From Clostridia bacterium (GTDB lineage: Bacteria; CBDUZB01; JAGLHV01): 64,000 nucleotides of DNA. A program made the position numbers and the translations under genes. Under the pieces are notes generated by a model that ran no database searches, had not been told where the DNA came from, and saw only the letters and a program-made list of their open reading frames with translations. The DNA is taken from the NCBI GenBank assembly GCA_030637025.1, contig DAOVVV010000007.1, positions 1 through 64,000 on the forward strand, in the 5' to 3' direction. How positions within the stretch are numbered: the stretch's first letter is position 1; every line of letters starts with the position of its first letter. Below are positions 1 to 64,000 of the stretch, in pieces.

Positions 1-9
1 AGGAGACAA

Positions 10-258
10 ATGACATTATTATACATAGTAATAGTAATAATTTTTATCTTACTCATTGCATTTATTATTGAACAAAACAAAATAAACAAATTAAGAAAAA
101 TCGGGCTTTATCCCAAAAAAGGAACCGGAACGCTAAATGATGTAGAAAAACTTGTGAATGAAGGTCATAAGATAGAAGCAATTAAATTATATCGTGAAAT
201 AAAAAATGTGGGATTAAAAGAAGCAAAAGACGAAGTTGAAAAAATAACTAAAAAATAA
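10..258 (+). CDS. Small membrane-anchored protein with ribosomal L7/L12 C-terminal-like domain
   Basis: N-terminal hydrophobic helix; C-terminal GHKIEAIKLYREIKNVGLKEAKDEVE resembles the L7/L12 CTD motif; RBS aggag at 1-5. Confidence 0.7.
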   Translation: MTLLYIVIVIIFILLIAFIIEQNKINKLRKIGLYPKKGTGTLNDVEKLVNEGHKIEAIKLYREIKNVGLKEAKDEVEKITKK

Positions 259-323
259 TTAAAAACTTCCAACAAGTCACCCCTTACTTACAAAAATATA
301 ATTTTTTAAATAATAAATATTGC

Positions 324-352
324 TTGAATTAACAGGAGTTCCTTTGTATAAT
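324..352 (+). promoter_or_regulatory. Sigma70-type promoter of the aro operon
   Basis: TTGAAT-17 bp-TATAAT about 110 bp upstream of aroC. Confidence 0.55.
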
Positions 353-402
353 AAATATTATTATTAAGTGAGCAGATAGGGTGTGTTCTCGACGAAGAAA
401 TT

Positions 403-426
403 ACGCAGGCTAAAGCCTGCGGCTAC
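403..426 (-). repeat. GTAG-family REP-like palindrome
   Basis: Minus strand reads GTAGC-CGCAGGCT-TT-AGCCTGCG-T. Confidence 0.6.
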
Positions 427-459
427 CTAAAATAAATTAAATAATTACGGAGGGGAAAA

Positions 460-1599
460 ATGTTAAGATATCTTACCTCGGGTGAATCGCACGGGAAATG
501 TTTAACGGCTATTTTAGAGGGACTTCCGTCCGGATTAAAGATAGAGGGAAAGGATATAGATAAGGAGTTATTACGCAGACAGCTGGGTTATGGACGGGGA
601 GGGAGGATGCAGATAGAAAAAGATAAAGCGGAAATCCTTTCCGGATTATATAGGGGAAAAACTACCGGTGCTCCTTTTTGTATAATGGTTGCTAATAAAG
701 ACTGGAAGGGATGGGACAAAATGCCCTTACTTACTAAACCCAGGCCGGGGCATGCTGATTTATCCGGAATGCTCAAATATAATTTTCAGGATTTAAGGCC
801 GGTTTTAGAACGGGCCAGTGCCCGGGAGACAGCAGCCAGAGTAGGAGTGGGAGCGGTGGCTAAAAGATTATTAGCTGAATTTGATATTAAAATTTACAGT
901 CGTACAGTACAAATTGGTAATATTAAAGATGAATCTGTTTATAATCCGGCGAAAGGAAAGAGTAACGGGATAAAAGAAACACCCTTACGCTGTATAAATA
1001 AAAATATTGAAAAGAAGATGATTGCTTTAATCGACCAGGCTAAAGAAAAAAAAGATAGCCTGGGAGGGATATTTGAAGTAGGCGTGCTTAATTTACCGGT
1101 AGGACTGGGAAGTTTTGTTCACTGGGATACCCGATTGGATTCCCGGCTGGCGTTTGCTTTAATGAGTATTCAGGCGATTAAAGGGGTGGAAATAGGTTTG
1201 GGTTTTAGTTGTGCGGAGAGGTTAGGTTCAGAGGTACATGATGAAATATTTTATGAAAAGAAGCAGGGTTTTTACCGTAAGACTAATAATGCCGGTGGAC
1301 TGGAAGGCGGGATGTCTAACGGGGAGACGATTATTTTGCGGGCGGCTATGAAACCGATTGCTACTTTAGGTAAACCTTTATGGTCGGTAGATTTAAAATC
1401 TAAAAAACCGTATAAGGCTTGTGTAGAGAGAGCGGATGTTTGTGCTGTTCCGGCGGCAGGGGTGGTGGGGGAAGCAGTTGTGGCTTTTGAGGTTGCCCGG
1501 GCTTTAAAGGAAAAATTAGGAGGGGATAGTTTAGAAGAGATGAAGGCAAATTTTTCTAATTATAAAAAGTATTTGAAAATGGGGAATAAAAAAAAATGA
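460..1599 (+). CDS. aroC: Chorismate synthase
   Basis: TSGESHG N-terminus, PRPGHAD, ERASARETAARV and RAAMKPI motifs. Confidence 0.98.
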   Translation: MLRYLTSGESHGKCLTAILEGLPSGLKIEGKDIDKELLRRQLGYGRGGRMQIEKDKAEILSGLYRGKTTGAPFCIMVANKDWKGWDKMPLLTKPRPGHADLSGMLKYNFQDLRPVLERASARETAARVGVGAVAKRLLAEFDIKIYSRTVQIGNIKDESVYNPAKGKSNGIKETPLRCINKNIEKKMIALIDQAKEKKDSLGGIFEVGVLNLPVGLGSFVHWDTRLDSRLAFALMSIQAIKGVEIGLGFSCAERLGSEVHDEIFYEKKQGFYRKTNNAGGLEGGMSNGETIILRAAMKPIATLGKPLWSVDLKSKKPYKACVERADVCAVPAAGVVGEAVVAFEVARALKEKLGGDSLEEMKANFSNYKKYLKMGNKKK

Positions 1600-2120
1600 A
1601 TATTGTTTTGACCGGATTTATGGGAACAGGGAAAACAGCTGTGGGGAAAAGATTGGCAGAAGAAATAGGAATGCAGTACATTGATACTGATGAGATGATA
1701 GAAAAAGATGTAGGGATGAATATCCCGGATATTTTTAAACGACGGGGAGAGAAATATTTTCGTGAGGTAGAGACTCAGGCGCTTAAATGTGTGGCTATGC
1801 TGGATAATTTTGTGATTGCTACCGGCGGTGGGGTGGTGTTGAAAGAAGAAAATATGGAAGAGTTAGAAAAAAACGGGATCATTATCTGTCTGACTGCTTC
1901 TGCGAATACAATTTTGCAGAGAACCGGTAAAGATACTAACCGGCCTTTATTAAAAGGCGAAAATCCGGCAGATAAAATTAATCAATTATTAAAGGAAAGA
2001 GAACCTTTTTATAAACGGTGCCATAAGATGATTGATACTTCAGGGAAAGACATTAAGGAAATAATTGAGGAAATTGTTCCTTTTTTCAAGGAAGTCAGTA
2101 GCAGTAAAATCAAAAAATGA
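1596..2120 (+). CDS. aroK: Shikimate kinase
   Basis: GFMGTGKT Walker A, IATGGG, RPLL; overlaps the aroC stop. Confidence 0.97.
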   Translation: MNIVLTGFMGTGKTAVGKRLAEEIGMQYIDTDEMIEKDVGMNIPDIFKRRGEKYFREVETQALKCVAMLDNFVIATGGGVVLKEENMEELEKNGIIICLTASANTILQRTGKDTNRPLLKGENPADKINQLLKEREPFYKRCHKMIDTSGKDIKEIIEEIVPFFKEVSSSKIKK

Positions 2121-3226
2121 TTGAGAAAGAAAAAATGAAAGAAATAAAAGTAGATTTAAAAGATAAAAGCTATAAAATTTATGTGGGATGCAAATTGGAA
2201 GATATAGGTATCCGGCTTAAAGAATATAAGCCGGGCAGGAAAATACTGGTAGTCACTAATCCGATAGTAGAAAAATTTTATTTGGATACGGTAGTAAAAT
2301 CTTTGCAGGAAGCTGATTGGGATGTTTATACCGCTATTGTTCCTGACGGAGAGAAATATAAATCGCAAGCAGAAGTAAGTAAACTGTATAATATTTGTAT
2401 AGAAAAAAAATTAGATAGAAAATCGACGATACTTGCTTTAGGAGGAGGAGTAATCGGGGATTTAGCCGGTTTTCTTGCCGCTACTATTTTCAGGGGAGTT
2501 TCTTTTATACAGGTTCCTACTACTTTGCTGGCGCAGGTGGATGCCTCTATCGGCGGTAAAGTGGGGATAAATCATCCGCGGGGGAAAAATTTAATAGGTG
2601 CTTTTTATCAACCTAAGGCAGTGCTTATTGATTTGAATGTTTTAAAAACATTACCCCAACGGGAATTAAAGATAGGATTAGCCGAGACAATTAAATATGG
2701 GGTTATTCGTGATAAAGATTTATTTTTTTATCTGGAAAAAAACATACAGAGAATAAAAGATTTGGATTTGGTTTGTTTAGAACATATAATTCAGCGGGCA
2801 GATGCTATAAAAGCATTAGTAGTTCAAAAAGATGAGCAGGAAAAAGATTTAAGAAGGATTTTAAATTACGGCCATACAGCCGGTCATGTAATAGAAACGA
2901 TGATGGGATACAAAGGATATAAACACGGAGAAGCAGTGGCTATTGGAATGGTAGTAGCTAATAGAATTGCCCAAAAATTAGGGATGCTTAAGGTTCAGGA
3001 TGCTCAAAGAATAAAAAAATTGATTGAAGCGGCAGGTTTACCCACGGAAGTAGAAGAAAAATTGGCACTTGATGAATTTATAAATATTTTAAAATTAGAT
3101 AAAAAAGTTGAAGCTGGAAAGATTAATTTTGTTTTACCGACGGAAATAGGAGAAGTAGTCGTTCGTAATGATGTTCCGGAAGAGATAGTCGGTGAAATCA
3201 TAAAAGATGTTTGTAAATGTAATTAA
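2117..3226 (+). CDS. aroB: 3-dehydroquinate synthase
   Basis: GGGVIGDLAGF, PTTLLAQVDASIGGK, LNYGHT and HGEAVAIG motifs; alternative start at 2135. Confidence 0.98.
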   Translation: MIEKEKMKEIKVDLKDKSYKIYVGCKLEDIGIRLKEYKPGRKILVVTNPIVEKFYLDTVVKSLQEADWDVYTAIVPDGEKYKSQAEVSKLYNICIEKKLDRKSTILALGGGVIGDLAGFLAATIFRGVSFIQVPTTLLAQVDASIGGKVGINHPRGKNLIGAFYQPKAVLIDLNVLKTLPQRELKIGLAETIKYGVIRDKDLFFYLEKNIQRIKDLDLVCLEHIIQRADAIKALVVQKDEQEKDLRRILNYGHTAGHVIETMMGYKGYKHGEAVAIGMVVANRIAQKLGMLKVQDAQRIKKLIEAAGLPTEVEEKLALDEFINILKLDKKVEAGKINFVLPTEIGEVVVRNDVPEEIVGEIIKDVCKCN

Positions 3227-3268
3227 AAAAATTAGCCGAAAGTATTAAGAAACAGGGGGGACAATATA

Positions 3269-3721
3269 ATGAAAAAAATATTAGTAATTCACGGGCCTAA
3301 TTTAAATTTGTTAGGAGATAGGGAATCTAATTTTTACGGGACAAATACTTTGGAAGAAATTAATCAGCAGATAAAGAAGTTGGCCCGGGAATTAAATTGT
3401 CAGGTAGAGTTTTTACAATCAAACCATGAGGGAGTAATTGTTGATACTATTGGTTCTTCCAAGGGAAAGGTAGATGCAATTGTTATCAATCCTGCTGCTT
3501 TTACGCATACCAGTGTGGCTATTCGAGATGCTGTATTAGGGGTAAAAATTCCAACTATTGAGGTTCATTTATCCAATATTTATAACCGGGAGGAATTTCG
3601 GGCTAAATCATTAATTGCTCCGGCAGCGGTGGGGCAGATAAGCGGTTTTGGAGTAAACAGCTATTTATTAGCGCTTCGAGTAGCAGTAACTCTAATTAAA
3701 AAAAATGAAAACAAGAATTGA
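3269..3721 (+). CDS. aroQ: Type II 3-dehydroquinate dehydratase
   Basis: HGPNLNLLG, QSNHEG, INPAAFTHTSVA and EVHLSNI motifs. Confidence 0.98.
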   Translation: MKKILVIHGPNLNLLGDRESNFYGTNTLEEINQQIKKLARELNCQVEFLQSNHEGVIVDTIGSSKGKVDAIVINPAAFTHTSVAIRDAVLGVKIPTIEVHLSNIYNREEFRAKSLIAPAAVGQISGFGVNSYLLALRVAVTLIKKNENKN

Positions 3722-4754
3722 TTATTTAAAAAAAGTTTTACGAAAAAATAAATTAGAGGCATTTTTAATTAATAATCCCTCTAATTTCTTTTATTTTACA
3801 GGGGTTAAGTTAGATACGGGTTTTCTTCTGGTGACCAACTCCGTAGTATTGGTTTTTGTTCCGGATTTGTTATTTGCTGAAGCTAAATGTCGGATAAGAA
3901 ATTTTTTAGTGGTAAATCTGGATAAGCAGGAAAAGATAATAGAATATGTTCGCCGAAAACACATAAAGTCTTTAGGGGTAGAAAGTTCTATTAGTATAAA
4001 TTTGTGGCGGCAGTTAAAAAAAGAACTCAAGGGTGTCAATCTTATTTTACAAAATAATATTTCAGAGCAGCTTCGATTAAGGAAAGACAAAAAGGAGATT
4101 GCCCTGATTAGGAAAAGTGCCTGTATGGCGGTAAAGACCTGGCATCATATAAAAAACTGGGTGAAGAGTGGTAAGGAAGAGTGGGAAATCTATAATGAAA
4201 TTACCCGCTTTATAATAAAACAAGGTAAGGATTGGAGTATTGCTTTTGAGCCTATTGTTGCTTCCGGAAAAAAAAACACTGTTTTTCCACATTATCGGTT
4301 AAGAAAAAGAATAGTTAAAAAGAGAGATATAGTGTTGGTTGATTTTGGTTGTGAGTATTGCGGGTATAGAAGTGACTTGACAAGGATGATTTTTTTAGGT
4401 AGAATCATCAAATCTCATCAAAGTATATATAATTTATTGGGTGAAGCCAGAAATAGAGTTTTAGATAAAATAAGGCCGGGTATAGAATGCCGTATTCTGG
4501 ATAATACAGCCAGAGAAGTAATTAAAAAAGGTGGGTACGGTAAATTTTTTGTTCATGGGTTAGGGCATGGTGTGGGTATAGATGTTCATGAATTGCCTTA
4601 TTTAAATAGTCGAAGTAAAGAGGTTTTGACAGAAGGAATGGTTTTTACCGTAGAACCGGGAATTTATGTCCCCGGGGTTGGCGGGATGCGTATTGAAGAT
4701 ATGATACTGGTTACTAAAACAGGGTATGAAATACTTACGGAGGGAAAGAGATGA
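3705..4754 (+). CDS. Xaa-Pro aminopeptidase (M24 family)
   Basis: DFG...YRSDLTR, HGLGHGVGIDVHE, FTVEPGIY, RIED; usual aroQ-peptidase-efp context. Confidence 0.93.
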   Translation: MKTRIDYLKKVLRKNKLEAFLINNPSNFFYFTGVKLDTGFLLVTNSVVLVFVPDLLFAEAKCRIRNFLVVNLDKQEKIIEYVRRKHIKSLGVESSISINLWRQLKKELKGVNLILQNNISEQLRLRKDKKEIALIRKSACMAVKTWHHIKNWVKSGKEEWEIYNEITRFIIKQGKDWSIAFEPIVASGKKNTVFPHYRLRKRIVKKRDIVLVDFGCEYCGYRSDLTRMIFLGRIIKSHQSIYNLLGEARNRVLDKIRPGIECRILDNTAREVIKKGGYGKFFVHGLGHGVGIDVHELPYLNSRSKEVLTEGMVFTVEPGIYVPGVGGMRIEDMILVTKTGYEILTEGKR

Positions 4755-5308
4755 TTACTACAGCTGATTTTAAAAATGGAATAAATATTATATTGAATAA
4801 TCAGATTTTCAATATTGTTTGGTTTCAACACCATAAACCAGGTAAAGGGGGAGCAATAGTCCGGGTTAAGTTAAAAAATATTAAAAGCGGACAAATGCTG
4901 GAAAGGACTTTTCGTGCCGGGGAAAAAGTAGAAGATGCAAGATTAGAATCAGAAAAGAAAACTTTTTTGTATGCTACCCGGGATGAATATAATTTTATGG
5001 ATATGGAATCTTATGAACAATGTGTGCTTACCAAAGAACAGTTAAAAGATAAGGTTAATTTCTTGAAGGAAAATATGGAGGTCTCCGTATTATGGTATAA
5101 GGAGGAAATAATTGGTGTAGAATTTCCTATTACCGTAGATCTCAAGGTTGTTTATACGGAACCCGGTTTAAAAGGGAATACCGCTTCTACTACAACTAAA
5201 CCGGCAACATTAGAAACGGAATTAATTATACAGGTTCCTTTATTTATTAACATTGATGATATTGTGCGGGTAGATACTCGTACAGGGAAGTATTTACAAA
5301 GAATATAA
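4751..5308 (+). CDS. efp: Elongation factor P
   Basis: KPGKGGA loop, TEPGLKGNT, KPATLET, VDTRTG. Confidence 0.98.
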   Translation: MITTADFKNGINIILNNQIFNIVWFQHHKPGKGGAIVRVKLKNIKSGQMLERTFRAGEKVEDARLESEKKTFLYATRDEYNFMDMESYEQCVLTKEQLKDKVNFLKENMEVSVLWYKEEIIGVEFPITVDLKVVYTEPGLKGNTASTTTKPATLETELIIQVPLFINIDDIVRVDTRTGKYLQRI

Positions 5309-5341
5309 CATTTTTGAGTATAAAATGATCGGGGAGGAAAA

Positions 5342-5860
5342 ATGGATTTAAAACAAATACAAAGTTTTATTCAACTATTTGATGAAACGGATATTAATGA
5401 ACTTCTTTGGGAAAAAGACGGAGTAAAAATTGCTTTTAAAAAGGGGAACGGGGAAAATATTATTTTTAACCAAAAAATACTTAAGAGAAAAAGTAAGGCA
5501 GAAGAAAAACAACAAAAAATTAAAGGAGAAAAAGAAGAGTTATTTAACGATGATTTATTAAAAGAATTTCCCATTATTAATAGAGAAAAGGAATATGTTA
5601 CGATAAAATCCCGTATAGTGGGAACATTTCATCTTGCTCCTCCGGACAAGGCTTCTTTAGTAAAAGAAGGAGATAATATTAGAGTGGGACAGAAAATTTA
5701 TATTATTGAAGCAATGAAAATTTTAAAAGAAATTACTTCGGAAATTAAAGGTAAAATAATTAAAATTTTAGTAGATGATGGGCATGCGGTGGAGTACGGA
5801 CAAAGCTTGTTTTTAGTCGATACCTGTAAAACAGAGCATCAGGGAGGAAAAGATGTTTAA
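5342..5860 (+). CDS. accB: Acetyl-CoA carboxylase biotin carboxyl carrier protein
   Basis: IEAMK biotinylation motif, VEYGQSLF; directly upstream of accC. Confidence 0.92.
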
Positions 5861-7202
5861 AAAAATATTGATTGCTAACCGGGGAGAAATAGCTTTAAGA
5901 ATTATTAGGGCATGTAAAGAATTGGGAATAAAAACAGTCGCGGTACATTCAGAAGCGGATAACAGTGCTCTTCATGTGCGCTTTAGTGATGAAAGTGTCT
6001 GTATCGGGCCCGGTCCCTCTGTAAAAAGCTATCTGGACATTCCTAACATTATTAGTGCGGCGGAAATTTCCGGAGCGGATGCCATACATCCCGGTTATGG
6101 TTTTTTGTCTGAAAATACTTATTTTGCCGAAGTATGTGAAAGTTGCGGGATTAAATTTATCGGTCCTTCTAAAGAGGCAATTCTTAAGATGGGGGATAAA
6201 TCTCAAGCAAAAGAAATAGTAAAAAAGGGAAAGATTGCTGTTATTCCCGGTAGCGAAGGAACTATTTCCAGTATTGAGGATGCAATGCAGTTAGCTTCTA
6301 AAATAAAGTATCCGGTAATTATCAAAGCATCTGCAGGGGGTGGAGGTAAAGGAATGCGTGTTGTTCAGGGTGAAGGTGCTTTGAGAAACGCCATTATGAC
6401 TGCTCAGAATGAAGCGCAGGCTGCTTTTGGTAACGGGGAAGTTTATATGGAAAAATATATTGAAGAACCCCGGCATATAGAATTTCAAATAATGGGAGAT
6501 AAAACAGGAGAAGTAGTATATTTACCTGAACGGGATTGTTCTATTCAGCGTCGGCATCAGAAGTTGATAGAAGAGTCTCCTTCTACGGCTGTTAATGCAA
6601 AATTACGCAAAAAGATGGGACAGGCAGCTTGTCGCATAGCAAAGTTAGTAAAATATGTTACGGTGGGGACGGTAGAGTTTCTTCTGGATAAAAAAGATAA
6701 TTTTTATTTTGTAGAAATGAATACACGGATACAAGTAGAGCATCCGGTAACTGAATTAGTCACAGGTATTGATTTAGTTAAAGAACAGATTCGGTTGGCC
6801 AGTGGTGAAAAATTAAATGTTAAACAAGATAAAATACAGCTTAAAGGACATGCCATAGAATGTCGGATTAACGCTGAAGATCCTGAGATGGATTTTATTC
6901 CTTCACCGGGTAAAATTACTAATTTTATTTCTCCGGGAGGGCCGGGAATAAGGGTTGATACACATATATATTCAGGATATGAAATTCCTCCTTTTTACGA
7001 TTCGATGTTAGCAAAATTACTGGTACTTAATAATAATCGTCAGGGGGCGATTTGCAGAATGCAGCGGGCTTTAAATGAATTTATAGTGGAAGGAATAAAA
7101 ACTACTATTCCTTTTCATAAAAAGGTTATGGAAAATGCTTTTTTTAAAAAAGGAGAAATTTATACTAATTTTATTCAGAGGAGAATTTGGCCGGAAAAAT
7201 GA
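5853..7202 (+). CDS. accC: Biotin carboxylase
   Basis: [37 protein letters not shown] and [10 protein letters not shown] motifs. Confidence 0.98.
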
Positions 7203-7780
7203 AAAAGAATAAAATACAAAATAAAATAAAAGAGATTTTACAAACGTCAATAAAAATAAACAATTGTATTATTGAAGATCAAACAGGTATGATTGAAAAA
7301 ATTGTACAGGTTATGGTAAATGCTTATCGTAAAGGTAAAAAGATAGTTTTTTTTGGTAATGGAGGCAGTGCAGCGGATGCTCAGCATTTGGTAGCGGAAT
7401 TTGTTTGTCGTTTTAAAAAAGACCGGATTTCTTTACCGGCTATTGCCCTTACTACCAATACTTCTCTTTTGACTGCTATTGGAAATGATAAAAATTTTGA
7501 TTCTATTTTTTCCCGTCAGGTTGAAGCTTTTGTTAAAAAGGGAGATATAGTTGTGGGGATTAGCACAAGCGGTAATTCTCCTAATGTATTGAAAGGGATA
7601 AAATGCGCTAAAGAAAAAGGGGGAATAACTATTGCTTTTACCGGTAGTAACGGGAAAAAATTATCTAATTTAGCTGATTTTTGTTTTGTTGTTCCATCTT
7701 CTGATGTACCGCGTATTCAGGAAATTCATATAATGGTAGGGCATATTGTTTGTGAATTAGTGGAAGATATATTGTTTTAG
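7199..7780 (+). CDS. gmhA: Phosphoheptose (D-sedoheptulose-7-phosphate) isomerase
   Basis: [25 protein letters not shown]; the ATG at 7199 overlapping the accC stop is preferred over TTG 7187. Confidence 0.96.
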
Positions 7781-7874
7781 TTTATCCAGCCGGTTTTTTG
7801 CTTCAGACGGAGGGAACGAACAGATTTATCGATAAAAAAATTATGATTTAAATTTTATTGTTGGGTTAAAAACG

Positions 7875-8357
7875 ATGACAACGAAAAAAATAAAATCTTT
7901 AACCGGATTAAAAAAAATAGTGCAGGGATTAAAAAGTAAAGATAAAAAAGTTGTTTTCACTAATGGGTGTTTTGATGTTTTTCATCCGGGGCATTTGTAT
8001 TATTTGGAAAAGGTAAAAACAAAAGGAGACTTCTTAATTGTTGCTATAAATAGTAATGATTCAATAAAAAGGCTGAAGGGAAAAAAACGGCCTTTAGTTG
8101 ATGAGAGGGAAAGAGCGGAAATGCTTGCCGCTCTTGAATGTGTGGATTGGGTAACTATTTTTAGTGAAGATACTCCCGGAAAAGTAATAAGAGAATTAAA
8201 ACCCGATGTATTAATAAAAGGGGGGGATTATTCTTTAAATGAAATAGTAGGAAGAGATTTTGTTGAATCTTATAAAGGGAAGGTTCTTACTGTTCCTTTG
8301 TTTAAAGGCTGGTCAAGTACAAAATTAATAGAAACAATTTTAAAGAAATATGGATAA
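7875..8357 (+). CDS. rfaE2: D-glycero-beta-D-manno-heptose 1-phosphate adenylyltransferase
   Basis: VFTNGCFDVFHPGH, KGGDY, SSTKLI; next to gmhA. Confidence 0.93.
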   Translation: MTTKKIKSLTGLKKIVQGLKSKDKKVVFTNGCFDVFHPGHLYYLEKVKTKGDFLIVAINSNDSIKRLKGKKRPLVDERERAEMLAALECVDWVTIFSEDTPGKVIRELKPDVLIKGGDYSLNEIVGRDFVESYKGKVLTVPLFKGWSSTKLIETILKKYG

Positions 8358-8829
8358 GGGAAAAAAAGAAATATATTATTTTGAAAACTTGCCGCAAGGT
8401 ATAAAAAGCGAAAGTTTATATTGTATAATTGATGTCAATTTGAATCGTGCTAAGGAAGGATTGCGTGTAGTAGAAGAGATAGTTAGATTTGTTTTTCGCC
8501 AAAAAGATGTTTATATAAAGATAAAAGAGACAAGGTTGAAACTATACAGAGTAGCTAAAAATATTTATCCGGATTTAATTTATGCACGTAGAGTAAATAA
8601 GGACATAGCAGTTAAAATCAAAGAAAAAAACAGAAAAAATTTGAAAGAATTATTAATTGCTAATTTTAAGAGAGTAGAAGAAGCTTTAAGAGTATTGGAA
8701 GAATTTTCTAAGTTGATTTCTTGCGGTGCAGGATATAAATTTAAGAGAATGCGTTTTGATATTTATGAGTTGGAAAAAAAAGTAGTAATTTTATTTTTAG
8801 AAAAGAGCCGAAAAAGAAAAAAGTGTTAA
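8350..8829 (+). CDS. ThiE-associated helical protein (ThiD2-type domain)
   Basis: IIDVNLNRAKEGLRVVEE and ANFKRVEEALRVLEE repeats; directly upstream of thiE. Confidence 0.8.
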   Translation: MDKGKKEIYYFENLPQGIKSESLYCIIDVNLNRAKEGLRVVEEIVRFVFRQKDVYIKIKETRLKLYRVAKNIYPDLIYARRVNKDIAVKIKEKNRKNLKELLIANFKRVEEALRVLEEFSKLISCGAGYKFKRMRFDIYELEKKVVILFLEKSRKRKKC

Positions 8830-9455
8830 CGGATAAAGTGCTTTACCTTATTACTTGTGTTCCTTCCCCGGGAATAAACTATGAAAAAATGGTCGAAGAA
8901 GCGATTATTGGCGGGGTGGAAATTGTTCAGCTTCGGGCTAAGGAATTGAGCAGGAAAGAGTTAATGCGGTTAGCTTGCTCTTTAAGGGAAATTACCTTTA
9001 AATATAAAATAATTTTTATTATTAATGATTGGCCGGATGTTGCCCTGGCTTCTCAGGCTGATGGTGTTCATCTGGGGCAGGATGACTTAGAAATAACTTA
9101 TGTGCGCAAATTGATGGGTGATAAGATAATAGGGGTTTCTACCCATACCCTTGAAGAAGCACGGGCCGCGCAGGAAAAAGGTGCGGATTATATAGGTGTT
9201 GGGCCGATTTTTAAAACTGTCACAAAGCCGGATTTGAGACCCGTAGGATTAGATTTAATTGCTGAAATAAAAAAAGAAATAAAAATACCGTTTTTTTGTC
9301 TGGGGGGAATAGACTCAGATAATATTAAGCAAGTTATAGAAATCGGTGGAAGAAGGGTTGCGATAAGTAGTGCTATTTGTAAAGTTCGTAGTTTAGAAGA
9401 AGTAGGAAAAACAACGCATAATCTTAAAAAAATGCTTTTAGAATCGAAAAATTAA
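8823..9455 (+). CDS. thiE: Thiamine-phosphate synthase
   Basis: VQLRAK, IIND, ADGVHLGQDD, IGVSTH, GPIFKTVTK; GTG start. Confidence 0.96.
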   Translation: MLTDKVLYLITCVPSPGINYEKMVEEAIIGGVEIVQLRAKELSRKELMRLACSLREITFKYKIIFIINDWPDVALASQADGVHLGQDDLEITYVRKLMGDKIIGVSTHTLEEARAAQEKGADYIGVGPIFKTVTKPDLRPVGLDLIAEIKKEIKIPFFCLGGIDSDNIKQVIEIGGRRVAISSAICKVRSLEEVGKTTHNLKKMLLESKN

Positions 9456-9928
9456 TGTGGAATAAAGGATTATTTTTATTTTTTTATTTTTTATGTGCCC
9501 ATTTGATGACCGAATTTGTTTTTCATTTTAGGAAACTCTGGGAATGGGAAAAAAAGTCAAGTTGGGGTATTATTTTACATAGTGCTATTTTTGGATTTTT
9601 AAGTGTAATTTTATTTTTTCCCTTTTTAAATCGGGGGCTGATGTGGTGGTACATAATATTTTTATCTTTTATGCATTTTGTTATTGATTTTTTTAAAGTA
9701 TCTCTTTTACAGGAAAGAAAAGATGCAGATGCAGTAATGATTTTAGATGAATTTAGCCATCTTTTCTGGATTGGGTTTGTTTCTTTTTTTGGAGCAAAGG
9801 AAATTTATGCTCCATGGATGTCTTTAGGAAGAAAATGTGATTTTTATTTTTTCCCGGTTGTTATGTGTGCAGTAATTATTTTTTTATCGAGGAAGGAAAT
9901 AAGCCGGCAATTCAGGGGAGAAAAATAA
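9455..9928 (+). CDS. DUF3307-like membrane protein
   Basis: AHLMTEFVF, LHS, HFVIDFFK and DEFSH conserved His pattern across several TM helices. Confidence 0.7.
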   Translation: MWNKGLFLFFYFLCAHLMTEFVFHFRKLWEWEKKSSWGIILHSAIFGFLSVILFFPFLNRGLMWWYIIFLSFMHFVIDFFKVSLLQERKDADAVMILDEFSHLFWIGFVSFFGAKEIYAPWMSLGRKCDFYFFPVVMCAVIIFLSRKEISRQFRGEK

Positions 9929-10036
9929 ATATATTATGAGTTTGTTTTGAGGAGAATTAGACTAATTTTTATTTTAGATTATAAATCGTTTGATAAAAGA
10001 AACTTGGTCATAAAAAAGTTTTAAGGGAAGGTTTTT

Positions 10037-10369
10037 ATGAGTCAACAAAGAAATATTAAAAAATTTAGTTTGTATGCGTTTTTAGTATTTGCGATTGGGT
10101 TAGGAACCGTAGGTTGCGGAGTCCTTAAAGTTGTGGGTTATGGAACTCTTGCCTGTTTAACACTGGGAAGCGCGGTCCATACCACCATAAAGTATGAACA
10201 TAAAGGTACGATTAAAAGAGTTGAGGTGAAGGAAAAGAATACTGTGATTTATTTTGAAGATGATATTAGCTATGAAGTTATTGGCCATCCATCTGTGATG
10301 CCGGGTTATTTTGTTCACATTGAGAAAATAGAGAACGGTTTTAAAGTAAAAAGCCCGCATATTAAATGA
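10037..10369 (+). CDS. Hypothetical lipoprotein
   Basis: Signal peptide ending in the TVGC lipobox; small beta-rich C-terminal domain. Confidence 0.6.
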   Translation: MSQQRNIKKFSLYAFLVFAIGLGTVGCGVLKVVGYGTLACLTLGSAVHTTIKYEHKGTIKRVEVKEKNTVIYFEDDISYEVIGHPSVMPGYFVHIEKIENGFKVKSPHIK

Positions 10370-10406
10370 TTCAGTTTTATTAATCTGTAAATGAGAGGGA
10401 GAAAAA

Positions 10407-11693
10407 ATGTCTAATCTTTGTGTTGTAGGTGCCCAATGGGGAGATGAAGGGAAGGGAAAAGTTATTCATTTTCTTTCCCGGGAAGCGGAGTATATTTGCC
10501 GTTATCAGGGGGGGAATAATGCCGGACATACTGTGGTAATTGGCGAGGATAAATTTGTCTTACATCTTGTTCCTTCCGGAATAATTTATCCGGGGAAGAA
10601 ATGTATTATTGGCAATGGAGTAGTAATAAATCCACAGGCTTTGTTGGATGAAATAAAATATTTAGGGGAAAAAGGAGTTGATGTTACCGGCCGTCTTTTT
10701 ATTTCTGATATGGCCCATCTTATATTTCCTTACCATTCTATGTTGGATGAAGCAAAAGAAAGAAGAAAAGGGAAAATAGGGACGACTAAAAGAGGTATCG
10801 GTCCTGCTTATATGGATAAGGTCGACCGGGTAGGGATTAGGGTTTGTGATCTGATGGATAAGGATATTTTTGCTCATAAATTAAAAGATACCCTTACTAT
10901 GCGTAACGCCCTTTTAGAAAAAGTTTATCAAAGGCCGGGATTGAAATATAAAGATTTATATCTTAAATACTGTGACTATGCTGAGCAATTACGTCCTTAT
11001 GTTACTAATACCAGTATTATGGTTAACGAAGTAATGAAAAAAAACAAAAAAGTTCTTTTGGAAGGGGCACAGGGAGTATTGTTGGATGTGGACTTTGGGA
11101 CTTACCCTTATGTGACTTCGTCAAATCCTTCCGCTGGCGGTGCGTGTGTAGGTTTAGGTATAGGTCCGAATAAAATAGATAAAATCTTAGGAATAATAAA
11201 GGCATATGTTACCAGAGTGGGGGATGGTCCTTTTCCTACCCGTTTAACATCTTCATTAGAGGAAAAAATACGGGAAAAAGGAGCAGAATATGGGGCTACG
11301 ACCAAGCGGCCCCGCAGAGTAGGTTGGTTTGATGCCGTGATGGTCAAACATTCGGTAAGGGTAAGTGGTATTGATTCACTGGCAGTAATGAAATTAGACG
11401 TGTTGGATGATTTAGATAAAATAAAAATATGTACCGGTTATAAATATAAAAATAAAATAATTAATGAATACCCGAGTCAGACTGTTATTTTAGAGGAATG
11501 TAAGCCTTGTTATGAAGAGTGGGAAGGGTGGAAGACTTCTACCGTAAAGATAAAAAAATATCAGGATTTACCTTCGAAAGCAAAAAAATATTTATCCCGG
11601 ATAAAACAATTAGCAGGAGTGCCTCTTTCTTTAATTTCCGTAGGTGCGGATAAAGATGCGACCATTCTGTTAAATAAAAATTTTTTTAAATAG
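10407..11693 (+). CDS. purA: Adenylosuccinate synthetase
   Basis: GAQWGDEGKGK, GGNNAGHT, GTYPYVTSS and EYGATTKRPRR motifs. Confidence 0.99.
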   Translation: MSNLCVVGAQWGDEGKGKVIHFLSREAEYICRYQGGNNAGHTVVIGEDKFVLHLVPSGIIYPGKKCIIGNGVVINPQALLDEIKYLGEKGVDVTGRLFISDMAHLIFPYHSMLDEAKERRKGKIGTTKRGIGPAYMDKVDRVGIRVCDLMDKDIFAHKLKDTLTMRNALLEKVYQRPGLKYKDLYLKYCDYAEQLRPYVTNTSIMVNEVMKKNKKVLLEGAQGVLLDVDFGTYPYVTSSNPSAGGACVGLGIGPNKIDKILGIIKAYVTRVGDGPFPTRLTSSLEEKIREKGAEYGATTKRPRRVGWFDAVMVKHSVRVSGIDSLAVMKLDVLDDLDKIKICTGYKYKNKIINEYPSQTVILEECKPCYEEWEGWKTSTVKIKKYQDLPSKAKKYLSRIKQLAGVPLSLISVGADKDATILLNKNFFK

Positions 11694-11875
11694 AGTATTA
11701 AGGCCTTAGCAGTGTTAGAAATAGAATAAAATCACAAAAATTCTAAACCGTCTCCGGAGGAACTTTAGAATTTGTTTTTTGTTCATAGCTGTTGACTATT
11801 GGTTATTCTTTGTTTTGTTTGTGATTTATAACTATTTGTTGTAGTCTATACTAAGCATTTGGTGGAGGAGGATAT

Positions 11876-13171
11876 ATGATTTCTCGGTATGCATTACCGG
11901 AAATGGAGCGTATTTGGGCGGAAGAAAACCGGTTTGAAAAGATGTTAGAGGTGGAAATAGCTGTTTGTCAGGCTATGGCCGATTTAGGTGAAATTCCGGT
12001 AGAAATAGTCCTGGAGATAAAGAGAAAGGCGAAAATTGATGTACAGAGAATAGGAGAAATAGAAAAGGAGACACATCATGATGTAATTGCTTTTTTAAAT
12101 TCCATTACTGAAAGTGTGGGAAAAGATGCATCGAGATTTATTCATCAGGGATTGACTTCTTCCGATGTCTTAGATACGGCATTGGCTTTACAAATGAAAG
12201 AATCGGCAGAAAAAATTTGTTTGGACTTAAAAAAATTGGCTGTTGTTTTAAAGAAAAAGGCTTTAGAGTATAAGATGGTCCCGATGATAGGTAGAACGCA
12301 TGGAGTACATGCTGAGCCGATTACTTTCGGTTTAAAACTTGCTCTGTGGTATGAAGAGATATTAAGGAACTTAGAACGTATAAATAGAGCTAAAAAAGTT
12401 ATTGCTGTGGGAAAAATTTCCGGGGCGGTAGGTACTTATGCGCATATTAGTCTTCAATGGGAAGAGTTGGTTTGTAAGAAATTAGGTTTAAAGATAGAAC
12501 CGGTTTCCAATCAAATTACTCAACGTGATCGGCATGCCGAGTTTATGTCGGCAATAGCTATTACAGCTTGCTCTTTGGAAAAATTTGCCGGGGAGATAAG
12601 AAGTTTACAAAGAACTGAAATTCTGGAGTTAGAAGAGCCTTTTATGCCGGGACAAAAGGGTTCTTCGGCAATGCCCCACAAACGAAATCCTATAAAATGT
12701 GAACAAATTTGTGGATTAGCCCGTATAATAAGGGGAAATCTTCATGCTTCTTTAGAAAATATTGCTTTATGGAATGAACGGGATATTTCTCATTCTTCGG
12801 TAGAGCGAATAATTCTTCCTGATAGTACTATCCTTATAGATTATTTGCTACAGAAATTTACCTGGATTATGGAGGGAATATTAGTTTATCCCCGTAATAT
12901 GTTGAAAAATATAAATCTTACCGGGGGATTAATCTTTTCCCAGAGGGTCTTTTTGGCTTTAGTAGATAAAGGGTTAAGCCGGGAACGTGCTTATGAATTA
13001 ATTCAAAAAAAAGCGATGCAGGCCTGGAAGAAAAAAGGTGATTTCAAGAGCTTAATATTAAAAGATCCGGAGATTAAAAAACATTTAAACAAGGATGAAA
13101 TAAAAAAATGTTTTAATATTGAGTGGTTTTTGCGTAATGTTGATAAAATTTTTAAACGGATAAACTTATAA
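11876..13171 (+). CDS. purB: Adenylosuccinate lyase
   Basis: GRTHGVHAEP and GSSAMPHKRNP fumarate-lyase signature. Confidence 0.99.
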   Translation: MISRYALPEMERIWAEENRFEKMLEVEIAVCQAMADLGEIPVEIVLEIKRKAKIDVQRIGEIEKETHHDVIAFLNSITESVGKDASRFIHQGLTSSDVLDTALALQMKESAEKICLDLKKLAVVLKKKALEYKMVPMIGRTHGVHAEPITFGLKLALWYEEILRNLERINRAKKVIAVGKISGAVGTYAHISLQWEELVCKKLGLKIEPVSNQITQRDRHAEFMSAIAITACSLEKFAGEIRSLQRTEILELEEPFMPGQKGSSAMPHKRNPIKCEQICGLARIIRGNLHASLENIALWNERDISHSSVERIILPDSTILIDYLLQKFTWIMEGILVYPRNMLKNINLTGGLIFSQRVFLALVDKGLSRERAYELIQKKAMQAWKKKGDFKSLILKDPEIKKHLNKDEIKKCFNIEWFLRNVDKIFKRINL

Positions 13172-13199
13172 AAAGGGATAAATAAAAAGGCTTTTTGTC

Positions 13200-13229
13200 T
13201 TGACAAGACGAAAGGAAATGTGGTATGCT
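13200..13229 (+). promoter_or_regulatory. Sigma70 promoter of rplU-rpmA
   Basis: TTGACA-18 bp-TATGCT with extended -10 TG. Confidence 0.6.
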
Positions 13230-13260
13230 AATTGTTTCAATCTTAAGGGAGGGATAAATT

Positions 13261-13575
13261 ATGTATGCAGTAATTGAAAGTGGAGGAAAGCAATATAAAG
13301 TTAAAGAAGGCGAAAAGATAATAGTAGAGAAAATAGATGTTCCGGTAGGCAATGAAATACAACTGGATAAAGTACTATTAGCGTCCAAAGAAAACGAAGC
13401 GTTGCTGGATAAATCTGCTCTGGAAAAAGTTAAGGTGGTAGGGGCAGTTATCAAGCAGGGCAAAGGTAAAAAGATAATCGTTTTTAAGAAAAAGAGAAGA
13501 AAAGATTATAAAAAAACTAAAGGACACCGTCAGTATTATACTCAAATAGAAATAAAACAAATAATAATTAATTAA
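13261..13575 (+). CDS. rplU: 50S ribosomal protein L21
   Basis: MYAVIESGGKQYKV, KGHRQ. Confidence 0.99.
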   Translation: MYAVIESGGKQYKVKEGEKIIVEKIDVPVGNEIQLDKVLLASKENEALLDKSALEKVKVVGAVIKQGKGKKIIVFKKKRRKDYKKTKGHRQYYTQIEIKQIIIN

Positions 13576-13672
13576 GCAGGATTTATTTAAATTTACCGAT
13601 TAATTTTCGGTTTACAAATTCGATTATTATAATTCTAATTAGGGCCGGGATAAAAAGGAGGAGATACGAAAA

Positions 13673-13930
13673 ATGGCACATAAAAAAGGTCAAGGCAGTA
13701 GTTCTAATGGCCGGGATAGTTGCGGAAAAAGATTGGGTGTGAAGAGATTTGGGGGGCAGGTTGTCACTGCCGGCAGTATCTTAGTTCGTCAGCGAGGAAG
13801 AAAATTTAAACCGGGCAGGAATGTAGGCATTGGTTCGGATGATACTCTTTTTTCTAAAATCCAGGGAACAGTGGCTTTTGAACGAATAGACCGTAAGCAC
13901 AGGAAGATAAGTGTATATCCTTTGAATTAA
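13673..13930 (+). CDS. rpmA: 50S ribosomal protein L27
   Basis: [25 protein letters not shown]. Confidence 0.99.
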
Positions 13931-13980
13931 GCAATAAAACACGAGATTTATAAAAAATTTATAATAAGTATTTTAATAAC

Positions 13981-14072
13981 AATGGGAAACAGTTGATTAT
14001 GGTGATAGAACTTCAAAAAGAAATATTGTTTTGAATTTTTAAACACTGTAACCAAGCGTTTCTCATTTTTTT
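13981..14072 (+). terminator. Long imperfect hairpin followed by a T-tract between rpmA and obgE
   Basis: aatgggaaacagttgattatggtg pairs with cactgtaaccaagcgtttctcatt; inner ttcaaaa/ttttgaa stem; T-run follows. Confidence 0.5.
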
Positions 14073-14251
14073 TAAAGGTTATTGTTTTTGGTTATGGGGG
14101 AGTAATGTGTATTTGGAGTGCATTGTTCAAAACAGATTTTGTTTTTAATTTTCTGTTTTAGATTTACTGTCTTTTTTATATTATTTAACATTATTTAAGA
14201 AAGAATTTTATTTGCGTTCATTAATTGATTATAAGGGGAAGAAAAAATATA

Positions 14252-15529
14252 ATGTTTATTGATCTGGCAAAAATTTATGTTCAGGCAGGAAATGGCGGAA
14301 ATGGATGTATGAGTTTTCGCAGGGAGAAATATGTTCCTTTAGGTGGACCTGATGGAGGAGGGGGAGGTAAAGGGGGAGATATTATTATTAAGGCTAATAA
14401 GAGGTTAAAAACTCTTCTGGATTTAAGGAGGCATCCTCATTATCGGGCAGAAAATGGCAAGCACGGCCAGGGAAAAAAGAAACAAGGAAAAAAGGGAAAT
14501 GATAAGGTTATTATGGTCCCCTGCGGAACCATGGTTTATAAAATAAATGCTTCCTCTTCAGAGAAAATAAAAGAAAAAAAAGAATTGATTACTGATTTGG
14601 TTGAGGATAAAAAAGAAATAAAAATAGTTATCGGTGGCCGTGGAGGAAGAGGAAATGCAAGTTTTAAAACAGCGAAAAATGTTGCCCCCCATTTTGCGGA
14701 AAAGGGAGCATCAGGGGATAAAAGCATATTAAAGTTAGAGTTAAAACTCATTGCCGATGTGGGACTGGTCGGTTATCCTAATGCGGGTAAATCTACATTT
14801 TTATCAGTAGTTTCCTCTGCTCATCCTAAAATTGCTGATTATCCGTTTACTACTTTATTTCCCAACTTAGGGATGGTAAAAATAGGAGACGAAAGTTTTA
14901 TTTTTGCTGATATTCCCGGATTAATTGAGGGGGCGCATTCAGGGATAGGGTTGGGAGATAGTTTTTTACGGCATATTGAACGAACGCGTATTTTACTTCA
15001 TATGGTAGACCTTTCCGGATTTCAGGATAAATCACCGGAGGAAATATTTAAAATTACCAATAAAGAGATAAAATTATACAGCAAGAAGCTTTCAAGAAAA
15101 AAACAAATAATTGTCGCCAATAAAATGGATTTACCGCAGGCAAAAAAGGCATTAAAAGCGTTCAAGAAAAAATTACCCGGCTTTAAGATTTTCCCGATTT
15201 CCGCTGTTACCAAAGAAGGGATGGAGGATTTATTATATGAAACAGGGAAAGCGGTAAAAAAGATAGAAATTCCAAAAGAAGAGGTTGTACCGGTAAAATA
15301 TGTTTATGAGCCGGAGTTTAAAATAGAAAAGAGAACAGGTGTTTTTATAGTTTATGGTAAAAAAGTAGAAACTTTAATTGAGATGACCGATATAACTAAT
15401 GATGAAGCTGTGGGAAGATTGCAAAGGATTTTTAAAAAAATGGGTGTGGAAGAAGCTCTTAAAAAAAAGGGAGTTAAAGACGGAGATGGTGTTAAAATAG
15501 GGGATTATGAATTTATTTATGAAGAATAA
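14252..15529 (+). CDS. obgE: GTPase ObgE/CgtA
   Basis: Gly-rich Obg fold, GYPNAGKS, YPFTT, DIPGL, NKMD and a C-terminal OCT-type domain; ATG 14252 preferred over TTG 14225. Confidence 0.98.
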   Translation: MFIDLAKIYVQAGNGGNGCMSFRREKYVPLGGPDGGGGGKGGDIIIKANKRLKTLLDLRRHPHYRAENGKHGQGKKKQGKKGNDKVIMVPCGTMVYKINASSSEKIKEKKELITDLVEDKKEIKIVIGGRGGRGNASFKTAKNVAPHFAEKGASGDKSILKLELKLIADVGLVGYPNAGKSTFLSVVSSAHPKIADYPFTTLFPNLGMVKIGDESFIFADIPGLIEGAHSGIGLGDSFLRHIERTRILLHMVDLSGFQDKSPEEIFKITNKEIKLYSKKLSRKKQIIVANKMDLPQAKKALKAFKKKLPGFKIFPISAVTKEGMEDLLYETGKAVKKIEIPKEEVVPVKYVYEPEFKIEKRTGVFIVYGKKVETLIEMTDITNDEAVGRLQRIFKKMGVEEALKKKGVKDGDGVKIGDYEFIYEE

Positions 15530-15702
15530 ATTATAGATTTTGAGATGATTGTAAATAATGCGGGGAAAAAGTATTAATGTTTATATTTAATTAAGTTATT
15601 CCGGATTATTTACGGAAAAACAGAAATAGAGACAAAAGCATAAAAAGGTGTCAACTATTTTAGAATAAGACAAGATGAAGTATTGTTGCGGAGGGTAATT
15701 AG

Positions 15703-16806
15703 TTGAAATCAAGACGGATAATATTAAAGATAGGAACAGGTGTTTTAATTACACCGGAAGGAATATTTAATAAAAATCATATTAGCAAAATAGTAAATGA
15801 TATAGCAGCAGCACATAAAAGGGGAGAAGAAGTTGTTTTAATTAGTTCAGGGGCGATTACGGCAGGGATAAATAAATTAAAGTGGAAAGGTAGGTCTCTA
15901 AGCCTTCGGGAAAAACAGGCAGCTGCTGCTGTTGGTCAGAGTCAATTGATGAACCTTTATGAAGAGATATTTAGAAAGGTGAATTGTTTAACGGCTCAGA
16001 TTTTATTGACCGCTGATGATTTAAGTAATCGTCAGCGATATTTAAATGTGCGTAATACTTTGTTTACGCTTTTAAAACATAAAGTAATTCCGATAATTAA
16101 CGAGAATGATAGTGTTGCGGTAGAAGAAATAAAGTTTGGGGATAATGATACTTTATCTGCTCTGGTATCCAGCAAAATGGATGCTGATTTTTTAATTCTT
16201 TTAACCAATGTGGAGGGGTTTTTTACCGGTGATCCCCGAAAAGACAAAAAAGCTCAATTAATTAAAGAAATAAATGAAATATCTTCTTGTTTACAAAAGA
16301 AGGCACAGGGATCCGGGGATTGGCGTAGTACCGGAGGAATGCAAACAAAATTAGAAGCAGCAAAAATTGCTATTGCCAGTGGGGTGACTACTTTTATTGT
16401 AAATGGACTGAAAGAAGGAGTAATTACTAAAATACTGGATGGAGAAAATCCGGGAACAAAATTTTTATCTAAGAAAGTTAAAATAGCAGGGAAAAAGAGA
16501 TGGATTGCCTTTGGTGCTCGGATGAAAGGGAAAATAATGGTAGATGAAGGAGCGAAAGAAGCGTTAGTGGTTAAAGGTAAAAGTCTTTTACCTTCAGGTG
16601 TTAAAAAAACAGAAGGGGAATTCGGAATAGGAGATGGTGTTAGTATAGTAGATTTAAGCGGTCATGAATTTGCCCGGGGATTGAGTTTTTATTCTTCCGG
16701 GGAAATTAAACGAATAAAAGGGAAGTTAACCAAAGAAATAAAACATATTCTGGGATATAAGGATTATGATGAAGTAATTCATCGTGATAATTTAGTAGTT
16801 TTGTAG
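15703..16806 (+). CDS. proB: Glutamate 5-kinase
   Basis: KIGT, SSGAI, NENDSV, FGDNDTLSA, TGGMQTK and a C-terminal PUA domain. Confidence 0.97.
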   Translation: MKSRRIILKIGTGVLITPEGIFNKNHISKIVNDIAAAHKRGEEVVLISSGAITAGINKLKWKGRSLSLREKQAAAAVGQSQLMNLYEEIFRKVNCLTAQILLTADDLSNRQRYLNVRNTLFTLLKHKVIPIINENDSVAVEEIKFGDNDTLSALVSSKMDADFLILLTNVEGFFTGDPRKDKKAQLIKEINEISSCLQKKAQGSGDWRSTGGMQTKLEAAKIAIASGVTTFIVNGLKEGVITKILDGENPGTKFLSKKVKIAGKKRWIAFGARMKGKIMVDEGAKEALVVKGKSLLPSGVKKTEGEFGIGDGVSIVDLSGHEFARGLSFYSSGEIKRIKGKLTKEIKHILGYKDYDEVIHRDNLVVL

Positions 16807-16852
16807 ATAAAAATATTTTGATTTTTTAAATTTAAAGGAAAAATTACAAAAA

Positions 16853-17836
16853 GTGAAAGTATTAGTAACCGGAGCAAATGGATTTATCGGCAGTCATTTA
16901 GTCGAAGCGCTTATTCAAAAAGGATATAAAGTAAAGTGTTTAGTAAGAAAAACAAGTGATTTGAAATGGCTGGACAGGGAGAAAGTAAAACTTGTTTACG
17001 GTGATATTACTCAAAAAGAAAGTTTATTTACAGCTGTAGAAGGGGTGGACTATATTTATCATACAGCTGGTATTGTCAGAGCAGTAGACCGGAAAAAATA
17101 TTATTTGGTTAATCAATACGGGACACGAAATTTAATTCAGGTTTGTGCTCAGGTAAATTTTAATTTAAAAAAATTTGTGTACTTAAGCAGCCAGGCAGCC
17201 AGCGGTCCTGCGGATAAAGCAGATAAATTATTAAAAGAAGAAGACTGTCCCCACCCGATAACCGATTATGGGAAGAGTAAACTAAAAGGGGAAGAGGAAA
17301 TTATAAATTTTAAAGGCAAAGTGCCTTTTGTAATATTGCGCCCTTGCTCAGTTTACGGTCCGCGGGAAAAAGATATTTATGTTTATTTTAAAATGGCTAA
17401 ATGGGGAATTGTCCCTGTTTTAGGGAGAGAAGAAAAATATATAAATCTTTGTTATATTAAAGATTTAGTATCGGGCAGTATTCTGGCAGCAGAAAAAGAA
17501 AAAAGCCGGGGAAAAATTTATTTTATAGGTGATGGGCAAATATATTCCTGGACCCAAATCGGGAAAACAATTAATGAAGTATTCCGGGTAAGAGCACGAA
17601 AAATCGTAATTCCGGAAAAATTATTAAACGTTGTTTCTTTTTTTAACGAAGGAATATCTTCAATAACACAAAAACCCACAGTAGTTAATAACCAGAAAGT
17701 TTTAGAAATGAAACAAAAATATTGGCTTTTTGATATCTCACAAATTAAAGAAGATTTGAATTTTTCACCTAAAATTCCTTTATGCAGAGGAGTAAAACTT
17801 AGTGTTGATTGGTATCGTCAAAATCATTGGTTATAA
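16853..17836 (+). CDS. NAD-dependent epimerase/dehydratase (extended SDR)
   Basis: TGANGFIG Rossmann motif and YGKSK catalytic motif. Confidence 0.9.
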   Translation: MKVLVTGANGFIGSHLVEALIQKGYKVKCLVRKTSDLKWLDREKVKLVYGDITQKESLFTAVEGVDYIYHTAGIVRAVDRKKYYLVNQYGTRNLIQVCAQVNFNLKKFVYLSSQAASGPADKADKLLKEEDCPHPITDYGKSKLKGEEEIINFKGKVPFVILRPCSVYGPREKDIYVYFKMAKWGIVPVLGREEKYINLCYIKDLVSGSILAAEKEKSRGKIYFIGDGQIYSWTQIGKTINEVFRVRARKIVIPEKLLNVVSFFNEGISSITQKPTVVNNQKVLEMKQKYWLFDISQIKEDLNFSPKIPLCRGVKLSVDWYRQNHWL

Positions 17837-18050
17837 GATTCCGATTTTTTTTGTAAGCGAAAGAACTTTAGTTAAATATAATTATTGATATGTTTTTTTA
17901 AATTCCCTTGAAGGGAAACGAAGGGGCTCGGTTTTATTTCCTCTCATTTTGCTGTGTAAAAATTATGAGGGATAAACCGTTTGATGTCCCGTAGCTTGTT
18001 GCGGGAAAGAAGGTATTTTAAAATTTATTGAAAGGAGTGAAGATAAAAAG

Positions 18051-18929
18051 ATGGCTACAAAAATTATTAAAGGGAAAGAAATTGCTTTTCATTTACGGGA
18101 AGAATTGAAGAAAAAAGTCTCCGATCTTAAAACAAAAAAAGGAATTATTCCGGGATTAGTTACAATTCTGGTGGGGGATGATCCTGCTTCTAAGATCTAT
18201 GTAAGAAGTAAAAAAAAGGCATGTGAGGAGATTGGTATTTATTCTGAAATTTGTCAATTAGATGCCAATACGGGAGAGGGAGAATTGCTGGAACGCATTA
18301 GACGATTTAATAATAACCCCAAAATTCATGGTATTTTAGTACAATTACCACTTCCCAAACATATAAGAACGGAAAAAATGATAGAGGCTATTTCCCCTAA
18401 AAAAGATGTAGACGGTTTTCATCCTTTAAATATGGGGAAATTATTACTTAAAAAAACAATGGCGGAAATTTTAAGATCGGAAATATTTATTCCTTGTACC
18501 CCTTACGGAATTATGGAGCTGTTGAATTTTTGCGGAACACCAATAAAAGGGGCAGAAGCAGTAATAGTAGGGAGAAGTAATATTGTAGGGAAACCCTTAG
18601 CCATTTTATTATTAGCGGAAAATGCTACAGTGACTATTTGTCATTCGCAAACAAAAAATTTAGCAGAGATAACCAAAAAAGCTGATATATTAGTTTCTGC
18701 TGTAGGAAAACCCGAAGTAATTACGGCTAAAATGGTTAAAGAAGGAGCGGTTGTGATTGATGTAGGTATGAATCGATTAGAGGTTGGTTTAGTCGGGGAT
18801 GTAAAGTTTGATTCTGTGGCTAAAAAAGCAAGAGCTATTACCCCTGTTCCCGGAGGGGTGGGGCCAATGACCATTAGTATGCTTTTAGTAAATACAGTAA
18901 AAGCAGCGAAATGGTCAGCAGGATTGTAG
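18051..18929 (+). CDS. folD: Methylenetetrahydrofolate dehydrogenase/cyclohydrolase
   Basis: YVRSK, LVQLPLP, KDVDG, PCTP, GRSNIVGKP, TPVPGGVGPMT. Confidence 0.99.
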   Translation: MATKIIKGKEIAFHLREELKKKVSDLKTKKGIIPGLVTILVGDDPASKIYVRSKKKACEEIGIYSEICQLDANTGEGELLERIRRFNNNPKIHGILVQLPLPKHIRTEKMIEAISPKKDVDGFHPLNMGKLLLKKTMAEILRSEIFIPCTPYGIMELLNFCGTPIKGAEAVIVGRSNIVGKPLAILLLAENATVTICHSQTKNLAEITKKADILVSAVGKPEVITAKMVKEGAVVIDVGMNRLEVGLVGDVKFDSVAKKARAITPVPGGVGPMTISMLLVNTVKAAKWSAGL

Positions 18930-19010
18930 AATAAAAATGTGATAGAAGGCACATAGCAAAATTGATAGATTTGTGATATATTTAGATATAAGAAAAAATA
19001 AGTAATAAAA

Positions 19011-19136
19011 ATATCTGAAAAAGCAAATCTGCTGTAAGGTAGAAACTCTTACAGGAATTTCTGTGGGATCCGATTAAAAATCGGAGCAAAGCTGAGGGAT
19101 CCATCTGAGACGGATTAGCCGAGCTGCCGAAGATAT
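19011..19136 (+). ncRNA. GEMM-I (c-di-GMP-I fold) riboswitch aptamer, A20 variant with a 39-nt insertion
   Basis: P1 atatct/agatat; A-GC-AAA-tctgct-GTAA-ggtaga-AAC-[insert]-GC-AAAGC; P3 ending tagccgagctgccga. Confidence 0.8.
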
Positions 19137-19162
19137 AAAAGGCAGGTCGGTTTTTGTTTTTT
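19118..19162 (+). terminator. Riboswitch expression platform: intrinsic terminator overlapping the aptamer 3' strand
   Basis: gccgagctgcc pairs with ggcaggtcggt, followed by ttttgtttttt. Confidence 0.7.
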
Positions 19163-19258
19163 AAGCTATGTTTTCATAATCTGCAGAATAGATATAAAGA
19201 CAGTTAAAAGACGATTAAAAAACAGTTTCAATTGGTTTAGATTAGTTTAATTAGTTAG

Positions 19259-19825
19259 AAAAGACAGAATTATCAAATAGGGACAAAAAGTGTAAACGAT
19301 GTCCCCGGTTTAAAATGTAAACCATGTTGGTGTTGCACAGTACCTGTAAATACTAATGTTTCTATTTACATAAGCTCCTCCTTGAATAATTCAATGTGGA
19401 CCGATTGGATTTTAGTTGAAGAAAATGCAGTTAGTGATATATTTTATGAATTACCAGAAATAAATCAGCAGAGATATGCTAAATGGAAATTAGTTTTAAA
19501 TACTGCTAATTCGTTGATAACACCGGAGATTGAGAAAGTTGTTTTTGTCTCTGGAACGGGAGCGGATAGAATTATAGTGTTTCCTAATCCTTATATAACA
19601 AAATTAAATTCAAATAAAATTATAATTTTTGCTAATTTATCAGAAGAAGCGACGATAAGGATTTACACTATATCGGGCAAGTTAATAAAAATAATAAAAC
19701 ACAAAGATATAGCCGATGGAGGTAGTGAAGAATGGAATGTTTCCGATGTAGCCAGCGGTATATATATATATTGCATTGATGGACCTTCAGGAAGAAAAAA
19801 AGGTAAAGTAAGTATAATAAAATAA
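19259..19825 (+). pseudogene. 5'-truncated remnant of a secreted protein with a T9SS-like C-terminal sorting domain
   Basis: C-terminal VFPNPY...IRIYTISGKLIK...W...VASGIYIY...GKVSIIK; the frame stays open upstream of TTG 19382 back to a stop at 19256 with no ATG, RBS or signal peptide. Confidence 0.6.
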
Positions 19826-20004
19826 TTGATAAAAAGGGAATATTAGGAAAATACAAAAAAAAAGAAGAAGGAAGATAAGCTTTATTAAAATTGTGGTATG
19901 TGTTTTTTTTATTTAAAAAATTTGCGTTATATTTAAAAAACAGATATAATAATAGAAAAAAAATAATTAGCTGTAGTATCATTAGAAGTGCTGAAAAATA
20001 GAGA

Positions 20005-20049
20005 AGTGACCAAAATCACCTACCTAAAACAGAAAATCTGTGTTATGTT
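20005..20049 (+). promoter_or_regulatory. CRP/FNR-like box plus extended -10 (copy 1)
   Basis: aGTGA-ccaaaa-TCACc at 20005-20020; TGt-TATGTT at 20041-20049. Confidence 0.5.
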
Positions 20050-20117
20050 TAAAAAGGAAATGGAACAATAATAAATTTTTTTGATTGCAAAACCGCTAAA
20101 ATGTTAAAAAACAAAGA

Positions 20118-20162
20118 AGTGACCAAAAACACATCAACAAAATAAAATGCTCGTGATACATT
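20118..20162 (+). promoter_or_regulatory. CRP/FNR-like box plus extended -10 (copy 2)
   Basis: aGTGA-ccaaaa-aCACA at 20118-20133; TGa-TACATT at 20154-20162; same spacing as copy 1. Confidence 0.5.
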
Positions 20163-20215
20163 TCGGCAGAGTATAATTAAATTTTTTTTAATGAAATTTA
20201 AGTGCAGGGTAAAAA

Positions 20216-21679
20216 ATGAAAAAGATTATAAAAAAACAAAAGCAGGCAAAAAAAACGAACCGGACATTAATATTAAAGGTTTTTTTTATTACATACCTTA
20301 TACTTTATATATTCCAGAGTGTATTTTGTTTTGCCGGTGAAGGTGCAGGGACAACAGCCTTCAACTTTTTAAAAATAGGTGCGGGAGCAAGGCCGGTTGG
20401 TATGGGAGAAGCATATAGTGCCTTAGCTGATGATATTAATGCTATTTACTGGAATCCGGCAGGATTAGGATGTATAACCGAACGGGAAGTTACCGCTTCT
20501 TATTTAAGTTATGTAGCAGATATTAACTCAGGATATTTTGGTTATACCTTGCCTTTAATGAAGGGCGGTTTAGGTATAAGTGTCGTTTATTTGGATTATG
20601 GGCAGATACGGGAAACTACCGATGATGACCCTGATGGAGTAAATTTGGGTTATTACCGGCCGTATGATCTGGCAGTAATAGCTGCGTATGGGTGTAATGT
20701 TGGTGGTGGATTAAATTTGGGTATAAATATGAAAGGAATACATGAGGATATACAAGGGTATACCGCAAATGCCATTGCCTTTGATATAGGGACATTGTAT
20801 GATTTACCGGTAAAAGATTTAATTTGTTCCTTCTCGATAAAAAATTTGGGATTACAAACAAAAGCTTTTATTGAAGAGAAGCATGATTTACCTTTAGTCT
20901 TTGATTTTGGTTTAGGGTATAGTATGTTAGACAATGCTTTAAAAGTAGGTTTGGACTTATATCAACCGCAGGGCGGGGATTTTAATTTTAATATCGGGGG
21001 GGAATATTATTGGAAGAAACTTGTTGCTCTTCGAATGGGGTATAAAAATGCAGGTAAAGATTTGAAGACGGGTTCGGATAAGGATCTTTTGACCGGTTTT
21101 TGTTTTGGATTAGGGGTAAATATGGAAATGTACCGGGTAGATTATGCCTTTGTTCCCTTTAATGAATTAGGAAATGCTCACCGCCTGTCTTTCGGATTAA
21201 AATGGGGTAAGAGTAATAATCGGAAATTAAAAGAACAGACAGTAAAGAGAAAAAAGAAAAAGGTTAATAGAAAACAGAAGGCCGGTATAAAGAAAAAAGT
21301 TAATAAACAACAAACGGTTAAAAAACATAAAATAAAGAACAAAAAAGAGTGTAATAAAAACAAAGGCAAAAATAAAGAAGAACCGGGTATAATAAATTAT
21401 AAAAAAGGACAAAAACATTCTAAACAAAAGAAATATAAAATAGCACTTAAAGAATATAGAAAAGCATTAAAGTATGGATATAAAAAGGCTAAATTATATG
21501 CAAGTATGGGCTTTTGTTATTATAAATTGGGTAATCGGAAGGCAGCAAAAAGTTTATATAAACAAGCCTTGGATATTGAGCCGGATAACAAAAAAATTAA
21601 ACAGAACTTAAAAAATATCAGCAAAAAAGGAAAAACAAAAAACAATAAAAAAATTATTGACAAATGGCGAAATCTGTGA
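20216..21679 (+). CDS. PorV/PorQ-family outer-membrane beta-barrel with Lys-rich linker and C-terminal TPR
   Basis: FLKIGAGARPVGMGEAY...YWNPAGL, DYAFVPFNELGNAHRLS; TPR-like AKLYASMGFCYYKLG...ALDIEPDN. Confidence 0.85.
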   Translation: MKKIIKKQKQAKKTNRTLILKVFFITYLILYIFQSVFCFAGEGAGTTAFNFLKIGAGARPVGMGEAYSALADDINAIYWNPAGLGCITEREVTASYLSYVADINSGYFGYTLPLMKGGLGISVVYLDYGQIRETTDDDPDGVNLGYYRPYDLAVIAAYGCNVGGGLNLGINMKGIHEDIQGYTANAIAFDIGTLYDLPVKDLICSFSIKNLGLQTKAFIEEKHDLPLVFDFGLGYSMLDNALKVGLDLYQPQGGDFNFNIGGEYYWKKLVALRMGYKNAGKDLKTGSDKDLLTGFCFGLGVNMEMYRVDYAFVPFNELGNAHRLSFGLKWGKSNNRKLKEQTVKRKKKKVNRKQKAGIKKKVNKQQTVKKHKIKNKKECNKNKGKNKEEPGIINYKKGQKHSKQKKYKIALKEYRKALKYGYKKAKLYASMGFCYYKLGNRKAAKSLYKQALDIEPDNKKIKQNLKNISKKGKTKNNKKIIDKWRNL

Positions 21680-21685
21680 TATACT
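21657..21685 (+). promoter_or_regulatory. Sigma70 promoter driving the second riboswitch
   Basis: TTGACA-17 bp-TATACT with extended -10 TG; overlaps the end of the PorV-like gene. Confidence 0.75.
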
Positions 21686-21732
21686 TCTAATTGAGAAGTG
21701 ATAGTAAAAATTTGAAAAAGAATTATTATTTT

Positions 21733-21814
21733 GCTTGATAAGAGCAAAGTACAAGAAATTGTACGACGCAAAACCACGGGGTTCGTTTCTGACGAGTTAG
21801 CCGGGTTGCCAAGC
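21733..21814 (+). ncRNA. GEMM-I (c-di-GMP-I fold) riboswitch aptamer, A20 variant
   Basis: P1 gctt/aagc; A-GC-AAA-gtacaa-GAAA-ttgtac-GAC-GC-AAAA; P3 ending tagccgggttgcc. Confidence 0.9.
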
Positions 21815-21840
21815 CAAAAGTGGCAATCGCGGCTTTTTTT
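21799..21840 (+). terminator. Riboswitch expression platform: intrinsic terminator overlapping the aptamer
   Basis: agccg-ggttgcca pairs with tggcaatc-g-cggct, followed by a T-tract. Confidence 0.8.
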
Positions 21841-21889
21841 ATAAGTAATATTTGAGGAAGGGAATATATCCTGTCGTAATAAAAGGAGG

Positions 21890-22141
21890 ATGAAAATGAC
21901 AAGATTAGGAGAAATGTTAAGAAAAGAAAAAATAATAACCGGAAAACAATTAAGGGAAGTATTGGAATCGCAAAAGAAGAATCATAAACGGTTAGGTAAA
22001 ATACTGGTTTCCAGTGGATATACAGATAAGGAAGTAATTCTTGGTCTTTTGGATCAGCAACAAAATAGTCCTTATTGGGAGATGTTTAAAGAAACCGGTT
22101 CTGTAGAAGCGTATTTGAAAATTAAAAAAATTAGATTATAA
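21890..22141 (+). CDS. Stand-alone MshEN (c-di-GMP-binding) mini-protein with a YqzL-like C-terminal tail
   Basis: Two 24-aa RLG...LxxQ motifs joined by a 5-aa linker; tail YWEMFKETGSVEAYLKIKK. Confidence 0.75.
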   Translation: MKMTRLGEMLRKEKIITGKQLREVLESQKKNHKRLGKILVSSGYTDKEVILGLLDQQQNSPYWEMFKETGSVEAYLKIKKIRL

Positions 22142-22226
22142 CTTTGTAAAATTATAGGGCTCGTTAGACAATAAAAATGCTTTTTAAAATTAATTAGGTA
22201 ATATTATCAATGTTGAGGAAAAAGTT

Positions 22227-22258
22227 AAAATCCGCCGTTATTTTATGGCGGATTTTTT
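22227..22258. terminator. Intrinsic terminator, possibly bidirectional
   Basis: aaaa-tccgccgt-loop-atggcgga-tttttt. Confidence 0.8.
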
Positions 22259-22260
22259 AT

Positions 22261-22289
22261 TTGACTTTGGTTAAAAAGTTTTGTATAGT
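22261..22289 (+). promoter_or_regulatory. Sigma70 promoter
   Basis: TTGACT-17 bp-TATAGT upstream of 22361. Confidence 0.55.
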
Positions 22290-22360
22290 TTTGATTAAAG
22301 CAGGAGATAATTTCGTAGATGTTATAGAATAAAAAGCAAAAAAAGAGAGAGGGGGGTAAT

Positions 22361-23917
22361 ATGATTAGGAAAATAATCGCGATGGTGGTTGTTTTCTTTG
22401 TTTTTTTAGGGTATTGCCAGGCAAAGACTATTACTATAGACGGAGATGCCGGTGATTGGACGGATTGGGCAGTGATTACGGATTCAGATACAATAAGCGT
22501 TAATTCTGCAATAGTATATAATGACGAGTGGATATGGAAAGATACAAGCAATGATGAAAGAAGAAATAATACTTATTATGAAACAGGGGGAATGACCCCT
22601 TCCTGTGATATTACCCGGGTGCGTGTTACCGCAGACACGAATGCGTTATATTTTCTGGTAGAATTTATGGATTTAAGTTTAGGAACAACAGGGATTTCTT
22701 ACCCTTTTGTTCAGATAGCGGTAGACCATGATAAAAATGAAGGTTTGAATTTATTGCCTCTATCGACCACACAAAATGATTTAGCCCATATAAATGATGA
22801 TGCTTCCTGGGAATATTTAATTTTAGCTTACCAGGACAATATTGCCGTACTTGATTATTTGTCGGGAGGTGGGCCTGAAATTGGAGGGAGTAATTATAGT
22901 CAATATGCCTCTACTAATCCGGCAACAAGTCCTTATTGTATGGAATTTAGTGTGCCTTTTTCTGTTTTGGGAGGTTCAACATATTATTTAAATAAAACGG
23001 TTAGTTTTAGTTTGGTTTGTTTTTTTCATTCCGCAGCCTGGCCGGCAGGAAGTTCACACGAAGTAAGGCCTTTTGAAACCGGTTTTTCTCATATTATAGA
23101 TTGTATTTCTGTAATAGACAACCTTCAAACAACCTGTGAAAGCGATCGTGTTGACCATAGTGGCACGGCAGGTACCTGGGAGGAAGTAAGTGATAATGTG
23201 GTAAATACCTATTTGGATATTAAGTTTGATTCATCAGGTAATGTTGCGGCTAATAACAAACCTACCATGGTGGCAGTTACTTTCAAAGTAGATGATGTAG
23301 AAAACAATCAGGAGGTGGTTGTGGAAGGGAGAGGTCCTCTTTTTTCCTGGGAAGGAGCTTTTTCGGACGTTGATTCCGGGGATAGTCAAAAAGCAATACA
23401 AATAGAGGTTGATGTTGATAGTGACAGTGAAAATGGGAACCAACTATGGATTTCTTCGCCTGTTTTGGAGCTAAACGAAATCCGGTATGGAGGAACTACG
23501 GATTTACAAACTAAGCAGACTTTTTATTGGCGGCTGAGAATAATGGATAATCACGGTGAATGGAGTGATTGGATAGAAGCAGGTAGTTTTTCTACGGTAA
23601 AGCAAGCCAGACCGTTTAATATTACTAAAAACAACCTTTCTATTGACTGGAATAATCCTTTTAATCCGGTAAAAGGGGATTATACCAAAATACGGTATAT
23701 AATAGAGCAGGATGAACATGTAACAGTTAGGATTTATGATATAAGTGGAAGATTGATTAAAACTTTAGTAGATGATAATAGATTAAATAATATCGTTTAT
23801 ACCCAAATATGGGATGGGCGCAATGAAGATGGCAATCTGGTCGCCAGTGGAGTATATTTGGTTAATATTATATCCGGTAATTTTACTAAAACGGAAAAAA
23901 TTGTGGTAATAAAGTAA
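22361..23917 (+). CDS. Secreted protein: CBM9/DOMON-like N-domain, Fn3-like domain, FlgD-Ig/T9SS-like C-terminal domain
   Basis: Signal peptide; ITIDGDAGDW; YWRLRIMDNHGEWSDW; NPFNP...IYDISGRLIKTL...WDGRNEDGNLVASGVY. Confidence 0.75.
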   Translation: MIRKIIAMVVVFFVFLGYCQAKTITIDGDAGDWTDWAVITDSDTISVNSAIVYNDEWIWKDTSNDERRNNTYYETGGMTPSCDITRVRVTADTNALYFLVEFMDLSLGTTGISYPFVQIAVDHDKNEGLNLLPLSTTQNDLAHINDDASWEYLILAYQDNIAVLDYLSGGGPEIGGSNYSQYASTNPATSPYCMEFSVPFSVLGGSTYYLNKTVSFSLVCFFHSAAWPAGSSHEVRPFETGFSHIIDCISVIDNLQTTCESDRVDHSGTAGTWEEVSDNVVNTYLDIKFDSSGNVAANNKPTMVAVTFKVDDVENNQEVVVEGRGPLFSWEGAFSDVDSGDSQKAIQIEVDVDSDSENGNQLWISSPVLELNEIRYGGTTDLQTKQTFYWRLRIMDNHGEWSDWIEAGSFSTVKQARPFNITKNNLSIDWNNPFNPVKGDYTKIRYIIEQDEHVTVRIYDISGRLIKTLVDDNRLNNIVYTQIWDGRNEDGNLVASGVYLVNIISGNFTKTEKIVVIK

Positions 23918-23974
23918 ATGTGTTCCTCTTTGTTTTAGTAAAAAAGAGTTATAAGAAAAACATAGGAGTAATGT

Positions 23975-24526
23975 ATGTTTTTTTGTCGGTTGAAGGAAAG
24001 AATTAAATCAACAAAAAAAGTAAAATTATTATTTAACATTATATTTGTTGTTTTAATAATTTTTTTTATAATAACTGTTTTTAGAGTAATTTGGTTTTTG
24101 AAAAGCCGACAGACGATGAAAGAATATCTAAAAGAAAGAAAAGAAAATAAACAGTTAGTGCTTAGTCAAGTGTCAGGAGGAAAAACAAAAAAAAATAAAG
24201 AGAAAAAAGATGTTATAGGAGAGGATATTTTGGGAATACCTCGTTATTCGGGGATGATTAGGACTTGGTATACAGACGATGGTCAATCTAAAATGATAAT
24301 TTATGAAGTAAAAGCTACTAAAGAGGAGTTGTTAAAATTTTACAAAAAGGAAATGGTTTCTCGAGGATGGAAACAAGACGATAAACTTACACAAGGAAAA
24401 AAATTGCTTACTTATCTTAAAGGAAAGAAAGAAATACAAATAATTGTTAATAGTAATGTTTTTAGTAAAGATAAAATTGCTACGGTTACTTTTTTAAGCC
24501 GGAATATAGAAAAAAAACAACAGTAA
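23975..24526 (+). CDS. Hypothetical single-pass membrane protein upstream of the Tad cluster
   Basis: One N-terminal TM helix; IPRYSG...FYKKEMVSRGW periplasmic fold motif; its stop overlaps the next start. Confidence 0.65.
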   Translation: MFFCRLKERIKSTKKVKLLFNIIFVVLIIFFIITVFRVIWFLKSRQTMKEYLKERKENKQLVLSQVSGGKTKKNKEKKDVIGEDILGIPRYSGMIRTWYTDDGQSKMIIYEVKATKEELLKFYKKEMVSRGWKQDDKLTQGKKLLTYLKGKKEIQIIVNSNVFSKDKIATVTFLSRNIEKKQQ

Positions 24527-24705
24527 TGAAAAAAAAATCAATTTTTTTAAATTGCCGGGGACAATCAGTAACTGAATATATTTTGTTAAGTTTCGTTTTA
24601 ATTATAGCTGCTATGGGAGTAAATAAACTCTTTGCCCGCTCAATTGCAAAATATTTTAATCATGTAGCATCTTTACGAACAGGTGGAGTAGGAATGTTGC
24701 CTTAA
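24526..24705 (+). CDS. Flp-type pilin, 59 aa (absent from the supplied ORF track)
   Basis: Hand translation MKKKSIFLNCRGQSVTEYILLSFVLIIAAMGVNKLFARSIAKYFNHVASLRTGGVGMLP; G|QSVTEY Flp cleavage motif; TAATG coupling. Confidence 0.8.
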   Translation: MKKKSIFLNCRGQSVTEYILLSFVLIIAAMGVNKLFARSIAKYFNHVASLRTGGVGMLP

Positions 24706-24724
24706 AGGAATAGGAAAGTTTAAA

Positions 24725-25276
24725 ATGTATAAAGGACAATCAGGTCAGGCAATGGTGGAAGCAATGGCGGTTGTTTTAATTATATGTGCTTTTGTCTTCG
24801 GGTTGATGCAGTTGGCTTTAATTGGAACTACCTATATGTCCGGTTATGATGCTGTACAGGCGGCAATACGTTCAAGAATAGTAAATGGAAACGGGGAAAA
24901 TTCTGAAATAATTTCCCGTTGGGTAGGACGGGTTGTATTATTAAGTACACAATTTAGAAAGCTTGTTTTGTTTGGTCCGGGAGGGATTTATCCAAGGGTT
25001 GATTTTTCCTATAAAGATGTAATTAATGGTAAGAAAGATTATGCCGATAAGCCGATAAAAATTGTGACTACAAAATTAATTTATTTGGAAAAATTAATTT
25101 TTGCTTTTCTTTTTCGTCCTGTCAATTCTTCTCCCGGAGGAACAATTTTTTATAATGGATTCCATACAGCCTCTCTCCCTCCTTTTATGAAACCCAGGAT
25201 TACTTTTTCAAGAATGGTTATTTCTCCGGATGAGAATTTTTATTATAAGGCTTATCCCGGAGCAGATAATGATTAA
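24725..25276 (+). CDS. TadE-like pseudopilin
   Basis: G|QAMVE prepilin motif followed by a hydrophobic helix. Confidence 0.75.
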   Translation: MYKGQSGQAMVEAMAVVLIICAFVFGLMQLALIGTTYMSGYDAVQAAIRSRIVNGNGENSEIISRWVGRVVLLSTQFRKLVLFGPGGIYPRVDFSYKDVINGKKDYADKPIKIVTTKLIYLEKLIFAFLFRPVNSSPGGTIFYNGFHTASLPPFMKPRITFSRMVISPDENFYYKAYPGADND

Positions 25277-26141
25277 ATCAAAATTGAGCAATAAACAAGG
25301 ACAAACATTACCTTTTATGTGTTTAATCGTATTGTCTTTAGTGATGTTTTGGATGCTGGTGGTAAATATGGGGGTAATGCTCAGGAATAGAATTATTGTT
25401 CAAAATGCAGCTGATTGTGCGGCACAGACAGCAGCTTGTTATCGGGCGAGGGCATTGAATATGGTGGGTATGTATAATGCTGTTTTGGGAAGCTATATTA
25501 TTTATGAAGGTTCTAAAATTATGCCTCCTCAAGGAGCCTGGATTCCTTATGCCAATGCGTATCATACTTATCGGTTAACCCGAAGTTTAAACCGTATTAC
25601 CGAAATTGTGCGTTCTTACGGAGGAGGGTGGGCTTATTTAAAAGCAAATGAAGTAGCTAAAAAATCCGGGGCGGATGGAATAAAAAGTCTTGCTATACCC
25701 CGGATGTATTCCCTGCGGCTTAAAGTAGATAAAGTTAGAATTAGATTCTGGAGTACAATAATGGTGTATGGTTTACCGGCTCCCGGTCCTCCTTGTTTTA
25801 CCAGGAGGGTAAATACCTGGTATTATTTTAAGGATAAATCCGGCCCCAGGAAAAATATTGCTATTGCTTATAAGAAATCTCAATCAGATTTTTTCCCCTT
25901 AGGAAAGAATCTACTGGGTATAACACGGATTCCGGAAATATTAGCAGTAGCTGCAGCACGGCCTTATAATACAAAAGGTTCAATGTTTCCACAAAAAAAA
26001 ACAAAGTTGGGTTTGAAAGTTCTTTTTAAATGGCTTCAGGCTGCTTCCGGAGGGTGGGAAGCACATCTTGTTCCGGTAGGAAATATTTCCCTAATTCCCG
26101 GTTTTGGGGATTTACCTGTGGGTAAAGTGGTAAAACATTAA
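25269..26141 (+). CDS. TadG-like pilus protein
   Basis: G|QTLP plus TM helix plus QNAADCAA Tad-domain motif; ATG 25269 preferred over 25230. Confidence 0.75.
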   Translation: MIKSKLSNKQGQTLPFMCLIVLSLVMFWMLVVNMGVMLRNRIIVQNAADCAAQTAACYRARALNMVGMYNAVLGSYIIYEGSKIMPPQGAWIPYANAYHTYRLTRSLNRITEIVRSYGGGWAYLKANEVAKKSGADGIKSLAIPRMYSLRLKVDKVRIRFWSTIMVYGLPAPGPPCFTRRVNTWYYFKDKSGPRKNIAIAYKKSQSDFFPLGKNLLGITRIPEILAVAAARPYNTKGSMFPQKKTKLGLKVLFKWLQAASGGWEAHLVPVGNISLIPGFGDLPVGKVVKH

Positions 26142-26172
26142 TTTGTTTATTAGATGATAGGGTGATATTTAA

Positions 26173-26622
26173 ATGTATAAGCCAATGAAATTTAAAAATA
26201 AAAAAGGGCAGGCATTACTGGAAACACTTTTTATTATTCCCATTGTTGCTTCTTTAATATCCGGTATCTGGTTTTTTACTGCTGTTTTCATTACCCAGAT
26301 ACGGTTAAATATGGCTTGCCGGCATGGAGTATTTCTCATTGTGCATGCGAATTATAATGCAGAACAGGTAATAGAGGAAGTAAAAGATTTTTTAAAAGAG
26401 AACAAATTAGCTGAAAGTAAAATTCGAATGAATTATTTTGATATAGATACATCTTGTGGTAGAAAACCAGCCGGAGTCAGGGTAAGATATGAATTAAAGC
26501 CGCCGCTGTTGTTAAGAACAATTCCCGGGTTTCCAGACCCTATGGTTCTTAAAGGTTGTTGTGAGTGTTACAATGATACCTGGTTGTTTGGTATTCCGGG
26601 AAGTAATTTATCTCATTCGTAG
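26173..26622 (+). CDS. TadE-like pseudopilin
   Basis: KG|QALLE, hydrophobic helix, ACRHGV. Confidence 0.8.
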   Translation: MYKPMKFKNKKGQALLETLFIIPIVASLISGIWFFTAVFITQIRLNMACRHGVFLIVHANYNAEQVIEEVKDFLKENKLAESKIRMNYFDIDTSCGRKPAGVRVRYELKPPLLLRTIPGFPDPMVLKGCCECYNDTWLFGIPGSNLSHS

Positions 26623-26752
26623 AAATTAAAAATTACATATTAGCAATTTTAGATTAACTGATAAAAATAAAAAAATTTGCAATTGGTGCTAATTGGGTAA
26701 TTTAGTAATTGGCAAAAAGCAAATACAGAAAGATTAAGGGGATGTTTTAGAA

Positions 26753-26959
26753 ATGAGAAAGTATTATGACTGTCAAAATTTTGGTAAGAGTAAGTTCTGT
26801 GATGAATGGATTCTTGATAACAAAAAGAAATTAGAGAAATCTGTTATTATGAGGAATGTTATCCTTGGTGAAAAAATTGAAGTTCCAGGAATTTCTCGAG
26901 GTGAGTTGGAAAAGGCTGATGAAACATGTGGAAAGTGTTGTAATTTTGAGCAAAAATGA
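26753..26959 (+). CDS. Small Cys-containing hypothetical protein
   Basis: 68 aa with N-terminal Cys pair and C-terminal CGKCCNF; purine-rich RBS-like sequence upstream. Confidence 0.5.
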   Translation: MRKYYDCQNFGKSKFCDEWILDNKKKLEKSVIMRNVILGEKIEVPGISRGELEKADETCGKCCNFEQK

Positions 26960-27035
26960 TAAGAAACAGAGGGATTTTGTTTGGAATTTGTGATTTGGGA
27001 GTTTGAGTTTGTTTTTTAAGGGGGGTGAAATAAAA

Positions 27036-27206
27036 ATGATGAATTTAAGAAGAAATCGGAAGGGACAGGGATTGACAGAATATGTTTTATTGGTGCTTTT
27101 GATAGCGATTGTTGTTTTTGGATCAATAAAAGTTTTTGGCGGTAAAGTCAAAGATGGATTTGAGAAAGCTTCCGACAAAATTGAAGAAGCACAAAGTGAT
27201 GAATAA
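27036..27206 (+). CDS. Flp family major pilin
   Basis: KG|QGLTEYVLL...FGGKV; RBS gggggtg upstream of ATG 27036. Confidence 0.9.
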   Translation: MMNLRRNRKGQGLTEYVLLVLLIAIVVFGSIKVFGGKVKDGFEKASDKIEEAQSDE

Positions 27207-27218
27207 TGGAGAAAAGAA

Positions 27219-28061
27219 GTGAAAAATAAAAAATTATTAATAATAGCATTAAGTATCGCTTTTGTGACGGTATTTTTAGTAGGCGGATATCTTAATAATT
27301 TAGAGAAGGCGTATTTATTTCAGGGCAAAAAAGTGGAAGTTTTAGTTGCCAGGGATTATATTCCTTCCGCTGCATTTCTTAAAAAAGAAATGGTAAAGTC
27401 GGTTAAAGTTCCTTTAGCTTTTCGACAGCCGGGAGCACTTGTTTCTTTAGAAGAGCTTACCGGAAAAAAAGGGAGAAATATTTATTCAACCATTGTTCCG
27501 ATTATGATTGGAGAACAAATAGTGGCTACTAAACTTAATTCTCTTGAAAAAGGGACGAGATTATCTTTTGTAATTCCTCAGGAAAAGGGGGCTATTTCCT
27601 TAGGTGTAGATAGGGTTAGTGGTGTATCGGGATTGATTAGAGCCGGTGACCGGGTTAATTTAATTTGTACTTTTGAGTATGAAAAGAGAAACAAACTGCA
27701 GGTAAAGACCATTACCTTATTACAAAACCTATTAGTTTTGGCGGTAAATAAACGTCTGATAGGGACAATCATTCCTAAAACAAAAAAAGGGAAATATCAA
27801 AATAGTATTACAGAAGAAGAATTGCGAACAGTGACTTTGAGTGTAACACCCGAAGAAGCAGAAAAAATTATTTTTGCCGCCCATCAGGGAGAAATGATAC
27901 TCTATTTGAAAGCGCAGGGAAACATAGGGACAGTATCTATCCGAGGAATAAATTTATCTTCTTTGCTGAATGAAAAAAACATAAACCCCGCACCTGTAAG
28001 TAAATTAGATATGCCTCCCATTATTAAAGGAATTAGAGAGATGATGCCTGATGGGTATTAA
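27219..28061 (+). CDS. cpaB: Flp pilus assembly protein CpaB/RcpC
   Basis: SAF-like VLVARDYIP, GVSGLIRAGDRV, TVTLSVTPEEAEKI. Confidence 0.9.
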   Translation: MKNKKLLIIALSIAFVTVFLVGGYLNNLEKAYLFQGKKVEVLVARDYIPSAAFLKKEMVKSVKVPLAFRQPGALVSLEELTGKKGRNIYSTIVPIMIGEQIVATKLNSLEKGTRLSFVIPQEKGAISLGVDRVSGVSGLIRAGDRVNLICTFEYEKRNKLQVKTITLLQNLLVLAVNKRLIGTIIPKTKKGKYQNSITEEELRTVTLSVTPEEAEKIIFAAHQGEMILYLKAQGNIGTVSIRGINLSSLLNEKNINPAPVSKLDMPPIIKGIREMMPDGY

Positions 28062-28079
28062 TAAATATTCAAGGGATAA

Positions 28080-29054
28080 ATGATGAGATATCGATTAATA
28101 TTTAAGAAATTAATAAGTGTTTTTTTCCTCTTGGTTTTATTAACAAGTTGTCTTTCAGCAAAAGATAAAGTTTTAAAGTTAATGGTGGGAGAATCCACGG
28201 TACTTAAAGTTGCCTATTCCATAAAAAAAATAGCTATTGGTAATCCTCTGGTAGCAGATGTTACCATGGTTTCCAAAAAAGAAATATTAATCAATGGAAC
28301 GGGTAGCGGGACTACTTCTTTACTGGTATGGAATAATAATGGCAGGCAAGAAAAATATTATGTGCAAGTATTGCATTCGTTACTTCCTAAACCATTAATT
28401 CAACTACAGGTTCAGGTAATAGAAATGAAAACCGGTTCACTTAAAAAGTTGGGTATTCAATGGGTAGATACTATTTCTTTCGGGGAAGAGAATATTCCCG
28501 GCGTTTTTGATTTAGGCACTATTGAGCGAATGACCAAGCTTACAGCCAGTTTAAACATGCTGCTTCAATCAGGGGAAGCACGTATTTTAGCAAAGCCAAA
28601 TCTGGTATCTGTAAGCGGAGGGAAAGCGGATTTTCATGTAGGAGGAGAAATTCCTTTTCTCGTTCCTCAGGAAGAAGGCAGAACTACTGTGGAATGGAAG
28701 CAATATGGAATAAGTCTGAATATTAGCCCTGTTGGTGACGAAGTAAAAAAAATAATTGCTTCAGGGATTACAGTTAGTTTAAGTTTGTTAGATTACGACA
28801 ATGCCGTAAAAATGGAAGGATATTTAATTCCGGCTATTACCCAGAGGAAAGCCGGTACGCAAGTACAGGTTCCTGCCGGAGCTACTATTGTGATTGCAGG
28901 ACTAAAGCAGACAATAGAGCAAAAAAGAGAACAGAAAGTGCCTGTTTTAGGAGATATTCCTTTGTTGAAATATTTTTTTAAAGTGGCTGATTTTGATAAA
29001 GGAAGTACAGAGGTTACTGTGTTTATTACCCCAACTTTCCTGAAGATCAATTAA
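28080..29054 (+). CDS. cpaC: Flp pilus secretin CpaC/RcpA
   Basis: IAIGNPLVADV pilus-formation N-domain; ARILAKPNL, GGEIP, VPVLGDIPLL...FITP secretin motifs. Confidence 0.9.
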   Translation: MMRYRLIFKKLISVFFLLVLLTSCLSAKDKVLKLMVGESTVLKVAYSIKKIAIGNPLVADVTMVSKKEILINGTGSGTTSLLVWNNNGRQEKYYVQVLHSLLPKPLIQLQVQVIEMKTGSLKKLGIQWVDTISFGEENIPGVFDLGTIERMTKLTASLNMLLQSGEARILAKPNLVSVSGGKADFHVGGEIPFLVPQEEGRTTVEWKQYGISLNISPVGDEVKKIIASGITVSLSLLDYDNAVKMEGYLIPAITQRKAGTQVQVPAGATIVIAGLKQTIEQKREQKVPVLGDIPLLKYFFKVADFDKGSTEVTVFITPTFLKIN

Positions 29055-29129
29055 GGAGTAAAGAAAGAGAAAGAGTTTGTTGATTTTTCCTAAGTTTAAA
29101 ACAAAACTGTTTCCTTAGATAATATAAAA

Positions 29130-31679
29130 ATGACTAAAATTAATCCGGATCAAGTTTTACCTTTAGTAAGAAAGCCTTCGCGATATACTAATTTTGAATG
29201 GAATAGTATACATAAAAAGGGAAGAAATCTTTTGAGATTTTGTTTGTGCTTTCCCGATCTTTACGAAATTGGCATGTCCAATCTGGGAATGCAGATTTTA
29301 TATAATATTATTAATTTTCGTAATGATGTGTTTTGTGAGCGGGTCTATGCTCCGGATGTAGATTTAGAAAAAATTTTGCGCAAAAAAGATAGTCCTCTTT
29401 TTTCTTTGGAGACAAAAAAATCCTTAAGAGAATTTGATGTTTTAGGATTTTCCATCCCTTGTGAATTAAATTATACCAATATTTTAAATATTCTTGCTTT
29501 AGCAAAAATACCGTTATATTCCAGAGAGCGGGAAAAAGGATTTCCCTTGATTATTGCCGGTGGGTTTGCAGTTTGTAATCCGGAACCGATAGCTGATTTC
29601 ATAGATGCTTTTATTCTGGGAGAAGGAGAAGAAGTTATAGGAGAAGTGATTGATGAGTTTTCTAAAATAGGATATAAAAAACAAAATTCAAAAAAAGAAA
29701 TATTACTGCACTTAAGTAAGATTCCGGGGGTATATATCCCTTCTTTTTATAGTGCAAATTATAAAAAAAACGGCATTCTTAAAAGTATTATTCCCAATCA
29801 GGAAAATATTCCGGAAAAAATAAGTAAAAGAGTAGTGGATTTAGAAAAAGCTCCTTTTCCTCTCCGTCCTTTAGTTCCCCTGATGGATGTTGTGCATAAT
29901 CGGTTAACTTTAGAAATTCAGCGCGGTTGTACCCGGGGATGTAGGTTTTGTCAGGCAGGAATGATTTTGCGTCCCAGAAGAGAAAGAAGTAAAAAGAAAT
30001 TAATGAAGATTACCGAAGAATGTTTGAGAAATACGGGATTTAAAGAGATTTCATTGCTGTCACTCTCTACCAGTGATTATACTCAGATTTTAGATTTGCT
30101 GGATTCCCTTGATAATAAATATAAAGACGAAAGAATATCTATTTCTCTTCCTTCGTTAAGAAGTGACTGTTTTTTTCCTGTTTTAGCAGGACATTTACCA
30201 AAGGTTAAAAAAACAGCCTTGACTTTTGCTCCTGAAGCGGGGAGTCAAAGATTGCGGGATATTATTAATAAAGGAATTACGGAAGAAGATATATTTTCTT
30301 CTATTGATTGTGCTGTACAATATGGCTGGAAGAAAATTAAGTTGTATTTTATGATTGGATTGCCTTTTGAAGAAGATGAAGATATCCAGGCAATAGAGTT
30401 ATTAGTAAAAAAAATTAAGAAGAAACACCCCTTTCTGAATCTTAATTTCACGGTTTCTTTTTTTGTTCCTAAGGCCCATACCCCTTTTCAATGGGTGGCC
30501 CAGGAAAGACAGGAAGAGTTAATAAGAAAAAAAACATATTTAAGTAAGGTCTTGCCGGGCAAGGTAAAAACATCGCAGGTCGAAAGTAGTTTTTTGGAAG
30601 CTGTGTTTGCCCGGGGGGATAGGAGGTTGGGGAAGGTTATAGAAGAAGCTTATCTTAGGGGATGCCGGTTAGACCAGTGGAGGGAACATTTTCAATTTAT
30701 TCTCTGGAAGGAAGCGTTTGATAAAACAGGGATAGATCCGGCAAGTTACAATCAAAGGACGAGAGATTCCAAAGAATTATTTTGCTGGGACCATTTGGAT
30801 TTCGGAGTGGAAAAGGAATTTTTGCGAAGAGAATATCAAAAAGCTAAAAAAGGGAAAACAACGGGTGATTGTTATCAGGAAAAATGTAATGATTGCGGAT
30901 TGAACAAAAAAATGGATAACAATATGATTTATAATATAAAGGTAAAAAATAAAAAGACCAGGGTAATTTCAACAACAAAGAAAAAGAAGAAAACAATAGA
31001 AAATGAAGTTTTTGTTGAAAAAAAAGTACAAAAAATAAGGATTAAATTAAAAAAAGGGAAACAAATAAAATATATTTCCCATTTAGGATTTATAGATAAT
31101 TTGCGAAAAGCATTGCGTAGAGCAAGGTTGCCTTTTGTTTATTCGCATAAATTTAATCCTCAAATAAAAGTTTCTTTTAGTCCTGCTTTACCGGTAGGAT
31201 ATATTAGTGATATGGAATTTATGGATGTAGAATTAACTCAAAAGTTGGATTTAAGAGAGATAAAGAAAAAAATAACAATACAGTTGCCTGTCGGTATGAA
31301 GCTGTCGGGAATAAAAGAAATTATCCTTTCCAGCCCTTCTTTAGAGTCATTGATTGATAGGGCCGAATATATTATTAAAGGGACGAAGATTAAAAGTAAA
31401 ACAGCAGATAAAATAAAAGAGTTTTTATCAAAAGAAGAAGTGTTGATAACCAAACAGACAAAAAAGGGATATAAAAAAATAAATATATGTCCATTAGTTT
31501 TTAGCATAAACTGTGATAATAAAGGGGTAATAAATTTAGTTTTATGCTGTGGACAGGGGGGGCAGATAAAACCGGAGGTAGTTATCAGGGAGATTTTTAA
31601 TTTAAATGATGAAGAGACGAAGACTTTAAATATAAAAAGAATAAAATTATTTAATAGTTCGGGAACAACTATTTTTTAA
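29130..31679 (+). CDS. TIGR03960-type B12-binding radical SAM protein fused to a TIGR03936 (DUF2344) domain
   Basis: FPDLYEIGMSNLG, CTRGCRFCQAG CxxxCxxC, PKAHTPFQW; C-terminal YISHL...RRARLP...FNP. Confidence 0.92.
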   Translation: MTKINPDQVLPLVRKPSRYTNFEWNSIHKKGRNLLRFCLCFPDLYEIGMSNLGMQILYNIINFRNDVFCERVYAPDVDLEKILRKKDSPLFSLETKKSLREFDVLGFSIPCELNYTNILNILALAKIPLYSREREKGFPLIIAGGFAVCNPEPIADFIDAFILGEGEEVIGEVIDEFSKIGYKKQNSKKEILLHLSKIPGVYIPSFYSANYKKNGILKSIIPNQENIPEKISKRVVDLEKAPFPLRPLVPLMDVVHNRLTLEIQRGCTRGCRFCQAGMILRPRRERSKKKLMKITEECLRNTGFKEISLLSLSTSDYTQILDLLDSLDNKYKDERISISLPSLRSDCFFPVLAGHLPKVKKTALTFAPEAGSQRLRDIINKGITEEDIFSSIDCAVQYGWKKIKLYFMIGLPFEEDEDIQAIELLVKKIKKKHPFLNLNFTVSFFVPKAHTPFQWVAQERQEELIRKKTYLSKVLPGKVKTSQVESSFLEAVFARGDRRLGKVIEEAYLRGCRLDQWREHFQFILWKEAFDKTGIDPASYNQRTRDSKELFCWDHLDFGVEKEFLRREYQKAKKGKTTGDCYQEKCNDCGLNKKMDNNMIYNIKVKNKKTRVISTTKKKKKTIENEVFVEKKVQKIRIKLKKGKQIKYISHLGFIDNLRKALRRARLPFVYSHKFNPQIKVSFSPALPVGYISDMEFMDVELTQKLDLREIKKKITIQLPVGMKLSGIKEIILSSPSLESLIDRAEYIIKGTKIKSKTADKIKEFLSKEEVLITKQTKKGYKKINICPLVFSINCDNKGVINLVLCCGQGGQIKPEVVIREIFNLNDEETKTLNIKRIKLFNSSGTTIF

Positions 31680-31721
31680 AATTTATAGATGGTTTTTAAT
31701 GAATTAGATAGGGAGGTATAA

Positions 31722-33137
31722 TTGGACAGAGAAATAATAGTTAATTGTAATGAAGAAGAGATTAGAATTGCTATTTTAGAAAAAGAGAAACCTGTAGAAT
31801 TTTTCATAGAGAGGGGAGAAGAAAAAAAAATAGTGGGAAATATTTACAAGGGAATAATAGCAAACATTCTGCCGGGAATTCAATCAGCTTTTGTTAATAT
31901 CGGTTTGGAGAAAAATGCTTATTTAGATTTTTCGCATATAAAGGAAGCCGACAGGAAAAAATTGGTTACCGGAAAAGAAATTATTGTCCAGGTAATTAAG
32001 GAAGCTATTGGAACGAAAGGAGTTAAAGTTTCTAATCTTATTTCTTTGCCGGGGAGATCCCTTGTGTATATCCCTGACAGCAAAAAGATAGGCGTTTCTC
32101 AGCTTATTACGGATAAGAGCGAAAGAAAAAGATTAAGAGAAATAATGAGCAGTATTTTGTCGGGCAATGACGGCTGTATTATTCGGACGGAAGCAGAAGG
32201 TGCTGTTATAAGTGATTTAAAACGCGAGACTAGATTTTTAACTAATTTGTGGAAATCTATTACTAACCGATACCGCGTATTTTCTGCACCTGCTTTACTG
32301 CACAAAGATTTGAGAATTATATTCAAAGTAATAAGGGATATGTTGTCTTTAAATGTAGATTTGTTTTTAATTGATTCTTCCAAGGAGTATGAAGCTGTTT
32401 TAGAATTTGTCAGTTTAGTCCTTCCTCATCTGAAAAAGAAAATAATTCTTTACCAGGATAAAACTCCCATATTCGAAAAATATAATTTAGAAAAAGAAAT
32501 AAAAAAGGTAAAAAAACCCAGAGTGAATTTGCCTTCCGGAGGGCATATTATTATTCAGGAAACAGAAGCTCTATGCGCTGTTGATGTAAATAGCGGCCGT
32601 TTTGTGGGTAAGAAAAATTCCGAAGAAACAGCTCTGGCAGTTAATTTAGAAGCAGCAGTGGTTATTGCCCGCCAATTAAGGCTGAGAAATATCGGGGGAA
32701 TTATTATTATGGATTTTGTTAGTATGCGCTACCGAAAAAATAACGAGAAAGTAATTACCATTTTACAAAAAAACATAAAAGCGGATAAAGCAAAAATTAA
32801 AATAGTTCCTGTAACTAGTTTGGGTGTAGTGGCAATGACCCGGGAAAGAAAAAGAGAAAGTATTATTAATGTGTTGTGTGATACCTGTTCCTATTGCGGG
32901 GGTATAGGCAAGATAACTTCGATAAAAACTATAAGCATAGAAATTAAAAGGGAAATTATTCAAATGGCTAAAACTCCGGGAATAGCAGGGGTTAGGGTAA
33001 CTTTATCTTCCCAGGCAGCAAATTATTTTTCCGGAGAAATAATAAAAAAATTGGAAGAAAAAACAGGAAGAAAAATAAAGGTGAAATCTAATTCGAAAAT
33101 GCAGATAGACGATTACAGTATTAGTCCCTGGATATAG
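31722..33137 (+). CDS. rng: Ribonuclease E/G (Rne/Rng family)
   Basis: VGNIYKG S1 domain, DVNSGRF, ARQLRLRNIGGIIIMDF, CSYC; TTG start after an RBS. Confidence 0.93.
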   Translation: MDREIIVNCNEEEIRIAILEKEKPVEFFIERGEEKKIVGNIYKGIIANILPGIQSAFVNIGLEKNAYLDFSHIKEADRKKLVTGKEIIVQVIKEAIGTKGVKVSNLISLPGRSLVYIPDSKKIGVSQLITDKSERKRLREIMSSILSGNDGCIIRTEAEGAVISDLKRETRFLTNLWKSITNRYRVFSAPALLHKDLRIIFKVIRDMLSLNVDLFLIDSSKEYEAVLEFVSLVLPHLKKKIILYQDKTPIFEKYNLEKEIKKVKKPRVNLPSGGHIIIQETEALCAVDVNSGRFVGKKNSEETALAVNLEAAVVIARQLRLRNIGGIIIMDFVSMRYRKNNEKVITILQKNIKADKAKIKIVPVTSLGVVAMTRERKRESIINVLCDTCSYCGGIGKITSIKTISIEIKREIIQMAKTPGIAGVRVTLSSQAANYFSGEIIKKLEEKTGRKIKVKSNSKMQIDDYSISPWI

Positions 33138-33154
33138 GTGGTCATTAAAGATTC

Positions 33155-33385
33155 ACAGTCGATAGATAAAGATAAATGCAAAGAATAAAGACAGTCCATC
33201 GTCCACAGTCGATAGTCCATAGACAACAGATAAAAAATAAATTCAAAACAAAAAACTAAAAACAGGCACAAAGGCATCAAGGCACAGAGGCACAAAGTTA
33301 AAACAAAAGACAAAGAATAACAACAAAGACTACAGACAGTCCATAGTCCACAGTCGATAGTCCATAGATAGAGATAAAAAATAAA
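33155..33385. repeat. Cluster of short tandem 7-8-mer repeats containing a 34-bp near-exact duplication
   Basis: gacagtccat(c/a)gtccacagtcgatagtccataga at 33190-33223 and 33335-33368; aggcac(a/t)(a/g)-like 8-mers between them. Confidence 0.75.
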
Positions 33386-33430
33386 TACTAAATTCGAAAT
33401 TCTAAAAAGTGGGCTGGTCTATTTATATTC

Positions 33431-34321
33431 CTATTTTGTTCGTTCATTTTTTTTATAAGTACTTGTTTTAAAACTTTGAGCATATCGTTTTACTGTTTCG
33501 GCGACAGATAATACTTCAATTGGATTGGTGAATTGACGGTATTGGTTAGTTGCTATGCCGATTGCTATAGAGACAACGGAAAAGCCTTGTTTTATATCTT
33601 CCGGGGTATAAAAAGAAAAAACACTCTGGTCAAAATCTTCAATAATGGAAGAACATATATTATCTGCTTTTTTAGGTGTGGTTATTATGATGAACTTATC
33701 TCTGCCGGGATGGCCAATGAAGTCATCAAAAGTTCCTTCCTTACTTATAGCTTTGTTTATTATTTTTGCTGTCTGACAGATAAGCCTATTACCTTTTAAA
33801 TGCCCGTATTTATCATTATAGCTTTTAAAATTATTTAAATCCATGGAACAGACTGCATATTTTAAATTTTTGTTTATTTTATTGTTGATTTCATGTTCAA
33901 TAGAATGATTTCCCGGTAAACCGGTCAAAGGATTACTTTCTTTTTTTATGGAGGAATAATAAAGAATTTTTTCTATTCTTAGTAATAATTCCTGTAAATC
34001 GAAAGGTTTAGTAAGATAATCATCCGCACCTGCTTTTATACCCTCAATTTTATCGTCATAAGAAGTTTTAGCGCTTAACATAATAATAGGCAATGAATGA
34101 GTTTCTTCGTTCTGCCTTAATTCTTTGCATATAGTTAAACCATTCCTTTCGGGCATGCGTATATCCAGTAAAGTTAAATCAGGTAATTCTTCTTTGGCTT
34201 TAATCAATCCTTCTTTCCCCCCAAAAGCAGTGGAAACAGTAAAACCTTTGCTCAGTAGATATTTTTCAATAAATTCAACTATGTGAACTTCATCATCTAT
34301 AATTAATATTTTTTGTTTCAC
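33431..34321 (-). CDS. Response regulator with degenerate GGDEF domain
   Basis: REC (LLDIRMP); NPLTGLPGN, DLNNFKSYNDKYGH; active-site motif reads GRDKF. Confidence 0.88.
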   Translation of the reverse strand: MKQKILIIDDEVHIVEFIEKYLLSKGFTVSTAFGGKEGLIKAKEELPDLTLLDIRMPERNGLTICKELRQNEETHSLPIIMLSAKTSYDDKIEGIKAGADDYLTKPFDLQELLLRIEKILYYSSIKKESNPLTGLPGNHSIEHEINNKINKNLKYAVCSMDLNNFKSYNDKYGHLKGNRLICQTAKIINKAISKEGTFDDFIGHPGRDKFIIITTPKKADNICSSIIEDFDQSVFSFYTPEDIKQGFSVVSIAIGIATNQYRQFTNPIEVLSVAETVKRYAQSFKTSTYKKNERTK

Positions 34322-34363
34322 TATTTTTCCTTTTAAATAAAATTTTTCGATTTCTTTTTAGTA

Positions 34364-36853
34364 TTAATGGATATCAAGTATCTTTTTTATTTTTTGAGAC
34401 AATAATTCATAATCAAAAGGTTTGACAAGGTATTCAGAAGCACCGGAAGTATAACCGGTTAATTTATTTTTAATCTGGCCTAAAGCAGTGAGCATAATTA
34501 TGGGAATAAAATGAGTTTTGTCATCTTTCCATAATTCCTGGCAAACTTCATATCCATTCATTTTCGGCATAAGGACATCTAAGATGATAACATCGGGAAA
34601 TTCTTTTTTTGCTTTGGCTAATCCTTCTTCCCCGTTATAAGCGGTCACAACCTGGTAATTGTCATTTTCCAATCTGATTTGTAATGACCTTACTACCCCC
34701 GGCTCGTCATCAACTAAAAGAATTTTTTTTGGTTTTGATTTTTCTCCCTTATCTGTTGTGGCAGAAAAAGGTTGAATTTCAGAGGTAAAAATACCGGGCT
34801 TATATTTAGGCAGGGTAAAGATAAATTTAGTGCCTTTTCCTAATTGACTTTCTACCTGTATTTTACCGGAATGCAATTGGATAATATCTTTGGTTATCGG
34901 CAGTCCTAATCCTGCTCCCTGGAAAAAAGTATCGTTGTTTTGGTTAATTCGTTTAAATTTTTCAAAAATTTTATTAAAATTTTCAGGTGCTATTCCTATT
35001 CCGGTATCCTGAACGGTTGTTTCTATTAAATCATTTTTTTCCCGGATAGAAATAGTGATACTTTTATTAACCGGGGTGAATTTGACGGCATTTCCGATTA
35101 AATTGGTAAAGACCTGAGTAATTTTATCAGAATCTGCGTATATAGGAGGTAAAGTAAGGGGAAAATCGGTATTGAGGGTAATATTTTTTTTACTGGTTTC
35201 GGATTTAAAAGAGGTAACCACTTTTTCCACAAGAGGGGGAAGATCTAAAGTTATTTTATTCAATTGCATTCTTCCTGTTTCAATTCTGGATAAATCCAGG
35301 AGATTAGATATTATTCTTGCTAAGCGATGGATACTATCTTCAATAATGAGTAAATATTCTCTCTGTTCTTTATTAATTTTTCCGGATATTTCATCTAACA
35401 TAATAGAAGCAAAACCTTTCATATTAGTTAAGGGAGTACGTAATTCGTGAGAAATGATGGAGATAAATTCCATTTTCATTTGTTCTAAATTTTTTTCTTT
35501 AGTAATATCTCTGAGCAAAGTTACTATTCCTAATTTTTCTTCTTTATGATTTTTAACCTGGGAAAGAGTTACTTTTAGATGAGTATTGGCGGGTGGGGAT
35601 AACTTTATCTCTTTAGTAATAGGGGAAGAACTAATTATTTTAGAATATAATCCGGATAAGTATAAGTTTTTGAATTTATTCCATTGATGGGTTTTCTTTT
35701 CCTGTGAATCGGAATCAGAGGGTATTCCAATTAGTTTTTTAGCCATGGGATTAAGAAAAATTAATTTTCCTTCTTCGTTAGTCATAATTACTCCTTCGAT
35801 CATACTTTTTACCATTGACTCCATTTTGCTTTTTTCTTCAGCCATAAGCGATTCTATTTCTTTAGTTCGCTTTTCTACTTTTTTTTCAAGAGAAATGCTG
35901 TATTCTTTAATTTCTTTTTCTGCTTTTCGCAGATCCTTAACTAACGCTTTTATTGTACGCATATCTCTGGCGATTCCCACAATTGCTGTTATTTTGCCTG
36001 ATTCATCGGTTATTGTAGAAGCATTAAAGTTGACAGGTATTTCCTCGTTTTTTTTTGTTAAAAAAGTCAGGTCACAATCTCTGATCGCTCCTTTTCGGGA
36101 TAAATTGTTTAATAGCGATTCATCTAAAAATGTTTTATTACTAAAAATAATATTTGCCGGCTGTCCGATAAGAGCATCTTTTTCATATTTCAGCAAGTTT
36201 AAAGTTGCCGGATTGACTGTTTTTATTTTATTATCAGGGTCTACTACAATTAAGCAATCAAGCATACCCTCGATTATATTGGAAATGTAATCTTTGCTTT
36301 TATATAGTTCCCGGCTTTTATTTTTAAATTTAATTTCGTAGTTCTTTTCCAGGTCTACTACTTTTTTAAAAAGAGTAGCGATTACGAAAAATATGCTTAT
36401 TTTCAATAGCAACCAACCAAAATGTGTGGCCTGTAAACTTTTTATTTCTCCAAGATGAAAGCAAACCAGAATAGTGCTTATTGCTAAAGTGGCCAGTAGT
36501 AATGTTTTTTTTGTGCAAATTAAACTTATGGTAATTAAAGGGAAAATAAACATTATCCACAAATTTGATTTATATCCCCCGGTATAATAGATTAATAATG
36601 TAATAAGAAAAATATTGGAAAGGCCGATAAAGGTTTTACTTACTAATAATGCTTTGTTTCGAAGCAATGATTTGATACTTATGATATTAAAAAAAATAAT
36701 TGTTAAAATTACTGAAAACACCTGAGGAAATATAGAAAGTTCTATATCTCTTAAAATTAGAAGTAACGGCCAGATAAATCCCAATAGTAGCCCCATATAT
36801 TTATAAAGTACATTCAATAAAGAAAAATCATTTTTGAAATTATTCTGCTGCAT
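34364..36853 (-). CDS. Membrane hybrid sensor histidine kinase (TM-PAS-PAS-HisKA-HATPase-REC)
   Basis: Multi-TM N-terminus; SHELRTPL H-box, NLIGNAVKFT, DTGIGI, GAGLGL; C-terminal REC ILDVLMP. Confidence 0.93.
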   Translation of the reverse strand: MQQNNFKNDFSLLNVLYKYMGLLLGFIWPLLLILRDIELSIFPQVFSVILTIIFFNIISIKSLLRNKALLVSKTFIGLSNIFLITLLIYYTGGYKSNLWIMFIFPLITISLICTKKTLLLATLAISTILVCFHLGEIKSLQATHFGWLLLKISIFFVIATLFKKVVDLEKNYEIKFKNKSRELYKSKDYISNIIEGMLDCLIVVDPDNKIKTVNPATLNLLKYEKDALIGQPANIIFSNKTFLDESLLNNLSRKGAIRDCDLTFLTKKNEEIPVNFNASTITDESGKITAIVGIARDMRTIKALVKDLRKAEKEIKEYSISLEKKVEKRTKEIESLMAEEKSKMESMVKSMIEGVIMTNEEGKLIFLNPMAKKLIGIPSDSDSQEKKTHQWNKFKNLYLSGLYSKIISSSPITKEIKLSPPANTHLKVTLSQVKNHKEEKLGIVTLLRDITKEKNLEQMKMEFISIISHELRTPLTNMKGFASIMLDEISGKINKEQREYLLIIEDSIHRLARIISNLLDLSRIETGRMQLNKITLDLPPLVEKVVTSFKSETSKKNITLNTDFPLTLPPIYADSDKITQVFTNLIGNAVKFTPVNKSITISIREKNDLIETTVQDTGIGIAPENFNKIFEKFKRINQNNDTFFQGAGLGLPITKDIIQLHSGKIQVESQLGKGTKFIFTLPKYKPGIFTSEIQPFSATTDKGEKSKPKKILLVDDEPGVVRSLQIRLENDNYQVVTAYNGEEGLAKAKKEFPDVIILDVLMPKMNGYEVCQELWKDDKTHFIPIIMLTALGQIKNKLTGYTSGASEYLVKPFDYELLSQKIKKILDIH

Positions 36854-36932
36854 AAATTAATTCTCCTTGCTGAATTTATTTTTTTCCTGTGTACAATGAA
36901 AACAGCGAAAGCGTCCTTTAAATTCTGATTTT

Positions 36933-38381
36933 TCATAATTGACCCTTTTCTTTTTTTAATTTATTTAATTCTTTAAATAAATCTTGTTTTTTTATTGGTT
37001 TTATGATGAAATTTTTATTGCCCCAGTCAAAAACCAATGTTTTGGTTTTTGAAGAGGAAATGACAATAATAGGGATAGACATAGTTTTGGGATTATTTTT
37101 TAAATCTCTCAGTATTTTTCCCTGCTCGGATTCTGCAGTCATAATATCCAGTATAATAGCAAAAGGGTTGGTATGAACAGGTTGTTTCAATGCTTCCTCT
37201 TTAGTTAAACAACCGACAACCTGATATTCTGTTTCTTTGGTAAAATTGCAAATTCGCCTGATAACTGCCGGATTAATATCGATAACCAAAATATTTTTTT
37301 TAGTTTCTTTTTGCAAGGCTGTTGGTTGATAAGGGAGGGTAAGAATAAAGGAAAAATCGTTGTTGGAGATATTTTTTATTTCCAGAGTTCCTCCTATAGA
37401 TTCTGTTAAAGTTTTCGCAAGGTTTAAATTTATAGTTACTTCGTCATATTCGTGAGCAGAGAACTGGTGGGCTGTTTTAAAAGGAGTAAAAGTAAAATTT
37501 TTACGGAGGGGATTTATTAATAAAGGGATTATACCGATTTTTATTGTTTTTTTACAGGCAACGTTTAAAATAGAAATAATGAATTGTCCCGGGGAAGACA
37601 ATTTAATAGTATAATCTATTATGTTAGTTAGAATTTGTTTTATATGTGATTTATCACTAATAATAAAAGGTAAATTTGGGTCAATATGAATTTTAGCAGC
37701 GAGGTTTTTTTCTTTTAATAAAGGATTTGCTTCTATAATTATTTCTGCCAGGATATTTTTTATTTTAATTTTTTCCCAGTGAGGAACCATTTTATTAAGA
37801 GTAATATTGGATAAATCCAGAAGATTATTAATCATCTGTAATAACTTTTTAGAATTAATATTTATTTTATTTAAAATTTGGTGTTGTGGGGAGATTTGTT
37901 GACCATTCGGGTTATTTAATAAAAAAGTTGTTTGATCAACAATGGCATTAATCGATGTTTTTAAATTATAGTTTGTATCAGTAAATATAGAGGGGTGGAT
38001 TTGTTTAGCCGCTATCCTTTTTTTTATACACCGTTCAACCGTTGCATTAAGATGGGAAAGGTCAAAAGGTTTACTTATGTAATCGTAACTTCCTAAACGC
38101 ATGGCTTTTACTGCTGTTTCAATAGTTGCATATCCGGTAAGAATAATAGTATCAGTGTTTATGTTGTTTTTTTTAATATCTTTTAATACTTCCAAGCCGT
38201 TAATGCCGGGCATTTTTAAATCAAGTAAAACAAGGTCAAAAAAGTTACTGTGTAACATGGTTAAACCTTCTTTTCCGTTTTTAGCTGATTCTACATGATA
38301 ATATTTTTGCCGAAGAAGTTTGCTGCAAAGCTCCCTTATCTCAAATTCATCATCAATTACCAGAATATTCGCTTTATTCAT
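36933..38381 (-). CDS. REC-degenerate HisKA/HATPase-REC protein (probable pseudokinase)
   Basis: Intact N-terminal REC; H-box reads NYNLKTSINAI (no His); N-box NIIDYTIK; G-boxes missing; degenerate C-terminal REC. Confidence 0.8.
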   Translation of the reverse strand: MNKANILVIDDEFEIRELCSKLLRQKYYHVESAKNGKEGLTMLHSNFFDLVLLDLKMPGINGLEVLKDIKKNNINTDTIILTGYATIETAVKAMRLGSYDYISKPFDLSHLNATVERCIKKRIAAKQIHPSIFTDTNYNLKTSINAIVDQTTFLLNNPNGQQISPQHQILNKININSKKLLQMINNLLDLSNITLNKMVPHWEKIKIKNILAEIIIEANPLLKEKNLAAKIHIDPNLPFIISDKSHIKQILTNIIDYTIKLSSPGQFIISILNVACKKTIKIGIIPLLINPLRKNFTFTPFKTAHQFSAHEYDEVTINLNLAKTLTESIGGTLEIKNISNNDFSFILTLPYQPTALQKETKKNILVIDINPAVIRRICNFTKETEYQVVGCLTKEEALKQPVHTNPFAIILDIMTAESEQGKILRDLKNNPKTMSIPIIVISSSKTKTLVFDWGNKNFIIKPIKKQDLFKELNKLKKEKGQL

Positions 38382-38396
38382 AAGTCTCCCTTTTAC

Positions 38397-40301
38397 CTAA
38401 AGCGGTAAAATTATAACAAATTTAGACCCTTTTCCTGTTCCTTTACTTTCAGCCCAAATATTTCCGTTATGTTTTTTTAAGATTCCATAACTTACGGAAA
38501 GCCCCAACCCTGTATTATTCCCTACTTCTTTAGTAGAAAAGAAAGGATCGAATATTTGGGGTAAAGCTTCTTTTTCAATTCCCTGTCCCTGATCATGGAA
38601 AGTGACGGCAATATATTTTCCTTTATAGTTATCAGTTTTATTAGTAAGTAATTGTTCTTTTGAAGATGAGTAATCATAAATTCTGGTACTAATGGTTAAT
38701 TTTCCTCCCTTAGGCATTGCTTGCTGTGCATTGACAATTAAATTAAGAAATACTTGTTGTATTTGAGGGGCGCTAAGTTTTATTTTAGGTAAATTTGGAG
38801 CGTATTTTTTAATTATCTGAATATTTTCAATAGCTAATTGGCGTCCATATAAGGAGAAAGTCTTATCGATTATTTCATTAATATCAATTACTTGAAAATC
38901 AAACTCCTGTTGCCGGGAGAAGCCCAGTAAATTAGTAACAATACCTTTACATCTCTGGGCGGCCTCTTCTATTTTTTTTATTTCGGTATACCCATGATTG
39001 TTTTTGGATAATTGCATTAAGAGCAATTGGGCATTACCCAGAACACTGGTTAAAGGATTATTAATTTCATGGGCTACACCTCCGGCTAATTGTCCCAGAG
39101 TAGCCATTTTATCTGCCTGGATTAACCGGATTTGAAGTTGTTTTCTTTCGGTTATATTTTTGACGGTTACCATCATTTCCATAGATTCATTTTCTTTGTG
39201 TTTCATTGGGCAAATGTATAATTCAGCAGGAAACTTTTTGCCGTCTTTTTTTTTCATCATTACTTCCTGGGCGTAAGTTTTTTTTGGTATTTGAGGGTCT
39301 AAAATATTTTTTATTAAAGAAGATATATTGGTGTTATCAGTAAATAGTGTGGTTAATTTTTTACCCAGCATTGTTTGCACAGGATAATTAAATATTCTTT
39401 CTACCGCTTCATTACAGGAAGTAATAGTCATATCGGATTTTAAGGAGAAAATAGCATCCTGAATACTGGCAAATAGTTCCTCTAAATAATATTTTGATTT
39501 TTTGATTTCTGCTTCCATTTTTTCCCTTTGGGTAATATCACGCATAATGGCTCTTATTCCTGTGATTTTTTCATTTTGTTTTATTACCGAGGAATTGATT
39601 TCCACAATGATTTTTTCGTCGTTTTTATTGATTAATTTTATTTTAAATCCGGAAAGAGTGCCTTGTTCAATGGTTTTTTGTATAAAATCTGAAATATTTT
39701 CCAGGGTACAGGGAGAAAAAAATTGTTTAAAGTTCATTTTAAGTATTTTGTCTTTTGGATAGAGAAAAAACAAAGCGGCTTGTTTGTTAATAGTGACAAT
39801 TGCTCCCTGGGTATCTAAGGTGCAGATTAAATCGTTGGCATTTTCTACCAAATCTCTATATTTTTCTTCGGATTCTGCTAAACTTCTTTGCAGTACGTCC
39901 TGTATTTTTTTCGTTTGAAAAGCACTGATTGCTTTTTCTACTACTAAAGGTAATAAATTAAGATAATTAACACTTTTAGTGATATAATCGTAAGCGCCCA
40001 ATTTCATTGCATTTACTGCTATTTTTTCATTTCCTTCCCCTGTTACAAAAATAACAGGTAAATGATAATTTTTTCTTATCTTGTTTAGTATCTCCAATCC
40101 ATTTTCTTTCGGCAGATTATAATCTAAAAGCAGAATGTCAAAATTATTGTGACCAAGCATTTTCAAACATTCTGCACCGGAAGAAGCGGTTTTAACATGA
40201 TATTTAGAATTAATACTTAATAACTTGTCTTTAGCTAATTGGGCATGGTCAAAATTGTCATCTACTACTAAGATATTAATCTTTTTTTTATTAGAAATCA
40301 T
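38397..40301 (-). CDS. Cytoplasmic REC-PAS-PAS histidine kinase (NtrB-like)
   Basis: LLDYNLP REC; AHEINNPL H-box; NLIVNAQQAM, DQGQGI, FDPFFSTK, TGLGL. Confidence 0.93.
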   Translation of the reverse strand: MISNKKKINILVVDDNFDHAQLAKDKLLSINSKYHVKTASSGAECLKMLGHNNFDILLLDYNLPKENGLEILNKIRKNYHLPVIFVTGEGNEKIAVNAMKLGAYDYITKSVNYLNLLPLVVEKAISAFQTKKIQDVLQRSLAESEEKYRDLVENANDLICTLDTQGAIVTINKQAALFFLYPKDKILKMNFKQFFSPCTLENISDFIQKTIEQGTLSGFKIKLINKNDEKIIVEINSSVIKQNEKITGIRAIMRDITQREKMEAEIKKSKYYLEELFASIQDAIFSLKSDMTITSCNEAVERIFNYPVQTMLGKKLTTLFTDNTNISSLIKNILDPQIPKKTYAQEVMMKKKDGKKFPAELYICPMKHKENESMEMMVTVKNITERKQLQIRLIQADKMATLGQLAGGVAHEINNPLTSVLGNAQLLLMQLSKNNHGYTEIKKIEEAAQRCKGIVTNLLGFSRQQEFDFQVIDINEIIDKTFSLYGRQLAIENIQIIKKYAPNLPKIKLSAPQIQQVFLNLIVNAQQAMPKGGKLTISTRIYDYSSSKEQLLTNKTDNYKGKYIAVTFHDQGQGIEKEALPQIFDPFFSTKEVGNNTGLGLSVSYGILKKHNGNIWAESKGTGKGSKFVIILPL

Positions 40302-40423
40302 TTTGGTAAAAAACCTTTCTTTAAGTAGTTGGTTTTATACATACTTCATAAAACTTAAATAAAATTTAAATAAGATGGCAAAAAAAATAATTTCGCTCAT
40401 TTTAATGTCTCTTTCTACTCAAT

Positions 40424-40452
40424 ATTTTAACGATTTAAATGAGTTTTGTCAA
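40424..40452 (-). promoter_or_regulatory. Sigma70 promoter for the leftward signalling operon
   Basis: Minus strand TTGACA-17 bp-TAAAAT. Confidence 0.65.
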
Positions 40453-40535
40453 GGAAAATATAAAATTAAAGGGGGGGGGGATTTAGGTTTTAGTTGCCGG
40501 TTTATTACCGGAAGAAAAAAAGATAAATTTTTTAC

Positions 40536-40564
40536 TTGCTTTTAAAAATGTATTTTTATAAAAT
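40536..40564 (+). promoter_or_regulatory. Sigma70 promoter for the rightward HPt/PilB operon
   Basis: TTGCTT-17 bp-TAAAAT, divergent from the 40424-40452 promoter. Confidence 0.5.
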
Positions 40565-40754
40565 AACTAAAGTAGTATTGTATTTATTTTAAATAATAAT
40601 TTATTTTGTATCCTAAAAGTTAAGTATAAATGCAATTATTTTTACTATTAGTTTATTTAAACGGATAAAAGGTGTGTGTATTAATAATAAAGATTAGTTT
40701 CATTACTAATTAAATTCAGTTAAAGATCACCTAATTAGAAAGGAAAAAATTAAA

Positions 40755-41459
40755 ATGTGTTCTACTTCGAAATCTGTAGTTAAGATTATTTTTTGTACTT
40801 CCAATCCGGATGAAAAGATGTTGCTCTGGAGTTTTTTACCGGATGGAGTGGTGTTGGATACAGTGAAAAGAGAGGAAGAATTACTTGAAAAGTTTAAGGA
40901 AACGGGCTGTAATATAATTTTATTGGATACTCAAATGGGCGTGCAGGATGGGTTTGCCGTTATTAAAAAAATAAGGGAGTATGAATCTGCTTCCGATTGG
41001 AAAGCAGTGCCTATAGTGGGAATAGTTCCCAATAAGGAAAATGCTTTATCCTCAAAATTCAGTGATCATATATTTCGTCCTTTTCAGCAGCAGGAGGTAT
41101 TAAAAGTTATTAACAAATATGTTTCTTTGCCTCCTTTATCGGCAATAGTTATTACTCTTGACCTGGAAATTAAAGATTTTGTTCCTGAATTTCTGGAAAA
41201 CAGAAAAAAAGACAGTCTCTCGATTGGTGTGAATTTAAAAGAAAATAATTTTGTAAAAATTAAGGAATTAGGGCATAAGATGGTTGGTTCGGGAAAACTT
41301 TATGGCTTTGAACGAATTAGTAAAATAGGATATTTATTAGAAAAAGCAGCTAAAGAAGAACGAATAGAACCGATAAAAAAATTATCTCAGGAATTAATAA
41401 TTTATCTTAATCAAGTGAAAAGCAGGTGGTTATATGCAGTCAAAGATTGTGGTCATTGA
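40755..41459 (+). CDS. Atypical REC plus HPt phosphotransfer protein
   Basis: IILLDTQM REC-like core; C-terminal LGHKMVGSGKLYGF HPt His motif. Confidence 0.85.
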   Translation: MCSTSKSVVKIIFCTSNPDEKMLLWSFLPDGVVLDTVKREEELLEKFKETGCNIILLDTQMGVQDGFAVIKKIREYESASDWKAVPIVGIVPNKENALSSKFSDHIFRPFQQQEVLKVINKYVSLPPLSAIVITLDLEIKDFVPEFLENRKKDSLSIGVNLKENNFVKIKELGHKMVGSGKLYGFERISKIGYLLEKAAKEERIEPIKKLSQELIIYLNQVKSRWLYAVKDCGH

Positions 41460-43986
41460 TGATGACCAGGAAATTTTAAAGATATTTAAACGGTATCTGG
41501 AGAATGAAAATTATATAGTTTATACCGTTGATAATAGTTTTAAAGCACTGGAAACGGTAGAAAAGGTAAAACCAGGTTTGATTTTACTGGATGTTCAGAT
41601 GCCGGAAATGAATGGATATGAAGTTTGTTCAAAAATACGAAATAACGAAAGTTTGTCCGGGGTTCCTGTAATATTTATAAGTGCTCTGGATGAACAACAG
41701 GATAAGACAAAAGCATTTTCTCATGGTGCTGTTGATTATATAGTAAAGCCGCCCAGCAAAAAAGAAATAGTAGATAAAATTAAAAAGCATTTAAAAGGGA
41801 TTATCGATGAGCAGGGGAAAGAAGAAGATGCTCATATAAAAAAAATAAGTTTCCCCGGGAAATTTAAAGATTTTAAAAAATTTTTAGAAAATAAATTAAG
41901 TTTAAATGCAGAAAAAAAAGAAATATTATTAGCAACAAAAGCGAACGCAATAAATTCACTGGGTGGAGCTTTAAGTCTTTCCAGTGCACAATTAGCACAG
42001 TATATTGCCGAATTTTTAAAATTGAAATATATTCCTTATCTGGATCCGGAACTTTTACAGCTGGATATCCTTCCCAATTCTTTTTGCCGAAAGTATCATG
42101 TATTAACTATAAATGATGAAAATCAAAACAAAGAAGCAGAAGATAAAGTTTTTGCTTTGAGCAATCCTTTTGATTGGGAACTGATGGAATTTTTAAGTAA
42201 GATGAACGGGAATAACCGGGTGGTGATTACTGAATCGGAAAACATTGATTCCTTTTTTAAAGAAAAAGGAGAAGACAAAACGACTATTGATATTATTTCC
42301 CAGGGTGCCTCTCAGCAGGAAATAGAAAATCGTCCGGTTAAATATATAAGCGACCATATTATTTATAAAGCAATAATTCAAAGAGCAAGTGATATACATA
42401 TAGAACCTAAAGAATCGGAAACAAGTATTCGCTTTCGTGTCGATGGGGATATGCAGCCTGCTTTTTTTCTGAAAGATAAGACCGCTTTACGCTTGATTGC
42501 CCGATTTAAAGTACTTGCTGACTTAGATATTGCCGAAAGGCGAAAACCGCAAGATGGTTCTTTTGCTATAGCCATGGGCAATAGAAAGTTTAAATTAAGA
42601 GTGGCTACTACCAATACAGCTTTCGGAGAGAGTGTTGTTTTACGTTTGTTAGAGCCTAAAGGAAAACCAAAATCATTGGAATTGTTGGGAATGACTGATG
42701 AACAAGAGAAGACTATTCGCGAATTTTCCCGGCAGACCAGCGGTCTGATTTTGCTGGTTGGGCCCACGGGTTCGGGGAAAACTACTACTATTTATAGTCT
42801 TCTAAGCCAGATAGACTGCAAAACCAGGAGTTTAATTTCAGTAGAGGACCCTATTGAATATACTATCCCGGATGCTAATCAACAACAGGTAAATGAAAAA
42901 ATCGGAGTTACCTTTCATATGCTTTTAAGATCGGCAATGCGTCAGGATCCGGATATACTCTTTATCGGTGAAATGAGAGACCGGTTTTCTGCTTCGGTAG
43001 CAACAGAAGCAGCCAGTACCGGCCATTTAGCTATCAGTACTATGCATTCAGCCAATGCTACCAGTGCAATTTTTCGTATGGAAACATTGGGTGTAGTCCG
43101 TTCGGTTATGGCTGATTCAATTTTGGGGATAGTATCACAGAAACTGCTTAAGGTTCTTTGTCCTTATTGCCGGGAAGAGTTACCTATTACCAAGGAAGAA
43201 ATCCGCTTGTTATCAAAATATACAACTAATTTTCCCGGTAGTGTTGCTCATCCGGGAGGATGTCCACAGTGTAATTATACCGGTTATTATGGAAGGGAAG
43301 CAGTTTATGAAATTTTAAAATTTGATTCGGAAATATCGAAAATGGTGCGTGATAATATTCCGGTGGGAGAGATAAGGCGGTTTATTAAACAGCAAGGCGA
43401 TTATTTAATCGGTGACCATGCTTTGGAAAAAGTAAAGAATTTTAAATTTTCAGTAAAACAAATTTGTGGTACGGTGTTAATAGAGGAAGCAGAGCTTGTT
43501 TCACCTGCTAAAAAAACAACCCGGATTATTCAGGACAGAAAATTAGAGGGTGAACAAATAGAAAGTAAAATGGTGCAAGATGAAAAATTACCGGATAATA
43601 AACATATATTACTGGTGGAAGACGATAGGGATATTCGCCGGGTGGTGGCCCGGTTATTGGAAAAAGATGGGTATTCGGTTACTGTTGCCGAGGACGGTAT
43701 AGCTGCTCTGCTGCATATGGGTAAATCAACTTTTGAATTGATTCTTTCCGATGTAGAGATGCCTAATTTAGACGGATTTAAATTATTGGAGATGAAAAAC
43801 CAAAAGGGAATTAAAACCCCTGTAATATTTTTAACTTCAAGGGCGAATGTACAGGATGAAGCACTGGGATTTAAAATGGGTGCTGTTGATTATATTAGAA
43901 AGCCGTTTAATAAAGAGACTTTATTGTTAAGAATTAATAGTATTTTAAAGATATTGAAAAACGGGGGGAATGTAAAAAATGGATAA
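41434..43986 (+). CDS. PilB/GspE-family assembly ATPase with N- and C-terminal receiver domains
   Basis: REC (LLDVQMP); RASDIHIEP, GPTGSGKTTT, EDPIEY, RQDPDILFIGEMRD, TGHL..STMH, CPYC/CPQC; REC (LSDVEMP). Confidence 0.93.
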   Translation: MQSKIVVIDDDQEILKIFKRYLENENYIVYTVDNSFKALETVEKVKPGLILLDVQMPEMNGYEVCSKIRNNESLSGVPVIFISALDEQQDKTKAFSHGAVDYIVKPPSKKEIVDKIKKHLKGIIDEQGKEEDAHIKKISFPGKFKDFKKFLENKLSLNAEKKEILLATKANAINSLGGALSLSSAQLAQYIAEFLKLKYIPYLDPELLQLDILPNSFCRKYHVLTINDENQNKEAEDKVFALSNPFDWELMEFLSKMNGNNRVVITESENIDSFFKEKGEDKTTIDIISQGASQQEIENRPVKYISDHIIYKAIIQRASDIHIEPKESETSIRFRVDGDMQPAFFLKDKTALRLIARFKVLADLDIAERRKPQDGSFAIAMGNRKFKLRVATTNTAFGESVVLRLLEPKGKPKSLELLGMTDEQEKTIREFSRQTSGLILLVGPTGSGKTTTIYSLLSQIDCKTRSLISVEDPIEYTIPDANQQQVNEKIGVTFHMLLRSAMRQDPDILFIGEMRDRFSASVATEAASTGHLAISTMHSANATSAIFRMETLGVVRSVMADSILGIVSQKLLKVLCPYCREELPITKEEIRLLSKYTTNFPGSVAHPGGCPQCNYTGYYGREAVYEILKFDSEISKMVRDNIPVGEIRRFIKQQGDYLIGDHALEKVKNFKFSVKQICGTVLIEEAELVSPAKKTTRIIQDRKLEGEQIESKMVQDEKLPDNKHILLVEDDRDIRRVVARLLEKDGYSVTVAEDGIAALLHMGKSTFELILSDVEMPNLDGFKLLEMKNQKGIKTPVIFLTSRANVQDEALGFKMGAVDYIRKPFNKETLLLRINSILKILKNGGNVKNG

Positions 43987-44527
43987 TGAAATGAGTTCAA
44001 CTTTAAAATGTGCTAAATGTGAGCAGGAATTTAATAAAAAAGAATTAACTATAATTAATGAAAATCCCTATTGTCACCAATGTACGATGGAATTTGCTAA
44101 TGAATTTATAAAGATAAAAAGTGAGCAGTTAAGTAAAAAAACAAAAAAAACAGCGGTAATAAAAAATAAAAATTGGAAAAATGTACTCATTTGTTTGTTT
44201 TTTATTTGTATGGGATTGAATGCAATTTTAATACCTCAAATGATTAATTCTTTAAAAGGGAATAAAGTAATTCGTAAAGGAGTAATTAAAACCGATAAAC
44301 AAACGGATAATTGTATTAAAAATCTTTGGCAAATATCCAGAATGCTGCAAGAAGGCAAATTGCCTCCGGGTAATTTAGTCTGTCCGGTTAGTAAAAAAGT
44401 TTATTTGGTAAAAGAGGATGGAGAAAATATAATAGTTTTTTGTCCTACCCCTTCCCGGCATGGGCAAGGTAAATTTAAACAAATTAAAGTAAGCAGGTCT
44501 TCTCCTATTCCGGAGGTGATAGAATAA
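43979..44527 (+). CDS. Zn-finger, TM and pilin-like periplasmic domain protein
   Basis: N-terminal CAKC...CHQC; TM helix; CIKNL...CPVS...FCPTPSRHG resembles the heads of the neighbouring pilins. Confidence 0.6.
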   Translation: MDNEMSSTLKCAKCEQEFNKKELTIINENPYCHQCTMEFANEFIKIKSEQLSKKTKKTAVIKNKNWKNVLICLFFICMGLNAILIPQMINSLKGNKVIRKGVIKTDKQTDNCIKNLWQISRMLQEGKLPPGNLVCPVSKKVYLVKEDGENIIVFCPTPSRHGQGKFKQIKVSRSSPIPEVIE

Positions 44528-44528
44528 G

Positions 44529-45410
44529 ATGTCCGCTAAGAATAAGGGGTTTACTTTTATTGAGATTTTAGTCATCGTAATAATAATATCATTTTTAATT
44601 TCTGTTGGAATGATTAAGTATGTTGAGATGGTTCGGAAAGCGAGGGTTACCCAATGCCGGGTAAACCGGACGACGATAGAAGATGCAGAACAGCGTTATT
44701 ATTATGCTAATAATGAATCCTGTTTAAATATTTCTAAACTGGTAGAGGATGGTTATTTGAATAAAATGCCTGTGTGTGCTGCCGGGGGGCAATATGTCTG
44801 GATCAGTACTTTTACAAATTCTTCCGTTTATCCTCTGGTGGGATGTTCGGTTCATTATTGGTTTGATTCAGAATCGGAAATGGTAACTGAACTATTATTT
44901 TCGCATGATTTTAATAATATGGATTCTCTTACTTCCTTGAGAGGTGACTGGTATATTGCAGATAGTACACTTAGGCCTACGGTGAGAGGGGGAGAGCACC
45001 GCCTGGTTTTTGGAGAGTTGGATTGGACGGACTATACAATAGAAGTAGAGGCAATTTTGCATGAAGGAAGGGGCTATGGGATTTATTATCGCAGTGACGG
45101 AGAAGAAAGAATAAGTGGTTATTGTTTTCAATATAATCCCGGAGACAGGGACTCTTTTTTGGTAAGAAGGGTATTTAACGGCCGGGAGGAAAGCCCTTTT
45201 CAGCGGGTAAGTATGCCGGAAGGATTTTCTGTTTACGGTCAGTCTCATACTATTTCTATTACCGTTGATGGAAACAACCATACAATCAGTGTTGATGGCC
45301 GGCAAATAATGGATTTTAATGATAATGCCTTTTCTTCCGGGATGGCCGGGTTTAGCTCCTGGGGACATTCGGAAGTAAGTTTTGACCAGGTTAATGTTTA
45401 TGAGAACTGA
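44529..45410 (+). CDS. Type IV pilin fused to a ConA-like/DUF1080 beta-sandwich
   Basis: KG|FTFIE N-methylation motif; WTDYTIEVEA, GYGIYYR, SSGMAGF. Confidence 0.85.
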   Translation: MSAKNKGFTFIEILVIVIIISFLISVGMIKYVEMVRKARVTQCRVNRTTIEDAEQRYYYANNESCLNISKLVEDGYLNKMPVCAAGGQYVWISTFTNSSVYPLVGCSVHYWFDSESEMVTELLFSHDFNNMDSLTSLRGDWYIADSTLRPTVRGGEHRLVFGELDWTDYTIEVEAILHEGRGYGIYYRSDGEERISGYCFQYNPGDRDSFLVRRVFNGREESPFQRVSMPEGFSVYGQSHTISITVDGNNHTISVDGRQIMDFNDNAFSSGMAGFSSWGHSEVSFDQVNVYEN

Positions 45411-45609
45411 CAGAAACGACAGTTATGAGTGACGAGTTATAAGTTTAAAGATAGCAACTGGCTCATGATTCCTATCAAAAGAGGTTCCCTCTTTTTCTCC
45501 CCTCGGGGGTTAGAGGGATTTGGGAGTGTAGAACAAAGGCAAAATATGTTTTTCTCTAAACGCATAATTTTACCCTGCGGGCACGCAAAAACAGGATAGT
45601 TATTTAAAT

Positions 45610-45634
45610 GTAGGGGGTGACCCTTGGTCGCCCG
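45610..45634 (+). repeat. GTAG-family REP-like palindrome
   Basis: GTAG-G-GGGTGACC-CTT-GGTCGCCC. Confidence 0.55.
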
Positions 45635-45658
45635 AAAGACTCTTTATTTTTCAGTTTT

Positions 45659-45689
45659 CCCCTTTTTGAAAAAGGGGGTTAGGGGATTT
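45659..45689. repeat. Dispersed palindromic repeat CCCCYTTTGAAAAAGGGGGTTRGGGG(G)ATTT, copy 1
   Basis: Near-identical copies at 48483 and 62498; degenerate copy near 45486. Confidence 0.8.
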
Positions 45690-45734
45690 ATTTAAGACAG
45701 TAAGATAAAAGAAGTAAATTAAGGGAAGGATAAA

Positions 45735-48395
45735 ATGAAAATAGCTAACAAAATAAGCATTTCTTTTTTTATAATTACATTAATAATAATAACCGGTGTT
45801 AGTCTTATTTTTTACAAAATGGTGGAAACTAATTTAAGAAAAAGAATATTTGCTCATTTGGTTACTACCGCACAAGCAAAAGCGCCGCATATTGAAACAT
45901 TTTTAGAATTAAAAGGAGAAGCAATTAAACAATTAGCACAAAGTGAAATATTAAAAGAGTTATTATTAACGAACAAAAAAGATAAGGATTATAGATTCCT
46001 ATTTAAGAAGGTCTTGTCCCGGTTGAAAAATACCGTTAAAGAGACGAAGTATATTTTTGATATTTCACTGATAAATAGAAAAGGAATAAGTATTGTTTCC
46101 ACTATGCAGAAAGAAATAGGACAGGATAAAAGCAACTGTTTATGTTTTTTAAACGGGAAAAAGGATATATTTATTAAAGATGCCTGTATTTGCAAAAATA
46201 AAAAAGTGCCGGCTTTTACTTTGTCCTCTCCGATAACAGATGAAGAAAATAATTTTTTGGGAGTGGTACTAGTCAAAGTTTTAATGGAGGGAATAAACCG
46301 GATAACTACCTCCCACATTGGTTTGGGAAAAAGGGGAGAAATATATTTGGTAAATAAGGATGGTTATATGATTACCCCTTCCCGTTTCAAGGGGGATACT
46401 TTTCTTAAACAGAGAGTGGAAGCTAAAGGGGTAGGAGATGCTTTAAAAGATGTTTATGACCTTCAAAGTGAAAAGCACCGGCATATCTTTGAGAATGTTG
46501 ATGGTGATAATCTTGATCAATTCGCTAAAGGACACAAAAAGGTAACTTTTAGTTATAAAAATTACCAGGGTAAATGGGTTCTGGGGGTGCATGAGCATAT
46601 TCATCAGTTACCCTGGGGATTGATAGTAGAAATGGATAGAAAAGAGGCTTTAGCCCCATTAAAAAAAATAAAATATTTATTTATCGGGATAATGGGAATG
46701 GTCCCTTTAATCGTTTGGGTAGGGGGGAGTGTAGTGGGGGGAATTATTGCTAACCCGATTAAAAAATTGCGCCGGGGGGTAGAAAAAATAGGAAAGGGAG
46801 AATTAAATTATAAAGTAGGGACAAAAGCAGAAGACGAAATCGGTCAGCTTTCCCGGGCGTTTGACCAGATGGCTCAGGATTTAAAAGAGTCAACTATTTC
46901 GATAGACTTTCTTAATTATGAAATTGCCCGGCGAAAGCAAATAGAGGAAAAACTACAATTATTTTCCCATGCTGTGGAAAGTGCTGCGGAGGGTATAGTG
47001 CTGGGTAATCTTATGGGTGAGATTACTTATATGAATGAGTCTTTTATTAAAATGTTTGGTTATTCAAGAGAAGAGATAACGGGAAGAAAAATTACCTTTC
47101 TTTATTCTCAAGATGAACAGCCAAAGGTGCAGGAGACATTAAATATAAATATGCAGAATAGTTGGAAAGGGGAGATGACGGTCAGGAGAAAAGATGGTAC
47201 CCCTTTTCCCATGGAAATACATTCATCAGTGGTAAGGAATACCTCAGGAAGGATTATTGCTTGCATGGTCACTTATCTTGATATTACCGAGCGTAGACAA
47301 ATAGAGGAAAAACTACAATTATTTTCCCATGCTGTGGAAAGTGCGATTGTAGGCATGGCTATAGCCAATCTTGAAGGCAGGTTTATTTATGTAAATAAAG
47401 CGTTTATTAAGATGTTTGGCTATACAAAAGAAGAGTTAATAGGTAGAGAAATTGCTTTTATTTATTCTAATGATAAGAATGAAAGGGCAAAGTTGCAAGA
47501 AGCGATAGAGAAGACGAAGACAATAGATGGATTTAAAGGGGAGTTGTTGTGCAGGAGAAAAGATGGTTTATGTTTTCCTCTAGAGGTGAATGCCTCGGCA
47601 GTGAAAGATGCTTCAGGACAAGCTATTGCCCTTGTAGCCGGGCATGTAGATATTACTCAACACAAGCAAGCCCAGGAAAAGATGAAGGAAGCAGTCAGGA
47701 TAAAATCGGATTTTTTATCCAGGGTTTCCCATGAATTAAGAACCCCGCTTACCGCTATAAAAGAAGGCATCGGCATAGTGCTGGATCGTTCTGCCGGAGA
47801 AATAAACGCTGACCAGGAGGATTTTTTAGCTACGGCCAAGAGAAATGTAGACCGTTTGCACCGCTTAATCAATGATGTTCTGGATTTTTCTAAATTGGAA
47901 GCCAGAAAAGCTGAATTCAAGATGAAAGAGAATGACCTTAATTCTACGATAAAAGAGATAGTAAAGATGCAGCAGCCGGTACTTCAGGAGAAAGGACTTT
48001 ATCTTAAACTGGATTTGAGTAATAATATGGAAAAAATATTATTTGATGAGGATAAAATAAGTCAGGTACTTACCAATCTGATGAGTAATGCCATTAAATA
48101 CACCAGTAAAGGCGGAATAACCATAAACAGCAGAAAAAATGGAGAGGTTATCCGGGTGGGGATCAAAGATACGGGTCAAGGGATAAAAACAGATGACCTG
48201 AATAAATTATTTCAACAATTTCAGCAGGTGGGAAAGGAATTCAGAAAGCCGGGTAGTACGGGACTGGGTTTAGCCATATCTAAAGAAATAATAGGTGGAC
48301 ATAAGGGGAAAATTTGGGCGGAATCCCGGGATAATGTAGGTTCTGAATTTATTTTTACTTTGCCCATCATTAAAGAGAGAAGAAAAAAAGTTTAA
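45735..48395 (+). CDS. Sensor histidine kinase (Cache-HAMP-2xPAS-HisKA-HATPase)
   Basis: Two TM helices around a Cache domain (GEIYLVNKDG), DEIGQLSRAF HAMP, SHELRTPL, DTGQGI, GSTGLGL. Confidence 0.93.
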   Translation: MKIANKISISFFIITLIIITGVSLIFYKMVETNLRKRIFAHLVTTAQAKAPHIETFLELKGEAIKQLAQSEILKELLLTNKKDKDYRFLFKKVLSRLKNTVKETKYIFDISLINRKGISIVSTMQKEIGQDKSNCLCFLNGKKDIFIKDACICKNKKVPAFTLSSPITDEENNFLGVVLVKVLMEGINRITTSHIGLGKRGEIYLVNKDGYMITPSRFKGDTFLKQRVEAKGVGDALKDVYDLQSEKHRHIFENVDGDNLDQFAKGHKKVTFSYKNYQGKWVLGVHEHIHQLPWGLIVEMDRKEALAPLKKIKYLFIGIMGMVPLIVWVGGSVVGGIIANPIKKLRRGVEKIGKGELNYKVGTKAEDEIGQLSRAFDQMAQDLKESTISIDFLNYEIARRKQIEEKLQLFSHAVESAAEGIVLGNLMGEITYMNESFIKMFGYSREEITGRKITFLYSQDEQPKVQETLNINMQNSWKGEMTVRRKDGTPFPMEIHSSVVRNTSGRIIACMVTYLDITERRQIEEKLQLFSHAVESAIVGMAIANLEGRFIYVNKAFIKMFGYTKEELIGREIAFIYSNDKNERAKLQEAIEKTKTIDGFKGELLCRRKDGLCFPLEVNASAVKDASGQAIALVAGHVDITQHKQAQEKMKEAVRIKSDFLSRVSHELRTPLTAIKEGIGIVLDRSAGEINADQEDFLATAKRNVDRLHRLINDVLDFSKLEARKAEFKMKENDLNSTIKEIVKMQQPVLQEKGLYLKLDLSNNMEKILFDEDKISQVLTNLMSNAIKYTSKGGITINSRKNGEVIRVGIKDTGQGIKTDDLNKLFQQFQQVGKEFRKPGSTGLGLAISKEIIGGHKGKIWAESRDNVGSEFIFTLPIIKERRKKV

Positions 48396-48482
48396 AAACA
48401 AAAAACAGTCCATAGTCCACAGACAGAAACGACGGTTATTAATTAAAGAATGGCGAATGGCAAAAGAGTAAAGATAATTTTT

Positions 48483-48513
48483 CCCCCTTTGAAAAAGGGG
48501 GTTAGGGGGATTT
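48483..48513. repeat. Dispersed palindromic repeat, copy 2
   Basis: ccccctttgaaaaagggggttagggggattt. Confidence 0.8.
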
Positions 48514-48622
48514 TTTTTTGGGGGGGGTAGAACAAAGGCAAAACATATTTTACCTTCATTTTTTTGTTTTGAATTTACTTGTCCGCCAGTCTCTAAGTCG
48601 GGAAGCTTGAAGAGGATGACAG

Positions 48623-51613
48623 ATGAAAATAGCTGATAAAATAACTTTTTCTTTTCTTATAACAGTTTTAATTTTAATAGGTATGGGGATGGGGTTTTCT
48701 TTTATCAAAAATAAAAATGATATGAAAAAAGAAATATTCGAACATTTAACCTCAACTGTACAATCAAGAGAAGCTCATATTCAAACATTCTTGGATTTAC
48801 AGGAACAAGCAGTTAGACAACTATCACAAAGTGAAATTTTAAAACAATTTTTATTAACTACTAAAAAAGATGAAAATTATAGGTCTCGATTGCAAAAAAC
48901 TAATCAGAGATTAAGAAACACTGTAAAAGGAAAAAGATATATTTTTAAAATTTTCCTATTGAATAAGCAGGGAATAATTGTGTCTGCCAGTGATGAAAAG
49001 TTTTTAGGGAAAGATAAAAGTGAAGATATATTTTTTTTAAGGGGGAAGAAAGGTTTTTTTATTAAGGATGCTTGTAGGTGTATGGACAAAGAAGTACCCC
49101 ATCTTTCTTTTTCCTGTCCGGTTTGGGATGAAGAAAAAACAAATTGTCTGGGAATAATAGCTCTAATAGTTTTAATGAAAGGGATAGATGAAATAACCAC
49201 GATGCAAACGGCTTTAGGAGAAACAGGAGAGATATATTTAGTAAATAAAGACGGATTTATGATTACCCCTTCCCGTTTTAGGGAAAACACTTTTCTCAAC
49301 TTAAAGGTGGATAGTAAAGGGGTAAAAAAATGCCTGGAAGATATACAAGATTTTGGTGAGGAGGAACATAAACATCAAGCTTTTATCTATAAAAATTATC
49401 AGGCTATTTCCGTTTTAGGAACACATGCACATATTTCTCGGTTGTCCTGGGGGGTTATCGCTGAAATAAGTGAGAAAGAAGCAATGTTTCCTCTTCATCA
49501 GCAAAAAACATTTTTTTTAATAATGGGTTTGATTGTTTTAACAAGTGCCTGGGTTTGTGGATTTTTTATCTCCCGATTAATTGTGCGGCCAATTCACGAC
49601 TTGCATAAAGGGATGGAAAAAATAGGAGGGGGAGATTTAGATTATAAAGTAGGAACAAAAGCAAAGGATGAAATTGGCCAACTTTCCCGGGAATTTAACA
49701 AAATGACTCAGAATTTAAAGGCTTCAACTACTTCAGTACACAGACTTAATCAGGAAGTTATCCAACGGCAGAAAGCAGAACAGCTATTACTGGAGGCTAA
49801 AGAAAGAGTGGAATTGTTATTGAAGATTGTTCCCAGTGCTATTTTTACCGTTGATACCCAAAATATAGTGACCAGTTTTAATAATAAAGCAACGGAGATA
49901 ATCGGGTATCAGCCAAAAGAAATTATCGGAAAATCCTGTAAAATTTTTGCGATTCCGTGTCCCGAACATGGGTGTCCCCTTCTCTCTAAAGAAGTTAAAA
50001 AACCAATTAGAAGACTGGAATTTTTGGTTAAAAGAAAAAACGGAGAAATTCGAACAGTGATAAAAAATGCCGATATTATAAAAAATGAAAAAGGAGAATT
50101 TATTGGCGGTGTTGAAAGTTTCGAAGACATTACCCATATCAAGCAAGCAGAGGAAAAAATAAAGATATTTTCACATTCTACGGAAAGTGCAATGGAGGGA
50201 ATAGCTATTGTTAATCTTGAAGCCAGGTTTACCTATATAAATGCAGCATTTGTTGAAATGTTTGGCTATTCAAAAGAAACATTATTAGGAAAAGAACTTA
50301 CCTTTATTTATAGTCAAGGTAAGGATGCGCAGTCAAAGTTGCAAGCGGCGGTAGAGGGAACGAAGAAGGGTAAATGGAAAGGAGAATTACTTGCCCGGAG
50401 AAAAGGTGGTAGATGTTTCCCAATAGAAGTAAATTCATCAATAGTAAAAAATGATAGCGGACAGGTTATTGCACTTGTGGCAAGCTACACGGATATTACT
50501 CAACGCAAGCAGGCAGAGAGAGAATTACAATTATATTCCCATTCTGTGGAGAGTTCGATAACGGGTATAACTATAGCTAATCTTAAAGGCCGGTTTATTT
50601 ATATAAATAAGGCGTTTAGGGAAATATTTGGCTATACAAAAGAAGAGTTAATAGACAGAGAAATTTCCTTTATTTTTCCTCCGGATAATATTAGTCAGTC
50701 AAAGGTGCAAGAGGCAATAGCGAAAGCGAAGACAAGAGAAGGATTTAAAGGGGAGTTGTTGGGCAGGAAAAAAGACGGTATATGTTTTCCAATAGAAGTA
50801 AGTGCCTCGGCAGTGAAAGATGCTACAGGACGAATTATTGCTCTTATGGTAAACCACACGGATATTACACAACGCAAGCAAGCTGAAGAAAAGATGAAAG
50901 AAGCAGTAAAGGTAAAATCGGATTTTTTATCGATGATTTCGCATGAACTAAGAACTCCGCTTACGGCGATAAAAGAAGGGATTGGTATTGTTTTGGACGG
51001 GTCTGCCGGAGAGATAAACGTTGACCAGGAAGATTTTTTAGCTACGGCTAAGAGGAATGTAGACAGATTGCATCGCTTAATTAATCAGGTACTTGATTTT
51101 TCTAAATTGGAAGCCAGAAAAGCTGATTTCAGAATGGAGGAAAACGACCTTAATCAAGCGATAACAGAAATAGTAAAAATGCAGCAACCGGTAGCTAAAG
51201 AAAAAGGGCTGTACCTTAAAATGAATCTGGGTGATAATTTTGAAAAAATCTTGTTTGATAGAGATAAAATCAGTCAGGTATTGACTAACTTAACCAATAA
51301 TGCCTTTAGACACACAGACAAAGGAGGAATAACGGTAAGCAGTAGAAAAGACAAGGACGGTAAATTTATCCGGGTGGGAATAAAAGATACCGGTGAAGGA
51401 ATAAAAGAAGAAGAATTAGGCAAATTATTTGAACAATTTCAGCAGGTGGGAAAAAAATTCAGAACACCGGGTAGTACGGGACTTGGTTTAGTTATATCTA
51501 AAGAAATAATAGGAGGACATAAAGGGAAAATCTGGGCGGAATCACGGTATAATGTAGGTTCTGAATTTATTTTTACTTTGCCTACGATTAAAGAAAAAAG
51601 GGATAAAGTTTAA
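48623..51613 (+). CDS. Sensor histidine kinase (Cache-HAMP-3xPAS-HisKA-HATPase), paralog of 45735..48395
   Basis: Same architecture with one extra Cys-rich PAS; kinase core nearly identical to the upstream paralog. Confidence 0.93.
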   Translation: MKIADKITFSFLITVLILIGMGMGFSFIKNKNDMKKEIFEHLTSTVQSREAHIQTFLDLQEQAVRQLSQSEILKQFLLTTKKDENYRSRLQKTNQRLRNTVKGKRYIFKIFLLNKQGIIVSASDEKFLGKDKSEDIFFLRGKKGFFIKDACRCMDKEVPHLSFSCPVWDEEKTNCLGIIALIVLMKGIDEITTMQTALGETGEIYLVNKDGFMITPSRFRENTFLNLKVDSKGVKKCLEDIQDFGEEEHKHQAFIYKNYQAISVLGTHAHISRLSWGVIAEISEKEAMFPLHQQKTFFLIMGLIVLTSAWVCGFFISRLIVRPIHDLHKGMEKIGGGDLDYKVGTKAKDEIGQLSREFNKMTQNLKASTTSVHRLNQEVIQRQKAEQLLLEAKERVELLLKIVPSAIFTVDTQNIVTSFNNKATEIIGYQPKEIIGKSCKIFAIPCPEHGCPLLSKEVKKPIRRLEFLVKRKNGEIRTVIKNADIIKNEKGEFIGGVESFEDITHIKQAEEKIKIFSHSTESAMEGIAIVNLEARFTYINAAFVEMFGYSKETLLGKELTFIYSQGKDAQSKLQAAVEGTKKGKWKGELLARRKGGRCFPIEVNSSIVKNDSGQVIALVASYTDITQRKQAERELQLYSHSVESSITGITIANLKGRFIYINKAFREIFGYTKEELIDREISFIFPPDNISQSKVQEAIAKAKTREGFKGELLGRKKDGICFPIEVSASAVKDATGRIIALMVNHTDITQRKQAEEKMKEAVKVKSDFLSMISHELRTPLTAIKEGIGIVLDGSAGEINVDQEDFLATAKRNVDRLHRLINQVLDFSKLEARKADFRMEENDLNQAITEIVKMQQPVAKEKGLYLKMNLGDNFEKILFDRDKISQVLTNLTNNAFRHTDKGGITVSSRKDKDGKFIRVGIKDTGEGIKEEELGKLFEQFQQVGKKFRTPGSTGLGLVISKEIIGGHKGKIWAESRYNVGSEFIFTLPTIKEKRDKV

Positions 51614-51683
51614 ATTTTAAAGACAGTTGAATTTGTTTAGATTGGTTTTATTTGTTACATTGTTTTAAAAAGGAGAAATTTTT

Positions 51684-52883
51684 ATGACTACTAAGTTTGT
51701 AACAGGGATAGCTGCTGGGGGGGATAGTTTTGCAGTAGGAAAAGAAGCTGCTTGGAAAGCAAGTAATAAAATGCCGCAAGAGAAAAAAAAGGATTTGATA
51801 ATTATATTTTGTTCTTCAGTGTATAATTATACAGAAGTGATAAAGGGAATAAAAGAAGTAATTCCCAATGTTCCTCTTATTGGCTGTTCCAGTGCCGGGG
51901 AATTTACCGAAGAAGGGGTTGGTAAAAAAAGTGTATGCTGTGCTTTGATTTCTTCTGATACCCATAAATTTTTTCTGGGGTGGGGAAAAGGACTCAGAGA
52001 GAATGAAATAGAGACAATAGAGCAGGCTACTAAGGATTTTCCGCAAACGGTAAATGATTATCCTCATTTATCTTGTATTGAATTTATCGATGGATTAGCG
52101 GGAAAAGGGGAAGAAGCCACTTCGGCTGTATGTAATATTTTAAGTAATCTGGGAGGGTTAAGCGGAGGAGCGGCTGCGGATGATTTAAAATTTAAAGAAA
52201 CTAATATATTTGTAAATAATCAGATAAATTCCGATGCTGTGGCTTTATGTTTAATGGCTTCAAAAGTTCCGGTAGCAATAGGGGTAAAACATGGACATAA
52301 GCCACTTAGTCCGGCTTTAAATGTAACTAAATCCGAAGGTTGTATTCTTTATGAACTAAACGGAAGGCCTGCCTTTGAAGTTTGGAAAAAACACACTAAA
52401 CAGAGAGCTAAAGAGAAATTTAGTATAGATGTGGATAAATTGTCTGAACCTTCGGAAATAGGAAGTTTCCTTATTAAATATGAAGCAGGATTGCTTACCG
52501 GAATGGAATATAAAGTACGGGTTCCCCTTTCTATTAATGCAGATGGGTCTTTGAACTTTGTTTGTAATGTTCCTGAAGGGTCAGTATTAAAAATTATGGA
52601 AAGTCCAAAAGATGCTCAGATTAATTCGGCAAAAGAGGCAGCACAAAATGCAGTTGATTCTTTAAGAGGACATAAAATTGCCGGGGTAATTATTTTTGAT
52701 TGTGTTTGCCGTGCCCTTATTTTAGAAGATAAATTTTCTCAGGCGATTGAATCTATCATGGAAGTTATTGGAAAAGATATTCCCATTATTGGATTTGAAA
52801 CATACGGAGAAATAGGTATGGAAGCAGGACAATTAAGTGGATTTCATAATACGACTACCAGTATTTTGCTGATACCGGCATAA
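51684..52883 (+). CDS. FIST N/C domain protein (NosP-like sensor family)
   Basis: LIGCSSAGEF, GGAAAD, ELNGRPA, DCVCR, GFETYGEI, FHNTT. Confidence 0.9.
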   Translation: MTTKFVTGIAAGGDSFAVGKEAAWKASNKMPQEKKKDLIIIFCSSVYNYTEVIKGIKEVIPNVPLIGCSSAGEFTEEGVGKKSVCCALISSDTHKFFLGWGKGLRENEIETIEQATKDFPQTVNDYPHLSCIEFIDGLAGKGEEATSAVCNILSNLGGLSGGAAADDLKFKETNIFVNNQINSDAVALCLMASKVPVAIGVKHGHKPLSPALNVTKSEGCILYELNGRPAFEVWKKHTKQRAKEKFSIDVDKLSEPSEIGSFLIKYEAGLLTGMEYKVRVPLSINADGSLNFVCNVPEGSVLKIMESPKDAQINSAKEAAQNAVDSLRGHKIAGVIIFDCVCRALILEDKFSQAIESIMEVIGKDIPIIGFETYGEIGMEAGQLSGFHNTTTSILLIPA

Positions 52884-52975
52884 TAATGTGTTAATATAAG
52901 GAAAATAGTTATTTTATAAAATGACCGGAGAATAAATAAAAATAAATTAGTCGGCAAAAAAAAAGGAGGAGATAA

Positions 52976-53344
52976 ATGGATGAAGCTAAAAGGATATTAG
53001 TGATAGAAGACGAGATGGATGTTTTAAAAATGACTGTGTTCAGGTTAAAGAAGGCAGGTTATGATGTTTTAACTGCTGATGACGGAAAAAAAGGTTTAGA
53101 AACTGCTGAACAGGAAAGGCCTGATTTTATTTTTCTTGATTTAAACCTGCCGGTGATGGACGGATATGAGGTGTGCCGTGAATTAAAAAAGGATGAAGAA
53201 TTAAAGAAAATACCCGTAGTTATACTGAGTGCCAGTTCGGACGGGATAAAGGAAAAATCAATAGAAATCGGAGCGGATGATTATATAATTAAGCCTTATG
53301 AACCACAGGAATTATTGAACAAAATAGAAAAATTTTTGGGGTAA
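52976..53344 (+). CDS. Single-domain response regulator
   Basis: IEDE, FLDLNLP, LSA, KP. Confidence 0.93.
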   Translation: MDEAKRILVIEDEMDVLKMTVFRLKKAGYDVLTADDGKKGLETAEQERPDFIFLDLNLPVMDGYEVCRELKKDEELKKIPVVILSASSDGIKEKSIEIGADDYIIKPYEPQELLNKIEKFLG

Positions 53345-53393
53345 AAACTGAGATAAAAGAAGTAAGAAATATATTATTTTAGAGAGGTATAGT

Positions 53394-53762
53394 ATGTTAG
53401 CAAAAAAGAAGGGTTTTACTTTAATAGAGATTTTATTGGTAGTAGCGGTGAGCGGGATATTGACTACTGCGGCTGTTCCTAAATTTTTTAATGTTCGTAG
53501 GAAAGCACAGGAAAATGTTTGTTTGGCTAATCGCCATCTTATTGACCGGGTCGATACTTTGTATTTTGTTCAGGAGGGGAAACATTCAGCAAGCGTTCAG
53601 GAATTGGTGGATGCCAAGTATTTAGGTGATTTGCCCGAATGCCCTTGCGGAGGAGTATATCTCTGGGTCCCTGCTTCAGAGGATAATGCACAATATAATG
53701 TGGTTATTTGTTCTATGCATGGAACAAATATATCTGGGGAGAAAAAAGTTGCGGCTGAATAA
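53394..53762 (+). CDS. Type IV pilin (ComGC/PilJ-like small head)
   Basis: KG|FTLIE; CLANR...CPCGGVY...CSMHG. Confidence 0.88.
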   Translation: MLAKKKGFTLIEILLVVAVSGILTTAAVPKFFNVRRKAQENVCLANRHLIDRVDTLYFVQEGKHSASVQELVDAKYLGDLPECPCGGVYLWVPASEDNAQYNVVICSMHGTNISGEKKVAAE

Positions 53763-54158
53763 GTTGTGGAAAGGGTTATCAATGGGAACACATAAAATGC
53801 AGGAGAAAGATTAGAATGTTATTCGGATTAAATTTATAGCTAATAATTTTCCGCTAAATTTTTTACGCAGTGATATTACTAAAAATTTATATTGCAATCT
53901 TTCTTGGATAATGTTATTATAATTTGTCTTGTTTACAGTAGTGCATATATTATATCTGAAAAAATAATGTCTACAATAAAAAAAATAATTTCTTACCTTT
54001 TATAGTCGGGTCTTTGTAATTAAAACTAAATTAATAAAATATTTGTATTGAAAAAGTCATTGAGCATTTGTTATTATAAATTGTTTCCTTGGCGATGATG
54101 TTTGTGGTGATTTCAGTTTTTATATCTTTAAAAAATATTAAAAAAAGGGAGGTTGAAT

Positions 54159-54785
54159 ATGTGTCCCGAAAAGAAAAAAATTAATAAAAAAATTGAAAAT
54201 TTTAAAGATTTTCACCGGCTCATACCTGAGTTTATAAAAGAAATTAATAAAGATCAACAATTGGCTATTAGGGCAGCGGTTAATCCTTTGCTGGCTTTTG
54301 AGGAATTAGGATATGTTTTACCGCTCGAAGTTCAAAAAAAAGTGGGAATATTTATTCGTTTTCGTCCTAAAGATCGCAAGCGTTTGACAGAATTAGAGGC
54401 GGAGATTTATAAAGCAGCAGGATGCACTTTTGATATTGATTCTCCCCGGGAAGTGGAAACAGTTTTGTTTAAAACTTTAAAGATGCGTAAACCCAAGGGA
54501 ATGGAAAAAATGGTTGCTTTAAATGTAATTAAAAAAGGGATGGCAATAGCAATGAAGCAGAAAAAGAAAAAAGTAGAAGAAGTCGATCCTTTGCAAGAAT
54601 TAAAAGAAAAACATGCTATCATTGCTCCTTTATTGTCTTATCGTAAAATCCAGGCAGGCAGCTCTGGTTTTGCTTCCCGCTCTCTTTATGAAGAACTAAA
54701 AGCCGGGAAAAAGAAATTTCCTATAAGTAAAATGCGCGTGCGTTTTCCCGAACAACACGAACACGAGGAGGTAGAAAATGCCTAA
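54159..54785 (+). CDS. Hypothetical protein containing an isolated DNA polymerase A thumb-like subdomain
   Basis: RLTELEAEIYKAAGCTFDIDSPREVETVLFKTL...LQELKEKHAIIAPLLSYRKI matches the Pol I thumb consensus; no palm motifs; RBS gggagg favours ATG 54159 over TTG 54153. Confidence 0.75.
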   Translation: MCPEKKKINKKIENFKDFHRLIPEFIKEINKDQQLAIRAAVNPLLAFEELGYVLPLEVQKKVGIFIRFRPKDRKRLTELEAEIYKAAGCTFDIDSPREVETVLFKTLKMRKPKGMEKMVALNVIKKGMAIAMKQKKKKVEEVDPLQELKEKHAIIAPLLSYRKIQAGSSGFASRSLYEELKAGKKKFPISKMRVRFPEQHEHEEVENA

Positions 54786-57700
54786 TACCCGTGGTTTTGA
54801 AGTAGTAGCGGAAGTAATAGTATCGGTTTTAACGGAAATTCTTAAAGCAGCCTGGGATAACGGAGGAACTAATGATCCTGGATCTATTCCTCATGAGGTT
54901 GTTATAGAAGAAGGGTTAATGTTTGGTACATATCGGATAACCAGTGGTCAGGTTAGTATTCCCCAGGAAGGTCTTAGTCTGAATATGGCTCCGGCTGATA
55001 ACGGAGTAACCGTAAGATTAGCTACGGGAATCCAGGTAGATCTGGATCCAACTACCATACCTGTCCCTTCTTTATCTCAATTTAATATGACGGCGGATAT
55101 TGACATAACCGCTCCTTTTGGAATTATTCCGGAAACTGAGTTTAATGTAGGGGTTATTTTTGAGGGGTTGCCCCGGGATAAGGTAGTTGTTGCTCTTACC
55201 AGTGGGGATCCTATTGAACCGATTTCAGATACCCTTATTGCCGAGTATATACACAACCTTTATGAACAGAACGGAGATACTTTCCCACATACCCTTACCC
55301 TGGAAGATCAGAGTTGGGGTGCTTTTACTTTTGATGCCTTTGTTGAATTTTTTGATGATCTTTCCGACCCGGCACGGCGAATTACTGTACAGCGTCCCGA
55401 TTCAAATCATGTGGCCGTATCTATACCTATTCATTTAAGGTTAAATGATATAAATTGTTCTTATACTACTGTTCTTTCCCCAATGGGAGTGACCGCTAGA
55501 ATTGTTCTTACCGCACCTTATCAACAGAGCTCAGACCTGATTACCGCTACCTTGAGCGCAGCAGTGGTTACCGTAGAGGATTTAGCACCTGCTTCGGGAA
55601 TTGAAGGAACTAATTATAATTTAAATAAAGCAGGAGCAGCTGCTTTAGGAATAGATCTTGACCAATTATTTGAGACGGAAATTACTCAGCGGGGTACGGT
55701 GCTGGCACAATCAATGGGAGATATTGAAGTTCAATATCCTACGGTGGCTCAGATAGAACAATTTATCGGTGACCATGTTTACCATGAGTTGCTCAATCGG
55801 CGTTACATAGGAGCCTGGACCCCGGAAACCCCGGAAGATTCCCCGGTAGAAATCAGAGAAGTCCGTCCCAAAGCATTGTCCGATGCTTTAGCCATAGGAA
55901 TTAATCCGGGTACAGGTGCTGATGAAAATCTTTTAATCAATTTTGTTCCCTCTGACCAGTCTTTTGCTATTGCTCTGGATGCGGATTTTGTCAACCAAAC
56001 AATTAGAGACATTATTGATACTCCCGAACCCGATGGTTTTGGGGGGGTTCCCAAACATTTTGATAATATAGAAGGACATGAAGCGCAACTGGAATCGCTT
56101 AATTGGGCACTGCAATCCGGTGTTATTCATTTTTGGGGGGATGTAACTGTTTACGATGTTTTTTGCAAAGCCGATGCCGAATGCAGTTTTTGGGCAGACA
56201 TAAAACTTAAATGGAATCCTCCGGATGGCTCCGGTGCTCAGGTTCTGGAACCATATCTTCATGATGATGATGTAGATTTACCCTGGTGGGCCTGGCTTAT
56301 TGCCGTATTGGGTTTTATTTTTGGATTGATTATCGGGATTATTATGATAGTAGTTACTGTGGTAGTTGAGCGGGTTGCCGAACGGATAGGTGGAGCAGTA
56401 ATGGAAGACGAAGTGGCTGGTCAATTACAGGTTTTGGGAGCATGGCCTCAGCAATTGCAGGGAATTGGAAACATTATTTCTACCTTTCAGGAAGCAGTAG
56501 GTATTGATTCTGAGGGACTTCTGTTTTCCGGTTCGATATTAGTAATAGCTACTTATGGTCTTACTTTAACCGATCCGGCTTGTGCCGGCGGGCCTTACTT
56601 TTGTTTTGCCGGTGGTCCTTCCATTGATTTTTTTGCCGGTCCCGGCAACCCTAAAATTGATTATCACTGGAATTTTTGGGGGGGAATTACTGCCCTGGGA
56701 CATCATGTAACTCATAAATACAATGATAATGGTTTATATATAGTTCGTTTGACCAGCACGGTCAACGAGCCTGGAGGAGCAATTACTCATAACTCTGTTT
56801 TGGTTCATGCGGAAAATGTGCCGCCGGTGGTTGATGCCGGCGAGGATAAAGTGATAAATGAAGGAGAAGAGGTTTTATTCTCCGGTAAATTTACCGATCA
56901 GGAATGGCCGGATACTCACGAAGCTATCTGGGATTTTGGAGATGACTCACTTCCCGTAGAAGGAATGATTACCCAAACTAATAATCCGCCTCAGGCAGAG
57001 GGTGTAGTTACGGCCAGTCATGCCTTTTGTGACCAGGGGGAATATACAGTAATCCTGCGTATGCGCGATGATAACGGCGGAGTTAGTGAAGATACGCTTA
57101 AAGTTACTGTGCTTAATGTTCCACCTACAGTAGATGCGGGAGAAGATATGTTTGCTTATATTTGTACGCCGATTACTTTGGTAGGGCGTTTTTTTGATCC
57201 CGGTTGGTGTGATCAGCACACCGGTTCCTGGAATTTCGGTGATTGTACACCTACTCATCCTGCTATTATTCGGGAGAAAAATGAACCGCCTATGGGTACG
57301 GGTATTGTAGTGGCTACCCATACCTATAATCGTTGTGGAATTTATTGGGTAGAATGTGTGGTTATTGATGACGATGGAGGAGTTGGCAGGGATGTTATTA
57401 CGGTACGGGTAGTAAATATATTAAACCGCGATTTCGAAGCAGGTTTTCGTAACCGTACGGTAGGAACAGTAGCTAATCACTGGGAACCTTATTCAGTTAG
57501 TGCCTCTACACATACATTGGGAATGGTAGAAGCTATAGATGTTGGTGCAGCTCTTTTTAGTGCCGAAGAATTTGTGGTTCACGGTGGACAGCGTTCTCAA
57601 AAAATAGAAGGAGTGGGAAAATTTAGTGCCGGTATTTATCAACAGGTGGGAGCGAATTCTAATTGGGACTATCAGGTATCGGTCTGGTATCATATAGATG

Positions 57701-58509
57701 AGAAAACAGGAGGAAGGTGCCGTTTGGGAGTAGATCCTTTAGGGGGTACCAATCCTGCTTCATCCGATGTAGAATGGGTTGAGGGAAATCAACAGCGTAA
57801 TTGGGCACAATTGGTCTGGCGGGTGACAGCAAAAAAACGGGCTATTACTGTTTTTCTTGAAGTAGTCGGTGAAACACAGAATACAGCTGCTTATTTTGAC
57901 GATGTTGTTTTAAGTCCTTATCCCTGTCCGTTAAAAGAGCCGGAAACGATAGAACAACCCGAGCCGGAATTACGGGAAATATGTGTTAATTGGGCGGAGG
58001 AGAAAAAAGGTGGGGAAGTGGGTACTGTTTATGAAAAAAACGGTTTTATTTTTAAATCTGCCAATCAGGAACAATTACGCATTATAATATGGGGTTCGCC
58101 GGAGGGTGAGGGTAAGTTAGTTCTTCCTCAAGATGGGATGGATGTTTTATTACCTTTTGTAGCTGATGGCGTTATTGCTCATGTCGGATTGTATACCCAG
58201 CGGCCGATTACCTTAAAAGCTCTGGATGCAGAAGGTAATACCTTAGAAGAAGTAACTACGCCTGCTGCTCAGGGGGAAGCTTATACTCTGGAAATAAATA
58301 CAGCGGGGATTGCATCTCTTTTCTTTTCCGGAGGAGGCGGTGAAGGTTTGTTGCTTAATCTGTGTATTTCTGAGGGAACAGGAGAGAAAAAGGGCCCGCT
58401 CAAAAAAATTGAAGATGTTAAGAAAGAATTGAGTCGGGTTGCAGAGAAAATAGGTGCTAAACTAGAAAGAAAAAGGATGAAGATAAAGAAGAAAAATAAA
58501 AGAAAATAG
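54778..58509 (+). CDS. Large multi-domain protein: unknown N-terminal half, hydrophobic helix, 3 PKD domains, CBM-like domain, C-terminal beta-sandwich
   Basis: No signal peptide; WWAWLIAVLGFIFGLIIGIIMIVVTVVV helix; WDFGD/WNFGD and NVPPxVDAG PKD motifs; NRDFE...GIYQQV jelly-roll. Confidence 0.8.
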   Translation: MPNTRGFEVVAEVIVSVLTEILKAAWDNGGTNDPGSIPHEVVIEEGLMFGTYRITSGQVSIPQEGLSLNMAPADNGVTVRLATGIQVDLDPTTIPVPSLSQFNMTADIDITAPFGIIPETEFNVGVIFEGLPRDKVVVALTSGDPIEPISDTLIAEYIHNLYEQNGDTFPHTLTLEDQSWGAFTFDAFVEFFDDLSDPARRITVQRPDSNHVAVSIPIHLRLNDINCSYTTVLSPMGVTARIVLTAPYQQSSDLITATLSAAVVTVEDLAPASGIEGTNYNLNKAGAAALGIDLDQLFETEITQRGTVLAQSMGDIEVQYPTVAQIEQFIGDHVYHELLNRRYIGAWTPETPEDSPVEIREVRPKALSDALAIGINPGTGADENLLINFVPSDQSFAIALDADFVNQTIRDIIDTPEPDGFGGVPKHFDNIEGHEAQLESLNWALQSGVIHFWGDVTVYDVFCKADAECSFWADIKLKWNPPDGSGAQVLEPYLHDDDVDLPWWAWLIAVLGFIFGLIIGIIMIVVTVVVERVAERIGGAVMEDEVAGQLQVLGAWPQQLQGIGNIISTFQEAVGIDSEGLLFSGSILVIATYGLTLTDPACAGGPYFCFAGGPSIDFFAGPGNPKIDYHWNFWGGITALGHHVTHKYNDNGLYIVRLTSTVNEPGGAITHNSVLVHAENVPPVVDAGEDKVINEGEEVLFSGKFTDQEWPDTHEAIWDFGDDSLPVEGMITQTNNPPQAEGVVTASHAFCDQGEYTVILRMRDDNGGVSEDTLKVTVLNVPPTVDAGEDMFAYICTPITLVGRFFDPGWCDQHTGSWNFGDCTPTHPAIIREKNEPPMGTGIVVATHTYNRCGIYWVECVVIDDDGGVGRDVITVRVVNILNRDFEAGFRNRTVGTVANHWEPYSVSASTHTLGMVEAIDVGAALFSAEEFVVHGGQRSQKIEGVGKFSAGIYQQVGANSNWDYQVSVWYHIDEKTGGRCRLGVDPLGGTNPASSDVEWVEGNQQRNWAQLVWRVTAKKRAITVFLEVVGETQNTAAYFDDVVLSPYPCPLKEPETIEQPEPELREICVNWAEEKKGGEVGTVYEKNGFIFKSANQEQLRIIIWGSPEGEGKLVLPQDGMDVLLPFVADGVIAHVGLYTQRPITLKALDAEGNTLEEVTTPAAQGEAYTLEINTAGIASLFFSGGGGEGLLLNLCISEGTGEKKGPLKKIEDVKKELSRVAEKIGAKLERKRMKIKKKNKRK

Positions 58510-58548
58510 ATTTAAAGAAATAAAATTTATCGTTGGAAAGGAGAAATT

Positions 58549-59286
58549 ATGCCTGAAGAAAGAATAGTTAAAATTGTTGCCTGGCCCAAAGAGCCGGCAA
58601 AACTGGAGCATCGTTTTAATAGCGAAAAACCCTGTCCGGTTTCTATTTCTTTTGAAAAGACTCCGGCTAATGTAATCGTTCGTTCTAACCCCAAAGAGCC
58701 ATTCAATGTAGATATGGCCATGAATGTTATAGCAAAGGAAACAATTCCGGTATGTATTAAATTATGTGAACCAATCTGTGTAAAAAGCAAATATGCTATT
58801 GCTATTGATATTTTTGATCGTCCGGTAGCCAATATTGCTTTGCAGGGAGAGACCAGAATATTTAATTGTCGTGAAGGGGATAATAATGTTAGACCGGTTT
58901 GTGTTGATTTTAATAAGTTAAAAGAGGGAATGGAATTTACGGAAGCATTTACCCATCAAGAATTTAAGTTTACTCCGCTGGGAGACAAATTACGGACGGT
59001 AAATTTCGGAGAGCCGGCCGGCCGGGTAAAATTAGCTTTTCCGCCGGAAGGTATCCGTATAGATCTTCCGCAGGAAGCAAATCAGGTAAAACTTACAGTT
59101 AATAATTATGCCGGTCAGACCCTTGATTTTTTTGTTTACACCGGAAGCACGTTGGCTAACCAATTTTCCCAGGACATTGTAAATGAAGTAAAAGAAATTT
59201 TTATTTCCCGCTCCGGAGTTACGGCAATAGAGATTAAAGGGGGAAGAAATGAATCAGCAGTAGTGGAGGTTTGTTTTTCTTTATAA
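58549..59286 (+). CDS. Two-domain hypothetical protein
   Basis: N-domain is paralogous to 59381..59725; C-domain resembles the last domain of 54778..58509; RBS aggag. Confidence 0.85.
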   Translation: MPEERIVKIVAWPKEPAKLEHRFNSEKPCPVSISFEKTPANVIVRSNPKEPFNVDMAMNVIAKETIPVCIKLCEPICVKSKYAIAIDIFDRPVANIALQGETRIFNCREGDNNVRPVCVDFNKLKEGMEFTEAFTHQEFKFTPLGDKLRTVNFGEPAGRVKLAFPPEGIRIDLPQEANQVKLTVNNYAGQTLDFFVYTGSTLANQFSQDIVNEVKEIFISRSGVTAIEIKGGRNESAVVEVCFSL

Positions 59287-59380
59287 ACTTTATGGAATAA
59301 TATTGAGTATGGGATAAAAGATTGATTTTTTTTTAAAAATAAATTAGAATAAAACAGTTATTATTAAAAGAGGAAAATAT

Positions 59381-59725
59381 ATGGCTGAAGAAAGAATAGT
59401 TAAAATTACAGCCTGGCCCAAAGAGCCGGTAAAACTGGAACATTATTTTAATAGTGAAAAACCCTGTCCGGTTTCTATTTCTTTTGAAAAAAACCCGGCC
59501 AATGTAATCGTTCACTCTAATCCCAAAGAACCATTTAATGTAGATATGGCTATGAATCTTATAGCAAAGGAAACTATTCCTGTCTGTATTAAATTATGTG
59601 AACCGATTTGTGTTAAAAGTAAGTATGCAATTACCGTTGATATTTTTGATCGTCCGGTAGCAACCATTACCCTCAAGGGGGAAACCAGATTATATAATTG
59701 TCAGGAGGAGAGAGATGTTGAATAA
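59381..59725 (+). CDS. Beta-rich Cys-containing hypothetical protein, paralog of the 58549 N-domain
   Basis: 15 aa differences over about 109 aa by manual alignment; many DNA differences are synonymous. Confidence 0.85.
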   Translation: MAEERIVKITAWPKEPVKLEHYFNSEKPCPVSISFEKNPANVIVHSNPKEPFNVDMAMNLIAKETIPVCIKLCEPICVKSKYAITVDIFDRPVATITLKGETRLYNCQEERDVE

Positions 59726-60503
59726 AAGTAAAAAAATGCCGAAAAGTAAATTAAATGAGTCCGGAGGAGATTCAACAGCAAAGTTTCAAACAAGCGGTTT
59801 GGGTTCTAAAAAAGGAAACAAAGAGTGGAAAGGAACAGGTGCCGGAGAAAAAAAGAAAATAAGCAAGGATGTAATTAAAGGATTGGCCAATGCTACTTCC
59901 CGTGTAGTTCAGCAGGCTGCTTCCATTTTGGAAGAAGAAGTCGCTGCCGGTATTGTTGCGGCAAAACAGGTAGAAGACCGTTTGATTAATGTAAAGGACC
60001 TTCGTTCCGGTAAACCGGATGAAGTAATACACCGCTTTCGGCGTGACGCACACGAGGTAATGGATATTTTTATTGATTTAGCTCATGCTGCCAGTAAATA
60101 TGTCGGGGGGCTTGCTCAACGGGTGGTTACTATCCGGGGCTCAGAAAGAAAAGAAAAATCAGAATATACGGCTTCCGGGCAATTACCTACGCTTAAAACC
60201 AATAAAGCAATGAAACCGGGTGAAGTGGCTAAAATCCCGATGGATTTAGAAAATAACAGTGATAAAATAATGGATAAATTTAGTTTTCACAGTACCGATT
60301 TAGTAGATGCTTCCGGGAAAAGGATTGCAGCTGAAAGGATAACCTTTACTCCTTCCGCACTTTCTCTGGCTCCATATAAAACCCAAAAGGTATTGGTAGC
60401 AGTTAATATTCCTGCCAAAACTTCCGCAGGTATTTATTCCGGTTTAATCCGGGCGACAAAGATGGATCAGTTACAGGCGATATTGGTAATTCAAGTCGAT
60501 TGA
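59715..60503 (+). CDS. Hypothetical protein: amphipathic helical N-domain plus C-terminal Ig-like domain
   Basis: VVQQAASILEEEVAAGIVAAK helices; LENNS...ITFTPSALSL...IPAKTSAGIYSG Ig-like strands; overlaps the previous stop. Confidence 0.8.
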   Translation: MLNKSKKMPKSKLNESGGDSTAKFQTSGLGSKKGNKEWKGTGAGEKKKISKDVIKGLANATSRVVQQAASILEEEVAAGIVAAKQVEDRLINVKDLRSGKPDEVIHRFRRDAHEVMDIFIDLAHAASKYVGGLAQRVVTIRGSERKEKSEYTASGQLPTLKTNKAMKPGEVAKIPMDLENNSDKIMDKFSFHSTDLVDASGKRIAAERITFTPSALSLAPYKTQKVLVAVNIPAKTSAGIYSGLIRATKMDQLQAILVIQVD

Positions 60504-60544
60504 TTTTGGTGTAATTAAGGGAGAATGATTAAGGAGTTTTATTT

Positions 60545-61585
60545 ATGCCCGGGGTTAATCGTTTTGAATTAGTGGAAACAGCTTTAAAATATTATAAAGA
60601 TATTACTATGGAAACTCTTTTGACTTTTTTACCGTCAAAAGAGCCCAGGAAGTACCTTTATGATTTAATTCCATCTTATCCTATGCGTCCGGGAAAAGGT
60701 TTACGCCCGGGGTTATGTATGGCTACCTGTGAAGCTTTTGGAGGAAATGTCCGCAATGCTCTTAGGTCGGCTGTAGCTATTGAATTGTTTCATAATGCTT
60801 TTTTAATTCATGATGATGTGGAAGATGGAAGTGAATACCGGCGGGGCGAGAAGACCTTACATGCTAAATACGGGATGGAAATTGCCGTGAATGCCGGTGA
60901 TGCAATGAATGTTCTCAGCATTCGTCCTTTAATGGAAAATCTTACCTTTCTCGGTCCGGAGTTAACCTGGCAGATTTTTACCGAAATTGAACATATGGTG
61001 CGGCAATCAGTTGAAGGACAGGCGATGGAGTTGGGTTGGGTACACGATAATATTTGTGATTTAACCGAAGAGGATTATTTGCGTACAACCCTTAAGAAGA
61101 CCTGCTGGTATACCAGTATTCATCCCTGTAGAATAGGTGCTTTGATTGCTAAAGGGGGAGAAATAAATTTAGATTCTTTTAATCATTTTGGTTTTTATAT
61201 GGGAGCAGCTTTTCAGATTCAGGATGATGTTCTTAATCTTGTAGGTCAGCGTAAAAAATACGGCAAGGAAATCGGAGGGGATATCTGGGAAGGAAAGCGA
61301 ACCGTAATGCTTATTCATTTGCTGAATAATTGCACTAAAAGAGAAAAAGAAAAAATCACAATGTTTTTGTCCCTGCCCCGTAAGCAGCGGTTACCTAAAG
61401 AAGTTAAGTGGGTTTATTCTTTGATGACCGAATATGGTAGTATCGAGTTTGCCCGCAAAAATGCCCGCCAACTGGCTGGAGCGGCTTTACGAGAATTTTT
61501 CGTAGCCTATGGAAGTTTACCTGACAGCCGGGCTAAACAATTTATTTATGATATTGTGTTATATATGGTGGAGAGGGATCTTTAA
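60545..61585 (+). CDS. Polyprenyl diphosphate synthase (trans-isoprenyl diphosphate synthase family)
   Basis: GKGLRP, first Asp-rich motif HDDVED plus RRG, GQAME, KT, second motif QIQDDVLN, GGDIWEGKRT. Confidence 0.93.
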   Translation: MPGVNRFELVETALKYYKDITMETLLTFLPSKEPRKYLYDLIPSYPMRPGKGLRPGLCMATCEAFGGNVRNALRSAVAIELFHNAFLIHDDVEDGSEYRRGEKTLHAKYGMEIAVNAGDAMNVLSIRPLMENLTFLGPELTWQIFTEIEHMVRQSVEGQAMELGWVHDNICDLTEEDYLRTTLKKTCWYTSIHPCRIGALIAKGGEINLDSFNHFGFYMGAAFQIQDDVLNLVGQRKKYGKEIGGDIWEGKRTVMLIHLLNNCTKREKEKITMFLSLPRKQRLPKEVKWVYSLMTEYGSIEFARKNARQLAGAALREFFVAYGSLPDSRAKQFIYDIVLYMVERDL

Positions 61586-61591
61586 ATTTTA

Positions 61592-62419
61592 TTATCTTTT
61601 CTGCTGCATCATCTGTTGCATCATTTCCTGCATATTAGGCATATTGGGCATAGAACTTCCTTTTGTTGTTACCTTATCCGGATCAAACAAATCATTAGAT
61701 AATTCCTGGTTTAGTTTTAAAGATTGCACTACTAAAGTAGACATAAGTTGCTTATCATAATATACATTGGTTTTATAAGGCATTTCCCATATACTTTTTA
61801 TTTTCTTAAAATCAGAGTTTATTATGGATAATACTCTTTCTTTTTTTTCCTGTCCTTGTGCTTTAATTAACAGTAGATTCTTTTTTTCTATCCATATTTT
61901 GGTGAAAGAAAAGGAATCATTAGGTTTAAACTCAATTACATAACAGTTATGTTTGCCGATTTTTTCACTGCCGGTAATTTTTGCTTTTGTTGGTAATTGG
62001 TCGTACCAGTTTGTACCTATTTGATAATTTTTTTGTTCTTTCGGGGGAATTTTTTTCTTGCCCATAAAAGGTGAAATTACCCACTCGTTCCGGCCATCAA
62101 AAATAAAAATTGTTTTCATTTGTTTCATTTTCCCCGTAGTTTCTGCGTCAGAGGGTGTAGGTATGCTGGTTTCTATACGGTACTTTTTGCCTTTTCTATA
62201 TACTTTGTTTTTTGAGATTACCTGGTTTTTGCCCTGCTGGATTTGCATTTCCTGAACAATAGTTATATCTTTTACTTCTTTTTTAAAGGAAGCATCTTTT
62301 TCCTTTAATTTTTTATGAATGCTTGACCATTCTGCAGTAAAACCCTGATTGATTCCTAAGGTTAGAGTTAAAAATGCCGTTAGCAATACAATTTTTAACC
62401 CATTGAATTTTTTTGTCAT
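61592..62419 (-). CDS. LolA-like outer-membrane lipoprotein-sorting/carrier protein
   Basis: Signal peptide; KYRIE, IFDG, CYVIEF, KIWIE, LNQELSNDLFDP; Met/Gln-rich tail. Confidence 0.75.
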   Translation of the reverse strand: MTKKFNGLKIVLLTAFLTLTLGINQGFTAEWSSIHKKLKEKDASFKKEVKDITIVQEMQIQQGKNQVISKNKVYRKGKKYRIETSIPTPSDAETTGKMKQMKTIFIFDGRNEWVISPFMGKKKIPPKEQKNYQIGTNWYDQLPTKAKITGSEKIGKHNCYVIEFKPNDSFSFTKIWIEKKNLLLIKAQGQEKKERVLSIINSDFKKIKSIWEMPYKTNVYYDKQLMSTLVVQSLKLNQELSNDLFDPDKVTTKGSSMPNMPNMQEMMQQMMQQKR

Positions 62420-62497
62420 TTTGTTTTCCTTTTAATACTTTTAGTAATGTCAAAAATATCTGACATTTAGTTTATAATTTGTATTCTCGTCGTCCTT

Positions 62498-62528
62498 CCC
62501 CCTTTGAAAAAGGGGGTTGGGGGGATTT
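62498..62528. repeat. Dispersed palindromic repeat, copy 3
   Basis: ccccctttgaaaaagggggttggggggattt. Confidence 0.8.
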
Positions 62529-62796
62529 TATTTACATTCTTTTCTTTTACTGTCCGATAAATCACATTCATAACAAAATCCAGTTTCTGCAAAACTTGTA
62601 GATTGTTAAAACGTAATATATATATAATCCCTCTTTAATTAAATATACTATATTAATTACTCATCAACAATTTTACCACTGTTAAAAAATAAAGTCAATG
62701 TATTTAGTGCATGTTTTTTATTGACTTGACCGATAATAAATGTTAATATAATTTTAGGTTTAGTAAATAAATTAATGAATGTAATGGGGGGAAGGA

Positions 62797-63393
62797 ATGA
62801 GGAAAAGTAAGATTTCAACCGGTTTAATCTGGATTGTTTCGGGAGTATTATTGGTAATGGGGTTGGTTGTAGTTAATGGTTGTGGTAGAAAAAAAGAAGA
62901 ACTGATAGAAGAGGGAACCAGAGAAAATACTGCTGAAATAATTCCGTTGGAAGAAGGTGGGAAAAAGATGATAGTTACCAAGGGCGATAAAGTCAAAATA
63001 GAATACATAGGAAGTTTTGAAGACGGAACTATTTTTGACCGGTCAAAAGAAGGAAGTCCCTTAGTATTTGAAGTAGGAAGCAGGAGAATAATACCCGGAC
63101 TTGAACGGGGGGTGAAGGGGATGAAATTGAATGAAGAAAAAAAAATAGAGATAAATGTAAATGATGCTTATGGCCCCAGAAGAGAAGACATAGTTAGAAG
63201 TATGCCCAGAACTTCTTTTCCCCCGGACCTCCAGGTAGAAAAAGGAAAGGTGCTGCGGTTAAAAGATAAAGAAGGAAGATTAATAATGGGGAAGATACTG
63301 GAGATAAAAGGAGATGATTTAGTGGTTGATTTTAATCATCCTTTAGCCGGTAAAAATCTTGTGTTTGAAGTTAAAGTTGTTGGTATTGAATGA
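62797..63393 (+). CDS. SlyD-like FKBP peptidyl-prolyl isomerase with an N-terminal lipoprotein signal
   Basis: VVNGC lipobox; GDKVKIEY, DGTIFD, IIPGLE, AYG, DFNHPLAGKNL. Confidence 0.9.
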   Translation: MRKSKISTGLIWIVSGVLLVMGLVVVNGCGRKKEELIEEGTRENTAEIIPLEEGGKKMIVTKGDKVKIEYIGSFEDGTIFDRSKEGSPLVFEVGSRRIIPGLERGVKGMKLNEEKKIEINVNDAYGPRREDIVRSMPRTSFPPDLQVEKGKVLRLKDKEGRLIMGKILEIKGDDLVVDFNHPLAGKNLVFEVKVVGIE

Positions 63394-63508
63394 TTGTGCA
63401 GGGAAAATGATGGAAATATAAATAATAAATATTGAATAAGAAGAAAAGATATTTATTTATTGAAAAATAAGTTTAAAAACGGCTGGAAAGAAAAGGAGGG
63501 GATAAACC

Positions 63509-63796
63509 ATGGATATTTATATAGGTAATTTGCCTAAAGAAATTACTGAAGAAGATTTACAAAAAACTTTTGAACCTTTTGGAGAAGTAGAAATAATTAG
63601 TATTATTAAAGATAAACTAACCGGTAAATCAAAAGGATTTGGTTTTGTGGAGATGTCCAGTAGAGCAGAAGGGCAAGTCGCGATTAAATCTATGAACGGT
63701 AAAAAGTTAAAAAAACGGAAACTTATAGTAAGAGAGGTTCTTAACCGTTCCGGGGAGCGTAGAAAAAGCAGTAATGGAAGGCGGCATTTGTTGTAA
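63509..63796 (+). CDS. RRM (RNP-1) RNA-binding protein
   Basis: IYIGNL RNP2 and KGFGFVEM RNP1. Confidence 0.93.
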   Translation: MDIYIGNLPKEITEEDLQKTFEPFGEVEIISIIKDKLTGKSKGFGFVEMSSRAEGQVAIKSMNGKKLKKRKLIVREVLNRSGERRKSSNGRRHLL

Positions 63797-64000
63797 ATGA
63801 ATATAGGCGATAAAGTAAAAATAAAAATAGAAAAAATAGTTTTAGGAGGAGACGGGTTAGGACACATTGGACGTTTAGTTGTTTTTGTGCCTTATACCTG
63901 TCCGGGTGATGAAGTTTTAGTTGAAATTACTAAATTAAAGTCAAATTATTCAAGCGGAAAGATAGTAGAAATTATTAACCCTTCCAATGAAAGAGAAGTT
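63797..64000 (+). CDS. rlmD: 23S rRNA m5U methyltransferase RlmD family, TRAM N-terminus (partial, runs off the window)
   Basis: Hand translation MNIGDKVKIKIEKIVLGGDGLGHIGRLVVFVPYTCPGDEVLVEI...IINPSNERE. Confidence 0.75.
   Translation, partial: MNIGDKVKIKIEKIVLGGDGLGHIGRLVVFVPYTCPGDEVLVEITKLKSNYSSGKIVEIINPSNEREV

Follow-up and report, generated by a model that had tools for sequence, protein, structure and literature searches.

A PilB/GspE-class motor ATPase with a receiver domain at each end, encoded beside phosphorelay genes in a Clostridia bacterium

The window analysed here, a 64,000-nucleotide stretch of a Clostridia bacterium genome, contains a gene for a motor ATPase of the PilB/GspE class that carries a receiver (REC) domain at both ends. 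The gene is a single uninterrupted ORF encoding 850 aa. It is surrounded by genes for histidine kinases and an Hpt protein, and it is followed by genes for a Zn-ribbon membrane protein and a pilin-like protein. The features of the locus, with their basis in brackets, are as follows.

34364-36853, minus strand: PAS hybrid kinase with a receiver, candidate phosphate source for the Hpt protein (Pfam; syntenic in locus L001)
36933-38381, minus strand: REC-HisKA-like-REC protein, candidate phosphate source for the Hpt protein (Pfam; syntenic in L001)
38397-40301, minus strand: REC-PAS-PAS kinase, candidate phosphate source for the Hpt protein (Pfam; syntenic in L001)
40755-41459, plus strand: degenerate receiver (aa 30-119) followed by Hpt (aa 129-225) (Pfam, NCBIfam, blastp, invariant His, HMM)
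41434-43986, plus strand: REC-MshEN-T2SSE-REC ATPase, 850 aa, P0001 (ORF translation, Pfam)
41446-41784, plus strand: REC1 of the ATPase, aa 5-117, with D9, D10, phospho-Asp D53, S83 and K105 (Pfam, conservation, model)
41842-42258, plus strand: complete MshEN-fold domain as modelled, lacking the c-di-GMP motif, aa 137-275 (Pfam, profile match, domain model and Foldseek)
42325-43458, plus strand: T2SSE core, N2E and C-terminal ATPase domain, aa 298-675 (Pfam E 6e-107, PDB matches, invariant residues)
43603-43959, plus strand: REC2 of the ATPase, aa 724-842, with E729, D730, phospho-Asp D773, T801 and K823 (Pfam, conservation, model)
43979-44527, plus strand: protein of 182 aa with a Zn-ribbon (C11, C14, C32, C35), a TM helix and a Cys-rich periplasmic domain (translation)
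44529-45410, plus strand: pilin-like protein of 293 aa with a C-terminal DUF1080 (3-keto-disaccharide hydrolase) domain (Pfam N_methyl, 3keto-disac_hyd)
45735-48395 and 48623-51613, plus strand: two dCache-HAMP-PAS-HisKA-HATPase sensor kinases, candidate phosphodonors (Pfam; syntenic in L001)

Pfam also recognised a FIST protein and another receiver at the locus.

Pfam placed two Response_reg domains in the ATPase, at aa 5-117 (best stretch) and at about aa 724-840, with MshEN (aa 203-275) and T2SSE (aa 298-675) between them. The full motif set of T2SSE (PF00437) enzymes is present: Walker A (GPTGSGKT, aa 443-450, nt 42760-42783), an Asp box (E471-D472), Walker B with its catalytic Glu (D505..E513), and a His box (H531/H538). 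When 120 family members were aligned, K449 and E513 were found in all of them, H531 in 117, and H538 in 119. The tetra-Cys Zn site (C576/C579/C610/C613, nt 43159-43272), a mark of extension-type rather than PilT-type enzymes, was equally constant, each Cys being present in 120/120. Likewise, both receivers have the acidic pocket, phospho-Asp, Thr/Ser, and Lys that make up the quintet of the REC family (PF00072). In REC1, whose model has a pLDDT of 82-87, D53, K105, and S/T83 occurred in 120 of the 120 sequences, D9 in 118, and D10 in 117; in REC2, D730 occurred in 120, and D773, T/S801, and K823 each in 119. The original prediction had described a complete PilB/GspE core between two intact receivers, and both parts of that description are confirmed. 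The model further predicts that the receivers are tethered by disordered linkers, one on the REC1 side (aa 122-136) and one between the core and REC2 (aa 687-721).

The closest PDB sequences to the core were EpsE (1p9r, the top match), PilF (6ejf), and PilB (5tsg). The ATPase resembles the T2SS/T4aP extension ATPases GspE/EpsE of V. cholerae (1p9r/4ksr), PilF of T. thermophilus (6ejf/6f8l), and PilB of Geobacter (5tsg/6olj) in its N2E and ATPase core, Walker A/B motifs, Asp and His boxes, tetra-Cys site, and MshEN-fold N-domain. Unlike them, it has a receiver at each end and no c-di-GMP motif, belongs to a separate long-branch clade, and is encoded in an operon without platform, secretin, or alignment genes. 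It also scored below the NCBIfam cut-offs for GspE (379.7 vs 630.25 bits, TIGR02533), PilB (349.5 vs 675.65 bits, TIGR02538), and TfpB (353.5 vs 850 bits). Because of these scores the ATPase is neither GspE nor PilB by the NCBIfam models, and filing it under either name was rejected.

What has become of the N-terminal domain through which related motors sense c-di-GMP? It had been proposed that this domain is only partly retained and that a receiver sits in place of its c-di-GMP-binding motifs. The structural comparison contradicts the idea that REC replaces MshEN. An AlphaFold model of aa 137-296 (pLDDT 86) aligned over the full MshEN domain, with 5HTL as the top Foldseek match. The matches 5HTL, 8PKZ, 7LKO, and 2D28, which include PilF GSPII-B and XpsE-N, extended over 139-148 columns with TM scores of 0.57-0.66 on the target. 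The predicted fold comprises both the MshEN_N bundle and MshEN_C (T2SSE_N1), and helices predicted at aa 144-195 form the four-helix bundle of MshEN_N, which is retained, since the model aligns with the whole MshEN domain. The N-domain also gave a profile match to residues 67-168 of Geobacter PilB. The MshEN motif for c-di-GMP is a tandem of the 24-residue RLGxx(L/V/I)(L/V/I)xxG(L/V/I)(L/V/I)xxxxLxxxLxxQ (PMC10333796, PMC5013675). Neither a strict nor a loose regular expression for it matched any of the 120 family members, while the canonical PilB of the same genome gave a loose match; the absence of the RLG motifs, also noted in the original prediction, is thus a property of the family. According to the model, then, the whole MshEN fold is kept behind REC1, which was added upstream via a disordered linker, and the motif is lost.

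The architecture is not confined to this genome. The best 120 database clusters share it at 47-77% identity, and complete copies were found in the genomes of 20 other species. In all, 21 complete loci were compared here. The family is widespread, covering at least 8 phyla and mostly uncultured anaerobes. It is also monophyletic: all 27 of 27 REC-bearing cores formed one clade on a long branch (SH-aLRT 99, in a quickly built tree with SH-aLRT support only), and the genome's own PilB fell outside it. These findings bear on the concern that the fusion was created by faulty assembly or gene calling, or that the receivers are decayed pseudo-receivers. The source is a metagenome-assembled genome of 77 contigs, and the REC1-MshEN junction is left uncovered by the (short) contigs of two runs from other studies, X5 and X6. 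The whole stretch is spanned by a single Logan contig (12,213 nt), which is not independent evidence, since this DNA may derive from the same run. The boundary between core and REC2 is bridged by a contig of a different study (X6 record 29, 43417-43656). An assembly artefact is effectively refuted because 120 clusters of varied origin and the genomes of 20 further species have the full-length architecture, and because the receiver quintets are retained in 117-120 of 120 sequences; we regard this explanation as extremely improbable. A joint in X1 labelled 'skips 112' (42408-42521; one contig, side 29, low depth) was discarded as probably a conserved stretch of another organism.

The gene upstream of the ATPase overlaps its start by 26 nt (41434-41459). 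The overlap had been anticipated, but the gene does not encode a plain Hpt protein as had been supposed: a degenerate receiver precedes the Hpt domain. This receiver (Pfam REC, 37.3 bits) keeps its Asp and has lost the acidic pocket and Thr, and its Lys is replaced by Arg. The Hpt half scored 17.7 bits in Pfam, under the cut-off of 24.6. Further evidence of its identity comes from NCBIfam, in which the protein matches the REC-Hpt end of LetS, and from blastp matches of the Hpt half to Hpt proteins of other loci (E 1e-10 to 1e-23). Furthermore, it carries the His of the motif GHxMxGSG, which is invariant in 16/16 Hpt sequences. When the neighbourhoods of the 21 complete loci were searched with an Hpt HMM, an Hpt gene or domain adjoined the ATPase in 19, usually after a large hybrid kinase; none was found beside it in L012 and L021. 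Only L003, L005, L018, L019, and L030 count as new detections, because 16 of the Hpt sequences that the HMM scored had been used to build it. Pfam, applied to 25 upstream proteins, placed 11 of 13 Hpt candidates above its cut-off. The kinase that precedes the Hpt has C-terminal receivers, and in Fermentibacterota the Hpt is fused to it. Thus, a candidate cognate phosphodonor lies beside the receiver-bearing ATPase in most loci. At the present locus the minus-strand kinase block (34364-40301) is transcribed divergently from the ATPase and is syntenic at 66-78% identity in L001, a relative 77% identical; the two plus-strand sensor kinases (45735-51613) are also syntenic there.

Downstream, the gene for the Zn-ribbon membrane protein shares 8 nt with the end of the ATPase gene and is followed after 1 nt by the pilin-like gene. 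The Zn-ribbon protein matched no Pfam family at cut-off (best LIM, 20.8 vs 22.9 bits). A word-indexed search gave only 3 close relatives; an exhaustive profile search gave 298 representatives at E<=1e-3. The four Zn-ribbon Cys, C112, and C135 are invariant among 60 sequences. Nine of the 21 loci encode the protein, and 10 have a pilin-like gene. Eight of the 9 Zn-ribbon loci also have a pilin-like gene, and the ninth, L006, fuses the Zn-ribbon protein to DUF1080. Other fusions link it to the signalling proteins: an Hpt-like N-terminus is joined to it in P0131, P0132, P0141, P0148, and P0151 (three over the Pfam Hpt cut-off, two under), an Hpt domain over the cut-off is fused to it in L002:1017-1823, and P0161 combines the C-terminus of the ATPase, REC, and the Zn-ribbon protein in one chain. 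The neighbouring DUF1080 protein is probably a pilin, judging from its sequence. It has a prepilin signal (KG/FTFIE) with a hydrophobic alpha1-N helix, an N_methyl score of 21.7 bits against a cut-off of 21.2, and a GspG/ComGC N-terminus in NCBIfam; the genome has one Peptidase_A24 gene, on contig C74. Homologues of this protein lie beside the ATPase in other loci.

T2SSE enzymes are expected to be encoded with a PilC/GspF platform, and in this respect all 21 loci depart from the pattern. No PilC/GspF-type (T2SSF) gene was found within ~10 kb in any of them by blastp with the genome's own PilC/TadB/TadC, nor was T2SSF found in Pfam scans of 51 and 25 neighbour proteins. Secretin and GspC/L/M genes were likewise not found in the operon. 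The genome's own PilB, PilT, PilC, and single PilD are all encoded on contig C74. T2SSF was present elsewhere in 6/6 carrier genomes searched (this one and 5/5 others), which says little because T2SSF is nearly universal (13/14 control genomes). The limits of the operon cannot be inferred from predicted promoters and terminators in 40200-54000, because their counts (44 and 9) equal those expected by shuffling (48.3 and 9.3).

The explanation that we favour, with a probability of roughly 0.6, is that a multistep phosphorelay ends at the gene product, a response regulator whose output domain is a hexameric motor ATPase of the PilB/GspE class. The surrounding sensor kinases would pass phosphate to a hybrid-kinase receiver and from there to the adjacent Hpt protein, which would phosphorylate D53 and/or D773 on the two flexibly tethered receivers. 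Phosphorylation would then control whether the ring assembles, ATP is hydrolysed, or the motor docks, much as receivers gate NtrC-type ring ATPases and as phosphorylated PixG acts on PilB1 in trans. Since the locus lacks a platform gene, the motor would most likely plug into the type IV pilus machine that the cell already has (PilC, PilD, and PilT, contig C74), where it could serve as an alternative extension ATPase gated by the signal. As cargo it would have the neighbouring pilin-like protein with its lectin-like DUF1080 head, and the Zn-ribbon membrane protein may be a dedicated adaptor. The phosphorelay reading of the ATPase is well supported by gene context. The proposal that a His-Asp phosphorelay has the motor as its direct output gains comparative support from the Hpt in 19/21 loci, the hybrid kinases, the intact quintets, and the loss of the c-di-GMP motif; phosphotransfer itself we infer. 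Several findings count against the explanation: the sub-threshold Pfam score of the window's Hpt and its degenerate attached receiver, the lack of a platform gene within 10 kb in 21 loci, the Zn-ribbon protein (9/21) and pilin-like gene (10/21) not being universal partners, and the ATPase scores below the GspE and PilB cut-offs.

The absence of a platform gene from all 21 loci could also be taken at face value. The ATPase would then belong to an autonomous minimal machine with no PilC-type platform, in which the ring is coupled directly to the DUF1080 pilin in the membrane by the Zn-ribbon protein, itself perhaps an anchor that resembles a pilin. In its fullest form, which we consider doubtful, this would be a mini type IV filament device made of the Hpt, the two-receiver ATPase, the Zn-ribbon protein, and the DUF1080 pilin; the phosphorelay would switch the motor, a bitopic pilin-like protein would replace PilC, and the output would be a lectin-like adhesin whose display or retraction is regulated. 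The tight gene spacing (8-nt overlap, then 1 nt), the co-occurrence in 8/9 loci, and the L006 fusion agree with such a device. An ESM Atlas search with the Zn-ribbon protein led to T2SSG clusters, one of which has Zn_Ribbon_1 in 27% of its members, but the scores (0.78-0.83) are under 0.9 and are leads only. Similarly, hhalign set the TM helix, Cys, and CPxxG segments in register with 11 neighbouring pilins, but with a probability of only 8% (E 0.0043, 60 columns). Furthermore, the Zn-ribbon protein is missing from 12/21 loci and T2SSF is encoded in all six carrier genomes searched. To our knowledge, every characterised PilB/GspE motor requires a PilC/GspF platform. The autonomous machine is an unlikely alternative.

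It is similarly improbable that the ATPase, instead of building a filament with the DUF1080 pilin, powers a secretion process like that of type II systems or some other function unrelated to pili, or that it works mainly in signalling, as a hub or a sink for phosphate whose ATP turnover reports its state. GspE does score slightly above PilB in NCBIfam (380 vs 350 bits) with EpsE 1p9r as the top PDB match, two receivers on one protein would suit a source-and-sink design like PixG/PixH, and the locus is crowded with kinases, the FIST protein, and a further receiver. However, the strong constraint on every catalytic residue argues for a working motor, the operon lacks secretin and GspC/L/M genes, and the only recurrent structural neighbours are pilin-like genes.

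T4P and T2SS motors are controlled by c-di-GMP or by separate partners (PilZ/FimX, PilG/PilH, PixG/PixH). The phosphorelay reading would place control within the motor chain. Like MshE/PilF and the PilB-PilZ-FimX system of Xanthomonas, the ATPase retains the N-terminal MshEN fold that is their regulatory entry point (5HTL, 7LKO); unlike c-di-GMP-binding MshE/PilF, its family lacks the motif in 120/120 members, and regulation via phosphorylation is predicted instead. In NtrC/DctD-type REC-AAA+ regulators, a receiver governs how a hexameric ATPase ring assembles and works. The present protein may be analogous in joining a receiver to such a ring, although its core is RecA-like, whereas NtrC/DctD are AAA+ sigma-54 activators with a DNA-bound output and one receiver. 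In Synechocystis, only phosphorylated PixG binds PilB1, and PixH is a counter-player or sink to PixG (PMC11181946). PixG/PixH and PilG/PilH of the Pil-Chp system (P. aeruginosa) share with the ATPase the control, here predicted, of an extension motor by phosphorylation of a CheY-like receiver. They act in trans under a CheA-type kinase, unlike the present receivers, which are part of the motor chain and predicted to be fed by Hpt.

The order REC, MshEN, T2SSE has been catalogued before, with Gmet_3473 of Geobacter metallireducens as the example (Wang et al. 2016, Suppl. Table 4; PMC5013675). The ATPase has this order and adds a C-terminal REC that is not listed in that table, where the entry is a catalogue line and not a functional study. 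A literature search covering non-subscription journals found no paper on Gmet_3473 and no study of a receiver-fused PilB/GspE in its one- or two-receiver form. If the favoured reading is true, a motor with two intact receivers would stand at the end of a four-step phosphorelay and would connect an environmental sensor to filament assembly directly, at the post-translational level. Given the size of the family and its presence in at least 8 phyla, such control would be ecologically widespread. The kinase, Hpt, and ATPase would also offer a simple in vitro system in which to study how phosphorylated receivers control a secretion ring of the RecA type. Also uncharacterised as components of type IV filament biology are the pilins with a DUF1080 head and the recurring Zn-ribbon membrane protein, which has 298 representative clusters and no family in Pfam.

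The two-receiver ATPase (41434-43986, +) is encoded by one uninterrupted ORF of 850 aa in the translation of the window. Its start codon is credible because the N-terminus, MQSKIVVIDDD, matches homologues from residue 1 in the alignment. The original prediction described a complete ATPase core flanked by a receiver at both ends, with the acidic pocket, phospho-Asp, Ser/Thr and Lys intact in each. Both points hold. Pfam reports T2SSE and two Response_reg domains, all of the named ATPase signatures were found, and the N-terminal (REC1) and C-terminal (REC2) receivers each carry the full quintet of residues.

Domains and residues of the two-receiver ATPase
aa 5-117, Response_reg, the better of two matches (Pfam)
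aa 203-275, MshEN (Pfam)
aa 298-675, T2SSE (Pfam, E 6e-107)
near aa 724-840, second Response_reg (Pfam)
aa 443-450, Walker A, GPTGSGKT
E471-D472, Asp box residues
Walker B, ending in E513
H531/H538, His residues
C576/C579/C610/C613, four-Cys site
D9, D10, D53, S83, K105, REC1 quintet, all present
E729, D730, D773, T801, K823, REC2 quintet, all present

In a full-length AlphaFold model (mean pLDDT 78, pTM 0.52), the intact motor carries the two intact receivers on flexible tethers.

Segments of the AlphaFold model
aa 1-121, REC1
aa 122-136, disordered linker
aa 144-195, four helices
aa 199-272, alpha/beta unit
aa 276-297, linker
aa 300-686, ATPase domains
aa 687-721, disordered linker
aa 724-842, REC2

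Does REC1 sit in place of the c-di-GMP-binding part of MshEN, as originally proposed? A separate model of aa 137-296, built from 21 locus sequences (pLDDT 86, pTM 0.79), contradicts this. Its best PDB Foldseek matches span 139-148 columns at a target-normalised TM of 0.57-0.66, and include MshE with c-di-GMP (5HTL), PilF GSPII-B (8PKZ, 8PDK and others), the PilZ-bound N-domain of Xanthomonas PilB (7LKO) and XpsE-N (2D28). Matches of this length indicate that the complete MshEN fold is kept in the predicted structure and that REC1 is an addition to it. The claim that the RLG-type c-di-GMP motif is lost was correct. None of 120 family members matched a strict or a loose regular expression for this motif, and the canonical PilB of the window's own genome gave a loose match.

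The two-receiver ATPase belongs to a large and conserved family that is uncharacterised. When 5.8 billion clusters were searched, 7990 of the 8000 candidates scored were matches. The best 120 of these, the window's cluster included, all combine T2SSE with Response_reg at 93-100% query coverage and 47-77% identity. Their source labels are generic, such as 'Flp pilus assembly complex ATPase component TadA', 'ATPase, T2SS/T4P/T4SS family' and 'PilB-like protein/DNA-binding response...'. In the alignment of 120 sequences (P0001, the window's ATPase, and P0003-P0121), D53, S/T83 and K105 of REC1 and D730 of REC2 are kept in 120/120, as are the four Cys, K449 and E513 of the ATPase core. D773, T/S801 and K823 of REC2 are each kept in 119/120, D9 of REC1 in 118/120 and D10 in 117/120. 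When each GTDB species was scanned through a single genome, 596 of 600 matched stretches proved to be relatives. Of the best 80 loci, which were retained, 20 hold a complete REC-MshEN-T2SSE-REC ORF, checked with Pfam for a subset. Judged by record title or tree label, these 20 belong to Thermodesulfobacteriota, Myxococcota or 'Deltaproteobacteria', Omnitrophota, Chloroflexota, Elusimicrobiota, Actinomycetota, Gemmatimonadota, Fermentibacterota and unclassified bacteria. Recurrence of the two-receiver form among the best 120 cluster matches and in 20 of the best 80 loci, and conservation of the receiver residues, make a fusion artefact, or a pair of decayed receivers, an extremely improbable explanation. 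Some loci hold a further gene near the two-receiver ATPase: a 595-aa REC-REC-MshEN paralogue without a Pfam T2SSE match in a Coriobacteriia locus (L010:14351-16138), and second REC-MshEN-T2SSE genes at L020:1-2183 (-) and L021:6675-7964.

A quick tree was built from 87 rows, comprising 83 cores (loci and the window's own) of at least 300 aligned residues, shorter core matches being left out, together with the PilB and three PilT of the window's genome. All 27 REC-bearing cores formed one clade on a long branch (SH-aLRT 99). The canonical PilB of the same genome fell outside it and grouped with Bdellovibrionota PilB. Six rows in the clade have a single receiver. Contig ends truncate the ORF in four of these (L004, L011, L013 and the second L020 ATPase). 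In L027 and L030, Pfam reports no receiver in the N-terminal region. A core-REC protein placed outside the clade, L058, looks like an independent receiver fusion. Branching within the clade does not track phyla. Presence within the genus is also patchy: of three other genomes, G008 has the ATPase (77% identity), and a search at E<=1e-120 found none in G006 or G007 (97% and 89% complete). Together, these observations fit an accessory, horizontally mobile module. The same three genomes were the only same-genus relatives found, all others being labelled 'same domain', so the organism seems to belong to a sparsely sampled deep lineage. The stretch is present in DNA runs labelled cold seep metagenome; four from the same study may be its source, and one run of a second study holds near-identical pieces.

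The genes around the ATPase bear on how its receivers could be phosphorylated.

Signalling genes and neighbours in the window
34364-40301 (-), three sensor kinases (Pfam)
40755-41459, degenerate receiver + Hpt, upstream of the ATPase
45735-51613, two dCache kinases (Pfam)
within 51684-53762, FIST sensor protein, after the dCache kinases, syntenic in L001
52976-53344, single-domain receiver, after the dCache kinases
53394-53762, second small pilin gene, after the dCache kinases

The ATPase was said to overlap an upstream HPt gene. The overlap exists (26 nt); the upstream gene is a degenerate receiver joined to an Hpt domain and not a plain HPt. Apart from this description and the MshEN detail, the original observation is real. 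The degenerate receiver keeps its Asp, has lost the acidic pocket and the Thr, and has Arg in place of Lys. In Pfam, the Hpt reaches 17.7 bits, short of the 24.6 cut-off. The protein also has an NCBIfam match to the REC-Hpt end of LetS, and blastp relates it to Hpt proteins from other loci (E 1e-10 to 1e-23). It holds the GHxMxGSG histidine that is invariant in 16/16 aligned sequences. An HMM of these Hpt sequences, built from 16 of them and circular for those 16, places an Hpt next to the ATPase in 19 of the 21 complete loci (the 20 and the window), with none found in L012 or L021. Among 25 upstream proteins scanned with Pfam, 11 of 13 Hpt candidates exceeded the cut-off, L001:6343-7017 and L002:1-960 falling below it.

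The Hpt/hybrid-kinase context is conserved. In complete loci, the Hpt usually follows a large hybrid kinase (668-1696 aa) that carries two or three receivers at its C-terminus. In Fermentibacterota, hybrid kinase and Hpt form a single fused protein, and its gene overlaps the ATPase gene. The window's sensor kinases are separate genes, and the block 34364-52883 is syntenic with the locus of a 77%-identical relative (L001). This context supports the interpretation, read from gene order and domains, that the motor may be a phosphorelay output, and the receivers are probably phosphorylated by the adjacent Hpt. The FIST protein, single receiver and small pilin may be part of the same signalling and pilin island. 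Among the sensor genes, 36933-38381 (-) encodes a 482-aa protein that begins and ends with a receiver. Only a weak HisKA match lies in between, no HATPase_c being reported by Pfam, and the protein may serve the relay as a phosphotransfer or pseudo-kinase link.

Downstream, the Zn-ribbon-TM gene (43979-44527) overlaps the ATPase stop by 8 nt. Its 182-aa product has a CxxC...CxxC zinc ribbon, one TM helix and a Cys-rich periplasmic domain, and matches no Pfam family at cut-off (best LIM, 20.8 vs 22.9 bits). Profile searching across 1.84 billion representatives yielded 298 relatives with E<=1e-3, of which 190 reached E<=1e-10. Six Cys, the four of the ribbon plus C112 and C135, do not vary among the 60 members aligned. 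The DUF1080 pilin gene (44529-45410) lies 1 nt beyond. Its product is pilin-like, with a KG/FTFIE signal and N_methyl, and its C-terminal domain is 3-keto-disaccharide hydrolase/DUF1080. By HMM, 9 of 21 loci contain the Zn-ribbon-TM protein. Ten of 21 have a pilin-like gene no more than 3 kb away (nine by signal pattern, L003 by blastp), and these include eight of the nine Zn-ribbon loci. In the ninth, L006 of Chloroflexota, a DUF1080 domain is fused straight onto the ribbon and TM part (L006:13844-14656). Five representatives carry an N-terminal Hpt-like domain on the Zn-ribbon-TM protein, above the Pfam cut-off in P0131, P0141 and P0148 and below it in P0132 and P0151. L002:1017-1823 likewise has an Hpt N-terminus, above cut-off, and P0161 fuses a T2SSE end, a receiver and the Zn-ribbon-TM protein. 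Judged by domain composition, the fusions connect the Zn-ribbon-TM protein with the other parts of the module.

Which machine would the ATPase drive? The 21 loci yielded no PilC, GspF, TadB or TadC homologue. Since the locus has no platform gene, the protein is most simply read as an alternative extension ATPase for a resident type IV pilus machine. The window's genome (G000; 2.36 Mb, 77 contigs, 97.8% complete) has a canonical PilB-PilT-PilC-PilD cluster at C74:69447-74481, which holds its only prepilin peptidase, and also encodes two Tad systems and two further PilT-like genes. A platform gene (T2SSF) occurs on other contigs in 5/5 other carrier genomes searched; it also occurs in 13/14 control genomes, so its presence in carriers says little. 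The C74 PilB retains an MshEN-like KLGNLLVEVGII motif, and the cell may therefore operate two extension ATPases in parallel, one of the c-di-GMP type and the other of the phosphorelay type. At 24725-29054, the window contains part of a Tad/Flp-type pilus cluster.

Genes of the Tad/Flp-type cluster
25230-26141 and 26173-26622, TadE/TadG-like genes
27219-28061, RcpC/CpaB
28080-29054, secretin

No ATPase of this cluster was found in the window; CpaF-like genes lie on contigs C5 and C75 of the same genome.

We give a probability of roughly 0.6 to the whole reading of a phosphorelay-gated extension ATPase that serves the resident type IV pilus machine as an alternative motor. Phosphate would pass from a kinase through a hybrid-kinase receiver to the Hpt and on to D53 and/or D773, and receiver phosphorylation would gate ring assembly, activity or docking. 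The ATPase would thereby act as a signal-gated alternative to the resident extension ATPase, accompanied in about half of the loci by a dedicated membrane adaptor and a lectin-headed pilin as putative cargo. With two receivers, the protein could combine two inputs, such as one from the Hpt and another from an orthodox kinase, or else one receiver could serve as a sink, as in PixG/PixH. It is unlikely that the Zn-ribbon protein forms the centre of an autonomous device without a platform. The 'pilin-like anchor' idea for that protein draws solely on Atlas leads below 0.9 and an hhalign probability of 8%. A role of the ATPase in secretion or as a signalling hub is, in our estimate, similarly doubtful.

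The proposed control by phosphorelay is akin to that of receiver-controlled enzymes and of PilB motors controlled by receivers in trans. Regulation of PilB/MshE by c-di-GMP, PilZ/FimX and receiver proteins in trans is described in PMC10333796, PMC5013675 and PMC11181946, the last reporting that PixG binds PilB1 only when PixG is phosphorylated. Supplementary Table 4 of Wang et al. 2016 (PMC5013675) lists 'REC - MshEN - T2SSE' (Gmet_3473) from beta-, gamma- and delta-proteobacteria; it contains no two-receiver form and no experiment on this architecture. In contrast to that form, the two-receiver ATPase has a second receiver. Full-text literature outside subscription journals yielded no study of a receiver-fused PilB/GspE, and none of 20 PDB sequence matches is a solved structure of such an ATPase fused to a receiver.

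Elsewhere in the window, 20216-23917 shows signs of type IX secretion, which hint at an FCB-type envelope.

Type IX secretion signs
20216-21679, PorV-like/TPR protein
22361-23917, Por_Secre_tail and CHU_C matches, below Pfam cut-offs

At 54153-58509, a 210-aa ORF with a short DNA_pol_A match (37.4 vs cut-off 34.3 bits) lies directly upstream of, and overlaps, a gene for a 1243-aa PKD/MAM-domain protein, which is an odd pairing.
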